Notes: generated from the letters alone by a model not told the origin. A stretch of DNA of 64,000 nucleotides from an uncultured Desulfospira sp. (GCA_963663165.1 OY760175.1:5696001-5760000); one strand, 5' to 3'; counted from the stretch's first letter, positions 1 through 64,000 are shown. Program-made: numbers and translations.

Positions 1-147
1 GTGCTGCGCATTGAAATTTCATCCGTTAATCCCGGTAGGGCAGATTCAGCACAGTGAAACCCATCACTGGGCCGGAAACCGGATATCGCGAATCCCTCAG
101 GCTTCCGCATCCGGTATCCTGTCTCCCTTCTTCCGGTCTCCGTTTCT

Positions 148-1554
148 TTATCCCTTTTTCAACTGATCCCAGATGGATTCGATCTGCTGCCGGGCATAAT
201 CCCGGTCTTTGGTGTTATCCACCACGAAATCGGCGAACTGGAGTTTCTCGTCAATGGGCAGCTGGGCTTTGAGAATTTTGGCCGCCTCTTCGGTTGTGAT
301 GCCGTCCCGTTTGGCCAGGCGCTCGATCTGCACTTCTGAGGGCACATGGATGACCAGAAGCTTGTCAAACAAATACTGTAAATTCAATTCAATGAGCAGG
401 GGGATGGACACCTGGATAATGGCCTCCGGGTCTTTCTTACAAATTTCCTGAACCTGGTCAAAAAAGGCTTCGTAAATGGGCGGGTGGGTGAAGCTTTCCA
501 GTTTTTTGCGTTTTTCCATATCGCCGAAAACGATATCCGACATTTTCTTTCGATCCAGTGACCCGTCTTCGGCCAGCACCTGGCTGCCAAAGTAGCTGAC
601 AATTTTTGCCAGCCCGTCAGTCCCGGGCTCAACCACCTGGCGGGCAATCAGGTCAAAATCGATCAGGGGCGATCCCAAGTCGCTGAGCATGTCTGAAATG
701 GTGCTTTTGCCGCTGGCAATACCGCCGGTGACCCCTAGAAGAATATGCCGGCCGTCCAGCTTGACCTTTTTCATCATTTCATCCAGCCCCAGATAGACCG
801 GCGGAAATACCGGGGTCAGTTCACTTTCAGCACCGGCAAAGCTGATGGGATACCGGACGCCGCGCCGGTACAATGCCTCCAACCCGGAGAGGGCTTTTTC
901 CATCATGTCCGCCGGAACCGCCATCACCATTTCATCGTCCTGGGCATGGCCGTACCGGCGTTCGCCGTAACAGGGAATGCCCACCGAAGGCTTGCCGGTT
1001 TCATAACAGCGGACAATGGCATCAGAGCAAGAAGATTCCCCCACGCAGAAAAACTGCATGACCTCATAGTCCCGAAACTGTAAGGCATTGACCAGCATCA
1101 TGATCTGGGCCGGGTTGGCGTAAACCAACACAATGTCCGGGTCAAAGGGGTTGTACACCAGGGGGGCCATGGCCAGGGCCTCAAACTTGCCCAGGGGCAG
1201 GCGGGGAATTGAGGACTCGAATTTGCGGCCGTCAGCCTTGGTGGCCACCCAGACAATATTTCTAAAGGTCCCGTCCTTATGGGTTTCGGGCAGTTCCCTT
1301 AAGCCCAGGATCGAGGAGCAGGAGGAAAACAGAAAGTCATCCAGATCCGCCCCCACACTCCAGTCAAAGTTGCGGACCAGGTTAATCATCTGGCACATGG
1401 TCATTTTGCCCTGGGGGCGCCTCAGGAACGGGATGGTATCAAGGGACTGCTTTTTCTCCAGCATTTTAAAGGCAACCGGAAAGGACTTTAAGCGCAGGAG
1501 CAGTTCAAACCGTCTGATGATTTTTTCCCAGTTTTTTTTATGGTCACTGTCCAT
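148..1554 (-). CDS. coaE: DUF169-like domain fused to dephospho-CoA kinase
   Basis: C-terminal ~200 aa carry CoaE motifs (GVTGGIASGKST P-loop, DFDLIARQVV, LDRKKM, HPPI, IPLLIE, ADFVVDN). N-terminal ~260 aa are Cys-containing and DUF169-like (MTMCQ, SSCSD, IPCYGERRYG). Confidence 0.85.
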   Translation of the reverse strand: MDSDHKKNWEKIIRRFELLLRLKSFPVAFKMLEKKQSLDTIPFLRRPQGKMTMCQMINLVRNFDWSVGADLDDFLFSSCSSILGLRELPETHKDGTFRNIVWVATKADGRKFESSIPRLPLGKFEALAMAPLVYNPFDPDIVLVYANPAQIMMLVNALQFRDYEVMQFFCVGESSCSDAIVRCYETGKPSVGIPCYGERRYGHAQDDEMVMAVPADMMEKALSGLEALYRRGVRYPISFAGAESELTPVFPPVYLGLDEMMKKVKLDGRHILLGVTGGIASGKSTISDMLSDLGSPLIDFDLIARQVVEPGTDGLAKIVSYFGSQVLAEDGSLDRKKMSDIVFGDMEKRKKLESFTHPPIYEAFFDQVQEICKKDPEAIIQVSIPLLIELNLQYLFDKLLVIHVPSEVQIERLAKRDGITTEEAAKILKAQLPIDEKLQFADFVVDNTKDRDYARQQIESIWDQLKKG

Positions 1555-1679
1555 GGTTCATACCTCCTTTTTTGGAAAGGATGAAGAATGAGGGATGAAA
1601 TCACGGCATCCGGCAGGCTTCATGTCTTTCTTAAGTTTATTTTGGGCTAACAGCTAAAGGTAACAGCTAACAGCTAAAA

Positions 1680-2858
1680 TCACCGAAAGGCTACGGGCCG
1701 GTATTTGCCTTGCTTTAAGGCGGCCAGCAGGGCCTGTTCACTGTCAATTTCCTGCTCAAACACAGTGGCGTATGTGCCCACATTGAAAATATCATGGGCA
1801 TCACTGCCGCCGGTTGACGGCAGGCCAAGACCGTCGGCCACCTTCACGGCCAGTTCGTTTTCCGTGTCCGTGACTTTGCCGTTCCGGGTTTCTACCCCGT
1901 CCACCCATTTAAAGGCTTCGCGGTCCATGGCTTTTTCTATGGTCAACCCCACATCATCGGCCCCGAAGGCCAGAAATCCCCTGAAGGGGTGGGCCGCCAC
2001 AATGAACCCGCCCACGGCCGCCACCCGTTCTTTGAGGTCGGCAAGCTTTATAATGCCTTTGATATCCTCATCAAACCCGAACACCAGCATATCGCCTTGT
2101 TCCGTGATGATCTCATTGGCCCGCAGGACCAGGAAATCATGTTTCTCACCCAGGGCCTGCACCTCATCGGCCGGCCAGACGTAGTTATGATCGGACAGGC
2201 AAATGCCATTCAGGCCTATTCGTTTGGCTTCCTCAATCATGGCATCCACTGAGTCGGAGGCGCAGGGCGAGGCCGGCGAGGTGTGAAGGTGCATGTCGAT
2301 GACAAACCCTTCCCCGTTGAAATGGCCCGGCCCTGAAGATTTGGGAGGCTGCACAACGGGTTTCGGGGCGCCTGCCTGGTTTTCGGAAACAGTGGCGGAC
2401 GGTCCTTCGAGGGTGTCTTCGTCTGCCGGCATCACGGCCGCCAATCCGTTTTCTTCATTTTGCATAAACTGCTGCAAGGAAAGTTCCGGGTTGGCCTCTC
2501 TGGCCTGTTCCCAGCAGATCAGCTTAACGGTTTCCCGCACAGCGTGGCCGCATTCGATAAACAGGTTGGCAAAATGGCGGCAGGACCGCCGCCCGATGGT
2601 TTTGTGGATTTTATCGTCAATACCGGGTTGAAGGCAGAACCCGTTCGCCTCCTGGAGAAAATCAATGGCCTTTGGGCATTCGGTGGTTGTCCATCGCAGC
2701 CACCGGCCTTTAACGCCAGAGCAGACAAGATCGCTGAGATTGACCTTGAAGTCAATTTCTATGCTGTAAATGGAATCATCAAGGATCCCATGAACCCCGA
2801 GTGTTTCCTGGTCCAGCCGGGCCACGTTGACCACTTTGTTGCGCATGAAATCAAACAT
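1680..2858 (-). CDS. DUF2889-like N-terminal domain fused to PHP-family metal-dependent phosphoesterase
   Basis: PHP motifs DMHLHT, SDHN, AAHPFR, GGSDAH. N-terminus has ECP and SCRH motifs resembling DUF2889. Confidence 0.7.
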   Translation of the reverse strand: MFDFMRNKVVNVARLDQETLGVHGILDDSIYSIEIDFKVNLSDLVCSGVKGRWLRWTTTECPKAIDFLQEANGFCLQPGIDDKIHKTIGRRSCRHFANLFIECGHAVRETVKLICWEQAREANPELSLQQFMQNEENGLAAVMPADEDTLEGPSATVSENQAGAPKPVVQPPKSSGPGHFNGEGFVIDMHLHTSPASPCASDSVDAMIEEAKRIGLNGICLSDHNYVWPADEVQALGEKHDFLVLRANEIITEQGDMLVFGFDEDIKGIIKLADLKERVAAVGGFIVAAHPFRGFLAFGADDVGLTIEKAMDREAFKWVDGVETRNGKVTDTENELAVKVADGLGLPSTGGSDAHDIFNVGTYATVFEQEIDSEQALLAALKQGKYRPVAFR

Positions 2859-3383
2859 TTAAACCCCTCCTTCGCTGTCAGCAGCAAGCTTGGCCTCGTA
2901 TTCAAGAACCAGGGGCCCCCCCTTGGCAAAGGCGGCACACCGGTCATACAGGCGGATGCTTTTTTGGACCATATTGGAATAAAAAACGATTTTGCCGGCC
3001 TCGTCATCGGGTGCTTTTAAAAGCACTTTCCGGGTTAAGGTCAGGATGACGCCGTGACAGCATTCCTCCACCATATAGGCAAGTTGCTGCATTTTTTCTT
3101 CTTCACCCATCAGCCCCTTGATAATTTTGAGCATGCCGGCAGCCACCCTCACCCCGATCACGGACTGCAAGCGCTGGTCAAGGTCTTCAATTTCTCCCCA
3201 ATAGGCATGCCTGAAATGCCCGGAAATGGCAGCAATGGCCATATCCGGCATTTTCACCTCAATGGCAACTTTAGCATCGGTCAGGGTGTCGTTCAACCGG
3301 CACACGGAGCGCAGATTGGAATTCTCCATCTCATCAACACTGGTATTGCGGTTCATGGCAAATTTAACAATATTGTTCGACAT
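2859..3383 (-). CDS. hypothetical protein, DUF2889-like
   Basis: 174-aa ORF with GAGG RBS, abutting the downstream gene; weak resemblance to the N-terminal domain of the neighbour. Confidence 0.5.
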   Translation of the reverse strand: MSNNIVKFAMNRNTSVDEMENSNLRSVCRLNDTLTDAKVAIEVKMPDMAIAAISGHFRHAYWGEIEDLDQRLQSVIGVRVAAGMLKIIKGLMGEEEKMQQLAYMVEECCHGVILTLTRKVLLKAPDDEAGKIVFYSNMVQKSIRLYDRCAAFAKGGPLVLEYEAKLAADSEGGV

Positions 3384-3528
3384 GGCAAGGCCTCCTCGGT
3401 TACGGTACGTTGCTTGCGATAAACCTATACCCTCTTGGCAACAAAATTCAACACCAAATATTTACCAGGAAAATACCAGTAAAAACCTGGTAGTCTGGCC
3501 CGGACGATTTCAATTTGAGACTTTTGGA

Positions 3529-4521
3529 TTAATACAGCAGAAGTTGGGATCTCAGATTGGCTTTTTTATTGACCAATCCGATTTTTTTTCGGATATTTTC
3601 CCGGTGAAATTCCACCGTTCGCAAAGCAACATTAAAAAAATCGGCAATTTCCTTATTGGATCGTCCCTCTTTAATCAGGTTGGCGACCTGGATTTCCCGG
3701 GGGGTCAGATTAATCAGGGGCGATGAAAGCTGTTGGGAGAAGGGGGAGGTCAGATTCTCCAGGTTGGCCTGTAATGCCCCAAGGCATGTCCTCTGGGAAT
3801 CGGTAAGACGGCTCGTCCCCAGTTTTTCCAGATAGGGCAGCACAATTTTTTTCATGTTTGCCAGCACCTTGCCTTCAAGCTCGTCTTTGTCGTCTTCGCG
3901 GGCCTTGAGGATCACCCGCAAAGCAATATTGGCCTCTTCGAGTGTTTTTGATTTGAGGTCAAGTTCCGCAGTCCGCTTGATCAGAACCCCTTCGGCTTTT
4001 TTGCGTTCGCCAATTTCAGCATACAGCCGGTCATTGAGGATGGTCAGTTCACGGGTCCTCTCCCCAACCCGGGCTTCGAGCATGGCGCGTGCCTCGGCCA
4101 GTTCGTTTTCCGCTTTTTTCCGGTCCGTGATGTCCTTGGTAACATGAACCATCCCGACCATACGATTGTGGTCATCAAATATGGGTGAGGCGGAAATCAC
4201 AAATACTTTGCCCAGCCTCCGGTTTTCCACCTCAATGGTATGGGACCTCTGGTCCTGCACCACATCCTCAACCGGACATACACGGCAGTTTTTTTCCCTG
4301 CCCCACAACGCCTCGTGGCATTTGCAGTTTGCGATCTGATCAAGTTCAACCTGAAACCCTTCAAGAAACGATTGATTGGCTGAAATGATCCGTTTATCAA
4401 GGTCCAGAATCGTTACATAATCCGTGATGGCATCCAGGATCCGCCAGCACTGCCCCAGAACCGCAACGGCCTCTTCTCTGGTAATGCTTTCAGGTGCTTT
4501 TTTTGGGGCGTTTTTTTTCAT
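3529..4521 (-). CDS. PAS domain / LuxR-family transcriptional regulator
   Basis: PAS with CHE..CRVCP, coiled coil, C-terminal LuxR HTH (LTPREIQVANLIKEGRSNKEIA..RTVEFHRENIRKK). Start moved to ATG 4521. Confidence 0.9.
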   Translation of the reverse strand: MKKNAPKKAPESITREEAVAVLGQCWRILDAITDYVTILDLDKRIISANQSFLEGFQVELDQIANCKCHEALWGREKNCRVCPVEDVVQDQRSHTIEVENRRLGKVFVISASPIFDDHNRMVGMVHVTKDITDRKKAENELAEARAMLEARVGERTRELTILNDRLYAEIGERKKAEGVLIKRTAELDLKSKTLEEANIALRVILKAREDDKDELEGKVLANMKKIVLPYLEKLGTSRLTDSQRTCLGALQANLENLTSPFSQQLSSPLINLTPREIQVANLIKEGRSNKEIADFFNVALRTVEFHRENIRKKIGLVNKKANLRSQLLLY

Positions 4522-4758
4522 ATGTGTCTGCCGCTGTCCGCTTTTGTGTTGACCAATTGTACAGGGCTTATGCGGTTTGTCAACGGTCTTTGCCAAGAGA
4601 ATACTGCCCGCACAAAAATAAAGAAGGTATTTTTTAAATAGTTTTCAGATTTCATTGACTTTGCCCCCCCAAATATAGCATTTTACCATAAACCATCGAA
4701 GATACGGTTGAAATCAGTGCCGTATCTGTGCCCTCAACCTGGAGTGGAGGATTTCTTT

Positions 4759-5706
4759 ATGAGTTCCGGAATTTGTTCTGTCCCAAAGGAAATTCTTCTC
4801 AATAACCTGCATGAGCTGGTCAGCCACGAAAATACCGAAATGCGGATTTTATGGGCCAACCGGATGGCTTGCGAGCGGGGCGGGATGTCCCTGGATGATA
4901 TCGTGGGCGGCTTTTGTTATGAGGTCTGGGCCGGCCGGACAATGCCCTGTCCCGGTTGTCCGGTCCAAAGCGCCATGAAAACCGGAAAACCTCATACCCG
5001 GGAGGTGTTTGATAAAAACGGCAAAGCATGGCTGATTCACGGCTACCCCATCCGGGAGGCTGACGGCCAGATTACCAGCGGCATGGAGATCGCCCTGGAC
5101 ATTACAGATCAAAAGAGGGCTGAAAAGCGGCTGAAGCAATACCGTGACCGCCTTGAAGAGCTGGTGGAGCGAAGAACCTGCGATCTTTCCAAAACCAATG
5201 CCTGGCTTCGAAAAGAGATGGAGGAGCGGATTCTGGCTGAAAAGGCCCTTAAGATCCGGGAGCGGGAGCTGGAAGAAAAATCAATGTATCTGGAAGAGAC
5301 CAATATCGCTTTAAAGGTACTGCTAGAGCAGCGGGAAAAGGACCGGCAGGAACTGGAGGAAAACGTGCTGACCAATGTCAGAAAGTCGTTGCTGCCCTAT
5401 CTGGAAAAGCTCAAATACGCCGGGTCTTCCCAGGACCGGGAGACCTATTTTAAAATTCTGGAATCCGGCATGAAGCAGATCGTCTCCCCCTTTTTCCGTA
5501 ACATGGCCTTAACCCAGTTCAATATGACCCCCAAAGAACTTGAGATAGCGCATCTGGTCAGGGAGGGAAAATCCACCAAGGAAATTGCACAGCTTCTGAG
5601 CCTCTCTCCAAGGACCATTGATCTTCACCGCCTGAATATCCGGCGCAAACTGGGGCTAACCTCGAAAAAATCCAATCTTCGCTCCATTCTGCTGTCCCAT
5701 TCATAA
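4759..5706 (+). CDS. PAS domain / LuxR-family transcriptional regulator
   Basis: GGAGG RBS before ATG 4759; PAS with CYE..CPGCP; LuxR HTH (MTPKELEIA..GKSTKEIA..RTIDLHR). Confidence 0.9.
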   Translation: MSSGICSVPKEILLNNLHELVSHENTEMRILWANRMACERGGMSLDDIVGGFCYEVWAGRTMPCPGCPVQSAMKTGKPHTREVFDKNGKAWLIHGYPIREADGQITSGMEIALDITDQKRAEKRLKQYRDRLEELVERRTCDLSKTNAWLRKEMEERILAEKALKIRERELEEKSMYLEETNIALKVLLEQREKDRQELEENVLTNVRKSLLPYLEKLKYAGSSQDRETYFKILESGMKQIVSPFFRNMALTQFNMTPKELEIAHLVREGKSTKEIAQLLSLSPRTIDLHRLNIRRKLGLTSKKSNLRSILLSHS

Positions 5707-5856
5707 TACATATAAAACCTAGGTATTTCCTATGTGATCTTTAAGCATTGCCCAGTGGGCCTGTCTATCATATTTTTTTGCCATGGCAGACCGGTGACTC
5801 CGGCCTCAGCCGGGCAATACGATCATCATCCATATTTTAAAGGAGGTTTAACCATT

Positions 5857-7299
5857 ATGGCAATCAAGACCGAACAGGAATACCGTGACCGGGTGGCAGC
5901 CCTTAAACCCAATCTGTTTATCGGGGGCAAAAAAGTCGAAGATCTGACAGCCCATCCCGTGACCCGCGGGGTGATCGACGCCACCGCCAAGGTGTACCAG
6001 TTGACCATGGACCTCGAGTATGCCGAGGTGATGACCGCCACGTCCCATTTGACCGGCGAGCCCATCAGCCGGGCGCTTCATATCCATCAGAGCAAAATGG
6101 ATCTTTTCAAGCGCCTGGACATGGCGCGCTTGAGCAGTCAGAAGCTTGGAACCTGCAATTACCGTTGTCCGGGAAATGAAATGCTTCCCTCCCTTGCCGC
6201 CACCACCTGGGAAATTGACCACGATCTGGGGACAGAATACCATCAGCGGTTCAATGATTACATGAAATACATCCAGGAAAACGATCTTGTGGTCAGCGGT
6301 TCGGTTACCGATCCCAAAGGCGACCGGAGCAAACGGCCCCTGGAACAGGACCCTGACATGTATGTCAGGGTAGTGGAGAAAAAATCCGACGGCATTGTTG
6401 TCTGCGGTGCCAAGCAGCATGCCACAGGGGCATATGCAGCAGATGAAACCCTGGTTCTGCCCGGCATTACCACCAGAAAAGGCGAAGAAGACTATGCCGT
6501 GGCCTTTGTCATTCCCAACGGGACGAAAGGGGTGACCTATATCGGGCAGTACAATCCCTTCAGTGCGGAGCGCGAACATGAGGAAGATATCAATGTCCTT
6601 GGCAATCCCCTTTACGGCCAGCGGGAAACTTGCCTTATTGTTTTTGACCATGTGTTTGTTCCCTGGGAAAGGGTCTTTATGTGCGGAGAGACGGCATATA
6701 CCCAAAAATTCATTACCCGGTTTGCCAAGACCCACCGGATGAACTGCGGCGGGGCATGCAAGGTGGGGTTTATGGACCTGATCATTGGCGCGTCCCAGCT
6801 GATGGCTGAATACAACGGGCTGCCCGACGCCTCCCATATTGCCCAGAAAATTACGCGCATGCTGCAGCTCAACGACACCTCCCTTGCCTGTGCCACGGCA
6901 GCGGCCTGGTTCGGAAAGGAAGAACCGGAAGGATCAGGCGTTTACATGCCTGATGAGACCATGGGAAATATCGCCAAACTCAACACCAATGACGGCTTTT
7001 GGGAAGTCATGGCCCTGGCCGGCGATATTGCCGGCGGTATTCCCGCCACCATGCCCAGCGAGAAGGAGCTGGACAATCCTGAGGTAAAGGCCTATGTGGA
7101 AAAATACCTCAAGGCTGCCGCACCGGCAGACCAGCGAATGCGCATTTCACGTTTTTTGCAGAACTGGGTGGCCGGCCTTCACGGCCTTGGAACTTACCAG
7201 GGGTCAGGCCCCAGCCAGAGCCAGTACGTCTCCATTTACCGGGTGGCGGACCTGAAAAGCAAAAAGCAAATGGCCCTGGATCTGGCGTCGGGAAAGTAA
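5857..7299 (+). CDS. 4-hydroxybutyryl-CoA dehydratase / 4-hydroxyphenylacetate 3-hydroxylase family protein
   Basis: AGGAGG RBS before ATG 5857; motifs CNYRC, TDPKGDRS, DGIVVCGAK, FDHVFVPWERVF, HRMNCGGACK. Confidence 0.85.
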   Translation: MAIKTEQEYRDRVAALKPNLFIGGKKVEDLTAHPVTRGVIDATAKVYQLTMDLEYAEVMTATSHLTGEPISRALHIHQSKMDLFKRLDMARLSSQKLGTCNYRCPGNEMLPSLAATTWEIDHDLGTEYHQRFNDYMKYIQENDLVVSGSVTDPKGDRSKRPLEQDPDMYVRVVEKKSDGIVVCGAKQHATGAYAADETLVLPGITTRKGEEDYAVAFVIPNGTKGVTYIGQYNPFSAEREHEEDINVLGNPLYGQRETCLIVFDHVFVPWERVFMCGETAYTQKFITRFAKTHRMNCGGACKVGFMDLIIGASQLMAEYNGLPDASHIAQKITRMLQLNDTSLACATAAAWFGKEEPEGSGVYMPDETMGNIAKLNTNDGFWEVMALAGDIAGGIPATMPSEKELDNPEVKAYVEKYLKAAAPADQRMRISRFLQNWVAGLHGLGTYQGSGPSQSQYVSIYRVADLKSKKQMALDLASGK

Positions 7300-7379
7300 C
7301 CGCTAAAAAGGTTTGCAAAACAAATCCGTCAGTGTTATGGAACTTTAATCAACAACCCATCAAACATGAGGAAATGCGC

Positions 7380-7856
7380 ATGACTGAAAAAGCCTTTCAA
7401 GACTATTACCCTGATGATTTTTCCCACTGCTATGGATGCGGCAGGCTCAATGAACACGGACTGCACCTCAAAAGCTATTGGGATGGCGATGAGACCGTCT
7501 GCCGGTACCAGCCCCGGGCCTATTATACGGGAGGGTTTCCCGGTTTTGGATATGGCGGCCTTGTGGCATCACTGCTGGATTGTCACGGAACCGCTTCTGC
7601 GGCAGCCGCAAAATACCGGGAAGAGGGCCGCGACATGGGGACCGAGCCGGCGCTGCGATTTGTTACCGCCTCCCTGAAAGTGGATTTTATTGCCCCCACA
7701 CCCATAGACGGGGTTTTAGAGGTGCGCGGAAAAATCAAGGAAGTGAAAGGCCGTAAGGTCACCGTCACGGAAACCCTTTTGGCCGGCGATAAGGTAGTCG
7801 CAAAAGGTGAAATGATCGCTGTATCCATACCGGCTGATTTTATGGAAGGAAAATAG
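7380..7856 (+). CDS. PaaI-family hotdog thioesterase
   Basis: CYGCG..NEHGL, YGGLVASLLDCHG and VTASLKVDF motifs. Confidence 0.85.
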   Translation: MTEKAFQDYYPDDFSHCYGCGRLNEHGLHLKSYWDGDETVCRYQPRAYYTGGFPGFGYGGLVASLLDCHGTASAAAAKYREEGRDMGTEPALRFVTASLKVDFIAPTPIDGVLEVRGKIKEVKGRKVTVTETLLAGDKVVAKGEMIAVSIPADFMEGK

Positions 7857-7949
7857 ACGCCCACCACGGCAGTTTTTATTTCTGCCCCACAGGGCCTCAT
7901 GGCATTTTAAGCCGGCAGCTTGGCTTAATCCTGCCTGGTTCTTACGGGG

Positions 7950-8215
7950 TTTTATATGAAAGTCTCACTAACCTCCTGAGAAGACTTTCATTATTTGTTG
8001 TGGGCGGTTCTTGGTTGGATAACCAAGACGGCCCGTGGCCCTTATAAGAAACTGGAGACAAGAAACAAGAGACAAGAGGGCGAAGCACCTGCGGTGCCCA
8101 ATTTATAGACTACCGTTGCCGGTATCTTCAGTTTCATTATTCGTTGTGGGCTTGTGGCCCATGGCAGTTATATGAAAGTCTCACTAGCTGTCTGTAAAGA
8201 CTCCCATTTTTCGTT
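7950..8215 (+). repeat. ~90-bp double-hairpin repeat array, locus 1
   Basis: ATGAAAGTCT-N16-AGACTTTCAT then GTTGTGGGC..GCCCGTGGC; unit starts at 7956, 8046 and 8172. Confidence 0.9.
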
Positions 8216-8690
8216 AAGTCTTGAAGCACATTTGTGGGAAGAACCTGAAGTCCAGGCCGAGGAACGGCAGATGGACTGGCCGGACTATGCCCGGTTTGTT
8301 CTGTCCGAGTGTCCGGTCAATGCGAATAGGGCCAGTTTTATCCGCAGAACCCTGATCCGGAATCTAAGGGCACATCTGTCTGCTGGGGATGCCGGTTCAC
8401 AAGTGCGATCATACTGGATGGTTGAATACAAAAATATGTTTAACCGGTATGAATTCTGGTCTGTCAGGATTTTAGTCGGCAGGGACAGGGAAAACGATAT
8501 TCAGCTAAAAGATTCAGCTGTGTCCAAGCGCCATCTGATGCTGGCCTTTGATTTGCTCAACTGGTGGGCCATTGATCTGAAGAGCAAAAACGGTATCCGG
8601 GATCATGAATCAAATTGGGTCTCCTGCACCGTTATGAGTCCGGGCCGGCCGTTATATCTGGGAAACAGCAAGCTTATTTATCTGCCATGA
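8154..8690 (+). CDS. FHA-domain protein, probably a fragment; true start uncertain
   Basis: FHA motifs VGRDRENDI, VSKRH, DLKSKNG in the C-terminal half; the ORF 5' end runs through the repeat array. Confidence 0.55.
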   Translation: MAHGSYMKVSLAVCKDSHFSLSLEAHLWEEPEVQAEERQMDWPDYARFVLSECPVNANRASFIRRTLIRNLRAHLSAGDAGSQVRSYWMVEYKNMFNRYEFWSVRILVGRDRENDIQLKDSAVSKRHLMLAFDLLNWWAIDLKSKNGIRDHESNWVSCTVMSPGRPLYLGNSKLIYLP

Positions 8691-8719
8691 CCTTTTGCCT
8701 ATTATGAGGCGGAACAGCA

Positions 8720-9166
8720 TTGCTTGAGTTGGAATTCAAACGGGACAGAAAAAACTGGAAGCTGGATCAGGATCGGATCAGTATTGGGCGGGATGACTCA
8801 AATGACATCATACTTGGCGATGACCGGGCCTCCGGATTTCACGCCAATATTATCCGTAACCTGGACAAATTTGAAATCGTTGATCTTGGAAGTTCAAACA
8901 GGACTTTCATCAACAATGAATACCTCAAAGGCCGGCGGGAACTCAAACCCTGGGACCGCATCTGCTTTGCCGGTATCGAGGCGGAAGTCAAGGACACCGA
9001 AGGCCGTCAGCCCACAATGGTCCAGCCGGTGATTGATGATTCCTTTAATCCCCGGGACCGGTCAACGCCGCTCAATGGTCAGGCTAAATTAACAGCCTTG
9101 GAACCCTGTAACGGTGTGCCGGTCAGCGTAAATATCAGCCGGGCACCGCCCTCAAAGAGTCTCTGA
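8720..9166 (+). CDS. FHA-domain protein, probably truncated
   Basis: IGRDDSNDI, ASGFHA and DLGSSNRTFIN FHA motifs. Confidence 0.75.
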   Translation: MLELEFKRDRKNWKLDQDRISIGRDDSNDIILGDDRASGFHANIIRNLDKFEIVDLGSSNRTFINNEYLKGRRELKPWDRICFAGIEAEVKDTEGRQPTMVQPVIDDSFNPRDRSTPLNGQAKLTALEPCNGVPVSVNISRAPPSKSL

Positions 9167-9303
9167 CAATAGCCCATCAGGCGATTCTCGACGCCGTGGC
9201 AGACGGCAACGGCAGCCGGGGCATGGGCACCACGGTCGTGGCATTAAAGCGAAACGGCCGGGATTATGAGATCGCCTGGGTCGGACGGCCGGGTGGATCA
9301 TGA
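9151..9303 (+). pseudogene. PP2C-family (Stp1/PppA-like) phosphatase fragment
   Basis: Frame not in the ORF track reads AHQAILDAVADGNGSRGMGTTVVAL..YEIAWVG, then breaks off before the expected DSR. Confidence 0.7.
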
Positions 9304-9597
9304 GGACCTTGAAACCCTGGTGGGGGATGTCGGCCGGACAGACTGTTCTTAAAATTGAAGGAAGACCGGAGACCGGAATGCGTAAGTTTTTAGAATGCGC
9401 GGCATCCGGTCTCCCGCCTCCGGTTTCCGGTTTGCATCCTTGCCCCATTTCCCCAATTTGAGGTTTGTAATTTCCCCTTTAAGCAAACCGGGTAAGCTTA
9501 GAAATTCTTCCATAAATTTTCCTGAATCTAATCTTTTTCTAAAAATATAGCTGTAGGCTTTTGCCTGCGGCTCGACCCCTGCTTCTGATTTTTTTTT

Positions 9598-9787
9598 ATA
9601 TGAAAGTCTCACTAACGAGCTGAAAAGACTTTCATTTTTCGTTGTGGGCGGTGCTTGGTTGGATAACCAAGGCGGCCCGTGGCCGTTATATGAAAGTCTC
9701 TCTAACATCCTGAGAAGACTTTTATTTTTTTTTGTGGACGGTTCTTGGTTGGATCATCCAAGTCGTTCGTGACGGTTTATATAAAAA
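9598..9787 (+). repeat. ~90-bp double-hairpin repeat array, locus 2
   Basis: Units at 9600 and 9690 (exact 90-bp period), preceded by a T9 run. Confidence 0.9.
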
Positions 9788-9800
9788 GGACGTATAAAAA

Positions 9801-11624
9801 ATGAAATTCTCACTTGCCTTGCTCGCCTTTGCCATCGGTGTAATTTTCTTTTGCTTCTCAGCCGGTGCTGACCCTGTGGTCGTTCAGTTTCCGTCCTCAG
9901 ATCAAACCGCAGCCCGGGATTCCGACGGACAACGGGTTATTGTTATGTTAAAAGAAACCCCTGAGATCACATCTGCCAGGGCCGCCGGCCGGCTTGGTAA
10001 TCCCGTCGGCAGAAAACAGCAGAAAAACCGGGTTAAGGCTCTTCAGGACCAGGTGCTCGACAAGATTCCCGAGAACCGGGTTCAGATGATTCACCGGTTT
10101 TCATTTGCCCCGGCCTTTGCCGCAACCATCACGGCCGAAGGGATTGAACAGCTAAACGCCATGGAAGATGTCGTTTGCGTTGAAAAGGACCGTGTTGTCC
10201 ACGCCCATACCACCCAGGGCCTGGCTGTCATGAATACCGGTGAGGTCCGGCCGGCTTATTCGGGCCGCGGCGTATCCATTGCCGTTATAGATACGGGGAT
10301 TGATTATACCCATCCCGCGTTAGGGGGCGGCACCTTTCCCAATGACAAGGTTATCGGGGGGTATGATTACGGGAATGGGGATGACGACCCTATGGATGAG
10401 CACGGACATGGCACAAGCTGCGCCGGAATTGCTGCAGGAGATGTCGTGGAGAATGGGGATTATGCCGGCGGTGTGGCCCCGGGGGCAAAGCTGTATGCTT
10501 TGAAAATTACCCAGAATAGCGGTAACAGTTCCAATGATTCCACCATCATTGATGCCATTGAGTGGTGTATTACCCATAAAGACGATGATGGGGATTATCC
10601 CATTAAAATCATCAGCATCAGTTTTGGCGGATATGCTTACAGCAGCGCCTGTGACGATATATACGGGGGTCTTTATGCCGCAGCAGCAGCCGATGCGGTA
10701 TCTGCCGGCATTACCGTATTTGCCTCTTCCGGCAATGACGGGTATTGCGACGCCATTGCCGCCCCGGCCTGCCTTTCAGACATTATTTCTGTGGGGGCTG
10801 TGTTTGATGCCGATATCGGCGGGGTGGGGTTTTGCGTGGATTCCGGTTCCTGCGCCGATAACATGGAAGACTACAGCAGCTGCAATACCGGCACTGTGGC
10901 CTGGGCTTACTCAACCGGTGCTGATATGGCGGCACCTTATACCAACATGTCCGACGATCTGGATATTCTGGCCCCAAGCCACAATGCCGCCACGCCAGAC
11001 ACGACCGGTACCAGCGGAAATTATACGGACGAAGCCTATGAAAGCGACTTCGGCGGCACTTCGGCGGCTTGCCCCTATGCCGCCGGCGTGGCCGCAGTCA
11101 TGCAAAGCGCCATGGTCACCGCTCATGGGGAATTCTTAACCCCGGGGCAGATTAAAACCAGAATGACCGGGGCCGGTGAATCCATTGACTACAGTGCCGC
11201 CGATCTCACCAAACCCAGGGCAGATCTGGGCAATACCGACATTGATGGCGACGGGCTGCCCTGTGAATGGGAAATTGCTTATATGGATACCATTGGAAAC
11301 GATGCCGATACGGATATTGATGAAGACGGGCTCACCCAGCTCGAAGAATACAGCAGCGGCACCGACCCGTCAGCGGTGGACACCGATGAGGACGGGATGC
11401 CCGACGGGTGGGAGGTGGACAACGGCCTTGACCCCCTCACCGATGACAGTAATGAAGACCCGGATACGGATTCCTATACCAATATCCAGGAATACCTGGC
11501 CGGAACCGATCCTGCAGACGGTTCGGATTATCCGGTCCCGGTTCCTGCAAGCAATTACCTGCTTTTGGCGTTATCTTTTATGTTTTTAGTGTTTATAGGG
11601 GGTAAGTTGGGAAGAAATGCCTGA
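9801..11624 (+). CDS. secreted S8 (subtilisin-like) serine protease with Ca-binding DxDxDG repeats and C-terminal membrane anchor
   Basis: Signal peptide, prodomain, catalytic triad IDTG / HGHGTSCAG / GTSAACP; DIDGDG, DIDEDG and DTDEDG repeats; terminal PVPVPA + TM + basic tail. Confidence 0.9.
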   Translation: MKFSLALLAFAIGVIFFCFSAGADPVVVQFPSSDQTAARDSDGQRVIVMLKETPEITSARAAGRLGNPVGRKQQKNRVKALQDQVLDKIPENRVQMIHRFSFAPAFAATITAEGIEQLNAMEDVVCVEKDRVVHAHTTQGLAVMNTGEVRPAYSGRGVSIAVIDTGIDYTHPALGGGTFPNDKVIGGYDYGNGDDDPMDEHGHGTSCAGIAAGDVVENGDYAGGVAPGAKLYALKITQNSGNSSNDSTIIDAIEWCITHKDDDGDYPIKIISISFGGYAYSSACDDIYGGLYAAAAADAVSAGITVFASSGNDGYCDAIAAPACLSDIISVGAVFDADIGGVGFCVDSGSCADNMEDYSSCNTGTVAWAYSTGADMAAPYTNMSDDLDILAPSHNAATPDTTGTSGNYTDEAYESDFGGTSAACPYAAGVAAVMQSAMVTAHGEFLTPGQIKTRMTGAGESIDYSAADLTKPRADLGNTDIDGDGLPCEWEIAYMDTIGNDADTDIDEDGLTQLEEYSSGTDPSAVDTDEDGMPDGWEVDNGLDPLTDDSNEDPDTDSYTNIQEYLAGTDPADGSDYPVPVPASNYLLLALSFMFLVFIGGKLGRNA

Positions 11625-11746
11625 AGAATAATTAATTTGCAAATAGTATTGACCGGAAATAGCCGCTGGATTATGGTGGTTCTGTTGGCTGTTGGCAGGC
11701 TGGCGAAATCCAAAACCTAAACGCTAAAACCATCGGATTCCGGGAT

Positions 11747-12769
11747 TTGATCTATTACCTCAAAATATTGCTTCGCCTCAGTTTCAAGCGCAGGGGGATT
11801 CTTCTGGTTGCGGCCTATTTCCTGATGCTGATGGTGTCCAGTACACTGATCCGCCTTGTGGAGCCCGGGCCAGGCGGGTTGAGTGAATTTGATCAGGCCC
11901 TGTGGTGGAGCATTGTCACCACCACCACAGTGGGATATGGCGATCTGTATCCGTCCACCAATGCGGGGAAGGTCATTGCCGTAATCCTGCCCATGTTCAT
12001 GGGAATCGGCCTGGGTGCCGCCTTTATCACCCATATTGCCTCATCGCTGATTGAAAGGAGAGACAAAAAAATGCATGGAGAAAAACCGTACACCGGCAGC
12101 GGCCATATCGTGATTGCCGGCCTTACGGCTGAAACCGGGCAGCTGATCAACGAAATTCTCAACGATGATGCCGGGGATGAGCGAGACATTGTCCTGATTG
12201 CCGATGCGAATCGCCATCCCTTTTCTGAGTTCGAAACCGTCTTTTTTATTAAAGGCCGTCCGGACGGGCTGGATGCTCTCAAAAAGGCAGGCATATCCAA
12301 TGCATCCCGGGTGGCCATTCACACCGGGTCTGACGAAGAAACCCTGTTTGCCCTGGTCAATGCCCTGAAACTCAAGAATGAAACATGTGAGGTCACGGTA
12401 CGGTGCATTTCCAGCCAGTCCCTGGATACCTTTTCCAGTGTGCCCGGCGATTTTCAGATCATCATGCAGATGACCGCAGAGATGATGGTTCAGGCCATGC
12501 AGGATAAAGTTCATCTGCCCTTGCAGATTCTGCTCAAAAACAATGAGGCCGAAGAAATTTATTATCTGCCGGTACCGGACCGGGCTGACCATAGTCCCTG
12601 GTGGCACCTGCATGAATATTTTAAAAGCACTTACGATTACCTGACCTTTGCTCTGCACACCAGCAAGGGAGAGGTCCGGGTCAACCCATCCAAAGACCGG
12701 ATGGTTTCTCCCAAAGATGCGGTCTGGCTTCTGGCCAACAGGCGGCCTGTCCATGTGAAATGGCCTTAA
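11747..12769 (+). CDS. potassium channel protein (2-TM pore plus RCK domain)
   Basis: Selectivity filter TTVGYGD; HIVIAG RCK-like domain. Confidence 0.9.
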   Translation: MIYYLKILLRLSFKRRGILLVAAYFLMLMVSSTLIRLVEPGPGGLSEFDQALWWSIVTTTTVGYGDLYPSTNAGKVIAVILPMFMGIGLGAAFITHIASSLIERRDKKMHGEKPYTGSGHIVIAGLTAETGQLINEILNDDAGDERDIVLIADANRHPFSEFETVFFIKGRPDGLDALKKAGISNASRVAIHTGSDEETLFALVNALKLKNETCEVTVRCISSQSLDTFSSVPGDFQIIMQMTAEMMVQAMQDKVHLPLQILLKNNEAEEIYYLPVPDRADHSPWWHLHEYFKSTYDYLTFALHTSKGEVRVNPSKDRMVSPKDAVWLLANRRPVHVKWP

Positions 12770-12885
12770 CGACGTTTGAACGCGGCAATGGCTGCCGCAG
12801 CCAAACTTCTGAGAGGCAATACCGATAAACCAGATTCTGCTGCAGGTCCTTTATCCGGGACATAAATAAAGATAAGGTCCTTTAC

Positions 12886-15054
12886 ATGAGCAAAACCTTG
12901 GCGGAAAAGCTGTCGGGAAAAGAAAAGATCCGTTTTAGGCTGTCCTTGAAGCTGCTGGTTTCTTTTCTGGTTATTTCCCTTTTGCCTTTAGGGGTGGTCC
13001 TGTACCTTAATGTTCACTCCACCAGAACCGCTCTTGAAACCGAGGCATATAAATCCCTTTTTGCTTCGGCATCACACAGCCGCTTGCTGCTCAGCGGTTT
13101 TATCCAGTCAAATTTGGGAATCATTTCTGCAGAATCCCGTCTTCCCGATATTGCCCGTTTTTTATCCTTGAGCCCTGAGAAGAAAAAAGAGCCGGCCGAG
13201 CAGGAACGGCTGTCACAGATGTTTTTGTCTCTTATGGTAAAAAACCGCCAGTTTTTGTCCTCTTATGCGCTCCTGGATATTAACGGGAAAATCGCATTTG
13301 ATTCTGATTCAGGCCGTATCGGATCGGATTTATCCGACCGGTCCTATTTTAAGCAGGCCCTGGAAACCGGAATGCCATATGGTTCCGATGTGGAATTTGA
13401 TCAGCAGACCGGCAAGGCATTTATTTATTTCAGCAGCCCGGTCCAGGATGAAGACGGCCGGTTTACCGGTGTGCTGCGCACCCGGTACGGGGCCGCCGTT
13501 ATTCAGCAGCTGGTTAGCGACAATACAGGCCTGCTTGGGCCAAAGTCCTTTGCCATGGTGGTGAGCTCTCATAATTTGATTCTGGCAAGCGGTTTATTCT
13601 CCTATGGCAAGGCCACTGAAATTATATTTACCCCCATCATGGAAATCCCTGATGATCAGCTCAAACAAATGCAGGAAGAACGCCTGATTCCACCCCGGCC
13701 AAAAGGCGGGCTCGGTCCTGAATTCACGGATTTTCAGCAGGGCATTCTTAATGCGGACAACCGCAACCGGTATTTTACCGGCACCGTTCCCCATGCCGGG
13801 GATGAGGGGTTTGCCGCAGCCGTCATTTCTCTGGACGATGTGGGGTGGCGGGTTGCCTTTTTTCAGCCAAAGAAGGCCTTTTTGGCCCCGGCCAATCAGC
13901 AGCAAACACAGATGCTGTTTCTGGGCGGTATCATTATTGCTTTTGTGAGCTCCGCTGCCTTGTGGTGGGCCAGGTATCTTTCCCGCCCCATTCTGGAACT
14001 TACCGGTATTGTCGGTCAAATTGCCCGGTTAGGGTTTTCAGCGGTTCAGGTTTCTTCCAATGAAGATGACCTCGGTCGTAACGAGCAGCCGCTTTTAAAA
14101 CGTCCGGAAAAGCGGTTTGTGAATCTGGAACGATTTTTTTCATACCGGTTCTGGCATTCTTTTTTTCAGGAATCTGGCGGGGTGGCCGAGGCAGCCGATT
14201 CCAAGGATTCAGACCCCGGTCAAAAGCCGTTGCTTGAAATTAAAAAGACAACCAGAGAGGATGAGATCGGTGTCCTTTATAACGGGTTTGTGGACATGAT
14301 CCAGCACATAAAGACCAAGGACAAAGAAAGTGAAAGCCTGCATACAGAGCTCAAAGCCAATGTGTCCCATTTTCATGACTTGTTTTTAGCCCTTCAGACG
14401 GCCGTTGACACGAAAACTTTTTCCTACAGAATAGACCCTTTGAACGATGAGGATGATCTGTGTGATTCCCTGAATAAAGTGCTTGAGGCCCTTGAACAGG
14501 CTGATGCGGCATCAAAAAAACAGAACTGGCTGAAAAACGGACAGGCTGAGTTGAGCAACGTGATTGGCGGAGACCAGAACATCAGAACCCTTTGTGCTAA
14601 AGCCCTTAAATTCATCGCCTCTTATACCGGTGCGCTCATTGGTACCATTTTTGTTTTTGACGAATCCAAGGATGAATTTTATCTTGCCGCAGGGTATGCA
14701 CTGAAGGGGGGAAACCGGTTTTCCGGAAAATTTAAAGAAGGCGAAGGCCTTTCCGGCCAGGCGGCCCTACAGCGAAAAATCATTCTGGTGGATGACGTCC
14801 CGGACGATTACATTCATCTGGACTCTTCTTTGATTTGCGGAGCCCCTAAGGCCATTGCCGCCATTCCCCTTGTATTTGAAGACCAGGTCAAAGGGGTCCT
14901 TGAATTGGGGGCCTTGAATCGCTTTTCACAGGCCCAGGTTGAATTTTTCGAATCTGTTGCCGCCACACTGGCCGCTTCCGTTAATGCGGCCATGTTTCAT
15001 CATAAGCTCAAGCGTCTGCTCGGCCAGGCCGGCCGGCATGGTGCCTTTTCTTGA
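12886..15054 (+). CDS. Cache/HAMP/GAF membrane sensor with no output domain (possibly truncated)
   Basis: Two TMs around a Cache domain (DLSDRSYFKQA), HAMP (REDEIGVL), GAF (GEGLSGQAA..VKGVLELG); no H-box follows. Confidence 0.7.
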   Translation: MSKTLAEKLSGKEKIRFRLSLKLLVSFLVISLLPLGVVLYLNVHSTRTALETEAYKSLFASASHSRLLLSGFIQSNLGIISAESRLPDIARFLSLSPEKKKEPAEQERLSQMFLSLMVKNRQFLSSYALLDINGKIAFDSDSGRIGSDLSDRSYFKQALETGMPYGSDVEFDQQTGKAFIYFSSPVQDEDGRFTGVLRTRYGAAVIQQLVSDNTGLLGPKSFAMVVSSHNLILASGLFSYGKATEIIFTPIMEIPDDQLKQMQEERLIPPRPKGGLGPEFTDFQQGILNADNRNRYFTGTVPHAGDEGFAAAVISLDDVGWRVAFFQPKKAFLAPANQQQTQMLFLGGIIIAFVSSAALWWARYLSRPILELTGIVGQIARLGFSAVQVSSNEDDLGRNEQPLLKRPEKRFVNLERFFSYRFWHSFFQESGGVAEAADSKDSDPGQKPLLEIKKTTREDEIGVLYNGFVDMIQHIKTKDKESESLHTELKANVSHFHDLFLALQTAVDTKTFSYRIDPLNDEDDLCDSLNKVLEALEQADAASKKQNWLKNGQAELSNVIGGDQNIRTLCAKALKFIASYTGALIGTIFVFDESKDEFYLAAGYALKGGNRFSGKFKEGEGLSGQAALQRKIILVDDVPDDYIHLDSSLICGAPKAIAAIPLVFEDQVKGVLELGALNRFSQAQVEFFESVAATLAASVNAAMFHHKLKRLLGQAGRHGAFS

Positions 15055-15332
15055 GTTTGGCCTGCGCCAATCCATCGCAGGGTAGCTGAGCTGCCCACAG
15101 TTTGATGCCTGTAAGCATAATGTATAAAATTGGGACTTGGGATATGGGACTTGGGACTTGGGGAGGCCGTGGATACTGCAATCCCCAAGTCCCATATCCC
15201 AAGTCCATTTTTTTGGAGATCAACCCGATTTCTCAAGGTGATGATGCATTGTATTAAGTGTCATATACTGATATAAAACGTTGCGTAAGTGATGGGGAAA
15301 AGCAAGAACGCATATACGGGCAGGAGAAGCGC

Positions 15333-15962
15333 TTGGCTGGAACAGGAAAATTTATTGTAATTGAGGGCATCGACGGGTCCGGGAAATCCACCCAGGTGGA
15401 CCGCCTTTACCATCGCCTTCAAAAAGAAAATCCGGACGTGGTGTCCACTTTTGAGCCCAGTGACGGGGTGGTGGGCAGGTTAATCCGGGACATGCTCAAC
15501 GGAAGCATTGCGGTAGACCAGCGGACCCTGGCCGCCCTGTTTGCCGCAGACCGGACCGACCATCTGCTGGCACCGGGAAACGGCGTTAAGGCCATGGTTG
15601 ACCAGGGCCGGGTGGTACTTTGCGACCGGTACTATTTTTCTTCCTATGCCTATCATGCCCGGTATATGGATATGGACCAGGTCATTCAAATGAATGCCCA
15701 TAATGCGCAAATTTTGACGCCTGACCTGAATATCTTTATTGACGTGGCCCCTGAGGTCTGTCTGGAGCGAATCAGATCCAGCCGTTCTTCTTTTGACATA
15801 TATGAAAAGATTGAGGTATTGAAAGCGGTTAGGGAAAATTATCTGTTGGCTTTTGAACGGCTTAAAGATAAAGAACATATAATTGTAATCAACGGGAATG
15901 ATTCTTTGGATGCGGTGGAAAGAAGCATTTACCAAAAGGTGAGAGGGCTGCTGCAAGGCTAG
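15333..15962 (+). CDS. tmk: thymidylate kinase
   Basis: FIVIEGIDGSGKST, FEP, LFAADR, CDRYYFSS; TTG start after AGGAG. Confidence 0.95.
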   Translation: MAGTGKFIVIEGIDGSGKSTQVDRLYHRLQKENPDVVSTFEPSDGVVGRLIRDMLNGSIAVDQRTLAALFAADRTDHLLAPGNGVKAMVDQGRVVLCDRYYFSSYAYHARYMDMDQVIQMNAHNAQILTPDLNIFIDVAPEVCLERIRSSRSSFDIYEKIEVLKAVRENYLLAFERLKDKEHIIVINGNDSLDAVERSIYQKVRGLLQG

Positions 15963-16394
15963 TTGGAAAACATCATGGAAAAGGGAAATAAAATTTGCGT
16001 CATTGACGGCCAGGGCGGGGGAATCGGTGCAGTGGTCATTAAAAAACTCAAAGAGACCTTTGGGGAGAGGATCGAAGTGATTGCCTTGGGGACCAATGCC
16101 ATTGCTACAGCCCAGATGCTCAAGGCCCGGGCCAACCGGGGCGCCTCAGGGTCCAACGCCATTATTCAGACGGTTAAAAAAGTCCAGGTGATTATTGGCT
16201 CCGTAGGCATCATTATGCCCCACGCCATGATGGGTGAGGTCACCCGCGATATGGCCGAGGCGGTCTGCCTGTCTGACGCCAAAAAACTGTTGATCCCCCT
16301 AAGCCAGGAAAACATCAGTATTGTGGGATTGACGGGCTTGCCCCTTCCTCAGCTGGTGGATGAGCTTATAGAAACCCACTTAAAAGATATCTAA
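15963..16394 (+). CDS. DUF3842-family protein
   Basis: ICVIDGQGGGIG, ALGTNAIAT and GASGSNA motifs; start may be ATG 15975. Confidence 0.8.
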   Translation: MENIMEKGNKICVIDGQGGGIGAVVIKKLKETFGERIEVIALGTNAIATAQMLKARANRGASGSNAIIQTVKKVQVIIGSVGIIMPHAMMGEVTRDMAEAVCLSDAKKLLIPLSQENISIVGLTGLPLPQLVDELIETHLKDI

Positions 16395-16454
16395 TGTTTG
16401 AACGAGACGTCACCCATCTGCTGTGTTGCAGCCGGGTGACTTTTCGTCCAGACC
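16395..16454 (-). repeat. truncated copy of the hairpin element at 27724
   Basis: TGTTTGAACGA..CCCATCTGCTGTGTTG is a near reverse complement of the 3' arm of 27724-27868. Confidence 0.65.
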
Positions 16455-16616
16455 AAGGTTCCCGTTCAGGTATGAGAAAAAAAATAATTGAAAAGTTAGA
16501 GCTATTTCCTAAGAAATGATTATAATATGCCCATAGTAATACAAGGCTAAAATCGGCGGGTTTTGGCGTCCGGACTTAAGGCCTGCCGGCAAGGAAGATA
16601 TAAAAGGAGTCACCCC

Positions 16617-16808
16617 ATGTGTGAAGCAAATGCGTACGTAATGGAAGACGGCAAAGAGACCCTTGTCATGGAAGCCGTGGACAATGTGGAACCCGATGAG
16701 GACGGCATCCGCCTGGTCTCTATTTTTGGAGAACAAAAATTTATCAGGGGGCATATCCACTCCCTGTCACTGGTGAACCACAAAATTTTCATCAAAACAG
16801 ATAACTAG
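16617..16808 (+). CDS. cooT: CooT-family nickel-binding protein
   Basis: MCEANAY start, SIFGEQK, HKI end; AGGAG RBS. Confidence 0.85.
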   Translation: MCEANAYVMEDGKETLVMEAVDNVEPDEDGIRLVSIFGEQKFIRGHIHSLSLVNHKIFIKTDN

Positions 16809-16892
16809 GCAGGAAACAAGAAACAGGAAACAAGAGGGGCAAGATTTCTGATGTCCACCTCTAGTTTCTTGTTTCTAGTCTCTATTTTCTTG

Positions 16893-18296
16893 TTACCATC
16901 CCATGGTCAGGTAATCATGCATGGAGTTGGCCGCAGCCCGGCCCGCACCCATGGCCAGGATAACCGTGGCAGCCCCCGTGACAATGTCACCGCCGGCCCA
17001 TACGCCTTTTTTGGAGGTCTTTCCGGTAACCGGGTCAGCAACAATATTGCCCCATTTATTTAGGGCAAGGTCCGGGGTGGTGTTGGTGAGCAGCGGGTTG
17101 GCATTGGAACCCACGGAAACCACTACCAGGTCCGTGTCAATTCTGAATTCAGACCCTTCAATGGGAACCGGACGCCGTCTGCCTGAGGCATCGGGTTCGC
17201 CCAATTCCATTTTCAGGCATTCCATTCCCACAACCCGGCCCTCGTCATTGCCAAAGAACTGGGTGGGGTTGGTCAACAGGACAAACTCTATTTTTTCCTG
17301 TTCCGCATGGTGAAGCTCTTCGTTCCTGGCGGGCATTTCCTCCCTGGAACGGCGGTAAACCACTTTGACGGATTCAGCCCCGAGCCGCATGGCGGTTCTG
17401 GCCGAGTCCATGGCCACGTTGCCGGCCCCAAGGACCACTACGTTTTTGCCCCGGGCAATGGGGGTGTCGTATTCCGGGAAAAGATACCCTTTCATGAGGT
17501 TGGTCCGGGTCAGATACTCGTTGGCCGAATAAATGCCGATCAGGTTTTCCCCGGGCAGGCTCATGAACCTGGGAAGTCCTGCACCCACACCGATATAGGC
17601 GGCGCTGTATCCTTCTTCAAACAGCTCGTCAATGGTCACCGAGGCCCCGACCACGGAGTTACATTGAATGTCTGCGCCCATTTTTCTAAGGGTTTCAACT
17701 TCTGCGGCAACGATTTCCTTGGGCAGCCTGAATTCGGGGATACCATAAACCAGAACCCCGCCGGGTTTGTGAAAGGCTTCAAAAATGGTGACATCGTGGC
17801 CTTTGAGCAACAGGTCCCCGGCCACCGTAAGGCCGGAAGGCCCGGACCCGATGACTGCCACTTTTTTGCCGGTCTTGGCGGCTACTTCAGGGATCTCGCC
17901 GGCCCCGTTCTTGCGTGCATAATCGGCGGCAAATCTTTCAAGATACCCAATGGCAACGGGTTTGTCTTTTTTGCCGACAATACATTTGCCTTCACACTGT
18001 TCTTCCTGGGGACAGACCCGTCCGCATACCGCGGGCAGGGCATTTTTTTCCCACAGCTTTCTGGCGGCCCCGGCAAAATCCCTTTCAGCAATACATTTAA
18101 TGAATTCGGGGATTTTTACGGAAACCGGGCATCCCTGCATACAGGCGGGATTTTTGCACTGAAGGCATCTGGATGCCTCCTGCACAGCCATTTCTTCGGT
18201 CAGTCCCAAAGGAACTTCTATAAAATTGCGTCTTCTGACATCCGGGTCCTGCTCCGGCATGACGGCCCGGTCGATTTTTTCTTTTTTGCTTGCCAT
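16893..18296 (-). CDS. nfnB: NfnB-like large subunit of NADH-dependent reduced ferredoxin:NADP+ oxidoreductase (GltD-like)
   Basis: EASRCLQCKNPAC, CGRVCPQEEQCE, GSGPSG, GAGNVAMD; directly downstream of nfnA-like gene with no gltB nearby. Confidence 0.85.
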   Translation of the reverse strand: MASKKEKIDRAVMPEQDPDVRRRNFIEVPLGLTEEMAVQEASRCLQCKNPACMQGCPVSVKIPEFIKCIAERDFAGAARKLWEKNALPAVCGRVCPQEEQCEGKCIVGKKDKPVAIGYLERFAADYARKNGAGEIPEVAAKTGKKVAVIGSGPSGLTVAGDLLLKGHDVTIFEAFHKPGGVLVYGIPEFRLPKEIVAAEVETLRKMGADIQCNSVVGASVTIDELFEEGYSAAYIGVGAGLPRFMSLPGENLIGIYSANEYLTRTNLMKGYLFPEYDTPIARGKNVVVLGAGNVAMDSARTAMRLGAESVKVVYRRSREEMPARNEELHHAEQEKIEFVLLTNPTQFFGNDEGRVVGMECLKMELGEPDASGRRRPVPIEGSEFRIDTDLVVVSVGSNANPLLTNTTPDLALNKWGNIVADPVTGKTSKKGVWAGGDIVTGAATVILAMGAGRAAANSMHDYLTMGW

Positions 18297-18410
18297 TTAT
18301 ACCTCCATATGGTCACCCCTTTGGGGGGATATCATTTTTTTAGCTGTTAGCTATTAGCTTTTAGCCATTAGCCGTTGGCTTTCAACGTTCGTTGCGGCCG
18401 CTGGTCAATC

Positions 18411-19244
18411 TTAACTGGCCCGGCTTTTTTTAAAGGCTTCCATGCTCGTTTTTTCATCATCCAGATAGGATGCAAGCCGTTTGGCCAGTTCGTCAAAATC
18501 CACCTTGTGACCGTCAAATTCCGGGCCGTCAACACAGGCAAATTTGGTCTCGCCGCCCACAGAAACCCGGCAACAGCCACACATGCCCGTGCCGTCAACC
18601 ATGATGGGGTTGAGGCTGACAAAGGTCTTAACCCCTTTTTCCTTGGTGATGAGGCTGCAAAACTTCATCATGGGAATGGGGCCGATGGCCACGACTAAAC
18701 TGATATCCTCTTTTTCAATAACGTCCTTGAGCACATCTGTAACAAATCCGTGGTGTCCGTGGGAACCGTCATCGGTACAGATGTGAAGGGTGTTGGACGC
18801 TTTTTTCATCTTTTCTTCCATGATGAGCAGGTCATAGCTTCTGGCCCCGAGAATGGTGGTGACCTCGTTCCCGGCGTTCTTCAGGGCCCGGGTAATGGGG
18901 TGAAGCACGGCAATTCCGGTGCCGCCGCCCACGCAGACCACCTTGCCGAGTTTTTCAATGTGGGTGGGAGCGCCCAAGGGGCCGATCAGGGCAAAGTATT
19001 CATCTCCGACGGCAAGTTCGGCAAACCGGGCGGTTGATTTCCCTACCACCATATAAATAATGGTAATGGTCCCTTTTTCAGGATCGGTGTCGGCCATGGT
19101 TAACGGGATTCTTTCCCCGGTTTCGTCGGCCTGGAGAATCACAAACTGTCCGGGCTTGGCCTTCCGGGAGATACGGGGAGCTTCGATTTCATTCATCACA
19201 ATGGTCCCCTGGGCCATTTCCTCACGATTGATGATTTTTGTCAT
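18411..19244 (-). CDS. nfnA: NfnA-like small subunit (FAD/NAD-binding, 2Fe-2S)
   Basis: ERIPLT, GGGTG, DGTGMCGCCRV and CVDGPEFD motifs. Confidence 0.88.
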   Translation of the reverse strand: MTKIINREEMAQGTIVMNEIEAPRISRKAKPGQFVILQADETGERIPLTMADTDPEKGTITIIYMVVGKSTARFAELAVGDEYFALIGPLGAPTHIEKLGKVVCVGGGTGIAVLHPITRALKNAGNEVTTILGARSYDLLIMEEKMKKASNTLHICTDDGSHGHHGFVTDVLKDVIEKEDISLVVAIGPIPMMKFCSLITKEKGVKTFVSLNPIMVDGTGMCGCCRVSVGGETKFACVDGPEFDGHKVDFDELAKRLASYLDDEKTSMEAFKKSRAS

Positions 19245-19503
19245 TTATTCCTTCCTCCTAATGTCAGTAAATATATAAAATACAGCATCTGCGGCTGAAA
19301 AAGCTTTGTTTTGCCCGGGGTTACCGGAACAAGAAATCATGATAGTCAGAAAAGCTAATAAAATCAAGAAGAGAAGCGTGAAAACCTGCGGCGGGGAAAA
19401 AGCCGATAAAGCCTGTCCGGTTTTCAAACTTTCCAGGGCTTTGGCCAGCGGCCAGATCAATTTTTCTGGAAAGTTTGAAAACCACATTTAATTATCTTAA
19501 AAT

Positions 19504-21462
19504 TTAAGGGGTTACCGTATTAAAACCGTCGGGGGGGATGATGTCTCCTTTTTCCTGTTTCAATGCTTTGAGACCATTTTTTTGTTCTGCCAGGATGTCA
19601 AACAGCTGCTGGGGAATCCCCTGTTCTGCAGCATAGGCTTTTTCCTGGAGTTCAATTCGCTGGATAATGTTATCCGTGTACAACGCAAACTGCTTGTCGT
19701 AAAGCGCCTTTGGGTATTCTTTTGAAATAATATCATTAAAAAGTGTTTTTAAGTCCTCATACACGGGCAGATTGCCGATGGGCGTGGGCAGGTATGCCAC
19801 CTCGCCGTGGGCATATCTTTCCAGCCAGGCCAGCCAGACCTTAACGTCCCGTTTTTCTCCGAGCAGTTTGTCTGAATCCCCGCCCCGGGCCCGGTGGGTT
19901 AGAAAATAGTTCAGGCCGGCCATGACCGGTTTGTATTCCGGCGCAATTTTCTGGGACCCGAAAAATTTGAACTGGGCATCCATATAATCGCCCAATGCCC
20001 CGGGAATAAAAGGCGCATTGGCCCATGGCGCCCGTTTAACACCGGAAACCCCCACCTCTGTGGCCGTGGCCGCAGAGACAATACAGGCACCGATGACCAC
20101 GCCCTGGTCTGAATTTTTGGCCACCCATACCGGGGGCATGGTGTCTGAATCCCGGCCCGAGTAAGTGAAAACCCTTGTCAGCACCCCTTGGGGATTTTCC
20201 GATTCCGGGGAGTAGTTGTCCAGACAGCGGGATTTTAAGGTGCACCTGGAGTTGGGGTGGGATAAGGGAACCGGCTTGCCGTTTTTATCGGTTTTGCCTT
20301 CAAACCAGTCGCCCTGGAAGTTGAATCCTTTGTCCGGATGGGGCTCGTTGTTGCCCACCCAGTGGGGGACTTTGTTTTCGTCAACCAGCACATTGGTCCA
20401 GATGACCTCATGGCCGGGTTGGCGAAGAATTTTCATGAGCAATGGATCGCCGTCAAGGTTGACATCCTCCACAATACCGAAAATGCCGTTCTCAGGATTA
20501 ACAGACCGGATGCTGCCGTCATCGGCAATCCACATCTGGGCCAAGTCATCTCCCACAAATACGTTTCCGGCCATGGCGGTGGTGGTCTTGCCGCATCCGC
20601 TCGGGGCAGCACCGGCACACCAGGTCACCCGATCATTGGAACCGTTGATGCCGGTGATAAACATATGCTCGGACAGTTCAAGCCCCCTGTTTTCGTATAC
20701 GGCCTTGTCCACGGCAAATCTATGGTTCCCTTTTTTGAGCAGCAGGGTGTTGCCGGCATAGGTGCATTTAAAGGAGTAGGTGGTCTGGTATTTTCGGTCC
20801 ATGAACACCCGGGCGTGGGGCAGGTCTTCGGGTCGGTTTAAGCCTTCGGAATGAACATTGGTGAAAAAATGGCCCTGACGTTCAACTTCCTGCTGGAATC
20901 CGTCATAGGCGTTCCGGTAAAGCAGCTCTGCGCTGTGGCTGACATAGGCGGAACTGGTGATTTCCAGGGCCGGGTTGGTGACTTTCGCCCCCAAAGGCCC
21001 CCTGGCATAAAATCCGACCACCATGGTCATGCCCTTCATGATATCGGTCATGTTGGACTTGACTTCTTCAAAGGCATGGGGCCGGTCCATCCGGTTGGCA
21101 AGGGAGGAGACCAGGTCTTCCGGGTCTGCAATATAGTAGGTCCGGTCCACGATCCGGCCCTGTTCGTCGGCCAGGTCATAGTGGATGGTATGCCCGTCCA
21201 TGGCCAGGGCGCTTTCTTCCCCTTTTTCCAGGGCGAGCTGCCGGATGAATTCTCGGTCCTCTGCTGTTCCGGAGTTGATGAAAACGCGGTCGGGATTGCA
21301 GATCACCACCGCGTTGGCGATTCTTTTCAATACTTCGGGGTGTTGAATCTTGGAAATTCTTGAAAAATGGGTGTTGTCCAGTCTTTCTTTAAACAGGGCA
21401 AGGGCATCTTCCAGGGAGTGAATTTTTCCTAACTCATTTAAAATATCCATATCAGTTTCCAT
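19504..21462 (-). CDS. pckG: phosphoenolpyruvate carboxykinase (GTP)
   Basis: YAGNTLLLKK, LSEHM, APSGCGKT, VGDDLA, NPENGIFG and HPNSRC motifs. Confidence 0.92.
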   Translation of the reverse strand: METDMDILNELGKIHSLEDALALFKERLDNTHFSRISKIQHPEVLKRIANAVVICNPDRVFINSGTAEDREFIRQLALEKGEESALAMDGHTIHYDLADEQGRIVDRTYYIADPEDLVSSLANRMDRPHAFEEVKSNMTDIMKGMTMVVGFYARGPLGAKVTNPALEITSSAYVSHSAELLYRNAYDGFQQEVERQGHFFTNVHSEGLNRPEDLPHARVFMDRKYQTTYSFKCTYAGNTLLLKKGNHRFAVDKAVYENRGLELSEHMFITGINGSNDRVTWCAGAAPSGCGKTTTAMAGNVFVGDDLAQMWIADDGSIRSVNPENGIFGIVEDVNLDGDPLLMKILRQPGHEVIWTNVLVDENKVPHWVGNNEPHPDKGFNFQGDWFEGKTDKNGKPVPLSHPNSRCTLKSRCLDNYSPESENPQGVLTRVFTYSGRDSDTMPPVWVAKNSDQGVVIGACIVSAATATEVGVSGVKRAPWANAPFIPGALGDYMDAQFKFFGSQKIAPEYKPVMAGLNYFLTHRARGGDSDKLLGEKRDVKVWLAWLERYAHGEVAYLPTPIGNLPVYEDLKTLFNDIISKEYPKALYDKQFALYTDNIIQRIELQEKAYAAEQGIPQQLFDILAEQKNGLKALKQEKGDIIPPDGFNTVTP

Positions 21463-21782
21463 GTGCTATAATAATTTGGAGCCCAGTACCAAATCGTAAA
21501 AATTAATAATGTCGTTATACCTATCACTTAATCCGTAAAAATCAACTGATATCTTATAATTTTTTAGAAAAAACAAATCATTACTATGAAAAAAACCTGT
21601 GATGGGATATGGAATAAAAAAACAACTTACCTTTTTGTTATAAAACCCGGGCGTTGTCTGGTATGGTATTCTGGACATGACGCCCTCAACGAACCATGAA
21701 AGCCATGAAGGTCACAGAAAGGGCAGCCCTAACAACCTTCAGCCTAAACCCCTTCAACCTTTCAACTAAAGGATAATAAATA

Positions 21783-22685
21783 TTGAATATTTACGCCGAC
21801 TTACACAACCACACCACGGCATCTGACGGGGATTTCACCCCTGAACAGCTGGTTAAAAAAATCAAGGAACTGGGCATAAAGGCCATCGGGGTGACCGACC
21901 ACGATACCCTGGCCGGGCTTAAACCGGCCATTGAAGCCGGAAAAGCCTGCGGGGTGACGGTGATTCCCGGGGTGGAAATTTCCATCCGGTTCAAGCGGTC
22001 CTATTTTACCGGCACCCTTCACCTGCTCAGTTACTTTCCCGGGGACAGGCTTGAAGATCAGGCCTTTGTCCGGGCCTTTGAGGATTTGCTGGCCAAAGGC
22101 CGGGGGGAGGGGCTTGTCCGGGCACGGATCGGCCAGATCAATACCGTGTTCGGCCCTGGCGGGACATCGCCGCTGTTAGACCGGGACATGGTGTTTGAAG
22201 ATATATCGGCATACAGTTCAAATGCCAGCCGCCGCCATTTTGCCCTGGCCTTGACCGAGCGGTTCGGCATTGGGGATAAGGAAAAGATCACCCGGATCAT
22301 CGGCAATGACAGCCCGGCCTACCTGCCCTCGGGGGTTGAGCTTGACGCGGTCAAAACATTTATTGCAGACCATGGGACAACACCGGTGCTGGCCCACCCG
22401 GCCGCCGGTTCCTTTCCCGGGAAAGGCCACTATAAGGAGGTGCTGCCGCCCCTTGAAACTGTTGAAAAGATTTTTCCTGAGTTTATGGATGCCGGGCTTA
22501 AGGGGATTGAGGTCAACTATCCGGGGCATGCCATGGAACACCGGCGCATCCTGCTTTCCTGGGCTGAAGAATATGGTCTTTTGATTACCGGCGGCTCAGA
22601 CTGCCACGATGCAACGGATCGCCCCCCCGGTGTAGAAGGATTAAACGAAGAAACGTTTCAGCAATTCATGGAAAACGTCAAATGA
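21783..22685 (+). CDS. PHP-domain metal-dependent phosphoesterase (TrpH-like)
   Basis: DLHNHTTASDG, TDHD, GVEIS, LAHP and TGGSDCH motifs. Confidence 0.88.
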   Translation: MNIYADLHNHTTASDGDFTPEQLVKKIKELGIKAIGVTDHDTLAGLKPAIEAGKACGVTVIPGVEISIRFKRSYFTGTLHLLSYFPGDRLEDQAFVRAFEDLLAKGRGEGLVRARIGQINTVFGPGGTSPLLDRDMVFEDISAYSSNASRRHFALALTERFGIGDKEKITRIIGNDSPAYLPSGVELDAVKTFIADHGTTPVLAHPAAGSFPGKGHYKEVLPPLETVEKIFPEFMDAGLKGIEVNYPGHAMEHRRILLSWAEEYGLLITGGSDCHDATDRPPGVEGLNEETFQQFMENVK

Positions 22686-23140
22686 GGCGAACCGACCGGG
22701 AAATCAAAGAAAAGGCTGCCATTGAAACGATCATCAGGGCCTGTCGTGTCTTAAGGCTTGGCATGGTGGACAAAAATCGCCCTTATGTGGTCCCCTTAAA
22801 TTTCGGGTACCAGGGCGGCTGCCTCTATGTTCACAGTGCCCGGGAAGGCCGGAAGATCACCCTTATCCGGGAGAACCCAAATGTCTGTTTTGAACTGGAT
22901 GTTCTGGAAAGCATAATACAGGGCAGTCAGCCCTGCAAATGGGGGGCTCAATACAAAAGCGTTATCGGGCAGGGAACCGCCGTTATTCTGGAAAATTTTC
23001 AAGAAAAAAAACATGGGCTTGCCGCCATTATGGCCCATTATTCAGACCAGAAATTTGAGTTCCCCGATAAAGCCCTTGAACAGACCACGGTTGTCCGGAT
23101 TGACATCCGTGAAATGACCGGAAAGCAAACCCGGCAATAG
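22682..23140 (+). CDS. pyridoxamine 5'-phosphate oxidase family (NimA/NimC-like) flavin-binding protein
   Basis: MRRTDREI, PYVVPLNFGY, HSAREGRK, YKSVIG and MTGK motifs. Confidence 0.88.
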   Translation: MRRTDREIKEKAAIETIIRACRVLRLGMVDKNRPYVVPLNFGYQGGCLYVHSAREGRKITLIRENPNVCFELDVLESIIQGSQPCKWGAQYKSVIGQGTAVILENFQEKKHGLAAIMAHYSDQKFEFPDKALEQTTVVRIDIREMTGKQTRQ

Positions 23141-23330
23141 CGACAGAAAAGGCGGCGGGGAAAGGAAAATAAAACGCCGGACAAAACGGCGGGTGTTTGT
23201 TTCTTTTGTCTTTTTTCCGGCTCTTTTTTGTTGATTTTTTACGGAAAATGGATGATGTTATGCTATTAATTGGCTATAGCATAAAACCTGCCCTTGCTTG
23301 TAACCCAATATAGGCGGCATACTGAATAAA

Positions 23331-24512
23331 ATGATGGAAAATAAACCATACGGGGATCTTCAACCCTTAACCCGGGTCTATGTGAACCTTGACGCCCTGT
23401 CGGCCAATGTCCGGGCCCTGAAAGCAAAGTGTGCGGACAAGGTGAATCTCATGGCCGTTGTCAAGGCAAACGGGTATGGCCATGGTGCCGTGGAAACGGC
23501 CAGAACAGCTTTGGCGGCCGGTGCGTCATGGCTGGCGGTGGCCCGGATTTCAGAGGCCGTCACCTTGAGAAGCGCCGGGATCACCGCGCCCATTCTTTTG
23601 TTTGGGGACATTTTGCCCGGCCAGGCCCAATATGCCGCTGACCATGACATCAGAATTTCCCTGGCCTCTATAGACGCGGCCAAAGAGATTTCAACGGCGG
23701 CCAGCGGGTCAGGCTGCCGGGTCAAGGCCCATGTGAAGATGGACACGGGCATGGGGCGGCTCGGCCTGCTGGCCGGCCCGGATCTGAACATTGACGGGCT
23801 CATAGGGGATTTTTTTAAGATCAAGGCACTGCCCGGGCTTCAAATAGAAGGGATGTACACCCATTTTGCCAATGCCGATGCCCATGACAAGGCCCATGTT
23901 TTAGGACAGGCCGCCCTGTTTTCCAAAATCAGGGAAACCCTTAAGGCCAAAGGAGAAACCAGCCTGCTGGCCCATGGGGCAAACAGTGCGGCCGTGATCG
24001 AACTGCCCGAGGCCCATTTTGACATGGTCCGGCCCGGAATCAGCCTTTACGGGCTCTGGCCGTCAACCGAGGTTGACCGGAGCCTGATCCGGCTTGAGCC
24101 GGTCATGTCCATCCGGTCACGGATCATCCATATCAAAGATGTGCCCAAGGGGTTCAAGGTCAGTTACGGTTCCACCCATATCACCCCCGGCCCCACTAAA
24201 ATTGCCACTGTGCCCATCGGGTATGCCGACGGTTACAGCCGGTTGCTGTCCGGTTGCGGGACCATGCTGGTCCGGGGAATGAGGGCAAAGATTACAGGGC
24301 GGGTCTGCATGGACTTTACCATGATTGATGTGGGGCATATCCCCGGGGTCTGCCGGGGGGATGAGGTGGTTATTATGGGAACCCAGGGCAGTGAATCCGT
24401 GTCAGCCGATGATATGGCAAAGCTTACCGGCACCATTAATTATGAAGTAACGGCCGGCCTGACCGGCAGAATGCCCCTTGTCCATGAAAGACCGGCCGGG
24501 CATAACCGCTAA
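23331..24512 (+). CDS. alr: alanine racemase
   Basis: AVVKANGYGHG PLP lysine, KMDTGMGRLG, VRPGISLYG, GYADG, GRVCMD. Confidence 0.95.
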   Translation: MMENKPYGDLQPLTRVYVNLDALSANVRALKAKCADKVNLMAVVKANGYGHGAVETARTALAAGASWLAVARISEAVTLRSAGITAPILLFGDILPGQAQYAADHDIRISLASIDAAKEISTAASGSGCRVKAHVKMDTGMGRLGLLAGPDLNIDGLIGDFFKIKALPGLQIEGMYTHFANADAHDKAHVLGQAALFSKIRETLKAKGETSLLAHGANSAAVIELPEAHFDMVRPGISLYGLWPSTEVDRSLIRLEPVMSIRSRIIHIKDVPKGFKVSYGSTHITPGPTKIATVPIGYADGYSRLLSGCGTMLVRGMRAKITGRVCMDFTMIDVGHIPGVCRGDEVVIMGTQGSESVSADDMAKLTGTINYEVTAGLTGRMPLVHERPAGHNR

Positions 24513-24528
24513 TCAAGGAGTAATACCC

Positions 24529-25773
24529 ATGGCACCTGTAACCCAATTTGATTTTGAAACCGGTTTATGGCGCAGGCCAGACCCCTTGGACCGGGAGGGG
24601 ATTGTGGTGTCCGTTGCCGGGGACCTTGCGCCCATCCGGGCCTTTTCAGGAATTATGGAGAACACCCCGGAAGATATTTTCGGCAATCTTCTGCCCGGGC
24701 TGGTTGAGGCGGATTTAACCATTGTCAATCTCGAATGCCCCTTGAGCAACATGGGCCGGCCGGTCCAGAAAAGCGGCAGCGTGTTCAAGGGGAAAAAGGC
24801 CCATATCAAGGCCCTTGAAGCGGTTCCCTTTGATGCCGTGACCCTGGCCAATAATCATGTGCTCGATTACGGGGTCCAGGCCTTTGAAGATACCCTTAAA
24901 ACCCTGGACAACGCCCAAATCAAACGGGTCGGTGCGGGCAAAGACATCAAGGAGGCCTTTGCGCCGCTGATCCTGGAAAAAAAAGGAATCCGTATTGGTG
25001 TCATCAACTTCAGCGAGGGGGAGGACCTGACCGCGGCTGATGAGGACAGCCCGGGGGTGGCCGGCTGGGACCTGGACTTTGTCTGCGCCCGGGTGAAATC
25101 CCTGAAAGGCAAGGTGGACTGTATCATGGTGATTGCCCATTGCGGCATTGAGTATATTCCCTTTCCCCCGCCTTATGTGAACCAGGCCTTTGAGCGCGTG
25201 GCCGATGCCGGGGCCGATATCGTTATTGCCCATCATCCCCATGTTCCCCAGGGGGTAAGGTTTTACAACCAGGTGCCCATTTTTTTCAGCCTGGGAAATT
25301 TTGTGTTTTACCAGCCCACGGATTTAAAATTCAGGAAACTCGGGTTCACCCTTGATATCGGCGTGGATAAAAAAGGCCTTGCCAGTTACGAGGTCAAGCC
25401 CTATGTGATCCGGGATTCCGGGCTTTCACTGTTAAAGGCCCGGGCCAGAAAGGAGTTTTTTCAATACTTCAGGGATATTTCCCTTCCCCTTCAGAGCAAT
25501 GCCACCCTGGAACAGGCCTGGCATGCCTTTTTATGCTATTACGGCACCAAGGGGTTTTTAAATGAAATTGAAAGCATTCTGATCCGGCTGAAAACCAATC
25601 CCCGGAAAGGGGCGGCCATGATGAGGAACCGCTTGACCACCCTTCAGCATTTTCATCACTGGAAGGACACCATGACCGGGATTATCGCCGACAATCTCAA
25701 GGATCCTGTGGAGTGGGGGGATCGGATTATCAAGCTTTATATGACCGATACCGGGCAGATTCCCGATGAGTAA
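24529..25773 (+). CDS. CapA/PgsA-family metallophosphoesterase-like protein
   Basis: AGD, NLECP, LANNHVLDYG, HCGIEY, HHPHV and SLGNF motifs; AAGGAG RBS before ATG 24529. Confidence 0.88.
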   Translation: MAPVTQFDFETGLWRRPDPLDREGIVVSVAGDLAPIRAFSGIMENTPEDIFGNLLPGLVEADLTIVNLECPLSNMGRPVQKSGSVFKGKKAHIKALEAVPFDAVTLANNHVLDYGVQAFEDTLKTLDNAQIKRVGAGKDIKEAFAPLILEKKGIRIGVINFSEGEDLTAADEDSPGVAGWDLDFVCARVKSLKGKVDCIMVIAHCGIEYIPFPPPYVNQAFERVADAGADIVIAHHPHVPQGVRFYNQVPIFFSLGNFVFYQPTDLKFRKLGFTLDIGVDKKGLASYEVKPYVIRDSGLSLLKARARKEFFQYFRDISLPLQSNATLEQAWHAFLCYYGTKGFLNEIESILIRLKTNPRKGAAMMRNRLTTLQHFHHWKDTMTGIIADNLKDPVEWGDRIIKLYMTDTGQIPDE

Positions 25774-25811
25774 GATGTTTGGGGCAGGTGGGAAAGTGAG
25801 AGGGTGAGACG

Positions 25812-26714
25812 GTGGGAAAGAGAACTATTTTGGTGACGGATTCGGGTCTTGGGGGATTGTCCGTGGCGGCGGATATCCTTTCAGGGCTTTCAGAGGCATC
25901 GGCCTGGCCCGAGGTGTCCATGATTTATTTTAATGCCTGGCCGGAACCGGACAGGGGATATAACCATTTTCCGGACATGGCCTACCGGGCCGCCGTGTTC
26001 AATAATGCCCTTGAGGCCATGGGCCGGTTTTCCCCGGATCAGATTCTGATTGCCTGCAACACCCTGTCGGTGATTTATCCGTATACCCGGTTTTCAGAAA
26101 AGACTGCCATTCCCGTGTCCGGGATTGTGGACAGCGGGGTGGATATGATGGATAGGGCACTGGCGGCTGATCCGGAAAGCCGTGTAATTATCTTTGGCAC
26201 CCCGACCACGGCCCGGTCCGGGATTCATCAACTGGCCCTTGTGGAAAGGGGTATCCGTCCGGAACGGATCATCAACCAGGGCTGCTTTAACCTTGCCGGC
26301 AAAATCGAACGAAACCCCTTTGGCCGGGAAGTTGAAACAATGATCCACGATTATATTAAAGAGGCGGCACAGCAGTTTCCCCAAAAAGGCGGGACGGTTT
26401 TTGCCGCACTGTGCTGCACCCATTTTGGATACCGGCAGGACCTGTTTGAACAACAGATCAAAGAACAGATCAGTGACCAGGTCACGGTGCTGAACCCCAA
26501 CAAGGAGATGGCCGGCCGTGTCCTGGCCGGCTGTCCCGGCCATGAAAAGCCGTTTAAAGCACAAACGGACATTCGTATCTTTTCCCGGATAGAGTGGGAG
26601 CCGGAAAGGCTTGCGGCCTATGAAAAACTGTTGTCCCCCCAATTCCCCCAGGTGGTCCGGGCGTTGAAGCAATACCATTATGACCCCCATTTATTTAAGG
26701 AGAGTGTGTGTTGA
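25812..26714 (+). CDS. glutamate/aspartate racemase family protein
   Basis: DSGLGGLSV, IACNT and CCTHF: both catalytic Cys motifs are present. Confidence 0.85.
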   Translation: MGKRTILVTDSGLGGLSVAADILSGLSEASAWPEVSMIYFNAWPEPDRGYNHFPDMAYRAAVFNNALEAMGRFSPDQILIACNTLSVIYPYTRFSEKTAIPVSGIVDSGVDMMDRALAADPESRVIIFGTPTTARSGIHQLALVERGIRPERIINQGCFNLAGKIERNPFGREVETMIHDYIKEAAQQFPQKGGTVFAALCCTHFGYRQDLFEQQIKEQISDQVTVLNPNKEMAGRVLAGCPGHEKPFKAQTDIRIFSRIEWEPERLAAYEKLLSPQFPQVVRALKQYHYDPHLFKESVC

Positions 26715-27700
26715 AGAATAAAATTTTACTGCTCACCGGACCCGGCGGAGACGCCCAGGGCTGGGGAGATATCAAGGTAACCGAATCTGTGTGCCAGGCC
26801 ATTATTGACAGCGGGTACGATGCAAAGATCGCCTTTGTCAACACCATGGACGAGTTTGAGAATGTCCTTGCCCAGGGCTCATTCGATATGATCTGGAGCG
26901 CCCTTTATTATGTTACTGAGCGGTCAGAAACCATTGGGCTGACCCAAGGGCAGTGGCTGGCGGATATTTTTGATGAAAAGGGGATTCCCTATATCGGCCC
27001 GGATGCCGCCACCATGAAAGCCCTGATCCAGAAGACCGTCACCCATGATATCCTGACAAAAAATCAGGTGCCGGTTCCCTTTCATTTCCAGGTGGGCGTG
27101 GGGGAAGATTTGCCGGACATTCCTTTCCCGGCCTTTGTCAAGCCCAGCAATGAATCCCGCTCTGTGGGCATCAACGATGACAGTGTGGTCCACGACCGGA
27201 CAGAACTGGCCCGCCAGGTGGCCTGGATTCATGAGGCTTTTGACCAGCCGGCCCTGGTGGAAGAATACCTGCCCGGAGACGAGTATACCGTCCTCATGCT
27301 GGGCAACGGCCAATACCAGGAATTTCTGGCCGGAAAGGTGGAGGTGGATCCAAAGCTTTTTGGCAAATACCCCATTTTAAGAAGCGATCTTCGGGGGGTC
27401 GGCGTCACCAAGATCAAACCGGCCGGCAAGCTCAAAGACAAGGCGGACAAGCTCTGCGCCCAGGCCATGAAGGCCCTGAACTGCCTGGACCATGTCCGGA
27501 CAGACATGCGGCTGGATGCAACGGGAACCCTTAAAATCATTGAGGTCAACGGCATCCCCGGCCTTAAGCCCATTAAAAGCTGGAGTCCCCAGATTTACAC
27601 CCTTCACCACGGCTCCCCGGAAGGCCCCATGACAGATTACCGGAACCTGATCGGACACATCGTAAAATCCGCCCTGGCCCGCTACAATCTGATCGAATAA
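26708..27700 (+). CDS. D-Ala-D-Ala ligase-like ATP-grasp protein
   Basis: GIPYIGP, FVKPSNESRSVGI, LVEEYLPG, RTDMR and IEVNGIPGL motifs. Confidence 0.8.
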   Translation: MLKNKILLLTGPGGDAQGWGDIKVTESVCQAIIDSGYDAKIAFVNTMDEFENVLAQGSFDMIWSALYYVTERSETIGLTQGQWLADIFDEKGIPYIGPDAATMKALIQKTVTHDILTKNQVPVPFHFQVGVGEDLPDIPFPAFVKPSNESRSVGINDDSVVHDRTELARQVAWIHEAFDQPALVEEYLPGDEYTVLMLGNGQYQEFLAGKVEVDPKLFGKYPILRSDLRGVGVTKIKPAGKLKDKADKLCAQAMKALNCLDHVRTDMRLDATGTLKIIEVNGIPGLKPIKSWSPQIYTLHHGSPEGPMTDYRNLIGHIVKSALARYNLIE

Positions 27701-27723
27701 GGGATTTGGGCTGAACGAAGGCT

Positions 27724-27868
27724 GTGTTTGGGCGAGAAGTTGCCCAGATGCAAGGCGTAACCTAAAGGTCAGAAACCAGGAAAATTTGCAACCGGAGCAA
27801 CCTTTGGGGTTGTGAGGCTTGCAAATTTTCCTGCAACGCAGCAGATGGGTGGCTTTTCGTTCAAACAC
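27724..27868. repeat. long imperfect intergenic hairpin element between convergent genes
   Basis: Arms GTGTTTGGGCGAGAAGTTGCCCA / TGGGTGGCTTTTCGTTCAAACAC (many G.T pairs); inner stem CAGGAAAATTTGCAA / TTGCAAATTTTCCTG. Confidence 0.8.
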
Positions 27869-29559
27869 TAAGCTATTTTGTCGGTTAGGGACTGCGCATG
27901 GATAATATATTCCTTATCCATAAATCCGGACATGAACTGGTAATCGGCAAACACGCCCAAAAGGGTCTTGGCAAAGTATTTGTTCTTATTTATCAGGTCA
28001 TTGAAGCCCGGGGCAAACAGCCTTTCGCCAGGGCAGATATGATGGTTGAAAAAGGTTGAGTAAAAGGCCCGCTGGGGTTTGTAATAAAGGGCATAAGAAT
28101 GGAGCCGTTTCTTGATGTCTTTTTGGACATCCACCCCGGTCATGGGGCGTTCGGAATACCGGCAAAGCTCTTCAAAACAGCTCTGGTGCAAAATCCGGCG
28201 CAAACTGGCCGTCAGTTCCATGGTCCGGTCCTGGGTGGCCAGACCCACATCGGCTTTAAGGGCCATGACCGGCTCAAGGGTTTCATAGGTGGCCTTTTTG
28301 ACCAGTCTGATATAGGCTTCCCGGACCCGTTGTTTTTCCTCGAGAAGATCCTGTTCTTCCAGATTCAGGTTGTCTATGGCGGTCCGGATTTCGTTAAGGC
28401 ATTGGCCGAGCCGGTCGGCGGTGTCCGTTTCCTCTCCGGATGACCATGCATTGATCCTTGATTCCAGTTCGTCATAACACAGGCTGAAAAGGTCTAAAAA
28501 CAGGGTCTGGTAGTTGGGATCGGTTTTAAATTCACGGCAGTAAAGCACCAGGGATTTATAGTAAAATACCCGGTTCAGCCGGTACCGGACCCCGGCATAT
28601 CCAAGCTCCTTGAGCAGTTCTGAGTGGCCGTTTCCGCCATCTTGTTCCCCGGTGCCCACCAGGAACAGCCGGGCCAGGTTTTTCTTTAACTGGGTATGTT
28701 CAGCCCCTAGAAGCTGTTTAAAGGTTGAACCGGTGGCCTGCCTTAAATGGCCTGCGGAAAAAAGAAACCGGTCTATTTCCCTTAAGGTCTGCTGGGCGGC
28801 CTGACTTAATTTTTGCATGGCCTTTAAAAATTTCTTAGGGTCCTGTTCATTCCCCAGGATATAAGCCCGTGTATCAATGATCTTTTCCAAAAGGCCGTTT
28901 TTCTGGTTGAGTTCCTCCCTGGCCTTTTGGATGATCCCGGACAATACCTTGTTGTCCATTTTGGGCAGCCTGGCCCCCACCAGCCGGCAGACCAGGTCGG
29001 CATCGTTGATGTCCTCCAGGTGGCTTCGCCAGGGCTTGTCCTCTGCCAGGGCCTGGGTGAGATTCTTTAACGTCTCGCCGGCCAGGGTTTTATAGTCCCG
29101 GCCGGAACCGCTTTCAAGGATCAGCTGTTTCAGGCCGGGCTCCAGCAGATGGGTGTCCAGCTCATTGGCATCATTCTTGATCCTGCCAAAATAGGTGATG
29201 ATCAGGTTCTGGGTCAAGTTTTCAATGGCGGCCTTGATCCCGGCTTCATGAATGTCCCGCTCAGACACGCTGACCCCGCATTCAAAGGCAAAGGGCGCGG
29301 CTTTGCTGGTCAGCAGATCCAAAAGGGTATACAGGTCGCTGATATAGTCATCGGGAACAATCAGGTGGTTGTCCCTGACCTGTTCTATAAAGAAAGAGAC
29401 AATTTTTCTGACCGGCACCAGGACCTGATCGTTCTCATCCCGTTTGAACCACTTGATAGGGGCAAGCCCATCCGCGCCCTTTTGAAAAATCTGGGGGATT
29501 TTTTTGTGGTACAGCCTGTCCCGGAATGTTTTAATCCTGTCTTCACTGATTGTTTTCAT
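27868..29559 (-). CDS. hypothetical protein (helical)
   Basis: Long ORF; likely ATG at 29559 overlaps the end of the upstream gene; no motif recognised. Confidence 0.7.
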   Translation of the reverse strand: MKTISEDRIKTFRDRLYHKKIPQIFQKGADGLAPIKWFKRDENDQVLVPVRKIVSFFIEQVRDNHLIVPDDYISDLYTLLDLLTSKAAPFAFECGVSVSERDIHEAGIKAAIENLTQNLIITYFGRIKNDANELDTHLLEPGLKQLILESGSGRDYKTLAGETLKNLTQALAEDKPWRSHLEDINDADLVCRLVGARLPKMDNKVLSGIIQKAREELNQKNGLLEKIIDTRAYILGNEQDPKKFLKAMQKLSQAAQQTLREIDRFLFSAGHLRQATGSTFKQLLGAEHTQLKKNLARLFLVGTGEQDGGNGHSELLKELGYAGVRYRLNRVFYYKSLVLYCREFKTDPNYQTLFLDLFSLCYDELESRINAWSSGEETDTADRLGQCLNEIRTAIDNLNLEEQDLLEEKQRVREAYIRLVKKATYETLEPVMALKADVGLATQDRTMELTASLRRILHQSCFEELCRYSERPMTGVDVQKDIKKRLHSYALYYKPQRAFYSTFFNHHICPGERLFAPGFNDLINKNKYFAKTLLGVFADYQFMSGFMDKEYIIHAQSLTDKIA

Positions 29560-31744
29560 GAATTTGAATCTCGTATATGTCCTGGTCTGAAGCCGTGTCC
29601 GGCACAACCCCTTCTTTGATAACCACCCGTTTAAGGGGATTTTTAATGGTCAGTTCACAATGTCTTCCCTGAATCAGGTTGCCTGTGCTGACATCAGAGT
29701 CAACCGTAATTTCAAGGATGCCGGGGTTGACTTCCTGCCAGGATTTGAACATCTCAAGCTCCTGTTCAAGATCCCGTCTTTTCTGGTCTAGATAGGTTAT
29801 TTTGTTCATGAGGGTATTGAGGTGGTTCCGTTTGATTTCCATGCGGTCAAGGCTGTCCATGAGTTCGGCACCCAGTCTTGAACACTGGATCCTGGCCTCG
29901 TTGAATCTGCCGGAAGAGGCCGGTTTATCCGTCCCCTGTTCTTTTTCCCGGGACAAGTCCAGGGCGATCCGGATCTTTTTTTCTGAGGCCCGGTCCAGTT
30001 CATCTGCCATCTGGGTGACCTTGCCGTTCAGGGCCTGGACCGTGTCGGTGGCAGCCGCGATCCTGAGCTTGAGGACCTCCATTTCATCTTTAATGGCGGC
30101 AAGTTCCTGTTCTGAAAGGCTTTGGGCCTTTTCAATAAACAGGTCCCGGCCCAGGATAATGGTATTGGGATTAGATTTTTCCGTCCCTATCCTCAAGGCA
30201 TGAATTCCCCTGTTGGCAGCCACCTTGGAGGCAATGATTTCCCCTTTGGGGATGAGGCATGTCCCGGAGCTGGTAATGCCTGAGTCAACAATTTCTTTTG
30301 TTACCCGGATATTTCCTAAGCAGGAAATCTCTGAACTGTGAACCGCGTTGGCCTTCACATTTCCCCAGGCATGAATGGACGCCTGAAAGACCCCTTTTTT
30401 AACGATGACATCCCCAAGGGCCTCAATGATTCCGCCTTCAACCTCGTCTATCCGGATGTCCCGGCCCCTGATTTTAAACCCTGATTTGAGGGTCCCCTTG
30501 ACCTCAATATCCCCGTCGTAGTCAACGTGGCCGGTATTGTAATCCACATCTTTGTCGACCCGGAAGGTTTCCTGAACCATGATCTCCCCGCCCTGGGTCA
30601 GTTTGGGGCAGCCGTTGGCCTGGGCATAAATTTTAAGCCCGTCCTCTGAAAGGGCCGCCCCTTCCCTGGCATTGAAGCGGGCATCGCTTGTCTTTGGGGT
30701 TTCAATGGGTTCTCCGGAAACGGTCATTCCGGGTTCTGATTTTTTAACGGGGAATTTCTCGGCCAGGAGCATCCCTTTTTCAACCATGGGCAGCTCCCCC
30801 CTTTCCCTGAAATCAATATTCCCCTCGTCATCCATCTCTCCGGCCTTAAGGTGGTCTGTATCAAAATAATATTCCACCCGGGCGTCTTCCCCTAAAACAG
30901 GTTCCTTGCCTTTGGCCACCTGGAATGCATTTTTTTTAAAGCCGGTGGAGGCGATGAAATTCTGGAGTACCTCTTTGTTGACCACCCCAAAGGTGACACT
31001 GTTGTCCCGGAGGATATCCATGATGTCTTCTACCTGGATCTGGTTTGAAAATCCGTCATCTTTTTTCAGGAACGCCGCCATCCGGTCTTCCTGGATATCA
31101 AGGAACAGGCCCTGGGCGACTCTTTTCTGAATCCGGGATGTGGACGCTTCTTCAGTGGTGTCAATGAGTTCCGGTTCCGGAAGTTCCGGTTCCGGGAATT
31201 CCAGTTCCGGCCAAAGGTCCATGTTAATTTCCGGAGTTTCTTCCAAAGGGGGCTCCAAGGTTGCGTCCGGTTCAATGGCCTGGGGCCGGGCGGTTTGTTC
31301 TGCCATGCCGTTTTCTGGAGACGGTTCCGGTTCGGCGGCCTCTTTTCCCGCAGCCGTGGGCTCGTTTGTCAGATGCCTGACCGCCTCTTGATACTGCTCT
31401 GGGGTAATTTGGCCGCTTTTCAGAAAAACATCACCGATAAACTCTGGTATTTTTTTGCCGCCGGCCCCTTTCTTTTGTTTGGCAATTTCTTTTTGGATGG
31501 TGGCTTGGTCCAGTAACCCCATTCTGGATAAAATCACTTCGAACCGGCTGTTCTTTTTCAGGATTTTTATGATTTTAACAATTTGAAGAATATTGTCCAT
31601 GTCCGGCTTGGAAATCATGTTCCGGGAAAGAAAATATTCCTTTAATGCCTGGTCGTATGCGGTGGCGTCTTTGCAGGCTTTTATGGCCTCAATGCACTGT
31701 CTGTTGGTGATCAGATTTTTTTGAAGAGCGATTTTTTCAATCAT
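29543..31744 (-). CDS. FapA / DUF342-family protein
   Basis: VAKGKEPVLGED, GNIDFRE, DVDYNTGHVDYDGD beta-helix region, coiled coil. Confidence 0.85.
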   Translation of the reverse strand: MIEKIALQKNLITNRQCIEAIKACKDATAYDQALKEYFLSRNMISKPDMDNILQIVKIIKILKKNSRFEVILSRMGLLDQATIQKEIAKQKKGAGGKKIPEFIGDVFLKSGQITPEQYQEAVRHLTNEPTAAGKEAAEPEPSPENGMAEQTARPQAIEPDATLEPPLEETPEINMDLWPELEFPEPELPEPELIDTTEEASTSRIQKRVAQGLFLDIQEDRMAAFLKKDDGFSNQIQVEDIMDILRDNSVTFGVVNKEVLQNFIASTGFKKNAFQVAKGKEPVLGEDARVEYYFDTDHLKAGEMDDEGNIDFRERGELPMVEKGMLLAEKFPVKKSEPGMTVSGEPIETPKTSDARFNAREGAALSEDGLKIYAQANGCPKLTQGGEIMVQETFRVDKDVDYNTGHVDYDGDIEVKGTLKSGFKIRGRDIRIDEVEGGIIEALGDVIVKKGVFQASIHAWGNVKANAVHSSEISCLGNIRVTKEIVDSGITSSGTCLIPKGEIIASKVAANRGIHALRIGTEKSNPNTIILGRDLFIEKAQSLSEQELAAIKDEMEVLKLRIAAATDTVQALNGKVTQMADELDRASEKKIRIALDLSREKEQGTDKPASSGRFNEARIQCSRLGAELMDSLDRMEIKRNHLNTLMNKITYLDQKRRDLEQELEMFKSWQEVNPGILEITVDSDVSTGNLIQGRHCELTIKNPLKRVVIKEGVVPDTASDQDIYEIQIHENNQ

Positions 31745-32053
31745 AAAACCGTTATCTTTTAGGCATATTGGGCGAAGGCGCCTTTCTATGAAATAAATGG
31801 AAAATTTATACCCAATTATTCTACCATAAGTTTGATGGAATACAAACGGATGTTTCAGTTTCCAACGGAAACCAAGTGATAAAGAGCTTTCTAAAATTGG
31901 TATCCAATGGTAAAATTTGCTTCTTTTTTATAATGATGGTCGGCCGCATTTTTTTACGGTCGGCCCCTTTTTAAAAACCCCATATTTGCGGACAAAGCCT
32001 GGTACCGCCCGTGAATCGCCGTTGGCAGATGGTTAATTGAGAAAGGAGTTGCA

Positions 32054-32458
32054 ATGGAGCCTGAGATTAAGATCCGAGGATATCATACAGACCTGTATCA
32101 GCATGTGAACAATGCCAGGTACCTTGAATTTTTAGAAGAGGCAAGATGGCAGCTTTTAGAAGACCATGTGGATCTTCAGACGTTCATGGAAAAAGGGTTT
32201 TTGTTTTTTGTGGTCAACATCAATATTTCTTATAAAAGTCAGGCCCGGGTGAACGATGTGATCCGGATCCGGTCAGGATTGGGAAAAATTGGAAACAAAA
32301 GCGCTGTGATCCGGCAGCAGGTGGTCAACCAGGCCACCGGACAGGTCTGTGTGGATGCGGATGTTACCTTTGTCCTGTCCGACTTTAAAGGCAAATCCCT
32401 CAAGCTTGAAGGGGAATTGCTGGCGCTGTTGAAACAGATCCCGGTACTAGAGGAATGA
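32054..32458 (+). CDS. YbgC/FadM-family acyl-CoA thioesterase
   Basis: RGYHTDLYQHVNNARYLEFLEEAR motif. Confidence 0.9.
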   Translation: MEPEIKIRGYHTDLYQHVNNARYLEFLEEARWQLLEDHVDLQTFMEKGFLFFVVNINISYKSQARVNDVIRIRSGLGKIGNKSAVIRQQVVNQATGQVCVDADVTFVLSDFKGKSLKLEGELLALLKQIPVLEE

Positions 32459-32906
32459 GCCAAAAACAAAAAACAAAAGATCCTCTTTGCATGGCTGTCT
32501 GGGTTGGGGCCATTTTTTTCATGGTTTTCGGCATGGCGGCACAGGGGGCTTGTGCGCAAACGAACGCCCCGGCTTCACAGATTAAATTTTCTCCCGGCGA
32601 GCAGCAGTGGCTTAATACCCATAAAACCGTCAGGATAGGCGGCCCCCGAAAGTTCCCGCCATTTCATTATTATGACGGGCAGGGCAACCTTAAGGGGATG
32701 AATGAACCGTTCCCATCTGCGCTAACTGTAAAAAAATAAGGGATGATCAAGGCTATTGGAACCATCTGGAATCCTTTATAGAGGCGCACTCACAAGCTTC
32801 TTTCAGCCACGGAATTTGTCCGGAATGCCAGGAAAAATTATACGGCAGCCAGAACTGGTACCGGGAAAAAACTGAGGATAAAAAAGGCTCACCCCCGGAG
32901 ACGTAA
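32455..32906 (+). pseudogene. internally deleted periplasmic-sensor gene
   Basis: Signal peptide plus start of a substrate-binding domain (EQQWL..FPPF), joined out of frame to a VPICANCKKIRDDQGYW..FSHGICPEC C-terminal module (32709-32906). Confidence 0.75.
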
Positions 32907-32927
32907 CGGCACCGGACAGAAAAAACA

Positions 32928-33830
32928 TTATGGATTTCCTGATAGTCCTGACACCAGGGCCGTGATGAGAATAATGAGACAGGCCAGAAGGGCCGCCGGT
33001 TCTTTAAACCGGTGTTCAAAGGTCCGGTGAAAGGGGAAAAAAATAACCCCAATGCCAAGCCCCATGAGAAATCCGAGGACATGGGCCCAGACATCGGTGG
33101 TTTCCCCGTGGCTGAACATGGCCACCAGGGTGGCGGCGCCAAAAAAAGGAATCAGCCGTTTCCAAATCCGGCTTTTCAGGCTTTCAAACCCGGCGGCCCC
33201 GGTTTTTTTCAGGGTCATCTGGTAAGCGGCAAGCCCCCCTGCGGCCCCCATGACCGCGGTGGATGCACCAATGGAAAGCCTTGCATTGGCCTGAAGCCAC
33301 GCATTGAGCAGGTTGCCGGATGTGCCGGCGGCCAGGAGCAGCAACGGCCCCGTACCGTAGCCTGAAACCCGGATCAAGGGGTCAGCAAAGATGAGCAGTC
33401 CCCCTAAGTTTCCGATCAGGTGCCGGGTATCGGCATGGATAAACAGGGCGGTGACGGCCCTGAAGGTTTCCCCCTGCATGATGTAAAGGTTTGACGCACC
33501 GAAGTCCATGATCAGTGCCCGGTGAAATCCTTTGGCGCAGCTGATGGCGTGGACTAGGATGAGCAGCCCCATGATGGCAAATGCCCCGGGAGCGCTGAAT
33601 GCAGATGGCCCGAATACCGGGGAAGGCGTTGGGGCGGCTGGTTCCTGGTTCTCCAGAATGTACCGGTTAACGTGAAACGAGGCGGCGGCACAATGGTCTG
33701 CCGGCACCAGGATATCAAAATCAGCCCGGCCGGTGTGGGGCTGGATAACCGCCGGAATGGCCTGGGAGGCCAGGATCAATAGGACCAGGTCGGCCTGCTT
33801 TTTATTAAGGCTTGAAAATAATCGGATCAT
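32928..33830 (-). CDS. rhomboid-family intramembrane serine protease
   Basis: ALFIHADTRHLIGN, SIGAS (catalytic Ser) and WAHVLG (catalytic His); multiple TMs. Confidence 0.88.
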   Translation of the reverse strand: MIRLFSSLNKKQADLVLLILASQAIPAVIQPHTGRADFDILVPADHCAAASFHVNRYILENQEPAAPTPSPVFGPSAFSAPGAFAIMGLLILVHAISCAKGFHRALIMDFGASNLYIMQGETFRAVTALFIHADTRHLIGNLGGLLIFADPLIRVSGYGTGPLLLLAAGTSGNLLNAWLQANARLSIGASTAVMGAAGGLAAYQMTLKKTGAAGFESLKSRIWKRLIPFFGAATLVAMFSHGETTDVWAHVLGFLMGLGIGVIFFPFHRTFEHRFKEPAALLACLIILITALVSGLSGNP

Positions 33831-33856
33831 TGGCAGGTCTCAGGTTTATCCGGCTG

Positions 33857-34008
33857 GTAACTGTTCAGCAGTGCCCCATCTTCGCTCATTCAGGCCTTCT
33901 CACATAGCAACAGTATGCTACGAAGGCCTGACTAAACAAATATGAAGCACTGATGAACAGTTACGGACCCTTGTTTTGCTTAGTTTTCAGCATTAGCTGA
34001 ATAGTTAC
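33857..34008. mobile_element. 152-bp MITE with terminal inverted repeats and 8-bp target duplication
   Basis: Ends GTAACTGTTCAGC / GCTGAATAGTTAC; TCCGGCTG directly flanks both sides (33849-33856 and 34009-34016). Confidence 0.8.
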
Positions 34009-34129
34009 TCCGGCTGAAGGTTATTAGACTGAAGGTTGAAGGGAGCCTGGCTTCTGCCAATCTTCAGCCTAAACCCCTTCAGCCTATCCACCTTTTTAAA
34101 CCTATCCAATAACGAAGGGAAAATAAAGC

Positions 34130-34927
34130 ATGAAAATCATCCGGTTTTTGTCCAGTGAGGATAAAGTTTGCTTAGGACACCAGTATGACGGGGATACGGC
34201 AGTGTTGCTTGACGGAGATATCTTCAGCCCCATGGCCGATACCGGCACACGGGCAGCGGTAAAAAAATTGTTGCCCCCCATTGATCCGCCGGCCGTGATG
34301 TGCATTGGCCTGAATTACAAACTTCATGCAAAGGAAACCGGGCTGCCCCTTCCCCAATATCCCGTGTTGTTCATGAAGAACCCGGCGGCGGTTTCAGGCC
34401 ATAAAGATCCCATTGTCATCCCGGCCGTTTGCGCTGATCCAGATGAAGTGGATTATGAGGCTGAACTGGCCGTTGTGATTAAAGAGGACACAAAAGACAT
34501 CCTTGTGGAAAACGCCCTTGATGCTGTTTTGGGGTATTGCTGCGCCAATGATGTGTCGGCCAGGCGATGGCAGAAACATGCCGGGGGCGGGCAGTGGATC
34601 AGGGGAAAAAGTTATGACGGATTCTGCCCTTTCGGCCCGGCCCTGGTTACCCCGGATGAGATAAAAAATCCCCAGGATCTTTCAATCCAGTGCCGGGTCA
34701 ACGGCCAGACCATGCAAAAAAGCCGTACCAGCGACATGATTTTTTCCGTGGCCCAGATCATCTCTTACCTGTCCGAAGCCACCACCCTGAAGGCCGGAAC
34801 CCTGATTCTTACCGGGACCCCTGAAGGGGTGGGATTTACCCGCAAACCACCGGTCTATCTTCGTCCCGGGGATCTGGTGGCGGTTGAAATTGAGGGCCTG
34901 GGCAGGCTGGAAAACCCCGTTGTTTAG
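34130..34927 (+). CDS. fumarylacetoacetate hydrolase family protein
   Basis: CIGLNY, DYEAELAVVI, NDVSAR, GKSYDGFCP and LTGTPEGVG motifs. Confidence 0.92.
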   Translation: MKIIRFLSSEDKVCLGHQYDGDTAVLLDGDIFSPMADTGTRAAVKKLLPPIDPPAVMCIGLNYKLHAKETGLPLPQYPVLFMKNPAAVSGHKDPIVIPAVCADPDEVDYEAELAVVIKEDTKDILVENALDAVLGYCCANDVSARRWQKHAGGGQWIRGKSYDGFCPFGPALVTPDEIKNPQDLSIQCRVNGQTMQKSRTSDMIFSVAQIISYLSEATTLKAGTLILTGTPEGVGFTRKPPVYLRPGDLVAVEIEGLGRLENPVV

Positions 34928-36350
34928 GCACCTGGGCCTGGCAGAGTTGCCCGGTCAGGGCAATGGCCTTTTCAATGTCCTGATTCCACATGCCGGCGTT
35001 GAGCCGCATGCAGTGAGAGAATTTGCCTTTAAGGGTAAATAGGGGACCGGGGGCGATGAGGATATTTCTTTTCATGGCCTGCCGGTACACCAGGGTGGTG
35101 TCCACATCATGGGGCAGTTCCACCCACAGCAAAAATCCGCCGTCCGGGTCTGTCACTTGGGTCCCCTGGGGAAAATGGGAAAGTACCGCCTGCCGCATTT
35201 GCCGGACCGCCTGGCTGACCTTTTTTCTCAGGTGTCTGAGATGCCGGTCATAGCCGCCCTCCTTTAAGAACCGGGCCACGGCGATCTGCTGGACAGATGC
35301 GGCGCAGATGTTCATAAGGGTTTTTATTTCCAGGATCTTATCGTAGGCCTTTCCCGGTGAAATCCAGCCGATTCTGAGTCCCGGCGCAATGGTTTTGGAA
35401 AAAGAGGAACAGTAGAGAACCCGGCCGGATTTGTCATGGCCCTTGCAGGTATCAGGCCGGTCCTTAAAGGCAATGTCCCCGTAGACATCATCCTCAATGA
35501 GCGGGATGTCGTACCGGGCCAGGAGGCGGACCAGCTTTTTCTTTTTCCACGAGGGCATGGAGAATCCCATGGGGTTGTTGAAGTTGGAAATTGTATACAT
35601 GGCCTTGACCTCCTGGCTTTCCAGGACAAATTCAAGGGTTTTCAGGCTGATGCCCTCGGCATCATGGCTCGGGATTTCAATGACCCGCAGATCCAGCTGC
35701 TTGAGCATATGAAAAAGGCTGAAGTAAATGGGGCTTTCAAAGACCACCGTATCCCCGGGCTTGCACAGGGCCATGAGGGAGAGGAAGACCGCTTCATGGC
35801 AGCCGTTGGTCACAATGATCTCTTCAGGGGAAAGATTCAACCCGGCCGTCAGGCCCTGGCGGGCGATCTGCTGACGCAGGGGCAGGTACCCCGGGGGCAT
35901 GAGATAATTTAAAGCTTCCACATCAGGCTGCCGGACCGCTTCCCCCATGAACCGGGCCATTTTTTCAGTGGGCCAGAATCCCGAATCCAGTCCGGCAATC
36001 CCCAGGTTCACCTTGGATTGGCTTTCCCCGTATTCCTTGAAGGCGGCATAGACCTGGCAGAAGTTGACTTCCTGGGGATTGAGCATCCGGGACTGCGCCG
36101 CATCGGTTTTCTCCGTGCTGTCCCACCCCAGAACAGACTGCTTTTTTACGTAAAACCCGGACTGGGGTACCGCCGCAATATAATTTTTATCCTCCAGCCG
36201 CCAGTAGGCTTCTTTAATGGTGTTGACGCTAAGGCCAAGTTCCCGGCTCAACTGACGGATGGACGGAATCTTATCTCCTTCCTGAAGGGCGCCGTTTTGG
36301 ATCAGGGTAACAATTCTGTCCGCTACCTGCTCATATCGCGTCTGTTTCAT
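34836..36350 (-). CDS. MocR/GntR-family PLP-dependent transcriptional regulator
   Basis: wHTH (IPSIRQLS..SVNTIKEAY..PQSGFYV) plus aminotransferase domain (IEDDVY, SFSKTIAPGLRIGW); start moved to 36350. Confidence 0.92.
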   Translation of the reverse strand: MKQTRYEQVADRIVTLIQNGALQEGDKIPSIRQLSRELGLSVNTIKEAYWRLEDKNYIAAVPQSGFYVKKQSVLGWDSTEKTDAAQSRMLNPQEVNFCQVYAAFKEYGESQSKVNLGIAGLDSGFWPTEKMARFMGEAVRQPDVEALNYLMPPGYLPLRQQIARQGLTAGLNLSPEEIIVTNGCHEAVFLSLMALCKPGDTVVFESPIYFSLFHMLKQLDLRVIEIPSHDAEGISLKTLEFVLESQEVKAMYTISNFNNPMGFSMPSWKKKKLVRLLARYDIPLIEDDVYGDIAFKDRPDTCKGHDKSGRVLYCSSFSKTIAPGLRIGWISPGKAYDKILEIKTLMNICAASVQQIAVARFLKEGGYDRHLRHLRKKVSQAVRQMRQAVLSHFPQGTQVTDPDGGFLLWVELPHDVDTTLVYRQAMKRNILIAPGPLFTLKGKFSHCMRLNAGMWNQDIEKAIALTGQLCQAQVPKQRGFPACPGPQFQPPPDPRDEDRPVVCG

Positions 36351-36449
36351 GATCACTCTCCCATACCCGCATTTGTTTTTAGGTCTGGCCGCCAGGGGGC
36401 TTTCCCGGCGCATGTTATTTCTTGTAACCTTTACCCTGTCCCGGAAAAA

Positions 36450-36526
36450 GATACAATTCCTGTTAAAAAAACAGGTACAGTTGGAGTCGGTATCCAACTG
36501 TGCCCATATCTTTTCGTTTCTGTGTC
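36450..36526. promoter_or_regulatory. putative MocR operator repeats
   Basis: GATACAATT and GGTACAGTT direct copies with an inverted AACTGTGCC between the divergent genes. Confidence 0.5.
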
Positions 36527-36622
36527 CCTTACACCTTTTCTGGCTCCAGGATATGCTTGACTCCGTCAATGCCGGGCATCTCATCCGGCATAAGGCATTT
36601 AACCCCGGAGCAGGAGACGGCC

Positions 36623-36883
36623 ATGAATTTATCAAAGAATCAGGTGATTGGTTTTAAGAACACCACCCTTAACGTCCGGTGTCTGTCAGGCATTCTCTGG
36701 CTCACCTGGCCCAACCGCCATGAACGCGTATTGAAACCCGGCCAGTCGGCCATTGTGACCAGCAGGGGAATCATCTGCATCCAGGCCTTTTCTTCTTCAG
36801 CATTCAGATTGGACAAAGTAAAAAAGAGATGGTGGGGGCTCCCGGATGATATTTTTAAAAAAAGGGCCACCCCGGCGCAATAG
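36623..36883 (+). CDS. small DUF2917-like protein
   Basis: AGGAG RBS; CLSGILWLT..VLKPGQ motif; divergent from the MocR gene. Confidence 0.65.
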   Translation: MNLSKNQVIGFKNTTLNVRCLSGILWLTWPNRHERVLKPGQSAIVTSRGIICIQAFSSSAFRLDKVKKRWWGLPDDIFKKRATPAQ

Positions 36884-36934
36884 GGCCGGGGTGGCAGTTG
36901 GAGGGATGGTATGGCGGGAAAATTGGCCGGTAGG

Positions 36935-37471
36935 TTATTGGGCTTGCTGCTGTTCAGGGGCAGGCCTTTCAGGGGTGTCCGCTGACAGGGCACCCAGGCA
37001 TCTGCCGTGGTTTCCAAAACCAGACCCCTTGCCGGGGCCCTGTCCCATGCCATGCCCGCGGCCCATACCGGGTCCACGGCCCATGCCGAATCCTTGAAAA
37101 TCCGGGGAAATCTTTTTGGCGGCAAGTTGGAAATCTATCCTTTTGACGGCCATTTCGGTCTGCAGGGGGCCAAGTTTCTCAACGATGGAGACCAGTTCTT
37201 CCTTGTCCGGGGTTGAGGTTTCCATGATCATTTTCATTTTCATTCTCAGGCCGGCGATTTCGGTTCTTTCTTTAACGGTATCATCAATAAATTTCTGGTG
37301 AAGGGCTTTGAGTTGGTCAAGCTGCTCCGGGCTCAGGTTCTGGCAGGCCCGTCCCCGGTGTGCTTTGCTGCCTTTATTCATCCCGCCCTTGGTGTTTGTC
37401 CAGCAAAAGGCAGTTGAAGCCATTAATGCAATGGTCAGAACAGTGATGATCAGTGTGAGTGATTTTTTCAT
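36935..37471 (-). CDS. ZraP/Spy/CpxP-like periplasmic protein
   Basis: Signal peptide, LSPEQ helix, G/M/H-rich tail; divergent from a two-component pair. Confidence 0.8.
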   Translation of the reverse strand: MKKSLTLIITVLTIALMASTAFCWTNTKGGMNKGSKAHRGRACQNLSPEQLDQLKALHQKFIDDTVKERTEIAGLRMKMKMIMETSTPDKEELVSIVEKLGPLQTEMAVKRIDFQLAAKKISPDFQGFGMGRGPGMGRGHGMGQGPGKGSGFGNHGRCLGALSADTPERPAPEQQQAQ

Positions 37472-37557
37472 GGGTAAATCTCCTTTATTAAATGGTTTGG
37501 TTCCGCATTTGTCTTTGTTGTTGGTTTTGGATGCTTCATCCGCTTGGAAATGTTTAT

Positions 37558-37573
37558 AGCAAGGGCTGTGCCA
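37558..37573 (-). promoter_or_regulatory. sigma54 -24/-12 promoter of the zraP-like gene
   Basis: Minus strand reads TGGCAC-AGCCC-TTGCT. Confidence 0.8.
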
Positions 37574-37955
37574 GGCAAGAAACTTGAGACTGGAAACAAG
37601 AGTGCGAGAATCGCGGTCGGATGGGCTTTTCAAGATTATATCCAATGGTTTGTTTTTTATTTTAACCGGTTTTTTCCGGGTTCAACATCTTGTTTCTTGT
37701 CTCTTGACCCCAGTTTCTTGTATACTTTTTACCCGGCACAGGGTAACCATATGGTTCCTAATTACTCAGTCCGGTCAGGGATCGGAAACAAGGTGCCGGG
37801 CCTGGGTGGGTTTCCAATGACTTTCTGGCCGGGTATGGTTTTTGCAAAAAAATAAAAGCGATGGAAACTGAAACCGTCAGGGGGGAGAGGTAATGGTTAT
37901 TCTTCAGCCTAACCCCCTTCAGCCTAAAAGCCTTCCTTAAAAGGGGTTTGAATAA

Positions 37956-39767
37956 ATGAAATTCGGAAAACAGCATCACCATATCATTTCACCTTATATG
38001 ATGGCCGGGGTCCTGGTGGTTCTTCTGCCCGTTTTTGTCTATATGACCTTTGACCGGATGGAACGGCAGAGGGCCTATATCCGGGGAAGGCTCCTGGCTG
38101 AAGGCAGTTCCCTGATCCGGACCTTTGAGGCCGGGACCCGGGCCGGAATGCTGTCCATGCCCTGGGGAATCCGCCGGGTCCAGTCCATGATTCTGGAAAC
38201 CTCATTTCAGCCGGATATCTCCTATATTATGATCACCTCAAAGACCGGACAAATCCTGGCCCATTCAGATGAGTCCATGGTCGGGGAACAGTTTGAGGGC
38301 ATGCCGGACCTGGAAAACCTTGACACGGATGCACTTTCATTTTCAGGTCGGACCCGGAACCTTGATGAAGGCCGGGTGTTTGAGGTGTTTAAACGGTTCA
38401 CTCCCATGAAAAGCCGGTTTATAGGCCGTCCCGGCCACAGGGGAGAAAAGCGGATGCACCGTCCCCTGCCCGCGCCTGATTTTGATATGGATGATAAAGG
38501 CCCTGTCCGGGAGTCATTTGAATTTAAAGCGCCCGGCGGTTCTCCGGTTTTCACCGATTCCGGGGAATACTACATCTTTGCCGGGTTTTCCATGGACCGG
38601 GCGAACCTGCTCGAACGGCAGTTGATCAAACACTCTGTGGGATCGGGAATTCTATTCTTTTTATTATGCGGTGCCGGGGTGATCAGCCTCATGGCCTATC
38701 AGCGGTACCGGTCTGCCCGGGCTGACCTCACCCAGGTTCAGGCCTTTTCAGACAATGTGGTGGAGAACATGCCCTCCGGCCTGGTCACCATTGATACCGG
38801 CCATACCATTACCCTGGTCAATCAGGCGGCGGTGAACATTCTGGGAAACGGCTTTAGCCGGCCGTTCCCTGAGATGAAGGCGATGGCGGACCATATGGCG
38901 GTGTCCGGTGAAGCCATCCTAAAAGAGGTAACCCTGACAAGGCAAAAGGGGGGGGATTTAAGGCTTGATATCACCGGCTCTCCCATCCGGAACAAAGACG
39001 GGCAGGTCATCGGTTTTTTGTTTTTGTTTAAGGATATGACCCAGATTCGTTCTTTGCAAAAGGAGGTGGAAACCACCCGCAGGCTGGCCGCCATCGGCAA
39101 ACTGGCCGGGGGTGTGGCCCACGAGATCCGGAACCCCTTAAGCTCCATCAAGGGGTTTGCCACTTATTTCATGAAACGGTACGAAAATGAGCCGGCAGAC
39201 GTTGAAACCGCCCGGATCATGGTCCAGGAAGTCGAACGGATCAACCGGTCCATTACCCAGCTGTTAGAGTTTGCCAAACCCATGGCCGTGGAAAAAAAGA
39301 CAGTGGAGATTGAGCCCTTAATTACCCATTCCCTGCGCCTGGCCGACCATGATTTCAAAGAGAAAAATATTCACACCAAAGTGGAAATTGATCCCGGCCT
39401 GTCCAGGTTTATGACCGATCCGGACCGGCTTAACCAGGTGCTGCTTAACTTGTATATCAATGCCGTCAATGCCATGGAGCCGGAAGGAAAACTCTTTGTC
39501 CGGGCAGGGTTTGGCCCGGACAAACGCCATTTTGAAATTGAAGTGGGCGATACCGGCTGCGGCATGGACCAGGAGACCCTGGAGAATATCTTTGATCCCT
39601 ATTTTACCACCCGCCAGAGCGGCACCGGTTTAGGGCTGTCCATTGTCCATAGGATTGTGGAAAATCTGGGCGGTGACATCCGGGTAGACAGTGTGCCGGG
39701 AAAGGGGACAAGGTTTACGCTTTCGTTTTTATTGGCTGCTGCCAAAGAAAAGGACCTTAACAAATGA
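37956..39767 (+). CDS. ZraS/HydH-like sensor histidine kinase
   Basis: Two TMs, PAS, AHEIRNPL H-box, N/G1/F/G2 boxes. Confidence 0.9.
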   Translation: MKFGKQHHHIISPYMMAGVLVVLLPVFVYMTFDRMERQRAYIRGRLLAEGSSLIRTFEAGTRAGMLSMPWGIRRVQSMILETSFQPDISYIMITSKTGQILAHSDESMVGEQFEGMPDLENLDTDALSFSGRTRNLDEGRVFEVFKRFTPMKSRFIGRPGHRGEKRMHRPLPAPDFDMDDKGPVRESFEFKAPGGSPVFTDSGEYYIFAGFSMDRANLLERQLIKHSVGSGILFFLLCGAGVISLMAYQRYRSARADLTQVQAFSDNVVENMPSGLVTIDTGHTITLVNQAAVNILGNGFSRPFPEMKAMADHMAVSGEAILKEVTLTRQKGGDLRLDITGSPIRNKDGQVIGFLFLFKDMTQIRSLQKEVETTRRLAAIGKLAGGVAHEIRNPLSSIKGFATYFMKRYENEPADVETARIMVQEVERINRSITQLLEFAKPMAVEKKTVEIEPLITHSLRLADHDFKEKNIHTKVEIDPGLSRFMTDPDRLNQVLLNLYINAVNAMEPEGKLFVRAGFGPDKRHFEIEVGDTGCGMDQETLENIFDPYFTTRQSGTGLGLSIVHRIVENLGGDIRVDSVPGKGTRFTLSFLLAAAKEKDLNK

Positions 39768-41116
39768 AGAAAAAAATACTGGTGGTTGATGATGACGCGG
39801 CCCACGCAAGAATGCTCAACACGCTGATCGCGGACTGGGGGTATGAGGTGTTCAGGACCGGTGACGGGGGTGCCGGGGTGGACATGGTCAAAAACGAGCC
39901 CTTTGATCTGGTGCTCATGGACATCCGGATGATCAACATGTCGGGCATGGAGGCCTTAAGCCTGATCCTTGAATATAACCCGTCGCTGCCCGTTATCATG
40001 ATGACGGCCTATTCGTCCGTGGATACCGCTGTCAGGGCGTTGAAAATCGGTGCCTATGATTACCTGACCAAGCCCCTTGATTTTGATAAACTCAAACTGA
40101 CCCTGGACCGGGCCATGGAACGGATTTCGTTAAAATCGGAAAACCAGGCCCTCAAAGACCGGATCAAAAGTGAGCGCTTTGACCATAATATTTTAGGGAA
40201 GAGCCGGGCCATGGCCGCCCTGCTGGATACCATCAAGATGGTGGCCCCCACTGATGCCAATGTCCTGGTGACCGGGGAGTCTGGCACGGGAAAGGAGTTG
40301 GTGTCATCGGCCCTTCATGCCAACAGCCCGAGAAAGGATGCCCCCTTTGTGAGAATCAACTGTGCGGCCATCACGGAAACCCTGCTGGAATCCGAATTGT
40401 TCGGCCATGAGAAAGGGGCGTTTACCGGGGCGGAACGAAAGCGGAAAGGAAAGTTTTTGCAGGCAGACAAAGGCAGCATTCTCTTAGATGAAATCGGGGA
40501 AATGAGCCTGGCCATGCAGGCCAAGCTGCTCCGGGTGATCCAGGAAAAAGAGGTGACCCCCGTAGGCAGTGACCAGAGTACCACTGTGGATGTCCGGGTG
40601 ATTGCCGCCACCAACCGGGACCTTAAGGCCATGTCCCTTGACGGCGGTTTCCGCCAGGACCTCTACTACCGCCTTAACGTGGTGTCCATTGATATCCCGC
40701 CGTTAAGGGAACGGCCTGAAGACATCCCGGAGCTGGCCCTTCACTTTCTGGATCATTTTTCCAAAAAGAACCGCAAAGAGCTCAAAGGATTTTCCCCGGA
40801 CGCCATGGATGCCATGATCCGGTACCCGTGGCAGGGCAATGTCAGGGAACTGATGAACGCCGTGGAAAGGGGGGTGGTCATGGCCCGGACAGATTATATC
40901 TGCATCGAAAACCTGCCCTTTTCCCAGGGGGATCTGCCCGAGATGAGTGAAATTGAAACCGGGCTTGAAAATTTCAGCCTGTCTCAAATAGAAGAAAAGG
41001 CCATTTTATCCACCTTAGAGGCTGCCGGGGGGAATAAAAGCGAGGCATCCCGGCGGCTTGGCATTACCCGGAAAACATTGCTTAAAAAACTCAAACAATA
41101 TGGAAAAGAGAAATGA
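39764..41116 (+). CDS. ZraR-like sigma54-dependent response regulator
   Basis: REC, GESGTGKE, GAFTGA and Fis-type HTH. Confidence 0.92.
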   Translation: MKKKILVVDDDAAHARMLNTLIADWGYEVFRTGDGGAGVDMVKNEPFDLVLMDIRMINMSGMEALSLILEYNPSLPVIMMTAYSSVDTAVRALKIGAYDYLTKPLDFDKLKLTLDRAMERISLKSENQALKDRIKSERFDHNILGKSRAMAALLDTIKMVAPTDANVLVTGESGTGKELVSSALHANSPRKDAPFVRINCAAITETLLESELFGHEKGAFTGAERKRKGKFLQADKGSILLDEIGEMSLAMQAKLLRVIQEKEVTPVGSDQSTTVDVRVIAATNRDLKAMSLDGGFRQDLYYRLNVVSIDIPPLRERPEDIPELALHFLDHFSKKNRKELKGFSPDAMDAMIRYPWQGNVRELMNAVERGVVMARTDYICIENLPFSQGDLPEMSEIETGLENFSLSQIEEKAILSTLEAAGGNKSEASRRLGITRKTLLKKLKQYGKEK

Positions 41117-41313
41117 ACCCCCAAAAAAAATCTATGGAAATTGACCCCATGGTGGCCCAGGCAGTGGGCAAAATAGAGGAATTTGTGGAAAACGCCACCG
41201 GCAAACGGCCCGAGCCTGAAGAGCTTTCCCAGGCCCTGACCAAATACTTTGTATTAAAAGAGATCCTGGACTTTATCAAATTGTCCCGGCAGGAGGGTGA
41301 AGGTGCGGGCTAA
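41113..41313 (+). CDS. small hypothetical protein
   Basis: 66-aa ORF translationally coupled (ATGA) to the regulator. Confidence 0.55.
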   Translation: MNPQKKSMEIDPMVAQAVGKIEEFVENATGKRPEPEELSQALTKYFVLKEILDFIKLSRQEGEGAG

Positions 41314-42452
41314 AACCGTTCCACAAGCTTGTCGATCAGGTAGGAACTTTCCCTTAACGCCTGTTCACTGAAGGGGCCGAACCACTCGGCAATCTCTTTG
41401 AACCGTTCAATAAACAGGGATTTATCGTTGGTCTCCAGCATTTCAAGGTGGTCTGCCATGGACCCAACAAAATTTTTGAGCAGTTCCCGGCGCTGGGGCG
41501 TGGCAAAAATGATTTCGGCATACAGTCCCGGGTCCTGGGCAAACAGCCGTCCCACCATGCCCAGCTCAAGCCGGTAAATGGGGCTTGAAAACATCAGGGT
41601 GCGGTCAATATCGGTTTTCTGCCGATATAAAAACTGCCCGAAACTGAAGGCGGCAAAGTGGCGAAGGGCCTGGACCATTTCCATGATCCGGTCGTGTTCT
41701 TCGGGAGTGGCTTTGACCAGCACCGCCCCCCAAAGCCCGATCTGATCCTTGACCCAGAGACAGGATTCGTAATCCCTGGCCGGGGTGACCACGACAATCT
41801 GCTTGTCCAGGGTGCCGGATATGGGGCCAAAGAGGGGATGGATACCCAGTACCGGCCCCTTGTGGCAGGAGAGCATTTTCTTTACCGGCTTTTCCTTGAC
41901 ACTGGTCAGGTCGGCCAGCACCGCATGGGAAGGCAAAAAGGGCGCAATCTTTTCAATTACGGCTTCGGTGGCCTCAATGGGAACGCTCACCAGGGCAAGG
42001 TCAATGTCCCGGCACAGGCCTGATGCCTGGTCCCAGTCGTTTTGTTCAAGGATCCGGACCTCATACTTTGATTTTTCAAACAGCCGGGCAAAAAGGGACC
42101 CCATCTCTCCCTTGCCGCCAATGACCAGGACCCGGGCCCCCGGCCGCATGGCGCCTGCCAGCATCTTTTCGGTCTGCCGGGTTCGGGACTGGCGCAGGAT
42201 CAGGCGGTAAAGGTCTTCCATAAAGTCCGGATTTACGCCCGCTGTTTCAGCCTTTTCCCTGAGCCGTGAGATCAGGTCCTCTTCCCTGGCCGGGTGGTAA
42301 ACCTGCACATTGCAGGCCTTTTTAAGGGCAAATACCTTTTCTACCTGTTCCTGCCTCTGGGTTAACAAAGAAAGGATCTGGGCATCGATCCGGTCAATTT
42401 CATCCCGGATGGGTTCAATTTGTGTTTGAAAGTTTTGAAGATCTTTTTCCAT
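41310..42452 (-). CDS. tyrA: bifunctional chorismate mutase / prephenate dehydrogenase
   Basis: IRDEIDRID CM domain; IGGKGEMG, DLTSVK, HPLFGP, EHDRIM..QALRHF, SSPIYRLEL. Confidence 0.93.
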   Translation of the reverse strand: MEKDLQNFQTQIEPIRDEIDRIDAQILSLLTQRQEQVEKVFALKKACNVQVYHPAREEDLISRLREKAETAGVNPDFMEDLYRLILRQSRTRQTEKMLAGAMRPGARVLVIGGKGEMGSLFARLFEKSKYEVRILEQNDWDQASGLCRDIDLALVSVPIEATEAVIEKIAPFLPSHAVLADLTSVKEKPVKKMLSCHKGPVLGIHPLFGPISGTLDKQIVVVTPARDYESCLWVKDQIGLWGAVLVKATPEEHDRIMEMVQALRHFAAFSFGQFLYRQKTDIDRTLMFSSPIYRLELGMVGRLFAQDPGLYAEIIFATPQRRELLKNFVGSMADHLEMLETNDKSLFIERFKEIAEWFGPFSEQALRESSYLIDKLVERF

Positions 42453-42546
42453 GTTTAAGTCTATGCGTTACCGGTTGTTAATCTGCCTTGAGAACGAACT
42501 GAAAAATATCAGCTTTGTCCGTAATTCTCAATTATAAATTGATGGA

Positions 42547-43332
42547 TTAGACCATTCCTTTTTTCCGGAAAGTCCGGCCCAGAACGAGGTCCATGACCCA
42601 GAAAAGCAGCACCGGCAAAAATAAAAAAATCAGGGTCAGGACAGCGGCCAGGGAGCGGTTGGAGGAATTGAGCAGGGGAAACAGGTATCCGGTAAACGAG
42701 GGAACGCTTCCCCCGCCGATTAAAAATACCAGGAAATATTCGGAAAATGCCACCAGAAAAACCACGCTGGCACCGGCGGCCATGGCCGGCAGCAGCAGCG
42801 GCAGTTCCACCCGGATCAGGGTTTGCCATGGGGTTGCCCCAAGGTTTCTGGCGCAAAGGCCGGGCCCGGTTCCCACGGCCTGGAACCCGGCGGCCAGGGC
42901 CTGGAGCATATAGGGATAGGTGACCATGGACAGGATGGCCACCACGCCCCCGAAGGTATCGGACAGCCCCACTTTGATGAACACGAAATGAAGCCCCATG
43001 GCAAAGGCCATGGGCGGCACCAGGGCCGGGGTCAGCAGCAGCCCCTCCACCAGGGGTTTGGCCGGGAAATCATGCCGGGCAAGGACCATGGCCGGAAACA
43101 GGCTCATGGCAAAGGTGACCGGTACCGTGAAAAGGGAATAGGCAGCCGAAACCATGAGGCTTTCCAGGATCGGGGCCCGGTTCTGGACAAGAAATAAAAA
43201 TGCCTGGAAATTCAACTGCAGGGGCCAGACATGGGGGAACCGCCAGCCCGGGGCCAGGGCGCAAATCATAAGCACCATCACCGGAAAAACAAACAGGGCA
43301 AACAAAATCAGAAAAAAGACCCCATGCTTCAT
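42547..43332 (-). CDS. ABC transporter permease
   Basis: Multi-TM; ARNLGA EAA-like loop. Confidence 0.85.
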   Translation of the reverse strand: MKHGVFFLILFALFVFPVMVLMICALAPGWRFPHVWPLQLNFQAFLFLVQNRAPILESLMVSAAYSLFTVPVTFAMSLFPAMVLARHDFPAKPLVEGLLLTPALVPPMAFAMGLHFVFIKVGLSDTFGGVVAILSMVTYPYMLQALAAGFQAVGTGPGLCARNLGATPWQTLIRVELPLLLPAMAAGASVVFLVAFSEYFLVFLIGGGSVPSFTGYLFPLLNSSNRSLAAVLTLIFLFLPVLLFWVMDLVLGRTFRKKGMV

Positions 43333-44204
43333 AATTTCCTGCCCCCCCGTTCCATGCGGCTGACAATTCGCGAGTAAAGGGCAATGAACCCAACGGCAAA
43401 AATAAACATGACCACCAGGGCGGCCATGGCCTCGGGCCGCCGTTCAAGGTCATGCTTAAAGTAAAGATTGTACACATGGATGCTCACCATGCCGGGCCGA
43501 CTCTCGCTTAACAGATAGGGGATGTCAAAGGCCCCGAAACTGTATAGGAACAGGATGATGAACCCGGTATGCATGGCCGGGGCAAGCCGTGGCAGGATAA
43601 TCTTAAAAAAAATGGTTGTCCCGGATGCGCCGAGCATGACAGCGGTCCGGACCTGGCGGATGTCAAACCCGGATAGCTGGGCCAGACACAGGAGCATGAC
43701 AAAAGGGGTTCCCTTAAGGCCGTAGGCCAGAATCATGCCAAGGCCGTACCCTGAATAGAGCAGGTTGGGAAACTGGTCCATGTCCCGGATCAGCCCTAAG
43801 GACCAGGCGGCCGATGACATCAACCCGGACCGGCTCCAGAACAGCATGACCAGAAACGCCACGGCAATATGGGGCAGGATCAAAGGGATTTTGTAGACCA
43901 GGGCCAGGCCCTTGAGCCGTTCCGGCAGCCGCCAGACCCCGTATCCCAGAAGGGTCCCGGCGGCTACCGATATGACAGCGGAGCATCCCCCCACCTGGAC
44001 GGAAAACAAAAACGATTTGCTGAACCAGCCTTTTGAAAACAAGGTGGCATAGGCATCCCAAAGACCTCCGGTGTAAGGCAGGGGGGTCAGTATCCCCAAG
44101 GACTGGCAAAGGGTTAACACCACCCCGCCGCAAAACAGCACGGCATAGGGGATCAGCAAAGGGCATAACCCTAAAGCAATAGGATGCCGGTTACTCCAGG
44201 ACAT
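43329..44204 (-). CDS. ABC transporter permease
   Basis: Multi-TM; AVMLGA EAA-like loop; start moved to 44204. Confidence 0.85.
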   Translation of the reverse strand: MSWSNRHPIALGLCPLLIPYAVLFCGGVVLTLCQSLGILTPLPYTGGLWDAYATLFSKGWFSKSFLFSVQVGGCSAVISVAAGTLLGYGVWRLPERLKGLALVYKIPLILPHIAVAFLVMLFWSRSGLMSSAAWSLGLIRDMDQFPNLLYSGYGLGMILAYGLKGTPFVMLLCLAQLSGFDIRQVRTAVMLGASGTTIFFKIILPRLAPAMHTGFIILFLYSFGAFDIPYLLSESRPGMVSIHVYNLYFKHDLERRPEAMAALVVMFIFAVGFIALYSRIVSRMERGGRKL

Positions 44205-45411
44205 GGGCCTTCCAGCCCTGTTCCAGGGCTTCAAGATAGGGGGCCGGGATTTCGGGAACCGCCACGGGGGCCAACTGGGCAGGCCCCAAGGTGGCCGGAC
44301 CAAGATCCACATTCTCAAAGGCTTCTTGTTCCTTTTTGGTCAGCCGGGACATGGAAAGGGCCGGAAAATCTCCCCAGGCTTTGGGATCATATTTAGACAG
44401 CTGGGCCGTAACCCCGATGAGAAAATCGGCCAAAACCATGGCCCCGGCCTTGTTGGGCGCGTTAAAGGGAATGGCTGTAAAATGGGTGTTGTAAAGGGAA
44501 CCGTCGGTCATCACAAAGGTCCTGACCGTGGCCGGATAGGTGCCTTCCAGGATCTTGTTCTGGGCATGGGGGGGATGGTAGCTCATGCAAAAGGCCACCT
44601 CTCCCCTTGAAAACAGGGTATCAAGACCGGCACTGTCCTTGGGATAGGTTTGCCCCTTCTGCCATAAAAAAGGCTCAATTTCGTTGAGAAAGGCCCACAG
44701 TTTTGGGGCGTTTTGGTCAAACAGGGCCTGGTCAAATCCGTTCATATACTGCTCGTGGCCGCCGGTGACCGCGTAAAACACCTGGCGGATAAAGGCGGAA
44801 CCGGTAAAGTCCGGGGGCTGGGGATAGGTGAATTTTCCGGGGTGGGCCTTGATCCACTGTTTCAAGGCTTCAAAACTTTTGGGCGGTGCGGGCATGGCGG
44901 CTGTATCATACTCAAATACAAACTGGGCCCGGCCATAAGGGACCTCGTATCCGTCCACAGGAAAACCAAAATCAAAGGCCATGGTGTCAGGATCTACATT
45001 TCGGATAACATTGGGCAGTTTGGGGGCAATAGGGCCGAACAACAGATCCGCCTGCCGGGCATTTTTAAAGTTTTCCCCATTGATCCATAAAAGATCAATG
45101 TTCCCCTTGGTTTTTCCGGCCGCTTTTTCATTGAGCAGTTTATTGATAAACACCCCGGCGTCCATGGGAACCCGGATTAAGCGGATATCAAATCGGTTTT
45201 TCATCTGCCCGGCCACCCAGGTGTCCACCCAGGTGTTGACATGGGCCCATCCCCCGAACATATACCATCTGACCGTGGTGCCCCGGGCCTCTTGGGTGAT
45301 GGCGTCAAAGGATTGGTTGAGCAGGGGTTCCCCTGCGGCAAGGGCAGGGGAACCCCCGCCCCGGCAGATCAGAAATATGAACAACAGGGCAAATAAACAT
45401 TTTTTTGTCAT
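44191..45411 (-). CDS. ABC transporter substrate-binding protein (YnjB-like)
   Basis: DLLWINGENF, FTYPQPPDFTGSAF and HFTAIPFNA motifs; signal peptide. Confidence 0.85.
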   Translation of the reverse strand: MTKKCLFALLFIFLICRGGGSPALAAGEPLLNQSFDAITQEARGTTVRWYMFGGWAHVNTWVDTWVAGQMKNRFDIRLIRVPMDAGVFINKLLNEKAAGKTKGNIDLLWINGENFKNARQADLLFGPIAPKLPNVIRNVDPDTMAFDFGFPVDGYEVPYGRAQFVFEYDTAAMPAPPKSFEALKQWIKAHPGKFTYPQPPDFTGSAFIRQVFYAVTGGHEQYMNGFDQALFDQNAPKLWAFLNEIEPFLWQKGQTYPKDSAGLDTLFSRGEVAFCMSYHPPHAQNKILEGTYPATVRTFVMTDGSLYNTHFTAIPFNAPNKAGAMVLADFLIGVTAQLSKYDPKAWGDFPALSMSRLTKKEQEAFENVDLGPATLGPAQLAPVAVPEIPAPYLEALEQGWKAHVLE

Positions 45412-45423
45412 GGCAGCTCCAAA

Positions 45424-46371
45424 TTATTTAAATTCAGGTTTCAGCCCAAGCCTGACCCGGCAGCCCGGCGCCAACCGGGCCTTCTGGCTGTATACGGTAA
45501 AGCTTGAATCGTTCAGGGCAATGGTATAGGCGGTGTAGTGGCCGGCAAACATTTTTTCTATAATTTTTCCCGGTCCCTGGTCCGCAGGCTCCACGGCAAG
45601 GGCCTCGGGCCGGGCCAGAATTTCCGGTTCCCGGCTGTTGATATCAAAAAGGGGGTACAATGTCCCGGGGATAATATTGACAGGCCCCAAGAATTTGGCC
45701 ACTTCCCGGGAAACCGGGTGATAATAGGTCTGTTCCGGGGTGTCAAACTGCCGGAGCCTGCCCCCTAACAAGACCCCGATCCGGTCGGACATGGCAAAGG
45801 CCTCGGACAGATCGTGGGTGACGCTGATGGTGGGAATGTTAAATTCCTGCTGGGTCTGCCGGATGAACCGGGCCGTCTCCATTTTCAGGTTCCGGTCCAG
45901 ATTGGCAAAGGGTTCGTCTAAAAGCAGGACCCCCGGGTTCACGATCATGGCCCGGGCAATGGCCACCCGCTGTTTCTGGCCGGCAGACAGCTGGGCCGGG
46001 TAAAGGCGGGCCTGGCCGGTAAGTCCGAAATAGTCCAGCATCCGGCCCACCTCTTTTTTAATGGCAGATGAAGACCGCTTTCGGGCCTTGAGGCCGAACC
46101 CGATGTTCTGGGAGACGGTCATGGCGGCAAACAGCACATAATCCTGGAACACCATGATAACGGGGCTTTCTTTAGAGGGAGGTGAAGAAAAGATCACCCG
46201 GCCTGTATCCGGCGGTTCCATTCCGGCAATGATGTTCAAAAGGGTGGTCTTGCCCCCCCCGGAAGGCCCCACAATGGAAACCAGTTCCTCAGTGCCCACA
46301 CCAAAGCTGATCTCTTTGAGGACGGCCCGCTTTTTAAAGGATTTGCCTATGCTGTCGAGTTCAAGATCCAT
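45424..46371 (-). CDS. ABC transporter ATP-binding protein
   Basis: GPSGGGKT, LSAGQKQR and LLLDEPF motifs. Confidence 0.92.
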   Translation of the reverse strand: MDLELDSIGKSFKKRAVLKEISFGVGTEELVSIVGPSGGGKTTLLNIIAGMEPPDTGRVIFSSPPSKESPVIMVFQDYVLFAAMTVSQNIGFGLKARKRSSSAIKKEVGRMLDYFGLTGQARLYPAQLSAGQKQRVAIARAMIVNPGVLLLDEPFANLDRNLKMETARFIRQTQQEFNIPTISVTHDLSEAFAMSDRIGVLLGGRLRQFDTPEQTYYHPVSREVAKFLGPVNIIPGTLYPLFDINSREPEILARPEALAVEPADQGPGKIIEKMFAGHYTAYTIALNDSSFTVYSQKARLAPGCRVRLGLKPEFK

Positions 46372-47345
46372 GGGATATCATCCAGGTACTGCCTGATTTT
46401 TTTAAAGGTGTCCGGGTTCTGTAAGGGGCGGTCGGTTTGTGTATACTCATAAAAAGCCATAAAACACCAGGACAGAGCCCGCAGCAGAATGGTTTTTTCA
46501 AGAACCGTTGTGGCCTGCCGGATCTGTGACAGATCCAGGTCAAGGCCGGCCCGTGTCCGGTAAATGGAAAGAAACCGGGTCTTTTCTTCTTTTGTCAGGC
46601 AGGTGTCGGTCTTCCACAGGGTGGTGGTGGGCACCAGAAAGTGGCCAAGGTCCTGGTACCTGAAGGAGACCACGGCCTTTTCCCAGTCCACCAGGAACGC
46701 GCCCTGGTCACTGATCAGAAAATTGCCGGAGTTGACTTCCGTGTTGACGATGCACAACCGGTCTTGGTCAAAGAGGTCTCTGGTGGCGTCGGCCAGTTCC
46801 AGGACATCATCGTAATAGGCCAGGATCTGATTTCGTTCTTTTTTAAGGGGATGGTCTTTATACCGTTGGATCAGGCCCAAAGATTCTTTGGCAATATCCC
46901 GGACCGGATCAGACTGGATAATCAGATTGTCCGGCAGATTGTCCGGCACCGGGACCGAATGGACCCGGGCAAAAATCGCCGCTGCCCGGTCAAGGTCCTG
47001 TTCATATACCAGGGGCTTTCCCGGTAAGAATTCCATGAGCAACGCCCCGCCCCCCAAGGGATCAGGATCAGGATGGCAGGCCAGGGGCTTTGGGGTGACG
47101 CCGGATGTTTCCAGTGCCTTGAGAACCCGGTACTCATAAGCAATCTGATCCGGCCCCAATCCCAGCTGGCTGCCGTGGTTGATCCTCAGGACGGTTTTTC
47201 CGGTCCGGCCTGTCACCAGAAAGTTGGCATTATATTCACCGGCCGCCAGAAATGAGACCGTTTCCACATCCTTAACCCAGCCGGTCCGGTTCAGGAAGGT
47301 CTTGATTTTTGGGATCATCGGGTCCTGGTTTTCCAGCGGCTTCAA
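46347..47345 (-). CDS. APH / choline-kinase-like phosphotransferase
   Basis: AGEYNAN glycine loop, LLMEFLPG hinge, atypical NTEVNSGN catalytic loop, LVDWE, DLGHF. Confidence 0.75.
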   Translation of the reverse strand: MKPLENQDPMIPKIKTFLNRTGWVKDVETVSFLAAGEYNANFLVTGRTGKTVLRINHGSQLGLGPDQIAYEYRVLKALETSGVTPKPLACHPDPDPLGGGALLMEFLPGKPLVYEQDLDRAAAIFARVHSVPVPDNLPDNLIIQSDPVRDIAKESLGLIQRYKDHPLKKERNQILAYYDDVLELADATRDLFDQDRLCIVNTEVNSGNFLISDQGAFLVDWEKAVVSFRYQDLGHFLVPTTTLWKTDTCLTKEEKTRFLSIYRTRAGLDLDLSQIRQATTVLEKTILLRALSWCFMAFYEYTQTDRPLQNPDTFKKIRQYLDDIPWILNSTA

Positions 47346-47520
47346 ATGGGTTGATTTTCCTTTTGTTTAATCTTTTTTGCATATGTTCCAAACGGTCCGG
47401 CAAATCTGCAGTTCGGTTATTCTACACACTTCACCCCATGGAGTAAATGACGTTTTGGGGGTTGATTTTAATTTATAATTCCCTATACTTGAAGGCATAA
47501 CAATAGTTTGGGAGGGGGAT

Positions 47521-48357
47521 ATGGGATTTTCAATTAACTCAAAAGCCCAGGGCGCCGGGTTCGCTTACCAGGCCCAGAAAAATCAGCAGGAATTGTCTGA
47601 ATCGCTTTTGCGCATTGCCTCAGGGCAGAAAATCAATAAAGCAGCCGACGATGCCGCGGGTATGGTCATCGCCGATCGTCTGGCCAGTCAGGCCCAGGGA
47701 ATGGCCCAGGCGTCTCAGAACGCCAGCGAGGCGGTTTCCATCACCCAGGTGACGGACGGGGCATTGGACCAGGCCACGGAACTGGTTCAGGATATCCGGG
47801 TCAAAGCCATCCAGGCCGCAGGCCCTGCCCAGAGCGCCGAGAGCCGCCAGGCCATTCAGGCCGACATTGACAGTTCTCTGAAAAATTTGTCCCAGATTTC
47901 AGACACCACCAGCTATAACGGCCAGAAACTTTTGTCCGGGGCCTTTTCAGCTCAGTCCTTCCAGACCGGGGCATCTGCCGGCGAAACCCTTGAAATGTCT
48001 TTAGGTTCCATCAGCCCGGACCAGATTTCAGATGGACAGTCCGGACTGTTGTCCAATATTGACGTGACCAGCCTGGAGGGCGCCCAGGGCGCCATTGAAG
48101 CCGCTGATGAAGCCCTTTCCTACCTTGCCTCTCAACAGGCATCAGAAGGGGCGGACCAGAACCAGCTCGAATCCAACATCAGCAACCTGTCCGTCACACG
48201 GATCAATACCCTGGCCGCCGAGTCCGATATCCGGGATCTTGACCTGGCCGAAGAAATGATCAATATGAACCAGCTCAAGCTCAAAGCCCGGGCCGTCGGT
48301 TTTGCCCAGGCTCAGGCCGGGGAGTCTGATAAGCAAATTATTGATACCCTGGAGTGA
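47521..48357 (+). CDS. short flagellin-family protein
   Basis: RIASGQKINKAADDAAG N-terminal and AESDIRDLDLAEEM C-terminal flagellin motifs. Confidence 0.88.
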   Translation: MGFSINSKAQGAGFAYQAQKNQQELSESLLRIASGQKINKAADDAAGMVIADRLASQAQGMAQASQNASEAVSITQVTDGALDQATELVQDIRVKAIQAAGPAQSAESRQAIQADIDSSLKNLSQISDTTSYNGQKLLSGAFSAQSFQTGASAGETLEMSLGSISPDQISDGQSGLLSNIDVTSLEGAQGAIEAADEALSYLASQQASEGADQNQLESNISNLSVTRINTLAAESDIRDLDLAEEMINMNQLKLKARAVGFAQAQAGESDKQIIDTLE

Positions 48358-48763
48358 TTGGGGCCGGTGGGAAAGTGAGAATGTGGGCGGGTGAACTCGC
48401 CTGAATTTCCGACGGCCTTCACTCTTTGGGGGCCACCGCCTGGGACTCAAAAGAAAAATTTATTGTAGGTCAAGGCGGTCGATCGTGGACATGTTTTGTC
48501 TTGCCAAATGATCTCATCCTTGACAAGACAAAACATGTATGTTGTATTGGTGGTCAGGATGTTAAAGGTTGTTTTATGTGAAGGTTCTATGGGTTAAATT
48601 TGAATCATGTAATGAACTTCAAAAAAAATTACTGTGATTGCCGCACATGATTGAACTTCTTTAATTGTAATGAAAATAGATTCCGGAAACCGCTATCTGG
48701 CATGACAGAAAGCATCTCGAAAATTGTCTAATCCTACTGGAGAAAGCCCAAAAGGAGGATTTT

Positions 48764-48949
48764 ATGAAATTACGAGATTTATTTGTCCCCAAATATGTTC
48801 ATTCTGATCCAAACGTTCGGATTAAATTTATTAATAAGACTGACGACACGGTCCTGCTCAAATCCATAATAGAAAATGACCAAGACGAGTCAGTCATCCA
48901 GGCTGCCAGAGAAAGACTCCAGGCTCTGACGGTCTCACATTCCGATTAA
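48764..48949 (+). CDS. small hypothetical protein
   Basis: Strong AAGGAGG RBS; 61 aa. Confidence 0.65.
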   Translation: MKLRDLFVPKYVHSDPNVRIKFINKTDDTVLLKSIIENDQDESVIQAARERLQALTVSHSD

Positions 48950-49243
48950 GACAGCGAATTTTTGGATGTGTCATGCAACCCGGATTAGATATTAGCTCCC
49001 CTTGCGATTAAGGTGTACACTGCATCCGTGGAACCTTCATTTTTCAAATTTTGAATCATTGAGAAAAAATATCTTCGCCAGAAACCATGTCTGCATATAC
49101 AATTCCGACACCATTCAGGTGACACCATTCCAGTGATACGAGACAAAACTATCATTTTTATCTTGGTACTTGTCCCCTAAGGTATATCAAGACGGATTTT
49201 TTTAATTCTGTTGCCATATCAAAATAAACCAACATGTATGCAT

Positions 49244-49375
49244 ATGAGGCCTATTTTCTGGCTTGCGCTGATTCCTGAAAAAATAGCCACCTCTCCCTTA
49301 AATGTGCCTTCTATCAAGGCGGACATTACATCAAAAGAAATAGTGGATATCGTTCGCGAGGGTCGGGAAAGATAG
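49244..49375 (+). pseudogene. C-terminal remnant of a Phd/YefM-like antitoxin
   Basis: Reads ..ALIPEKIATSPLNVPSIKADITSKEIVDIVREGRER*, which I recognise from memory as an antitoxin C-terminus; no N-terminal DNA-binding part is visible. Confidence 0.55.
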
Positions 49376-49483
49376 AACAATCCGCTGCAAGCCGTCCCGG
49401 CGGGCGGTCTTGTTTTTAAAAGCGCCGGGCCTTTGAAAAAAAATGTCTTCTATGACCGGCTTAGCATGTCGTCTTTTTTTTTT

Positions 49484-49755
49484 ATAAGAAAGATATCAAT
49501 AAGCTATTGAGTTCTTTCGACTTTTGTTGTGGGTTGTACCTCAGTGCTGATATGTCAGGTCAGCCCGTGGCTGTTATATGAAAGTCTCACTAACAGCGTG
49601 ATAAGACTTTCATTATTCGTTGTGGGCGATACTTGGTTGGATAACCAAGGCGGCCCGTGGCCGTTATATGAAAGAATCTGCAAGCTGCTGTAATTCTTTC
49701 ATGCTTTGTTGTGGGCCGAACCGGATTAACAATCCAATCGGCCCGTGGCCGTTAG
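49484..49755 (+). repeat. ~90-bp double-hairpin repeat array, locus 3
   Basis: Units at 49486, 49578 and 49668, preceded by a T10 run. Confidence 0.92.
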
Positions 49756-50235
49756 TTCGGATTTTATGGCCCTGATTCTTTCTTCAATGTCAAAGGCGTT
49801 GATGTCCTGACCCGGAAAAATGGCGATTCTTTTATACAGTTCGAGCAGCTCTTTTTCCAGTTTGACCGGCCTTGCCTTTTCAATGGAGAAATAGGCAAAC
49901 ATGGTGAGCATGACGGATTTGACCTGTTTTTCCTTGGGGCTGATCATGACAAACTCAACCAGGTTTCTTAAGGCATCAAAGGTGAGCATCCGGCTCCAGA
50001 TTTCTAAGTCTTCTCCCATGCGGGCAGGTTTGAGATACCGGATGTTGTGGGAGACCACGGCCCAGCCTTTTCCTGTTTTTTTCGCATGTTCAAAAACATC
50101 CAGGATGTGGTTGGTTCTCAGCTGTTCTTCCCTGGCATTGAGGAAATAGCTCAGGTAATGGGCATTGTTCAGATGGGAATAAGGATCACAGTCTTCAAAA
50201 TTGACCCTTTTTATACTTTTCATGGCCTGTTGCAT
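49726..50235 (-). CDS. acyl-CoA thioesterase (4HBT/FcbC-like)
   Basis: DCDPYSHLNNAHYLSYFLNARE motif. Confidence 0.85.
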   Translation of the reverse strand: MQQAMKSIKRVNFEDCDPYSHLNNAHYLSYFLNAREEQLRTNHILDVFEHAKKTGKGWAVVSHNIRYLKPARMGEDLEIWSRMLTFDALRNLVEFVMISPKEKQVKSVMLTMFAYFSIEKARPVKLEKELLELYKRIAIFPGQDINAFDIEERIRAIKSELTATGRLDC

Positions 50236-50359
50236 GGGGCTTATTTATAGAACCGGCGATGAAAATACAAGAGAAAATAATGGGCTTGATCCCGAGGCTG
50301 GTTTGTGGGAAGGTAGACATACCTTCAAACCGCTCCGCCAAACAATATGGAGCCATGCC

Positions 50360-51745
50360 ATGGAAATAGAACATATATTGGACAGGTTGTCCCAGGGGAC
50401 AACGGAAATTATTCTTGAAAGCATTTCCGACGGGGTGTTTACCGTGGACCATGAATGGAAGATCCTGTCCTTTAACCGGGCGGCTGAAAAGATTACCGGA
50501 ATTTCCAGGGAGGACGCCATCGGCAGCTTCTGCTGGAATGTGTTCCGGTCCAATATGTGTGAGGACCGGTGCGCCTTGAAAAAAGCCATGGAAGAGGGGC
50601 GGTCCTGTTACTGCACGTCCACCTATATTATTAACGCGGACAAAGAAAAAATCCCCACCACAGTGGCCACAGCCCCGTTAAAGGACCGGAACGGCAATAT
50701 CATCGGCGGCGTGGAAACTTTCAGGGACCACAGCCTGGTCGAAGGATTGAGAAAAAAACTGTTCAACGGGTTTTGCCTCGGGGATATGATCAGCCGCAGT
50801 GCGGCCATGGGCAAGATTTTCAAGATTCTGCCCCAGATCGCCCAGAGCGATTCCACGGTCCTGATCACCGGCGAGACCGGAACGGGAAAAGGGCTTCTGG
50901 CAAAGGCCATTCATGATTTGAGCTTAAGGAAAGGCCATCCGTTTGTGGAAATCAACTGCGGGGCGTTCCCGGATACCCTTCTGGAATCTGAGCTTTTCGG
51001 CTACAAGGCCGGGGCCTTTACCCATGCGGTCAAAACCAAGCCCGGCCAGTTTTCCCTTGCCGATAAAGGGACCATTCTCTTAGATGAAATCGGAGACACC
51101 AGCCCGTCATTTCAGATCAAGCTGCTCAGGGTCTTAGAAGAAAAATCCTTTCTGCCTTTGGGGGCTGTTAAAAAAGAACATGTGAATGTCCGGATTATTG
51201 CCGCCACCAACAAGGATATCAACCGGATGGTGGATAAGAACAGCTTCCGGCAGGATCTGTTTTACCGGATCAACGTGGTCCAGCTCAGACTGCCGCCCCT
51301 GCGGGAAAGAATGGAGGACATCCCGGCGCTTGTGGATCATTTTATTAAAAATTTAAACCGGATCCGGGGCACCTCGGTGACCGGCATCAGCCGGTCTGCC
51401 TTAGAGTTTCTCATGGCCCATGATTACCCGGGGAACATCAGAGAACTTGAAAATATCGTGGAGCATGCCTTTGTCCTGTGTACCCGAGGAGAGATCCTTC
51501 CCGAACACCTTCCCCACCATATCAGCAGTGAAACCGAACCCTTTGAAACGGAACCCGGTTTTGAAAAGTTCCCCTTAAAGGCAGCTGAAATAAAGGTCAT
51601 TAAAACCTACCTGAAAAAACACAACTATGACCGGAAGGCCACGGCCAAAGCCTTGGGCATCCATAAAAGCACCCTGTTTCGGAAGATCAATAAGCTCGGG
51701 ATCACGCTGCCCGCCATTGACGGCCGGTTCAGGAAGAGGGGGTAG
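50360..51745 (+). CDS. PAS-domain sigma54 activator (OrpR-like)
   Basis: PAS with C-x8-C-x3-C (CWNVFRSNMCEDRC), GETGTGKG, GAFTHA, HTH; GGAG RBS before ATG 50360. Confidence 0.88.
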   Translation: MEIEHILDRLSQGTTEIILESISDGVFTVDHEWKILSFNRAAEKITGISREDAIGSFCWNVFRSNMCEDRCALKKAMEEGRSCYCTSTYIINADKEKIPTTVATAPLKDRNGNIIGGVETFRDHSLVEGLRKKLFNGFCLGDMISRSAAMGKIFKILPQIAQSDSTVLITGETGTGKGLLAKAIHDLSLRKGHPFVEINCGAFPDTLLESELFGYKAGAFTHAVKTKPGQFSLADKGTILLDEIGDTSPSFQIKLLRVLEEKSFLPLGAVKKEHVNVRIIAATNKDINRMVDKNSFRQDLFYRINVVQLRLPPLRERMEDIPALVDHFIKNLNRIRGTSVTGISRSALEFLMAHDYPGNIRELENIVEHAFVLCTRGEILPEHLPHHISSETEPFETEPGFEKFPLKAAEIKVIKTYLKKHNYDRKATAKALGIHKSTLFRKINKLGITLPAIDGRFRKRG

Positions 51746-51750
51746 TGGCC

Positions 51751-51766
51751 TGGCATGTTCTTTGCT
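51751..51766 (+). promoter_or_regulatory. sigma54 promoter
   Basis: TGGCAT-GTTCT-TTGCT. Confidence 0.75.
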
Positions 51767-51826
51767 CTAAAATATAGATGAGATCCCGGAATCCACAAAG
51801 TTCGACAGGCAAAGGAGCAATTATCA

Positions 51827-52186
51827 ATGAAACTGGCCGTGACCGTCTGGGAGCAAAGAGTTTCTCCGGTTTTTGATTCGGCCCGGACTCTTTTGGTTGC
51901 CCAGGTTAAACACCAAAAAATTCAAAGTGTTTTCTACCATCCCTTTAACCCCCGGCAGGAGGCAGGGGGGCCGGCAGGGGAACTGTCTGAATTGGGTATA
52001 GAGGTGCTGATTTGCGGCGCTATCTCACAAAATGATGCCTTTTTGATTGAGGCCGCCAACATCCGGCTGATCCCGTTTATCGCCGGTGATGCAGACCGGA
52101 TTCTGGAGCTATACGCCGGCGGCAGGCCCATTATTCCCCGGTTTTTAATGCCGGGATGCAAAGAAAACCGGCCAAGTGTTTTATAG
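51827..52186 (+). CDS. NifB/NifX-like (dinitrogenase FeMo-cofactor family) small protein
   Basis: RVSPVFDSA, VLICGAIS and FLMPGC motifs. Confidence 0.8.
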   Translation: MKLAVTVWEQRVSPVFDSARTLLVAQVKHQKIQSVFYHPFNPRQEAGGPAGELSELGIEVLICGAISQNDAFLIEAANIRLIPFIAGDADRILELYAGGRPIIPRFLMPGCKENRPSVL

Positions 52187-52189
52187 GGT

Positions 52190-52223
52190 TGCAATATTGC
52201 ATTTTACATGTGGGCAATATTGC
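52190..52223. promoter_or_regulatory. tandem palindromic enhancer-like sites
   Basis: GCAATATTGC at 52191 and 52214, ~100-130 bp upstream of a sigma54 promoter. Confidence 0.7.
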
Positions 52224-52319
52224 GTTATTCTTTGAGTTGCCCGGGGCAGGGGTCATTTTTCATAAAATTTTTGGCCTGTATTTTAGGACCTTACAATAAG
52301 TGGTGCAATTGGATGGCTC

Positions 52320-52335
52320 CGGCATGAAGTTTGCT
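52320..52335 (+). promoter_or_regulatory. sigma54 promoter of the kinase-hdr operon
   Basis: CGGCAT-GAAGT-TTGCT. Confidence 0.7.
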
Positions 52336-52469
52336 CTTTACTTGTTGTTAAGGCTTAATTAAGGTAACAAAGTGTTTGCCATTTTGGCGACCGGCTTCTC
52401 CTGTTCCTGTTCTTAACATCGGCGAAAGCTGCAGCCGGACCATCGTAAGATGAGCATATAGGAGGTCTG

Positions 52470-54038
52470 ATGGCCCTTCCGGTAAGCTGGAAAATTTTGC
52501 TCATAGATGATGAAAAAGATATCCGGGAAATTATCGGCATTACCCTGGAAGATGCCGGATATACGGTTGTCTATGCCCCTGACGGCCATACCGGCCTTAT
52601 GCTGGCGGCCCGGGAAAACCCCCAGATCGTGATCACGGACATCAAGATGCCCGGCCTGAACGGCCTGGAAGTCCTTGAAAAAATAAAAAAGCTCAAGCCG
52701 GAAACCGAAGTTATCGTCACCACAGGGTACGGCGATGTTGAAAAGGCGGTGACCGCCCTTCAATACGATGCCTCGGATTTTATTTCCAAACCCATTGAGG
52801 ACAAGACCCTTCACATGGCCCTGAAACGGGCCAAACAGCGGTATCTGGACAGAAAACAACTCTCGGACTACACCCTTTTACTGGAAAATGAAAACCTGAA
52901 AACCAGTGCCGAGCTGGTTAAAAATGTGGAATTTCAAAGCAGCCTGATTGAAAATTCCATGGACGGCATCCTTGGATGCGACCACCAGGATCTGGTGATT
53001 ACCTATAACCGTTCCATGGAAAACCTGCTCGGATACCCAAAGACCGAAGTTTTAAAGAAAAGGAAGATCCAGGAGCTCTTTGCCCCGGATGCGGTTTCCC
53101 GCCTGAAACAGGATCTTGCCGGCAAAGGCTTTGGGGGGATCAATAAGCTGACCTTTTATGAAACCGCCATGCTGTCACAGCATAAGGAAGAGATCCCGGT
53201 CCAGCTGTCCGGGTTTATTTTAAGGCCGGACAACATGGAAGACGTCATGGTTCTCTTTGTGGCTGATCTTCGCCAGGTCAGGAACCTGGAACAGGAAAAA
53301 GCGGACCAGGCCCGGATGCTTCACCAGGAAAAGATGATTTCCTTGGGACGGCTTGCCGCCTCCATTGTTCATGAGATCAACAATCCCCTGTCCGGGATAT
53401 TAAATTATATCCGGTTGATGATTAAAAAGCTGGGAAGGGAAATTGAAAACGGCGAAGGATCTGAAGAATCGGAAAAATTCAAGTCCTACCTGACCATTGT
53501 AGAATCCGAAACCCAGCGGTGTTCGGACCTGGTTTCCGGGCTACTCAAATTTTCCCGGAAGACCACCCTGGAAAAAAAGAAGATTGACGTCAATGAGCTT
53601 GTGGACCACAGCCTGATGCTGTGCAACCACAAGCTCGAACTGAGCAACATTGTGCTTAAAAAAAAGTACGCCCCGGGCACTTCTCATGTGTTTGGCGATT
53701 TCAACCAGTTGGAACAATGCATCATCAACCTGATTTTCAATGCCATCGACGCCATGGAAAAGGGCGGTATCCTGGTGGTGAAAACCGGGTTCCTCAAACA
53801 GGAAAACCTGGTTTTTATTTCCGTTAAAGACAATGGCAAAGGCATCCCAAAACAGGAACTCAACTTTATATTTGAGCCTTTTTTCACCACCAAAAAGGAA
53901 GGGCACGGTGTGGGCTTAGGCCTGTCCACGGCCTACGGCATCGTGGAAAACCATAAAGGAACCATTGTGGTGGAGTCCATTGAGGACCTGGGCTCGGAGT
54001 TTATGATTAAGTTGCCGCCCGAAAGGGAAATAGGCTGA
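52470..54038 (+). CDS. cytoplasmic hybrid histidine kinase (REC-PAS-HisKA-HATPase)
   Basis: LIDDE / TDIKMPG receiver, PAS, VHEINNPL, FEPFFTTK..GVGLGL; no TM segment. Confidence 0.92.
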   Translation: MALPVSWKILLIDDEKDIREIIGITLEDAGYTVVYAPDGHTGLMLAARENPQIVITDIKMPGLNGLEVLEKIKKLKPETEVIVTTGYGDVEKAVTALQYDASDFISKPIEDKTLHMALKRAKQRYLDRKQLSDYTLLLENENLKTSAELVKNVEFQSSLIENSMDGILGCDHQDLVITYNRSMENLLGYPKTEVLKKRKIQELFAPDAVSRLKQDLAGKGFGGINKLTFYETAMLSQHKEEIPVQLSGFILRPDNMEDVMVLFVADLRQVRNLEQEKADQARMLHQEKMISLGRLAASIVHEINNPLSGILNYIRLMIKKLGREIENGEGSEESEKFKSYLTIVESETQRCSDLVSGLLKFSRKTTLEKKKIDVNELVDHSLMLCNHKLELSNIVLKKKYAPGTSHVFGDFNQLEQCIINLIFNAIDAMEKGGILVVKTGFLKQENLVFISVKDNGKGIPKQELNFIFEPFFTTKKEGHGVGLGLSTAYGIVENHKGTIVVESIEDLGSEFMIKLPPEREIG

Positions 54039-54121
54039 AGACTGAAGGTGTGGAGAGTATTGATATACTTCAGCCTTCAGCCTAAACCCCTTCAGCCTCA
54101 CAACCAACATGGGAGGACTGT

Positions 54122-57100
54122 ATGACCCAAGCACGACCAGAACCAGACCGTTCACACCCACCCCAGCTCAAGATCGGCTTTTACATCTGCCACTGCGGGG
54201 TGAACATTGCCGGCAAGGTGGATGTGGAAAACGTCAGGGATTATGTGGCAACCCTTGAAGGGGTCCATGTGTCAAGGGATTACAAGTTCATGTGTTCCGA
54301 GCCGGGCCAGGCCATGATTGAAAAAGACATCAAAGAACAGGGCCTTAACCGGGTGGTGGTGGCCTCCTGTTCGCCAAGGCTCCATGGCAAGACTTTTATG
54401 GAGGCCTGCCGGCGGGCCGGGCTCAATCCCTATTACTTTCAGATGGCCTCTGTCCGGGAGCAGGTATCCTGGGTCACGGCTGATGAAATTGTGGCCACCA
54501 CCAAGGCCAGGCACCTGGCCCACGCGGCGGTGGACCGGGTCAAATACCATGCCAGCCTGACCACCAAAACCAGCGGGGTCAATCCCAACGTGGTGGTGAT
54601 CGGCGGCGGGATCGCCGGCATGCAGGCGGCCATTGATATCGGCAACTCAGGCCATAAGGTTTTTCTCATTGAAAAGGACACCACCATTGGCGGCCACATG
54701 CTCCAGTTTGACAAAACCTTTCCCACCCTGGACTGTGCCGCCTGTATCGGGACCCCCAAGATGGTGGAGGTGGGCCAGAACCCCAACATTGAACTGCTCA
54801 GCTTCAGTGAAGTGACGGATGTATCCGGGTTTATCGGCAATTTTACCGTCACGGTCAAACGCAACCCCCGGTATGTGAGAGAAGACCTGTGTACGGGATG
54901 CGGGGAGTGCGCCAAGGCCTGTCCCGTATCTATTCCCAATTCATGGGATCTGGGCATGGCCGACCGGAAAGCCACCGGCCGGGCCTTCCCCCAGGCCATT
55001 CCCATTACCTTTAATATTGAAAAAAAGGATCGGGCCCCCTGTCAGGAGACCTGTCCGGCCGGTATCAATGTCCAGGGGTATATCCAGCTGATCAAGCTTA
55101 AAAAATTTGACCTGGCTGCCAAAATGGTCATGGAACGGGCCCCCTTTCCCGGGGTTCTGGGCCGGGTCTGTCCCCACCCCTGTGAAAGCCAGTGCCGCAG
55201 AAGCCAGGTGGACCAGCCGGTGGCCATCCGGGAACTCAAGCGGTTTGCCGCAGACCTGGGGTTCCCAGGACCCGAAGATATTCCCAAAATTCTGGACCGG
55301 GACGAGAAAGTCGCTGTTATCGGTGCCGGCCCCTGCGGGCTGACCGCCGCTTATTTTCTGCGCTTAAAGGGGTACCGGGTCACGGTGTATGAAAAATTGC
55401 CCGTCCCCGGCGGCATGCTCAAGACCGGGATTCCTTCCTACCGCCTGCCCGACAAGGTACTGGACCAGGAGATCAACCATATCCTGGATCACGGGGTAAC
55501 CCTGGTCACGGGCAAGGCCTTTGGCACGGATATTACTTATGACGGCCTGGTCAGTGACGGGTTTTCTGCGCTGTTTTTAAGTGCCGGGGCCCATGTATCC
55601 CTGACCTTAGGGCTTGCTGGAGAAACCGACACCCCGGGGGTGATGGATGCGGTCTCTTTTTTAAGGGATGTGAACCTGGGGAATCATACGGATCTGGGCG
55701 CTAAAGTGGTGGTGATCGGCGGGGGCAACGTGGCCGTTGACGCGGCAAGGTGTGCCCGGCGGATCAAAGATGCCGCCGTGACCATCCTTTACCGGAGAAC
55801 CCGGGATGAAATGCCCGCCTATGCCGAGGAAATTGAGGGGGCCATAGAAGAGCGTGTTGAACTTGAGCCCCTGACCACACCCATCGGCATTAAATCTGAA
55901 AACGGCCGGGTTACCGGGCTGCAATGTGTTAAAAACAAGCTTGGCGAGCCTGATGCCTCGGGCCGGCGCCGGCCGGTGATCATTGAAGGCTCTGAATTTG
56001 TAATCCCCTGTGACACTATTATTCCGGCCATTGGCCAGCAGACCGACTTTTCCTGGGCCGACACCATCCCCGGATTTGAGGTTACCCGGAACAACCGGGC
56101 CAAGGTAGACCCTGAAACCCTCCAGACCACGGTGGATAATCTGTTTGCCGGAGGGGATATGGTAACCGGGCCTGCCACGGTCATTGAGGCCATTGCCCAG
56201 GGCCGCCGGGCGGCTTTGGGAATAGATGCCTTTATTAACAAGCGGCTTGGGCAAAAAAGCGAAGCATCCGGGGCAGATCAGGACAGGATAGACCACGCTG
56301 CACCGGACTGGGCAGACATCCCGGAAGATACGAAGGTCCAGGATCGGGCCCACGGAAAATGGGCGGCCCCGGATTCAAGGGTCCGGTCTTTTGCGGAGGT
56401 GGAATCGGGCCTGACCCGGGACCAGGCCGTAACAGAGGCCGAGCGCTGCCTGAACTGCGGGGTCTGCTGCGAGTGTATGGAATGCGTCCGGGTCTGCGAA
56501 GCCGGGGCCGTGGATCACTTCATGGAAGAGGAGGTCCTTACCCTCCAGGCCGGCTCCATTATCCTGGCCACGGGATACGATACCATGGATCCGGCCTTGA
56601 GCAAGCCGTTTGGGTATGGGAAATTCCCCAATGTTTTTTCAGCCCTTGAATTTGAGCGGCTGTCCAATGCCACCGGCCCCACAGGGGGTAAAATTCTCAT
56701 GCGCGATGAAACGGGCGGTTTTACCAAACCACCGGACAGCGTGGCCATTGTCCACTGCGTGGGCTCAAGGGATGTGAACCACCACCTGTATTGTTCCAGG
56801 GTCTGCTGCATGTATGCCTTAAAATATACCCATCTGATCAAGGAAAAGGTGGGCCACGATACAAAGGTTTATGATTTTTATATTGATATGCGCTGCTTCG
56901 GGGAAGGGTATGAGGAGTTTTATCAGCGGTGCCAGGAGGAGGGCACCATCTTTATCCGGGGCAAGGTGGCATCGGTTACAGATCATGCCGTATCCCCCGA
57001 AGAAAAGGGCAAGCTCATTGCCCTGGCCGAGGATACCCTGTTGGGGGAACCGGTCCGGGTGCCTGTGGACATGGTGATTTTGTGTACGGCCATCCAGGCC

Positions 57101-57556
57101 CGGGAAGATGCCCCGGACATTGGCAGGATTTTAGGGGTGAACCAGGGCGCAGACGGGTTTTTCTTAGAAGAACACCCCAAGCTCGGCCCCTTGAACACGG
57201 CATCTGAAGGCGTGTTCCTGGCCGGGTGCTGCCAGAAACCCATGGATATCCCGGACACGGTTTCCCAGGCGTCGGGGGCGGCGGCCAAGGCCCTGTCCTT
57301 AGCGACCCGGGGCGTGGTGGAAATCGCCCCCACCATTTCCCATATTGACCCGGATATCTGCATCGGGTGCAAAACCTGTATCGGGCTTTGCCCCTATTCC
57401 GCTATTGAATTTGATGAACGGCGCGGCGTGTCCGTGGTCAATGAGGCCGTGTGCAAGGGATGCGGCTCCTGCTCCGGGGTCTGTCCGTCCGGGGCTGCCG
57501 CCAGCCGCCATTTTACACCCAGACAGATTTTTGCAGAAATAGGAGGGATTCTTTAA
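54122..57556 (+). CDS. hdrA: HdrL-type heterodisulfide reductase subunit A with inserted GltD-like NAD(P)H-binding module
   Basis: CHCGVNIA, DKTFPTLDCAAC, HCVGSRD..YCSRVCCMYALK; insert at ~55030-56460 with GRVCPHPCE, GAGPCG, GGGNVAVD. Confidence 0.9.
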   Translation: MTQARPEPDRSHPPQLKIGFYICHCGVNIAGKVDVENVRDYVATLEGVHVSRDYKFMCSEPGQAMIEKDIKEQGLNRVVVASCSPRLHGKTFMEACRRAGLNPYYFQMASVREQVSWVTADEIVATTKARHLAHAAVDRVKYHASLTTKTSGVNPNVVVIGGGIAGMQAAIDIGNSGHKVFLIEKDTTIGGHMLQFDKTFPTLDCAACIGTPKMVEVGQNPNIELLSFSEVTDVSGFIGNFTVTVKRNPRYVREDLCTGCGECAKACPVSIPNSWDLGMADRKATGRAFPQAIPITFNIEKKDRAPCQETCPAGINVQGYIQLIKLKKFDLAAKMVMERAPFPGVLGRVCPHPCESQCRRSQVDQPVAIRELKRFAADLGFPGPEDIPKILDRDEKVAVIGAGPCGLTAAYFLRLKGYRVTVYEKLPVPGGMLKTGIPSYRLPDKVLDQEINHILDHGVTLVTGKAFGTDITYDGLVSDGFSALFLSAGAHVSLTLGLAGETDTPGVMDAVSFLRDVNLGNHTDLGAKVVVIGGGNVAVDAARCARRIKDAAVTILYRRTRDEMPAYAEEIEGAIEERVELEPLTTPIGIKSENGRVTGLQCVKNKLGEPDASGRRRPVIIEGSEFVIPCDTIIPAIGQQTDFSWADTIPGFEVTRNNRAKVDPETLQTTVDNLFAGGDMVTGPATVIEAIAQGRRAALGIDAFINKRLGQKSEASGADQDRIDHAAPDWADIPEDTKVQDRAHGKWAAPDSRVRSFAEVESGLTRDQAVTEAERCLNCGVCCECMECVRVCEAGAVDHFMEEEVLTLQAGSIILATGYDTMDPALSKPFGYGKFPNVFSALEFERLSNATGPTGGKILMRDETGGFTKPPDSVAIVHCVGSRDVNHHLYCSRVCCMYALKYTHLIKEKVGHDTKVYDFYIDMRCFGEGYEEFYQRCQEEGTIFIRGKVASVTDHAVSPEEKGKLIALAEDTLLGEPVRVPVDMVILCTAIQAREDAPDIGRILGVNQGADGFFLEEHPKLGPLNTASEGVFLAGCCQKPMDIPDTVSQASGAAAKALSLATRGVVEIAPTISHIDPDICIGCKTCIGLCPYSAIEFDERRGVSVVNEAVCKGCGSCSGVCPSGAAASRHFTPRQIFAEIGGIL

Positions 57557-58017
57557 TGAATGTCCAAGCGAACACCCAGGCCGTTGAACCGTCTTCTGAA
57601 CCGCCGGTATCCGCCTCAAATTCAGAACCGGTGATCATTGCCTTTGTCTGCAACTGGTGTACCTACACGGCCGCAGACCTGGCCGGCACCTCCCGCCTGA
57701 CCTATCCGGAAAATATCCGTCTGATCCGGGTCATGTGTACGGGCATGGTGGACCCCCAGTATGTGATCAAGGCCTTTCTGGAAGGGGCGGATGCGGTCCT
57801 GGTCTCCGGATGCCATCCCGGGGACTGCCACTATATCAACGGCAATTACAAGGCAAGAAGACGGATTCACATGCTCAAAACCATTCTGCCCCGGTTCGGC
57901 ATCGACACCAGACGGCTGCGGTTAACCTGGATCGGGGCCAGTGACGGGATTGAGTTTGCACATGTGATGACTCAGTTTAAGGATCAGGTGGTGGAGATGA
58001 TGAAAGCGGGAGAGTGA
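57556..58017 (+). CDS. mvhD: MvhD (methyl viologen-reducing hydrogenase delta subunit)
   Basis: FVCNWCTYTAADLAG, RVMCTG and GCHPGDCHY motifs; TAATG overlap with hdrA. Confidence 0.93.
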   Translation: MNVQANTQAVEPSSEPPVSASNSEPVIIAFVCNWCTYTAADLAGTSRLTYPENIRLIRVMCTGMVDPQYVIKAFLEGADAVLVSGCHPGDCHYINGNYKARRRIHMLKTILPRFGIDTRRLRLTWIGASDGIEFAHVMTQFKDQVVEMMKAGE

Positions 58018-58150
58018 ACAGGCGGGCAGGTGGGAAAGTGGGCAGGTGGGAAAGTGGGCAGGTGAGAAAGTGGGCTGGTGGGAAAGTGAGCGGGTGAGAA
58101 CATCGGGGGCTTTCAAGTTTTAGCCTGAAAATCTTAACCGGGAGGTTAGA

Positions 58151-59305
58151 ATGAAAGATCGTGTGGGCCTTATTGAACCGGAAGAGAACAGTATCGTTGG
58201 CGGGATTCGGGTTTTTTTTAAGGGGCTGCTGGAAAAAAAGATAGTGGATGCGCTGTTTTTGCCCATGGGCAGGGGAAAGGCCGGGGTGGTGATGCCGGCT
58301 TTGGTGACGGATCCGGGGCGACTGGACCGGGCGGAGCCGTTTTCTCCGTGCTTCCCTTTGAATTCGGGCCGGATGGCCTCCCGGATATCCTGGCGAAAGT
58401 CGGGCCGGAAAACGGCTGTTCTGTTAAGGCCTTGCGAACACCGGGCCTTTGTGGAGCTGGTCAAGCTCAAACAGGGCAGCCGGGACGAACTGATCCTGAT
58501 AGGGACCGACTGCCCCGGTGCCCTTTCATGGAAAGATGTTGACGGGTATCTGGCCGGGGGGGCATGGGATTCCGATGCCTTTGTGAAACAGGTGTTTGGC
58601 GGCAACCCGTCACCTTTTGAGGCGGATTTGAACGGATCTGGATTCAGCATGGCCTGTCAAACCTGTGAGCATTGCTTCCCTGAGAATACGGATATCAACC
58701 TGGTCCTTCACGGGGCAGATCTGGGTGCCGGTATCCTGGCCGAGGCGGTCACGGAAAAGGGCCAAACCGTTCTTGAGGCCATGACGCTGCCTAAGGCGGC
58801 ACTGCCGGACAACCGGGATGATTTAAAAGAGCAGATCCTGGCCGGTTCAGCCTCGGCCAATCAGGCCATGCTTGAAGGGATTGAGGCCAAAACCAATACC
58901 ATGGAAAAGCTTGAAACTTTCTTTGACCGGTGCATCAACTGTTATAACTGCCGGAACATGTGCCCGGTCTGTTATTGCCGGGAGTGTGTGTTCAACACCG
59001 ATGTCTTTGTCTATCAGCCGGTTCAGTACCTTCAATGGGCCGAGAACAAGGGCTGTGTAAAATTGCCCACGGACACGTTGTTTTACCACCTCACCCGCAT
59101 GGCCCATATGAGCCATGCCTGTGTGGGCTGCGGCCAGTGTTCCAATGCCTGTCCTTCGGATATCCCCGTGTTTGAGCTGTTCAAGAGCGTTGCGGCATTG
59201 ACCCAGGACGCCTTTGAGTACCGGCCCGGCATGGATGAGGACCAGGCCCCGCCCCTGGCCGTCTTCAGGGAGAAGGAGCTGGAGGAGGTTGTGGGGATTT
59301 CTTAA
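58151..59305 (+). CDS. FdhB/FrhB-like iron-sulfur protein
   Basis: RPCEHRAFVELVK..IGTDCPG, CINCYNCRNMCPVCYCREC and CVGCGQCSNACP motifs. Confidence 0.8.
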   Translation: MKDRVGLIEPEENSIVGGIRVFFKGLLEKKIVDALFLPMGRGKAGVVMPALVTDPGRLDRAEPFSPCFPLNSGRMASRISWRKSGRKTAVLLRPCEHRAFVELVKLKQGSRDELILIGTDCPGALSWKDVDGYLAGGAWDSDAFVKQVFGGNPSPFEADLNGSGFSMACQTCEHCFPENTDINLVLHGADLGAGILAEAVTEKGQTVLEAMTLPKAALPDNRDDLKEQILAGSASANQAMLEGIEAKTNTMEKLETFFDRCINCYNCRNMCPVCYCRECVFNTDVFVYQPVQYLQWAENKGCVKLPTDTLFYHLTRMAHMSHACVGCGQCSNACPSDIPVFELFKSVAALTQDAFEYRPGMDEDQAPPLAVFREKELEEVVGIS

Positions 59306-59514
59306 ATAGGCTGAAGGTGGATAGGCTGAAGGCTGAAGGTGGGCAGGTGAGAAAGTGAGAAAGTGAGAAAGTGAGCAGGTGGGAAAGTGAGAATGCCAGA
59401 TTGTTGGTCGGGACTGAAGGTTGGAGATAAATCAGATGAAGGATGTGAGCCTCCGGGGCTGGCACACTTCAGTCTAAACCCCTTCAGCCTAAAAACCTAA
59501 ACCGGGAGGTTGGT

Positions 59515-62500
59515 ATGAAAGACAGTGTTGGTCGGGTGCTGGTGGCCGGGGCCGGGGTGAGCGGGATTCGCTCGGCCCTGGATCTGGCCCGGATGGGTGT
59601 TCAGGTCCTGCTCATTGACAGGGCTGATCACACGGGGGGGCTGCTCAGCCAGCTGGATACCCAGTTCCCGTCCCAGGGGTGCGGGTTCTGCCGGGGGCTG
59701 CCCATGGTGGACCGGGACCGGTCTTCCCAAAGCTGTCTGAGAAAGGGGTTTGCCCATGATAACATAGAAATCCTTTTGTCCACCCAGATCATGTCCATTG
59801 AAGGCGAGGCCGGGAATTTTACCGTGACCCTGAAGCAGGGGCCGGCCATGATTGACCCGGAGCGGTGTATTGGGTGCGGTCAGTGCGAACCGGTCTGTCC
59901 CGTGGAAACAAAGGATTTCTTCAATGCCGGGATGACCCGGAAAAAAGCCGTGTACCTGCCCGTTCCCCAGTCCTTTTCCAATGCCTGGACCATTGATTCC
60001 ACGGCCTGTACCCGGTGCGGGGAGTGTGTGAAGGTCTGCCCGGTGGACGCCATCCGCCTCACGGGGCAGGACCGGGAAAGATTTAAGGTGCTGGTGGTTG
60101 ATGATGAGGCCATTGTCCGGGAGTCCACCCGGGAGTGGCTCAAGGAAGAGGGGTTTTTCACGGCCGCGGCGGATTCCGGGCAAAAGGCCCTGGAACTGCT
60201 GGCGGAAGGGGCGGAAAAGGAACAGCCCTTCAGCATGATGCTCACGGATATCAAGATGCCGGGCATGGACGGGGTGGAGTTGCTCACCCGGGCCAAAGAG
60301 ATCAGCCCGGATCTTACCGTGATCATGATGACCGCTTATGCAGCCGTGGATTCAGCTGTGGACGCCATGAAACTCGGGGCTATGGATTACCTGACCAAGC
60401 CCTTTGACCCGGATGTGCTGGTGGCCATGACCCTTGAGGTGTTCCAGGAATATGAAATGGCCAAGGCCCGTTCGGAAACCGTGGACGCCGTTATTCTTTC
60501 CGCCGGAGCCCGGCTGTTTGAACCGGAACGGACAAAGAATGCCTACGGATATGGGAGCCTTCCCGGTGTGGTCACCAGCCTGGAACTTGAACGGATGCTC
60601 AGCCCGGCCGGTCCGGCCGGCATGGATTTCCTTCACCCGGCCCGGGAAAGGCCGTTGGAGAAAATCGCCTGGTTCCAGTGCGTGGGGTCCCGGGATGTCC
60701 AGGATCAGGCCCCGTTCTGTTCTTCGGCCTGCTGCATGATTTCCATTAAACAGGCTGTCCTGGTCCAGAAACAGGCCAGGAAATCCGGCCGAAAGGTGGA
60801 GACCGTGATTTTTTACATGGACATGCGGACCATGGGCAAACCCTTTGAGCAATACCGGCAGCAGGCCCGGGACGAGTATGGGGTGAGGTTTGTCCGGGCC
60901 AGGATCCATTCCCTTGGAGAGACGGCAGATTCTGAACACCGGCGTCTGATGGCCCGGTATACCGATGATGGGGGCGCTCTTCATGAGGAGGGGTTTGACC
61001 TGGTGGCCCTGGCCGTGGGCACCCGGCCCGGCCGGCAGATGGAGGAGATTTCCAGGGCCAACCAGATTCAGATGAACGCTTTTGGCTTTGTTGAGCCCCA
61101 GGCCTTTTCCCTGGTTCAAACTTCCCGGGAGGGCATTTTTGCCGCCGGCACGGTCACCGGGTTTAATGATATTTCCGACAGCGTTGTGTCGGCATCGGCA
61201 GCGGCCATGGCAGCGGCCAAGGCGTTATCGGCCAACGGCACCCCCCTTTGGAAGCCGCTGGACGACCATGGCCCGGCCCTTCTGGCATCCCTTTCAAGAC
61301 AGATTCCCCAGATCGGAATCATTCTAAGTTTCAATGAAAAAATGGATGAGCCCGGATTCAAGGCCCTTAAGGCAGACCTTGAACGAGATCCGGATGTGGT
61401 CCGGGTGGAGGCCCGGGAAGAATTTGACCTGGACCGGCTGGCTGAGTTTGTCGATAAATTTAAATGCAACCGGCTGATCATAGGGCTTTGCCGGCCCCGG
61501 GAAGGCAGCGGGCTGATGAAATCCCTTCAAAAGGCAACCCGTCTGCCGGACCGGTTTATCGAGGTACTGGACATCAGCCGCCTGGATAATGCCAGGCCCC
61601 ATACCCGTTTGTCCCGGGCACTTAAGGTCAGGGTTTCCCGGCTTAAGTTTTTCAATCCAATGCCCGTTGAAAGCCTGGCAGGCCAGGTGCCTGAACCGTC
61701 CGCCCTGGTCATCGGGGGCGGGATCGCCGGCATGACGGCCAGCCGCTGCATGGCCGATGCCGGGTTCAAGGTGGACCTGGTGGAAAAAGGCGATGCCCTG
61801 GGCGGCAACCTGCGCTGGATGGCGCAGACCCCTCTGGGCCATGATATCCAGGCCTTTCTTGAGGACCAGGTTAAAAAAGTCGAATCCCACGAAAACATTA
61901 TGGTTTATAAAAACAGCGCCGTGGAAGGGGCTGTGGCCGTTCCGGGCGGGTTCACCAGTTTCCTTTCCCGGAAAACCAGCGAACCGGATGCTCCGGACAA
62001 CTTTTCCGTGACCCATGCCGTCACCCTTCTGGCCACGGGCGGTTCCCAGGCACCGCTGCCGGAAAGCGATTTCACTGACGGCACTCCAAATGCCGTCACC
62101 TTTACCCAGGAAGAATTTCAAAAGGCATTAACGGATGGCCAAGTGGCGCCTGAAAAGCTTGACACCGTGGTCATGGTCCAGTGCTCCGGGACCAGGACCC
62201 CGGCCACCCGGAACTACTGCTCGCGCATCTGCTGTGTCCGGGCCTTGAAAACAGCCCTGGATTTAAAAGAAAAAAATCCGGATATGATGATTTTTATCCT
62301 GTACCGGGACATGATGAGCTTCGGTTTTATGGAAGATCTGTACACCCGGGCCAGAGAAAAGGGGGTGCTTTTTATCCAGTACGAACCGGACCAGCCCCCC
62401 CGGGTTGACATTTCACCTGAAGGGGTGACGGTCACGGCAAGGGACCATGTCCTCAACCGTCCCGTTCAGATCCAGAGCGATGCTGTGATCCATGCCACGG

Positions 62501-62973
62501 GCATTGAGCCGGATCTTCCCAGGGGCCTTGCCGAACTCTACGGCGCCGGCCTGGACGAATTTAACTTCTTCAAGGAGGCGGATTACAAATTCAGGCCTGT
62601 GGACAGTATGAACTACCGGGTCTTTTCCTGCGGCCTCTGTCTGAAACCCAGCACCATTGACGAAAGCATTACCCAGGCCCAGGCCGCAGCGGCCCGGGCT
62701 CTCCAGATCCTGGGCCCGGAACGGTTAAGATCCGGCCGGGTGGTGGCCCACACCCGGACGGCCACCTGCACGGTCTGTGAAATGTGCGTCAATGCCTGTC
62801 CCTACGCGGCCCGATCCGTGGACCCCATTGAAGACAAAATCGTCATTGATCCCCTGGCCTGCCAGGGATGCGGGGTCTGCGCCGCGGTCTGTCCCAGTGA
62901 TTCGGCCATCCTGGAAGGCTTTACCGCCCAGCACATGTTCGACACCATAGACCAGATGATAATGGACCATTAA
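59515..62973 (+). CDS. hdrA: tandem HdrA-like flavoprotein with internal response-regulator receiver domain
   Basis: Two HdrA modules (GAGVSG..QCVGSRD..CSSACCMISIK; GGGIAG..QCSGTR..CSRICCVRALK), ferredoxin motifs, REC at ~60082-60450. Confidence 0.9.
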   Translation: MKDSVGRVLVAGAGVSGIRSALDLARMGVQVLLIDRADHTGGLLSQLDTQFPSQGCGFCRGLPMVDRDRSSQSCLRKGFAHDNIEILLSTQIMSIEGEAGNFTVTLKQGPAMIDPERCIGCGQCEPVCPVETKDFFNAGMTRKKAVYLPVPQSFSNAWTIDSTACTRCGECVKVCPVDAIRLTGQDRERFKVLVVDDEAIVRESTREWLKEEGFFTAAADSGQKALELLAEGAEKEQPFSMMLTDIKMPGMDGVELLTRAKEISPDLTVIMMTAYAAVDSAVDAMKLGAMDYLTKPFDPDVLVAMTLEVFQEYEMAKARSETVDAVILSAGARLFEPERTKNAYGYGSLPGVVTSLELERMLSPAGPAGMDFLHPARERPLEKIAWFQCVGSRDVQDQAPFCSSACCMISIKQAVLVQKQARKSGRKVETVIFYMDMRTMGKPFEQYRQQARDEYGVRFVRARIHSLGETADSEHRRLMARYTDDGGALHEEGFDLVALAVGTRPGRQMEEISRANQIQMNAFGFVEPQAFSLVQTSREGIFAAGTVTGFNDISDSVVSASAAAMAAAKALSANGTPLWKPLDDHGPALLASLSRQIPQIGIILSFNEKMDEPGFKALKADLERDPDVVRVEAREEFDLDRLAEFVDKFKCNRLIIGLCRPREGSGLMKSLQKATRLPDRFIEVLDISRLDNARPHTRLSRALKVRVSRLKFFNPMPVESLAGQVPEPSALVIGGGIAGMTASRCMADAGFKVDLVEKGDALGGNLRWMAQTPLGHDIQAFLEDQVKKVESHENIMVYKNSAVEGAVAVPGGFTSFLSRKTSEPDAPDNFSVTHAVTLLATGGSQAPLPESDFTDGTPNAVTFTQEEFQKALTDGQVAPEKLDTVVMVQCSGTRTPATRNYCSRICCVRALKTALDLKEKNPDMMIFILYRDMMSFGFMEDLYTRAREKGVLFIQYEPDQPPRVDISPEGVTVTARDHVLNRPVQIQSDAVIHATGIEPDLPRGLAELYGAGLDEFNFFKEADYKFRPVDSMNYRVFSCGLCLKPSTIDESITQAQAAAARALQILGPERLRSGRVVAHTRTATCTVCEMCVNACPYAARSVDPIEDKIVIDPLACQGCGVCAAVCPSDSAILEGFTAQHMFDTIDQMIMDH

Positions 62974-63060
62974 GGAGGTCTCCATGAAAACAATTTTAAA
63001 CGCCGGCACTGCCATTTTCATCCTTTATCCTTCATCCTTCATCCTTTTTGACCGGGGGGT

Positions 63061-63606
63061 GTGATGACCCAGACAACCAAAGCACCGCCAAAGGAGGTCA
63101 TAAAGGTAAAGGAAATGCTCAAGACCTGCATCCAGTGCGGCACCTGCACCGGGTCCTGCCCCAATGCGCCATTCATGGACTTGACCCCCCGGAAAATGTG
63201 GCGCATGGTCCTGATGGACCGCCTGGACCAGTTGTTTTCAAGCAAGACCTTTATTTTGTGTTCGTCCTGTTACTACTGTACCCTGCGCTGCCCCCGGGGC
63301 CTTGAGCTGACAACGGCCATGGGGTTGTTAAAGCAGGCGTCCTCCAGAATGGATATAAAGGGGGCAAACCGGACAAGGCAATTTTACAAGGCCTTCATGG
63401 ACAGTGTGGAAAAGCACGGCAGGGTCAGGGAAACCGAGTTTATGACCCATTATTTCATGGCCATGAAAAATCCGTTGCTGCCCCTGGAATTTACACCGTT
63501 AGGGCTCAAGCTCATGGCCAAGGGGAAAATGCATTTTCAATCCCCCTTTGCCACGGGAAACAAGCTGTCCAAACTGTTTCAAAAAATCCGGGAACTGGAG
63601 GGCTGA
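63061..63606 (+). CDS. hdrC: heterodisulfide reductase subunit C-like
   Basis: CIQCGTCTGSCP and CSSCYYCTLRCPRG motifs. Confidence 0.88.
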   Translation: MMTQTTKAPPKEVIKVKEMLKTCIQCGTCTGSCPNAPFMDLTPRKMWRMVLMDRLDQLFSSKTFILCSSCYYCTLRCPRGLELTTAMGLLKQASSRMDIKGANRTRQFYKAFMDSVEKHGRVRETEFMTHYFMAMKNPLLPLEFTPLGLKLMAKGKMHFQSPFATGNKLSKLFQKIRELEG

Positions 63607-63607
63607 T

Positions 63608-64000
63608 ATGGATTACCTTTACTATCCGGGCTGTTCCCTTGAGGGTACGTCGGTTGAATACGATACGGCCACCCGGGTTTTCATGGACTGGGCCGGGGCA
63701 AATCTGACGGAGATAGAGGACTGGACCTGCTGCGGGGCCAGTGCCGCAGAATCAAGGTCTTACCTGCTGTCCCATGTCCTGCCGGCCAGAAACCTGGCCC
63801 TTGCGGAGACCCAGGATGAAACAAACCAGATCCTGGTGCCCTGCAGTGCCTGTTATCTGAACTTGAAAAAAACCGAGCAGGCCGTTAAAAAGGATAAGGC
63901 GTTTTTAGATCAAATTAATCAGGTCCTGGCAGAGGATGGCCTAACCTATCATGGAAGGGTTAAGGTCCGGCACCTGCTGGACGTGCTGTCCCGGGACGTG
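63608..64000 (+). CDS. hdrB: heterodisulfide reductase subunit B-like (runs off the window)
   Basis: Own translation: MDYLYYPGCSLEG..DWTCCGAS..ARNLALAE..PCSACYLNL (CCG domain). Confidence 0.9.
   Translation, partial: MDYLYYPGCSLEGTSVEYDTATRVFMDWAGANLTEIEDWTCCGASAAESRSYLLSHVLPARNLALAETQDETNQILVPCSACYLNLKKTEQAVKKDKAFLDQINQVLAEDGLTYHGRVKVRHLLDVLSRDV

Follow-up and report, generated by a model that had tools for sequence, protein, structure and literature searches.

A CheY-type receiver inserted in a fused double HdrA: a candidate phosphorylation switch on an Hdr-like complex

The window analysed here, a stretch of 64,000 nucleotides from an uncultured Desulfospira sp., encodes a fused double HdrA into which a complete CheY-type receiver domain (REC) is inserted (Table 1). 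The anatomy of this protein, its conservation and its gene neighbourhood were observed directly, and they suggest that phosphorylation may act as a direct switch on a core redox enzyme. The best explanation overall, to which we would give a probability of about 0.6, is that a kinase-fed receiver in the fused double HdrA switches an Hdr-like complex after translation. The host belongs to a lineage of sulfate-reducer type, as judged from the names of relatives.

Table 1. Features of the Hdr-like locus, with positions in the window or, beyond its end, in L001
Feature	Position	Strand	Basis
Sigma-54 enhancer-binding protein, PAS-AAA+-HTH	50201..51745	+	Pfam Sigma54_activat E 5e-65, PAS_9, HTH_8
Sigma-54-type -24/-12-like element (TGGCATGTTCTTTGC)	51751..51765	+	one mismatch; directly after activator gene
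Dinitrogenase FeMo-cofactor-binding family protein, 119 aa	51827..52186	+	Pfam Nitro_FeMo-Co E 3.4e-8
Two GCAATATTGC palindromes, then sigma-54-like element 52320-52334	52189..52334	+	sequence reading
HK1, soluble REC-PAS-HisKA-HATPase hybrid kinase (D57, H301)	52470..54038	+	Pfam
HdrL-type HdrA, 1144 aa	54122..57556	+	NCBIfam HdrA2 751 bits (cut-off 1100); PRK12771 NAD(P)-binding 540 bits
MvhD-type [2Fe-2S] subunit	57556..58017	+	Pfam FlpD E 5e-52
FrhB/FdhB-like subunit with ferredoxin-type Cys motifs, 384 aa	58151..59305	+	Pfam Fer4 families
Fused double HdrA, 1152 aa	59515-62973	+	open reading frame
HdrA module 1, part 1 (aa 1-186)	59515..60072	+	aligned to 5odc_A 144-310
Inserted CheY-type receiver, REC (aa 190-316)	60082..60462	+	Pfam E 7e-30
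HdrA module 1, part 2 (aa 318-575)	60466..61239	+	aligned to 5odc_A 319-507
Middle domain (aa 598-711)	61306..61647	+	homologue of HdrA N-terminal [4Fe-4S] domain
HdrA module 2 (aa 728-1152)	61696..62973	+	matches to PDB HdrA sequences
HdrC-like ferredoxin subunit	63061..63606	+	Pfam Fer4_17, Fer4_8
HdrB-like subunit (CCG domains), cut by window end	63548..64000	+	Pfam CCG
HK2, membrane HAMP-PAS-PAS-HisKA-HATPase kinase	L001 1552-3864, beyond window end	same strand	Pfam
HK3, REC-HATPase hybrid kinase	L001 3861-4985, beyond window end	same strand	Pfam
Terminator-like hairpin after HK3	L001 5077-5094, beyond window end		

Pfam Response_reg (PF00072) matched aa 192-305 with 103.9 bits (cut-off 30.2). 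Among PDB sequences, residues 144-310 and 319-507 of HdrA (5odc_A) were aligned to aa 6-182 and aa 318-515 respectively, and the stretch between them was matched by the solved receivers Spo0F, FixJ, NtrC and CheY (E 1e-12 to 1e-22). Because the HdrA alignments flank a stretch that matches solved receivers, the insertion is a clean, in-frame one; it falls between HdrA residues ~310 and ~319, where the inserted ferredoxin domain has its C-terminal edge. In the AlphaFold2 model, aa 191-316 fold as a receiver with the canonical (beta-alpha)5 arrangement (block pLDDT 90-96), whose helix alpha5 (299-316) joins the HdrA strand 319-323 through 2 residues. The claim of an earlier sequence-only reading that HdrA contains a complete receiver is thus borne out by the Pfam match (E 7e-30), the flanking 5odc_A alignments and the modelled fold. 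In addition, a REC-less relative from a Desulfobulbales MAG (L076) could be aligned to aa 2-186 and 323-1151, with precisely aa 187-322 absent, and its locus was kinase-free over 10 kb downstream (n=1).

The receiver motifs noted earlier were all found in the translation, namely VVDDE (aa 194-198), LTDIKMPGMDG with the phospho-acceptor D245 (codon 60247-60249), MMTAY with T273 and DYLTKPFD with Y292, K295 and P296, after which HdrA sequence resumes at DAVILSAG (aa 324-331); the earlier boundaries of ~60082-60450 also agree with ours. From CheY numbering (D12, D13, D57, T87, Y106 and K109) we take D196, D197, D245, T273, Y292 and K295 to have the corresponding roles. The first five are kept in 120/120 relatives and K295 in 119/120, so that the loss of the acceptor Asp in orthologues, a possibility raised beforehand, was not seen. 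Mean pairwise column identity was 0.68 for REC versus 0.54-0.57 for the FAD domains. REC is under strong constraint and is among the best conserved parts of the protein.

Of the 401 genomes sampled from the same order, 182 contain the HdrA-REC junction, within frames of ~1140-1190 aa; it occurs in 140 of the 279 genomes of high quality and in 92 of the 175 genera. A 401-genome sample of the phylum added 7 genomes outside the order. Among the matches listed, all 120 of 120 database clusters carry the same junction. Fused HdrAs of ~1010-1050 aa that lack REC are common in the phylum (274/401 genomes at E <= 1e-150). It had been considered that the junction might have no homologues and reflect misassembly. 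Nothing was found in favour of an assembly or annotation error joining a response-regulator gene to hdrA. One contig of 6.74 Mb contains the whole window and the junction recurs across genomes and database clusters, by which an artefact, to which we attach practically no probability, is ruled out.

Outside the receiver, the protein is a tandem HdrA. Foldseek gave HdrA chains as best matches (E 9e-37), and Pfam FAD/NAD Rossmann matches lie at aa 7-46 and aa 730-768. The NCBIfam HdrA models NF041778, NF041891 and NF040770 were scored, giving 426, 439 and 534 bits, all well below the cut-offs of 1400, 1300 and 1100; on these scores the protein is a homolog of HdrA and not an equivalog. Module 1 lacks the N-terminal domain. 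Its first part contains an FAD Rossmann motif and C56/C59, the residues aligned with C194/C197 of 5odc_A, as well as the inserted ferredoxin domain and its 8 Cys; its second part is an FAD domain with a CxGSRD...CSSxCC cluster motif. For the middle domain, a profile of 35 relatives matched 5odc_A residues 2-135 (E 3.5e-14) with the Cys aligned. Module 2 consists of an FAD domain, which has neither an inserted ferredoxin nor the CxxC pair, and of a C-terminal 2x[4Fe-4S] ferredoxin domain; aa 730-1065 were aligned to the HdrA-like 6tjr_A and aa 1015-1151 to 5odc_A 514-652. In 115 sequences the following Cys were invariant: C56, C59, C118, C121, C124, C128, C165, C168, C171 and C175 in the first part of module 1, C389, C402, C406 and C407 in the second, and C890, C902, C906, C907 and the 8 C-terminal Cys in module 2. 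All 16 Cys of the two ferredoxin domains, one inserted (module 1) and one C-terminal (module 2), are therefore included. The Cys197-type ligand is present in module 1 (C59), and the corresponding position of module 2 is not a Cys (consensus LGGNLxWL). The N-terminal-type domain and this ligand are thus split complementarily between the two modules, as in a pseudo-heterodimer. The fused double HdrA probably serves as its own heterodimer, to which module 1 would bring the Cys194/197-type pair together with an FAD domain and the inserted ferredoxin domain.

The copy in this genome departs from its relatives in one respect. The middle domain, which corresponds to the HdrA N-terminal [4Fe-4S] domain, is short of its full ligand set: the Cys pattern is S--C (3 of 4 lost), as against CCCC in 113/115 sequences and CPTG in P0002. 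According to the relevant parts of published work, the N-terminal cluster sits between FAD and the low-potential path in HdrA. Electron bifurcation by the tandem HdrA is carried over by analogy from methanogen HdrA, and canonical bifurcation by this particular copy, judged from its ligands, is doubtful. It could be argued that the copy is decaying or re-purposed, works unlike its relatives and keeps the receiver as a relic, since the affected domain is homologous to the N-terminal cluster domain and identity to relatives is only 29% in the middle domain, versus 66% for REC. Against this, the 1152-aa frame is open, no other cluster, FAD or REC residue has been lost, and the operon partners and all three kinases are intact. 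P0002, from a second lineage, and L106 show similar Cys losses, which suggests a tolerated variant. We assign only a small probability to a decaying or re-purposed copy.

The tandem HdrA would form one operon with HdrL, MvhD, the FdhB-like subunit, HdrCB and three histidine kinases. Conservation of this neighbourhood was analysed over 20 kb in 40 loci, which represent 31 GTDB families. Full-length orthologs of the FrhB/FdhB-like subunit, whose FrhB_FdhB_C match is weak (E 0.002), were found immediately upstream in 37/40 loci and of the HdrC-like subunit downstream in 33/40; an HdrL ortholog was upstream in 34/40 and an MvhD-like match occurred in 39/40. From start codon and RBS as read in the sequence, MvhD likely starts at 57556, overlapping the hdrL stop (TAATG). 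HdrL is a complete HdrA with N-terminal domain, in which an NfnB/GltD-like NAD(P)H module interrupts the inserted ferredoxin domain: its aa 14-301 and aa 780-1141 were aligned to residues 10-298 and 299-650 of 8rvu_a respectively, which places the module between 8rvu_a residues 298 and 299, and aa 304-790 gave NfnA/GltD-like matches in PDB. To judge from this graft, the ferredoxin-domain site tolerates functional insertions.

No Pfam match to Response_reg was found in the sigma-54 activator of the operon, and its orthologs in other loci were PAS-AAA-HTH proteins without REC in 7/7 tested; in most loci HdrA REC is therefore the sole receiver of the conserved cluster outside a kinase, in line with the preferred reading. 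The PAS domain of the activator is homologous to PAS1 of HK2 (25% identity, E 9e-11), and three Cys of its Cys motif are aligned. The sigma-54 consensus is TGGCAC-N5-TTGC; a pattern search with it found 70 such elements window-wide versus 77 expected, which is not above chance. TGGCATGTTCTTTGC is at best a weak candidate for a sigma-54 element, its intergenic position being all that singles it out. The element at 52320-52334 has 2 mismatches and lies 135 bp 5' of the HK1 start; together with the GCAATATTGC palindromes it may represent activator sites plus a promoter.

The first kinase, HK1, was correctly described before as a soluble REC-PAS-HisKA-HATPase protein: Pfam gave these domains and no TM-like segment was seen. 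H301 is kept in 19/19 orthologs. HK2 has 2 TM segments and two heme-c-type motifs, and among its orthologs CxxCH is kept in 35-36/37, CxxxCH in 36/37, and the four PAS Cys and H534 in 37/37; the HK3 start overlaps the HK2 stop. The absence of a stand-alone response regulator from HK1 to the window end was confirmed as far as base 64000, but the window ends inside hdrB and two same-strand kinases follow. The proposal that HK1 is the partner of the receiver fared less well. HK1 is the least conserved of the three, with full-length orthologs in 15/40 loci (11 of the 15 upstream and on the same strand, as here), whereas HK2 was downstream on the same strand in 28/40 and HK3 in 23/40. Since HK1 and HK3 carry their own receivers, we are dealing with a multi-kinase network and not the simple pair that had been supposed.

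At least one full-length HK1, HK2 or HK3 ortholog was present in 33/40 loci and any kinase-like match in 37/40; the 7/40 without a full-length ortholog within 20 kb include some loci that are broken or contain N. An HK2-family gene was found in 168/182 junction-positive and 82/219 junction-negative genomes. Of eight junction-negative HK2-type loci inspected, 6 hold paralogs outside an Hdr context, 1 is a false negative at a contig end and 1 has decayed; HK2-type kinases are thus not exclusive to the HdrA-REC locus. In 3/40 loci (L087, L094 and L117) an NtrC-type regulator follows an HK1-like kinase, and a transcriptional target can therefore exist. These observations would fit a receiver that acts independently of phosphorylation, as a structural or docking module for partner binding or dimerisation of the fused HdrA, with the kinases acting elsewhere. 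Yet pseudo-receivers usually lose catalytic residues, which here are almost invariant, and kinases are adjacent in 33-37/40 loci; a structural or docking role seems quite improbable.

As to the preferred reading, we infer phosphorylation of REC, the choice of cognate kinase and the effect on the enzyme as follows. HK2 would sense the redox state through its periplasmic domain with two heme-c-type motifs and through its Cys4 PAS domain, and D245 would be phosphorylated by HK2, directly or via the soluble REC-kinases HK1 and HK3. In methanogen HdrA the inserted ferredoxin domain carries the low-potential branch from FAD to ferredoxin; here, a working CheY-type receiver would be grafted onto its C-terminal hinge. 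A change on the alpha4-beta5-alpha5 side might be transmitted to the flavoprotein by the two-residue linker, and might reposition or occlude the ferredoxin domain or alter complex assembly. In this way the passage of electrons through the Hdr-like complex would be switched post-translationally, and transcription of the same operon would be under the PAS-type sigma-54 activator. A more specific version, in which the periplasmic heme-based redox kinase and its two soluble REC-kinases phosphorylate the receiver and so open or close the low-potential ferredoxin branch within seconds, is offered only tentatively, as a possibility short of an even chance. If true, flavin-based electron bifurcation or confurcation would be controlled directly by a two-component system with gene expression unchanged, and the same class of receiver would be used again on a Usp-REC-Usp protein in some genomes.

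The signal might also run in the opposite direction, with HdrA as sensor and the receiver as a phosphate acceptor or sink under redox gating. How readily D245 gains or loses phosphate would then depend on the redox or conformational state of HdrA, the phosphoryl group would be drawn from or returned to the HK1/HK3 receivers, and the kinase network would report the state of Hdr. Three kinases, two of them with receivers, and no REC-bearing DNA-binding regulator in most loci are typical of branched networks with sinks. HdrA-REC and the Usp-REC-Usp receiver share the helix alpha1 sequence RDSLKEWLEEEGF, and the HK1/HK3 receivers differ in it, which makes two receiver classes in one locus; in the model, REC is also rigidly joined to the flavoprotein. 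However, the output of such a network is not evident, because the activator of the operon has no receiver. Moreover, a sink would not need a precise internal insertion site kept in 182 genomes. We consider this direction unlikely, though it retains some weight beside the preferred switch by phosphorylation.

Compared with known systems, the protein resembles HdrA of the methanogen HdrABC-MvhAGD complex and related complexes (5ODC, 7BKB, 8RVU) in its FAD thioredoxin-reductase-like fold, CxGSRD...CC motif, inserted and C-terminal ferredoxin domains, C194/C197-type pair and N-terminal-type domain, and it is likewise encoded with MvhD and HdrCB homologs. In contrast to methanogen HdrA, two fused modules share out the domains, a receiver is present at residues ~310-319, this copy lacks the N-terminal-type cluster ligands, and HdrA equivalog scores are far under the cut-offs. 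Fused HdrAs forming their "own heterodimer", namely ANME HdrA3/HdrA4 and HdrA of Moorella MetFV-HdrABC-MvhD, are described in the relevant part of PMC9012536. They too have two modules per chain with a complementary N-terminal domain and Cys197-type ligand, but their order is opposite to that of HdrA3/4: here the Cys197-type ligand lies in module 1, which has no N-terminal domain, and module 2 is preceded by the N-terminal-type domain; the passages of PMC9012536 on fused HdrA do not mention a receiver.

A further parallel is found in Desulfobacterium autotrophicum. In the sections of PMC2702500 on its Hdr loci, HdrL is given as an HdrA/glutamate-synthase fusion, and locus VIII as containing tandem hdrL/hdrA4, fdhB and hdrC/B-like genes with kinase/regulator genes nearby. 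This is the same operon type, again with an extra domain grafted onto the inserted ferredoxin domain. HdrL carries an NAD(P)H-binding redox module within that domain, whereas the HdrA-REC graft is a signalling domain at the domain's C-terminal edge. The D. toluolica orthologs HdlA5BC were undetected in the proteomes reported in the corresponding part of PMC5109826, which counts against the preferred reading.

A literature search found no characterised HdrA-receiver fusion and no paper discussing one, in agreement with the earlier statement that no characterised example is known. The architecture itself is nevertheless already in databases, and the key of a 2009 supplementary figure lists a receiver among Hdr domains. 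The NCBI name of HdrA-REC proteins is "response regulator". We know of no characterised response regulator with a receiver inserted in an Fe-S flavoprotein. Enzyme-output response regulators include CheB, PleD/WspR, RpfG and RssB-type proteins. HdrA-REC shares with them a catalytically complete CheY-type receiver and a non-DNA-binding output, encoded beside histidine kinases, and is by its sequence a predicted member of this class. It differs from them in that the receiver is inserted within the output enzyme instead of being N-terminal, and in having an iron-sulfur flavoprotein of energy metabolism as its output.

The 1152-residue product of the HdrA-REC gene contains a Response_reg domain (Pfam) at residues 192-305 (E 7e-30; 103.9 bits against a cut-off of 30.2), flanked by 4Fe-4S and FAD/pyridine-nucleotide-disulfide-oxidoreductase families. 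When the protein was aligned with PDB sequences, residues 6-182 corresponded to residues 144-310 of HdrA from Methanothermococcus thermolithotrophicus (5odc_A), residues 318-515 to 319-507 and residues 1015-1151 to 514-652; the stretch 182-318 resembled the solved receivers Spo0F, FixJ, NtrC and CheY (E 1e-12 to 1e-22). Since HdrA sequence aligns on both sides with receiver sequence between, the receiver (REC) is an in-frame insertion of ~130 aa between HdrA positions ~310 and ~319, where the inserted ferredoxin domain ends on its C-terminal side. The motifs on which an earlier sequence-only reading had based its receiver were all recovered in place in the translation. Structure modelling, which that reading had proposed as a check, was performed with AlphaFold2 using 115 relatives as input (mean pLDDT 83.9, pTM 0.85). 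It gave a canonical five-fold strand-helix receiver at residues 191-316 (pLDDT 90-96), with a short helix (185-189) ahead of strand 191-195 and a last helix (299-316) that joins HdrA strand 319-323 via two residues. HdrA chains were the top Foldseek matches of the model (8rvu_A, E 9e-37; 5odc; 7bkb). In the model the receiver has a rigid connection to the hinge of the ferredoxin domain.

A misassembly, which the sequence-only reading would have suspected if no homologue shared the insertion, was rejected. The window lies within a single 6.74-Mb contig and the ferredoxin-REC-HdrA junction is spanned at one site of the genome only. With the 201-aa junction as query, the same arrangement was found in 182 of 401 genomes of the same GTDB order, nearly always at full length; within this sample it occurs in 140 of the 279 high-quality genomes and in 92 of 175 genera. 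All 120 matches listed from a collection of 5.8 billion proteins carry PF00072, with 99-100% coverage of the queried region and 53-67% identity, and the lengths among the matches listed are mostly 1130-1220 aa, with a few shorter entries. In a phylum sample, also of 401 genomes, the junction was found in 11; seven of these lie outside the order, and the whole junction is covered in six of the seven. Fused HdrAs of ~1010-1050 aa without a receiver are far commoner, being present in 274 of the 401 phylum genomes (E <= 1e-150), often in two copies. The source genome itself encodes one outside the window, 38% identical to the REC-less protein of Desulfobulbales. The latter, from L076, a locus of a Desulfobulbales MAG, aligns to residues 2-186 and 323-1151 of HdrA-REC and therefore lacks exactly the receiver. 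Many REC-less homologs of the phylum show an in-frame TGA, possibly encoding selenocysteine.

Few parts of the protein are as well conserved as the receiver, whose mean pairwise column identity (0.68) exceeds that of the FAD domains (0.54-0.57) and of the middle domain (0.38). Loss of the phospho-acceptor in orthologs would have told against phosphorylation; D245 is invariant in 120 relatives, as are D196, D197, E198, T273 and Y292, and K295 is kept in 119 of the 120. The receiver might instead be a docking domain that works independently of phosphorylation; with its catalytic residues kept to this degree, we consider such a role quite unlikely.

The protein that harbors the receiver is a fused double HdrA with two modules and a middle domain. 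Module 1 is without the HdrA N-terminal domain, and its C56/C59 pair corresponds by alignment to C194/C197 of 5odc_A; module 2 has neither the inserted ferredoxin domain nor the CxxC pair. A resemblance of the middle domain to MvhD was considered and dropped (hhalign against the MvhD of the window, E 0.35, probability 0.2%); the profile search identified it instead as an HdrA N-terminal domain. Therefore the two modules divide the domains of an HdrA dimer between them. Of the four conserved cysteines in the middle domain, the protein of this genome lacks three (pattern S--C in an alignment of 115 proteins); the pattern is CCCC in 113 of the 115 and CPTG in P0002, the nearest database relative. 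A similar loss is seen in the relative at locus L106, and the closest genome relative (L081) retains LCSCG. In the cited part of PMC13518236, the N-terminal A3 cluster is placed between the bifurcating FAD and the low-potential path, which passes through the inserted ferredoxin domain. Taken with the loss of cysteines, this position makes canonical bifurcation by the copy of this genome doubtful. It might be supposed that this copy was re-purposed after losing its N-terminal-type cluster, a change that the cysteine pattern would accommodate; its receiver retains the motifs seen throughout the family, and we give this explanation little credence.

The coordinates of the features are collected in the table. 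Downstream of hdrL, the genes for MvhD, an FdhB-like subunit, HdrA-REC, HdrC and HdrB follow in this order on the same strand. The sequence-only reading had HK1 as the kinase of the operon and followed the operon to the window end, which falls within hdrB. The grouping stands, but the operon runs on and HK1 is not its sole kinase: HK2 begins 71 nt after hdrB, and the start of HK3 overlaps the stop of HK2, after which come a terminator-like hairpin and a convergent gene. The inserted ferredoxin domain of HdrL is split, between positions 298 and 299 of 8rvu_a, by an NfnB/GltD-like NAD(P)H module. Thus both HdrA-type proteins of the operon bear a graft on the same domain, and since the two sites lie ~20 residues apart, the inserted ferredoxin domain is a graft hot spot. 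Two intergenic sigma-54-type -24/-12-like elements lie beside the sigma-54 activator gene, in a window where a promoter scan gave 70 matches against 77 expected, which is not above chance. Two GCAATATTGC palindromes are present upstream of the operon, ~100 bp 5' of the second element. Two short tandem arrays occupy part of the 209-bp spacer ahead of the HdrA-REC gene. Between the classical kinase-regulator pair upstream and the Hdr operon lie a flagellin gene and genes on the opposite strand.

Positions of the features in the window, unless another locus, the source genome (G000) or residues of HdrA-REC (aa) are named; L001 is the downstream stretch of the same genome
Feature	Position	Strand	Description
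Classical pair	37956-41116		Cache/PAS histidine kinase and NtrC-type REC-AAA-HTH regulator, 11 kb upstream
Sigma-54 activator	50201-51745	+	PAS-AAA-HTH, without receiver
First sigma-54-like element	51751-51765		intergenic
Second sigma-54-like element	within 52189-52334		intergenic
Small FeMo-cofactor-family protein		+	after the sigma-54 activator
HK1	52470-54038	+	REC-PAS-HisKA-HATPase
HdrL	54122-57556	+	HdrL-type HdrA
Tandem arrays	59308-59393		AGGCTGA x4.4 and GTGAGAAA x5.9
HdrA-REC gene	59515-62973	+	open frame
Module 1	aa 1-575		FAD motif, C56/C59, inserted ferredoxin domain with 8 Cys, receiver, CxGSRD...CSSxCC cluster motif
Middle domain	61306-61647 (aa ~598-711)		between the modules; homologous to the HdrA N-terminal [4Fe-4S] domain (profile search)
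Module 2	aa 728-1152		resembles HdrA-like 6tjr_A; C-terminal ferredoxin domain at end
HK2	L001 1552-3864	+	770 aa, 552 bases past window end; two TM segments, HAMP, two PAS, HisKA, HATPase
HK3			after HK2; 374 aa, REC + HATPase
Convergent protein	L001 5494-8808	-	1104 aa, PKD domains and C-terminal dockerin type I, just past the terminator-like hairpin
REC-less fused HdrA	G000:C1:3881097-3884111	-	~1021 aa
Usp-REC-Usp, L089	14035-15348		437-439 aa in the four relatives' loci
Usp-REC-Usp, L090	14048-15361
Usp-REC-Usp, L110	3941-5260	-
Usp-REC-Usp, L008	15166-16485	-
HdrD/HdrF-like protein, L003	2668-4965		Fer4 and two CCG domains, weak NarI-like match

HK2 has a periplasmic loop of ~160 aa with a CxxCH (C119/C122/H123) and a CxxxCH (C162/C166/H167) motif, kept in 35-36 and in 36 of 37 orthologs respectively; four cysteines of its first PAS domain, and also H534, are kept in all 37. 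The loop matches Pfam Mcp40H-20_sensor with 28.8 bits, just over the cut-off of 27. From these motifs HK2 looks like a redox sensor. All 32 HK3 orthologs retain H164. The H-box HE(I/L)NxPL is common to HK1 and HK2, and HK3 has SHxIKG; helix alpha1 reads RDSLKEWLEEEGF in the receivers of HdrA-REC and of a Usp-REC-Usp protein, unlike alpha1 in the receivers of HK1 and HK3. These differences in alpha1 and H-box may hint at two tiers.

To see how far the kinase link is conserved, 40 loci (20 kb each, 31 GTDB families) were compared, covering ~7.5 kb downstream of the gene. ORFs of each locus were searched against the proteins of the window, and an ortholog was called full at no less than 40% identity over no less than 70% of the query. 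(A pattern-based locus search with receiver motifs gave mostly generic receivers among 79 loci.) HdrL (34/40) and the FdhB-like subunit (37/40) are encoded upstream of the HdrA-REC gene, and HdrC (33/40) and HdrB (32/40) downstream. In L003, L092, L095, L099, L100, L112 and L017, hdrCB is absent after the HdrA-REC gene and HK2 comes directly next; all of these except L017 encode a ~765-800-aa protein upstream of hdrL, and in L003 this protein is HdrD/HdrF-like. A full HK2 lies directly downstream on the same strand in 28 loci and 21 of the 31 families (any HK2-like match, 32/40), and HK3 was found in 23 loci (any match, 27/40). The co-encoding of a kinase with HdrA-REC, as in the sequence-only reading, holds, with at least one full kinase ortholog in 33 loci and any kinase-like match in 37, but its emphasis on HK1 does not: full HK1 occurs in 15 loci, 11 of them with the gene upstream as in the window. 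Among the seven loci without a full kinase ortholog, broken or N-containing stretches were seen in L088, L097, L102 and L109.

In the order sample, an HK2-family gene (E <= 1e-120) was present in 168 of 182 junction-positive and 82 of 219 junction-negative genomes, counts that are no statistical test because the genomes are related. An association of HK2 exclusively with HdrA-REC genomes is thereby rejected. Eight HK2 loci of junction-negative genomes comprised one false negative at a contig end, one with hdrB remnants only and six paralogs in other kinase/activator contexts; thus the HdrA-REC operon is linked to one member of a larger family of HK2-type sensors.

The sigma-54 activator was considered as the regulator addressed by the kinases. 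A PAS-type activator occurs in 13 of the 40 loci (any match, 22/40), and a receiver was found neither in that of the window nor in the seven orthologs tested, so that the conserved activator is rejected in this role. An extra NtrC-type regulator follows an HK1-like gene in 3 of the 40 loci. A Usp-REC-Usp protein, absent from the locus of the window, follows hdrB and precedes the kinases in another three and in L008; its receiver is 50-58% identical to the HdrA receiver in L089, L090 and L110 and 47% in L008. On these comparisons the HdrA receiver is the only kinase-free receiver of the cluster in most genomes. With kinases that carry receivers of their own close by, phosphate might also flow the other way, the HdrA receiver acting as a redox-gated phosphate sink through which the state of the enzyme would reach the kinase network; we regard this as unlikely, if less so than phosphorylation-independent docking.

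Direct phospho-control of the HdrA-REC enzyme is well motivated by the gene and domain arrangement. The receiver is intact and strongly constrained, and it shares an operon with two soluble REC-kinases and a redox-type sensor kinase of the membrane. In the most likely mechanism, D245 would be phosphorylated by the kinase set of the operon, and the resulting change would be passed to the ferredoxin domain, which in methanogen HdrA carries the low-potential branch, or to complex assembly. Electron flow would then be switched after translation, and the PAS activator would set transcription.

Judged by its domains, HdrA-REC is a putative response regulator with an Hdr-type flavoenzyme output and an internal receiver, conserved and widespread, for which we found no study. 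How anaerobes that live near the thermodynamic limit keep their ferredoxin, NAD(P)H and thiol/disulfide pools in balance over short times is a question in their physiology, and regulation of HdrA-type complexes has so far been discussed as transcription or intrinsic conformational gating. Roughly half of the species sampled from a major order of marine sulfate-reducer-type bacteria keep a receiver within HdrA. With sensor kinases of its own, this receiver is a concrete and testable case of signal-dependent enzyme switching. It is also a natural handle for trapping conformations of Hdr-type complexes in structural work, with BeF3- or D245 variants. The names of this large family are inconsistent between databases and deserve attention: 'response regulator' (NCBI), 'heterodisulfide reductase subunit A/A2' (JGI) and, for D. 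toluolica in UniRef, 'HdlA5: heterodisulfide reductase-like protein, iron-sulfur subunit'.

Full-text literature searches, whose scope did not extend to the 2011 comparative-genomics review by Pereira or to the genome paper of D. toluolica, found no discussion of a receiver in HdrA. The terms 'response reg', 'receiver' and 'kinase' do not occur in a 2024 preprint that covers 501 HdrA sequences with 11 domain architectures or in a 2018 survey of bifurcating enzymes. Locus VIII of Desulfobacterium autotrophicum has tandem hdrL/hdrA4, fdhB and hdrC/B-like genes with kinase and regulator genes nearby (PMC2702500, 2009). In the key to supplementary Fig. S3a/b of that paper, the Pfam domains given for Hdr proteins include a 'Histidinkinase response regulator receiver domaine', the bearer not being stated there, and the main text, in the part cited, does not discuss it. 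The D. toluolica orthologs HdlA5BC went undetected in the proteomes covered by the cited part of PMC5109826. Among fused HdrAs, those of ANME archaea and Moorella, as treated in the cited section of PMC9012536, follow the same logic of a protein that forms its own heterodimer, whereas in HdrA-REC the order of the modules is reversed.
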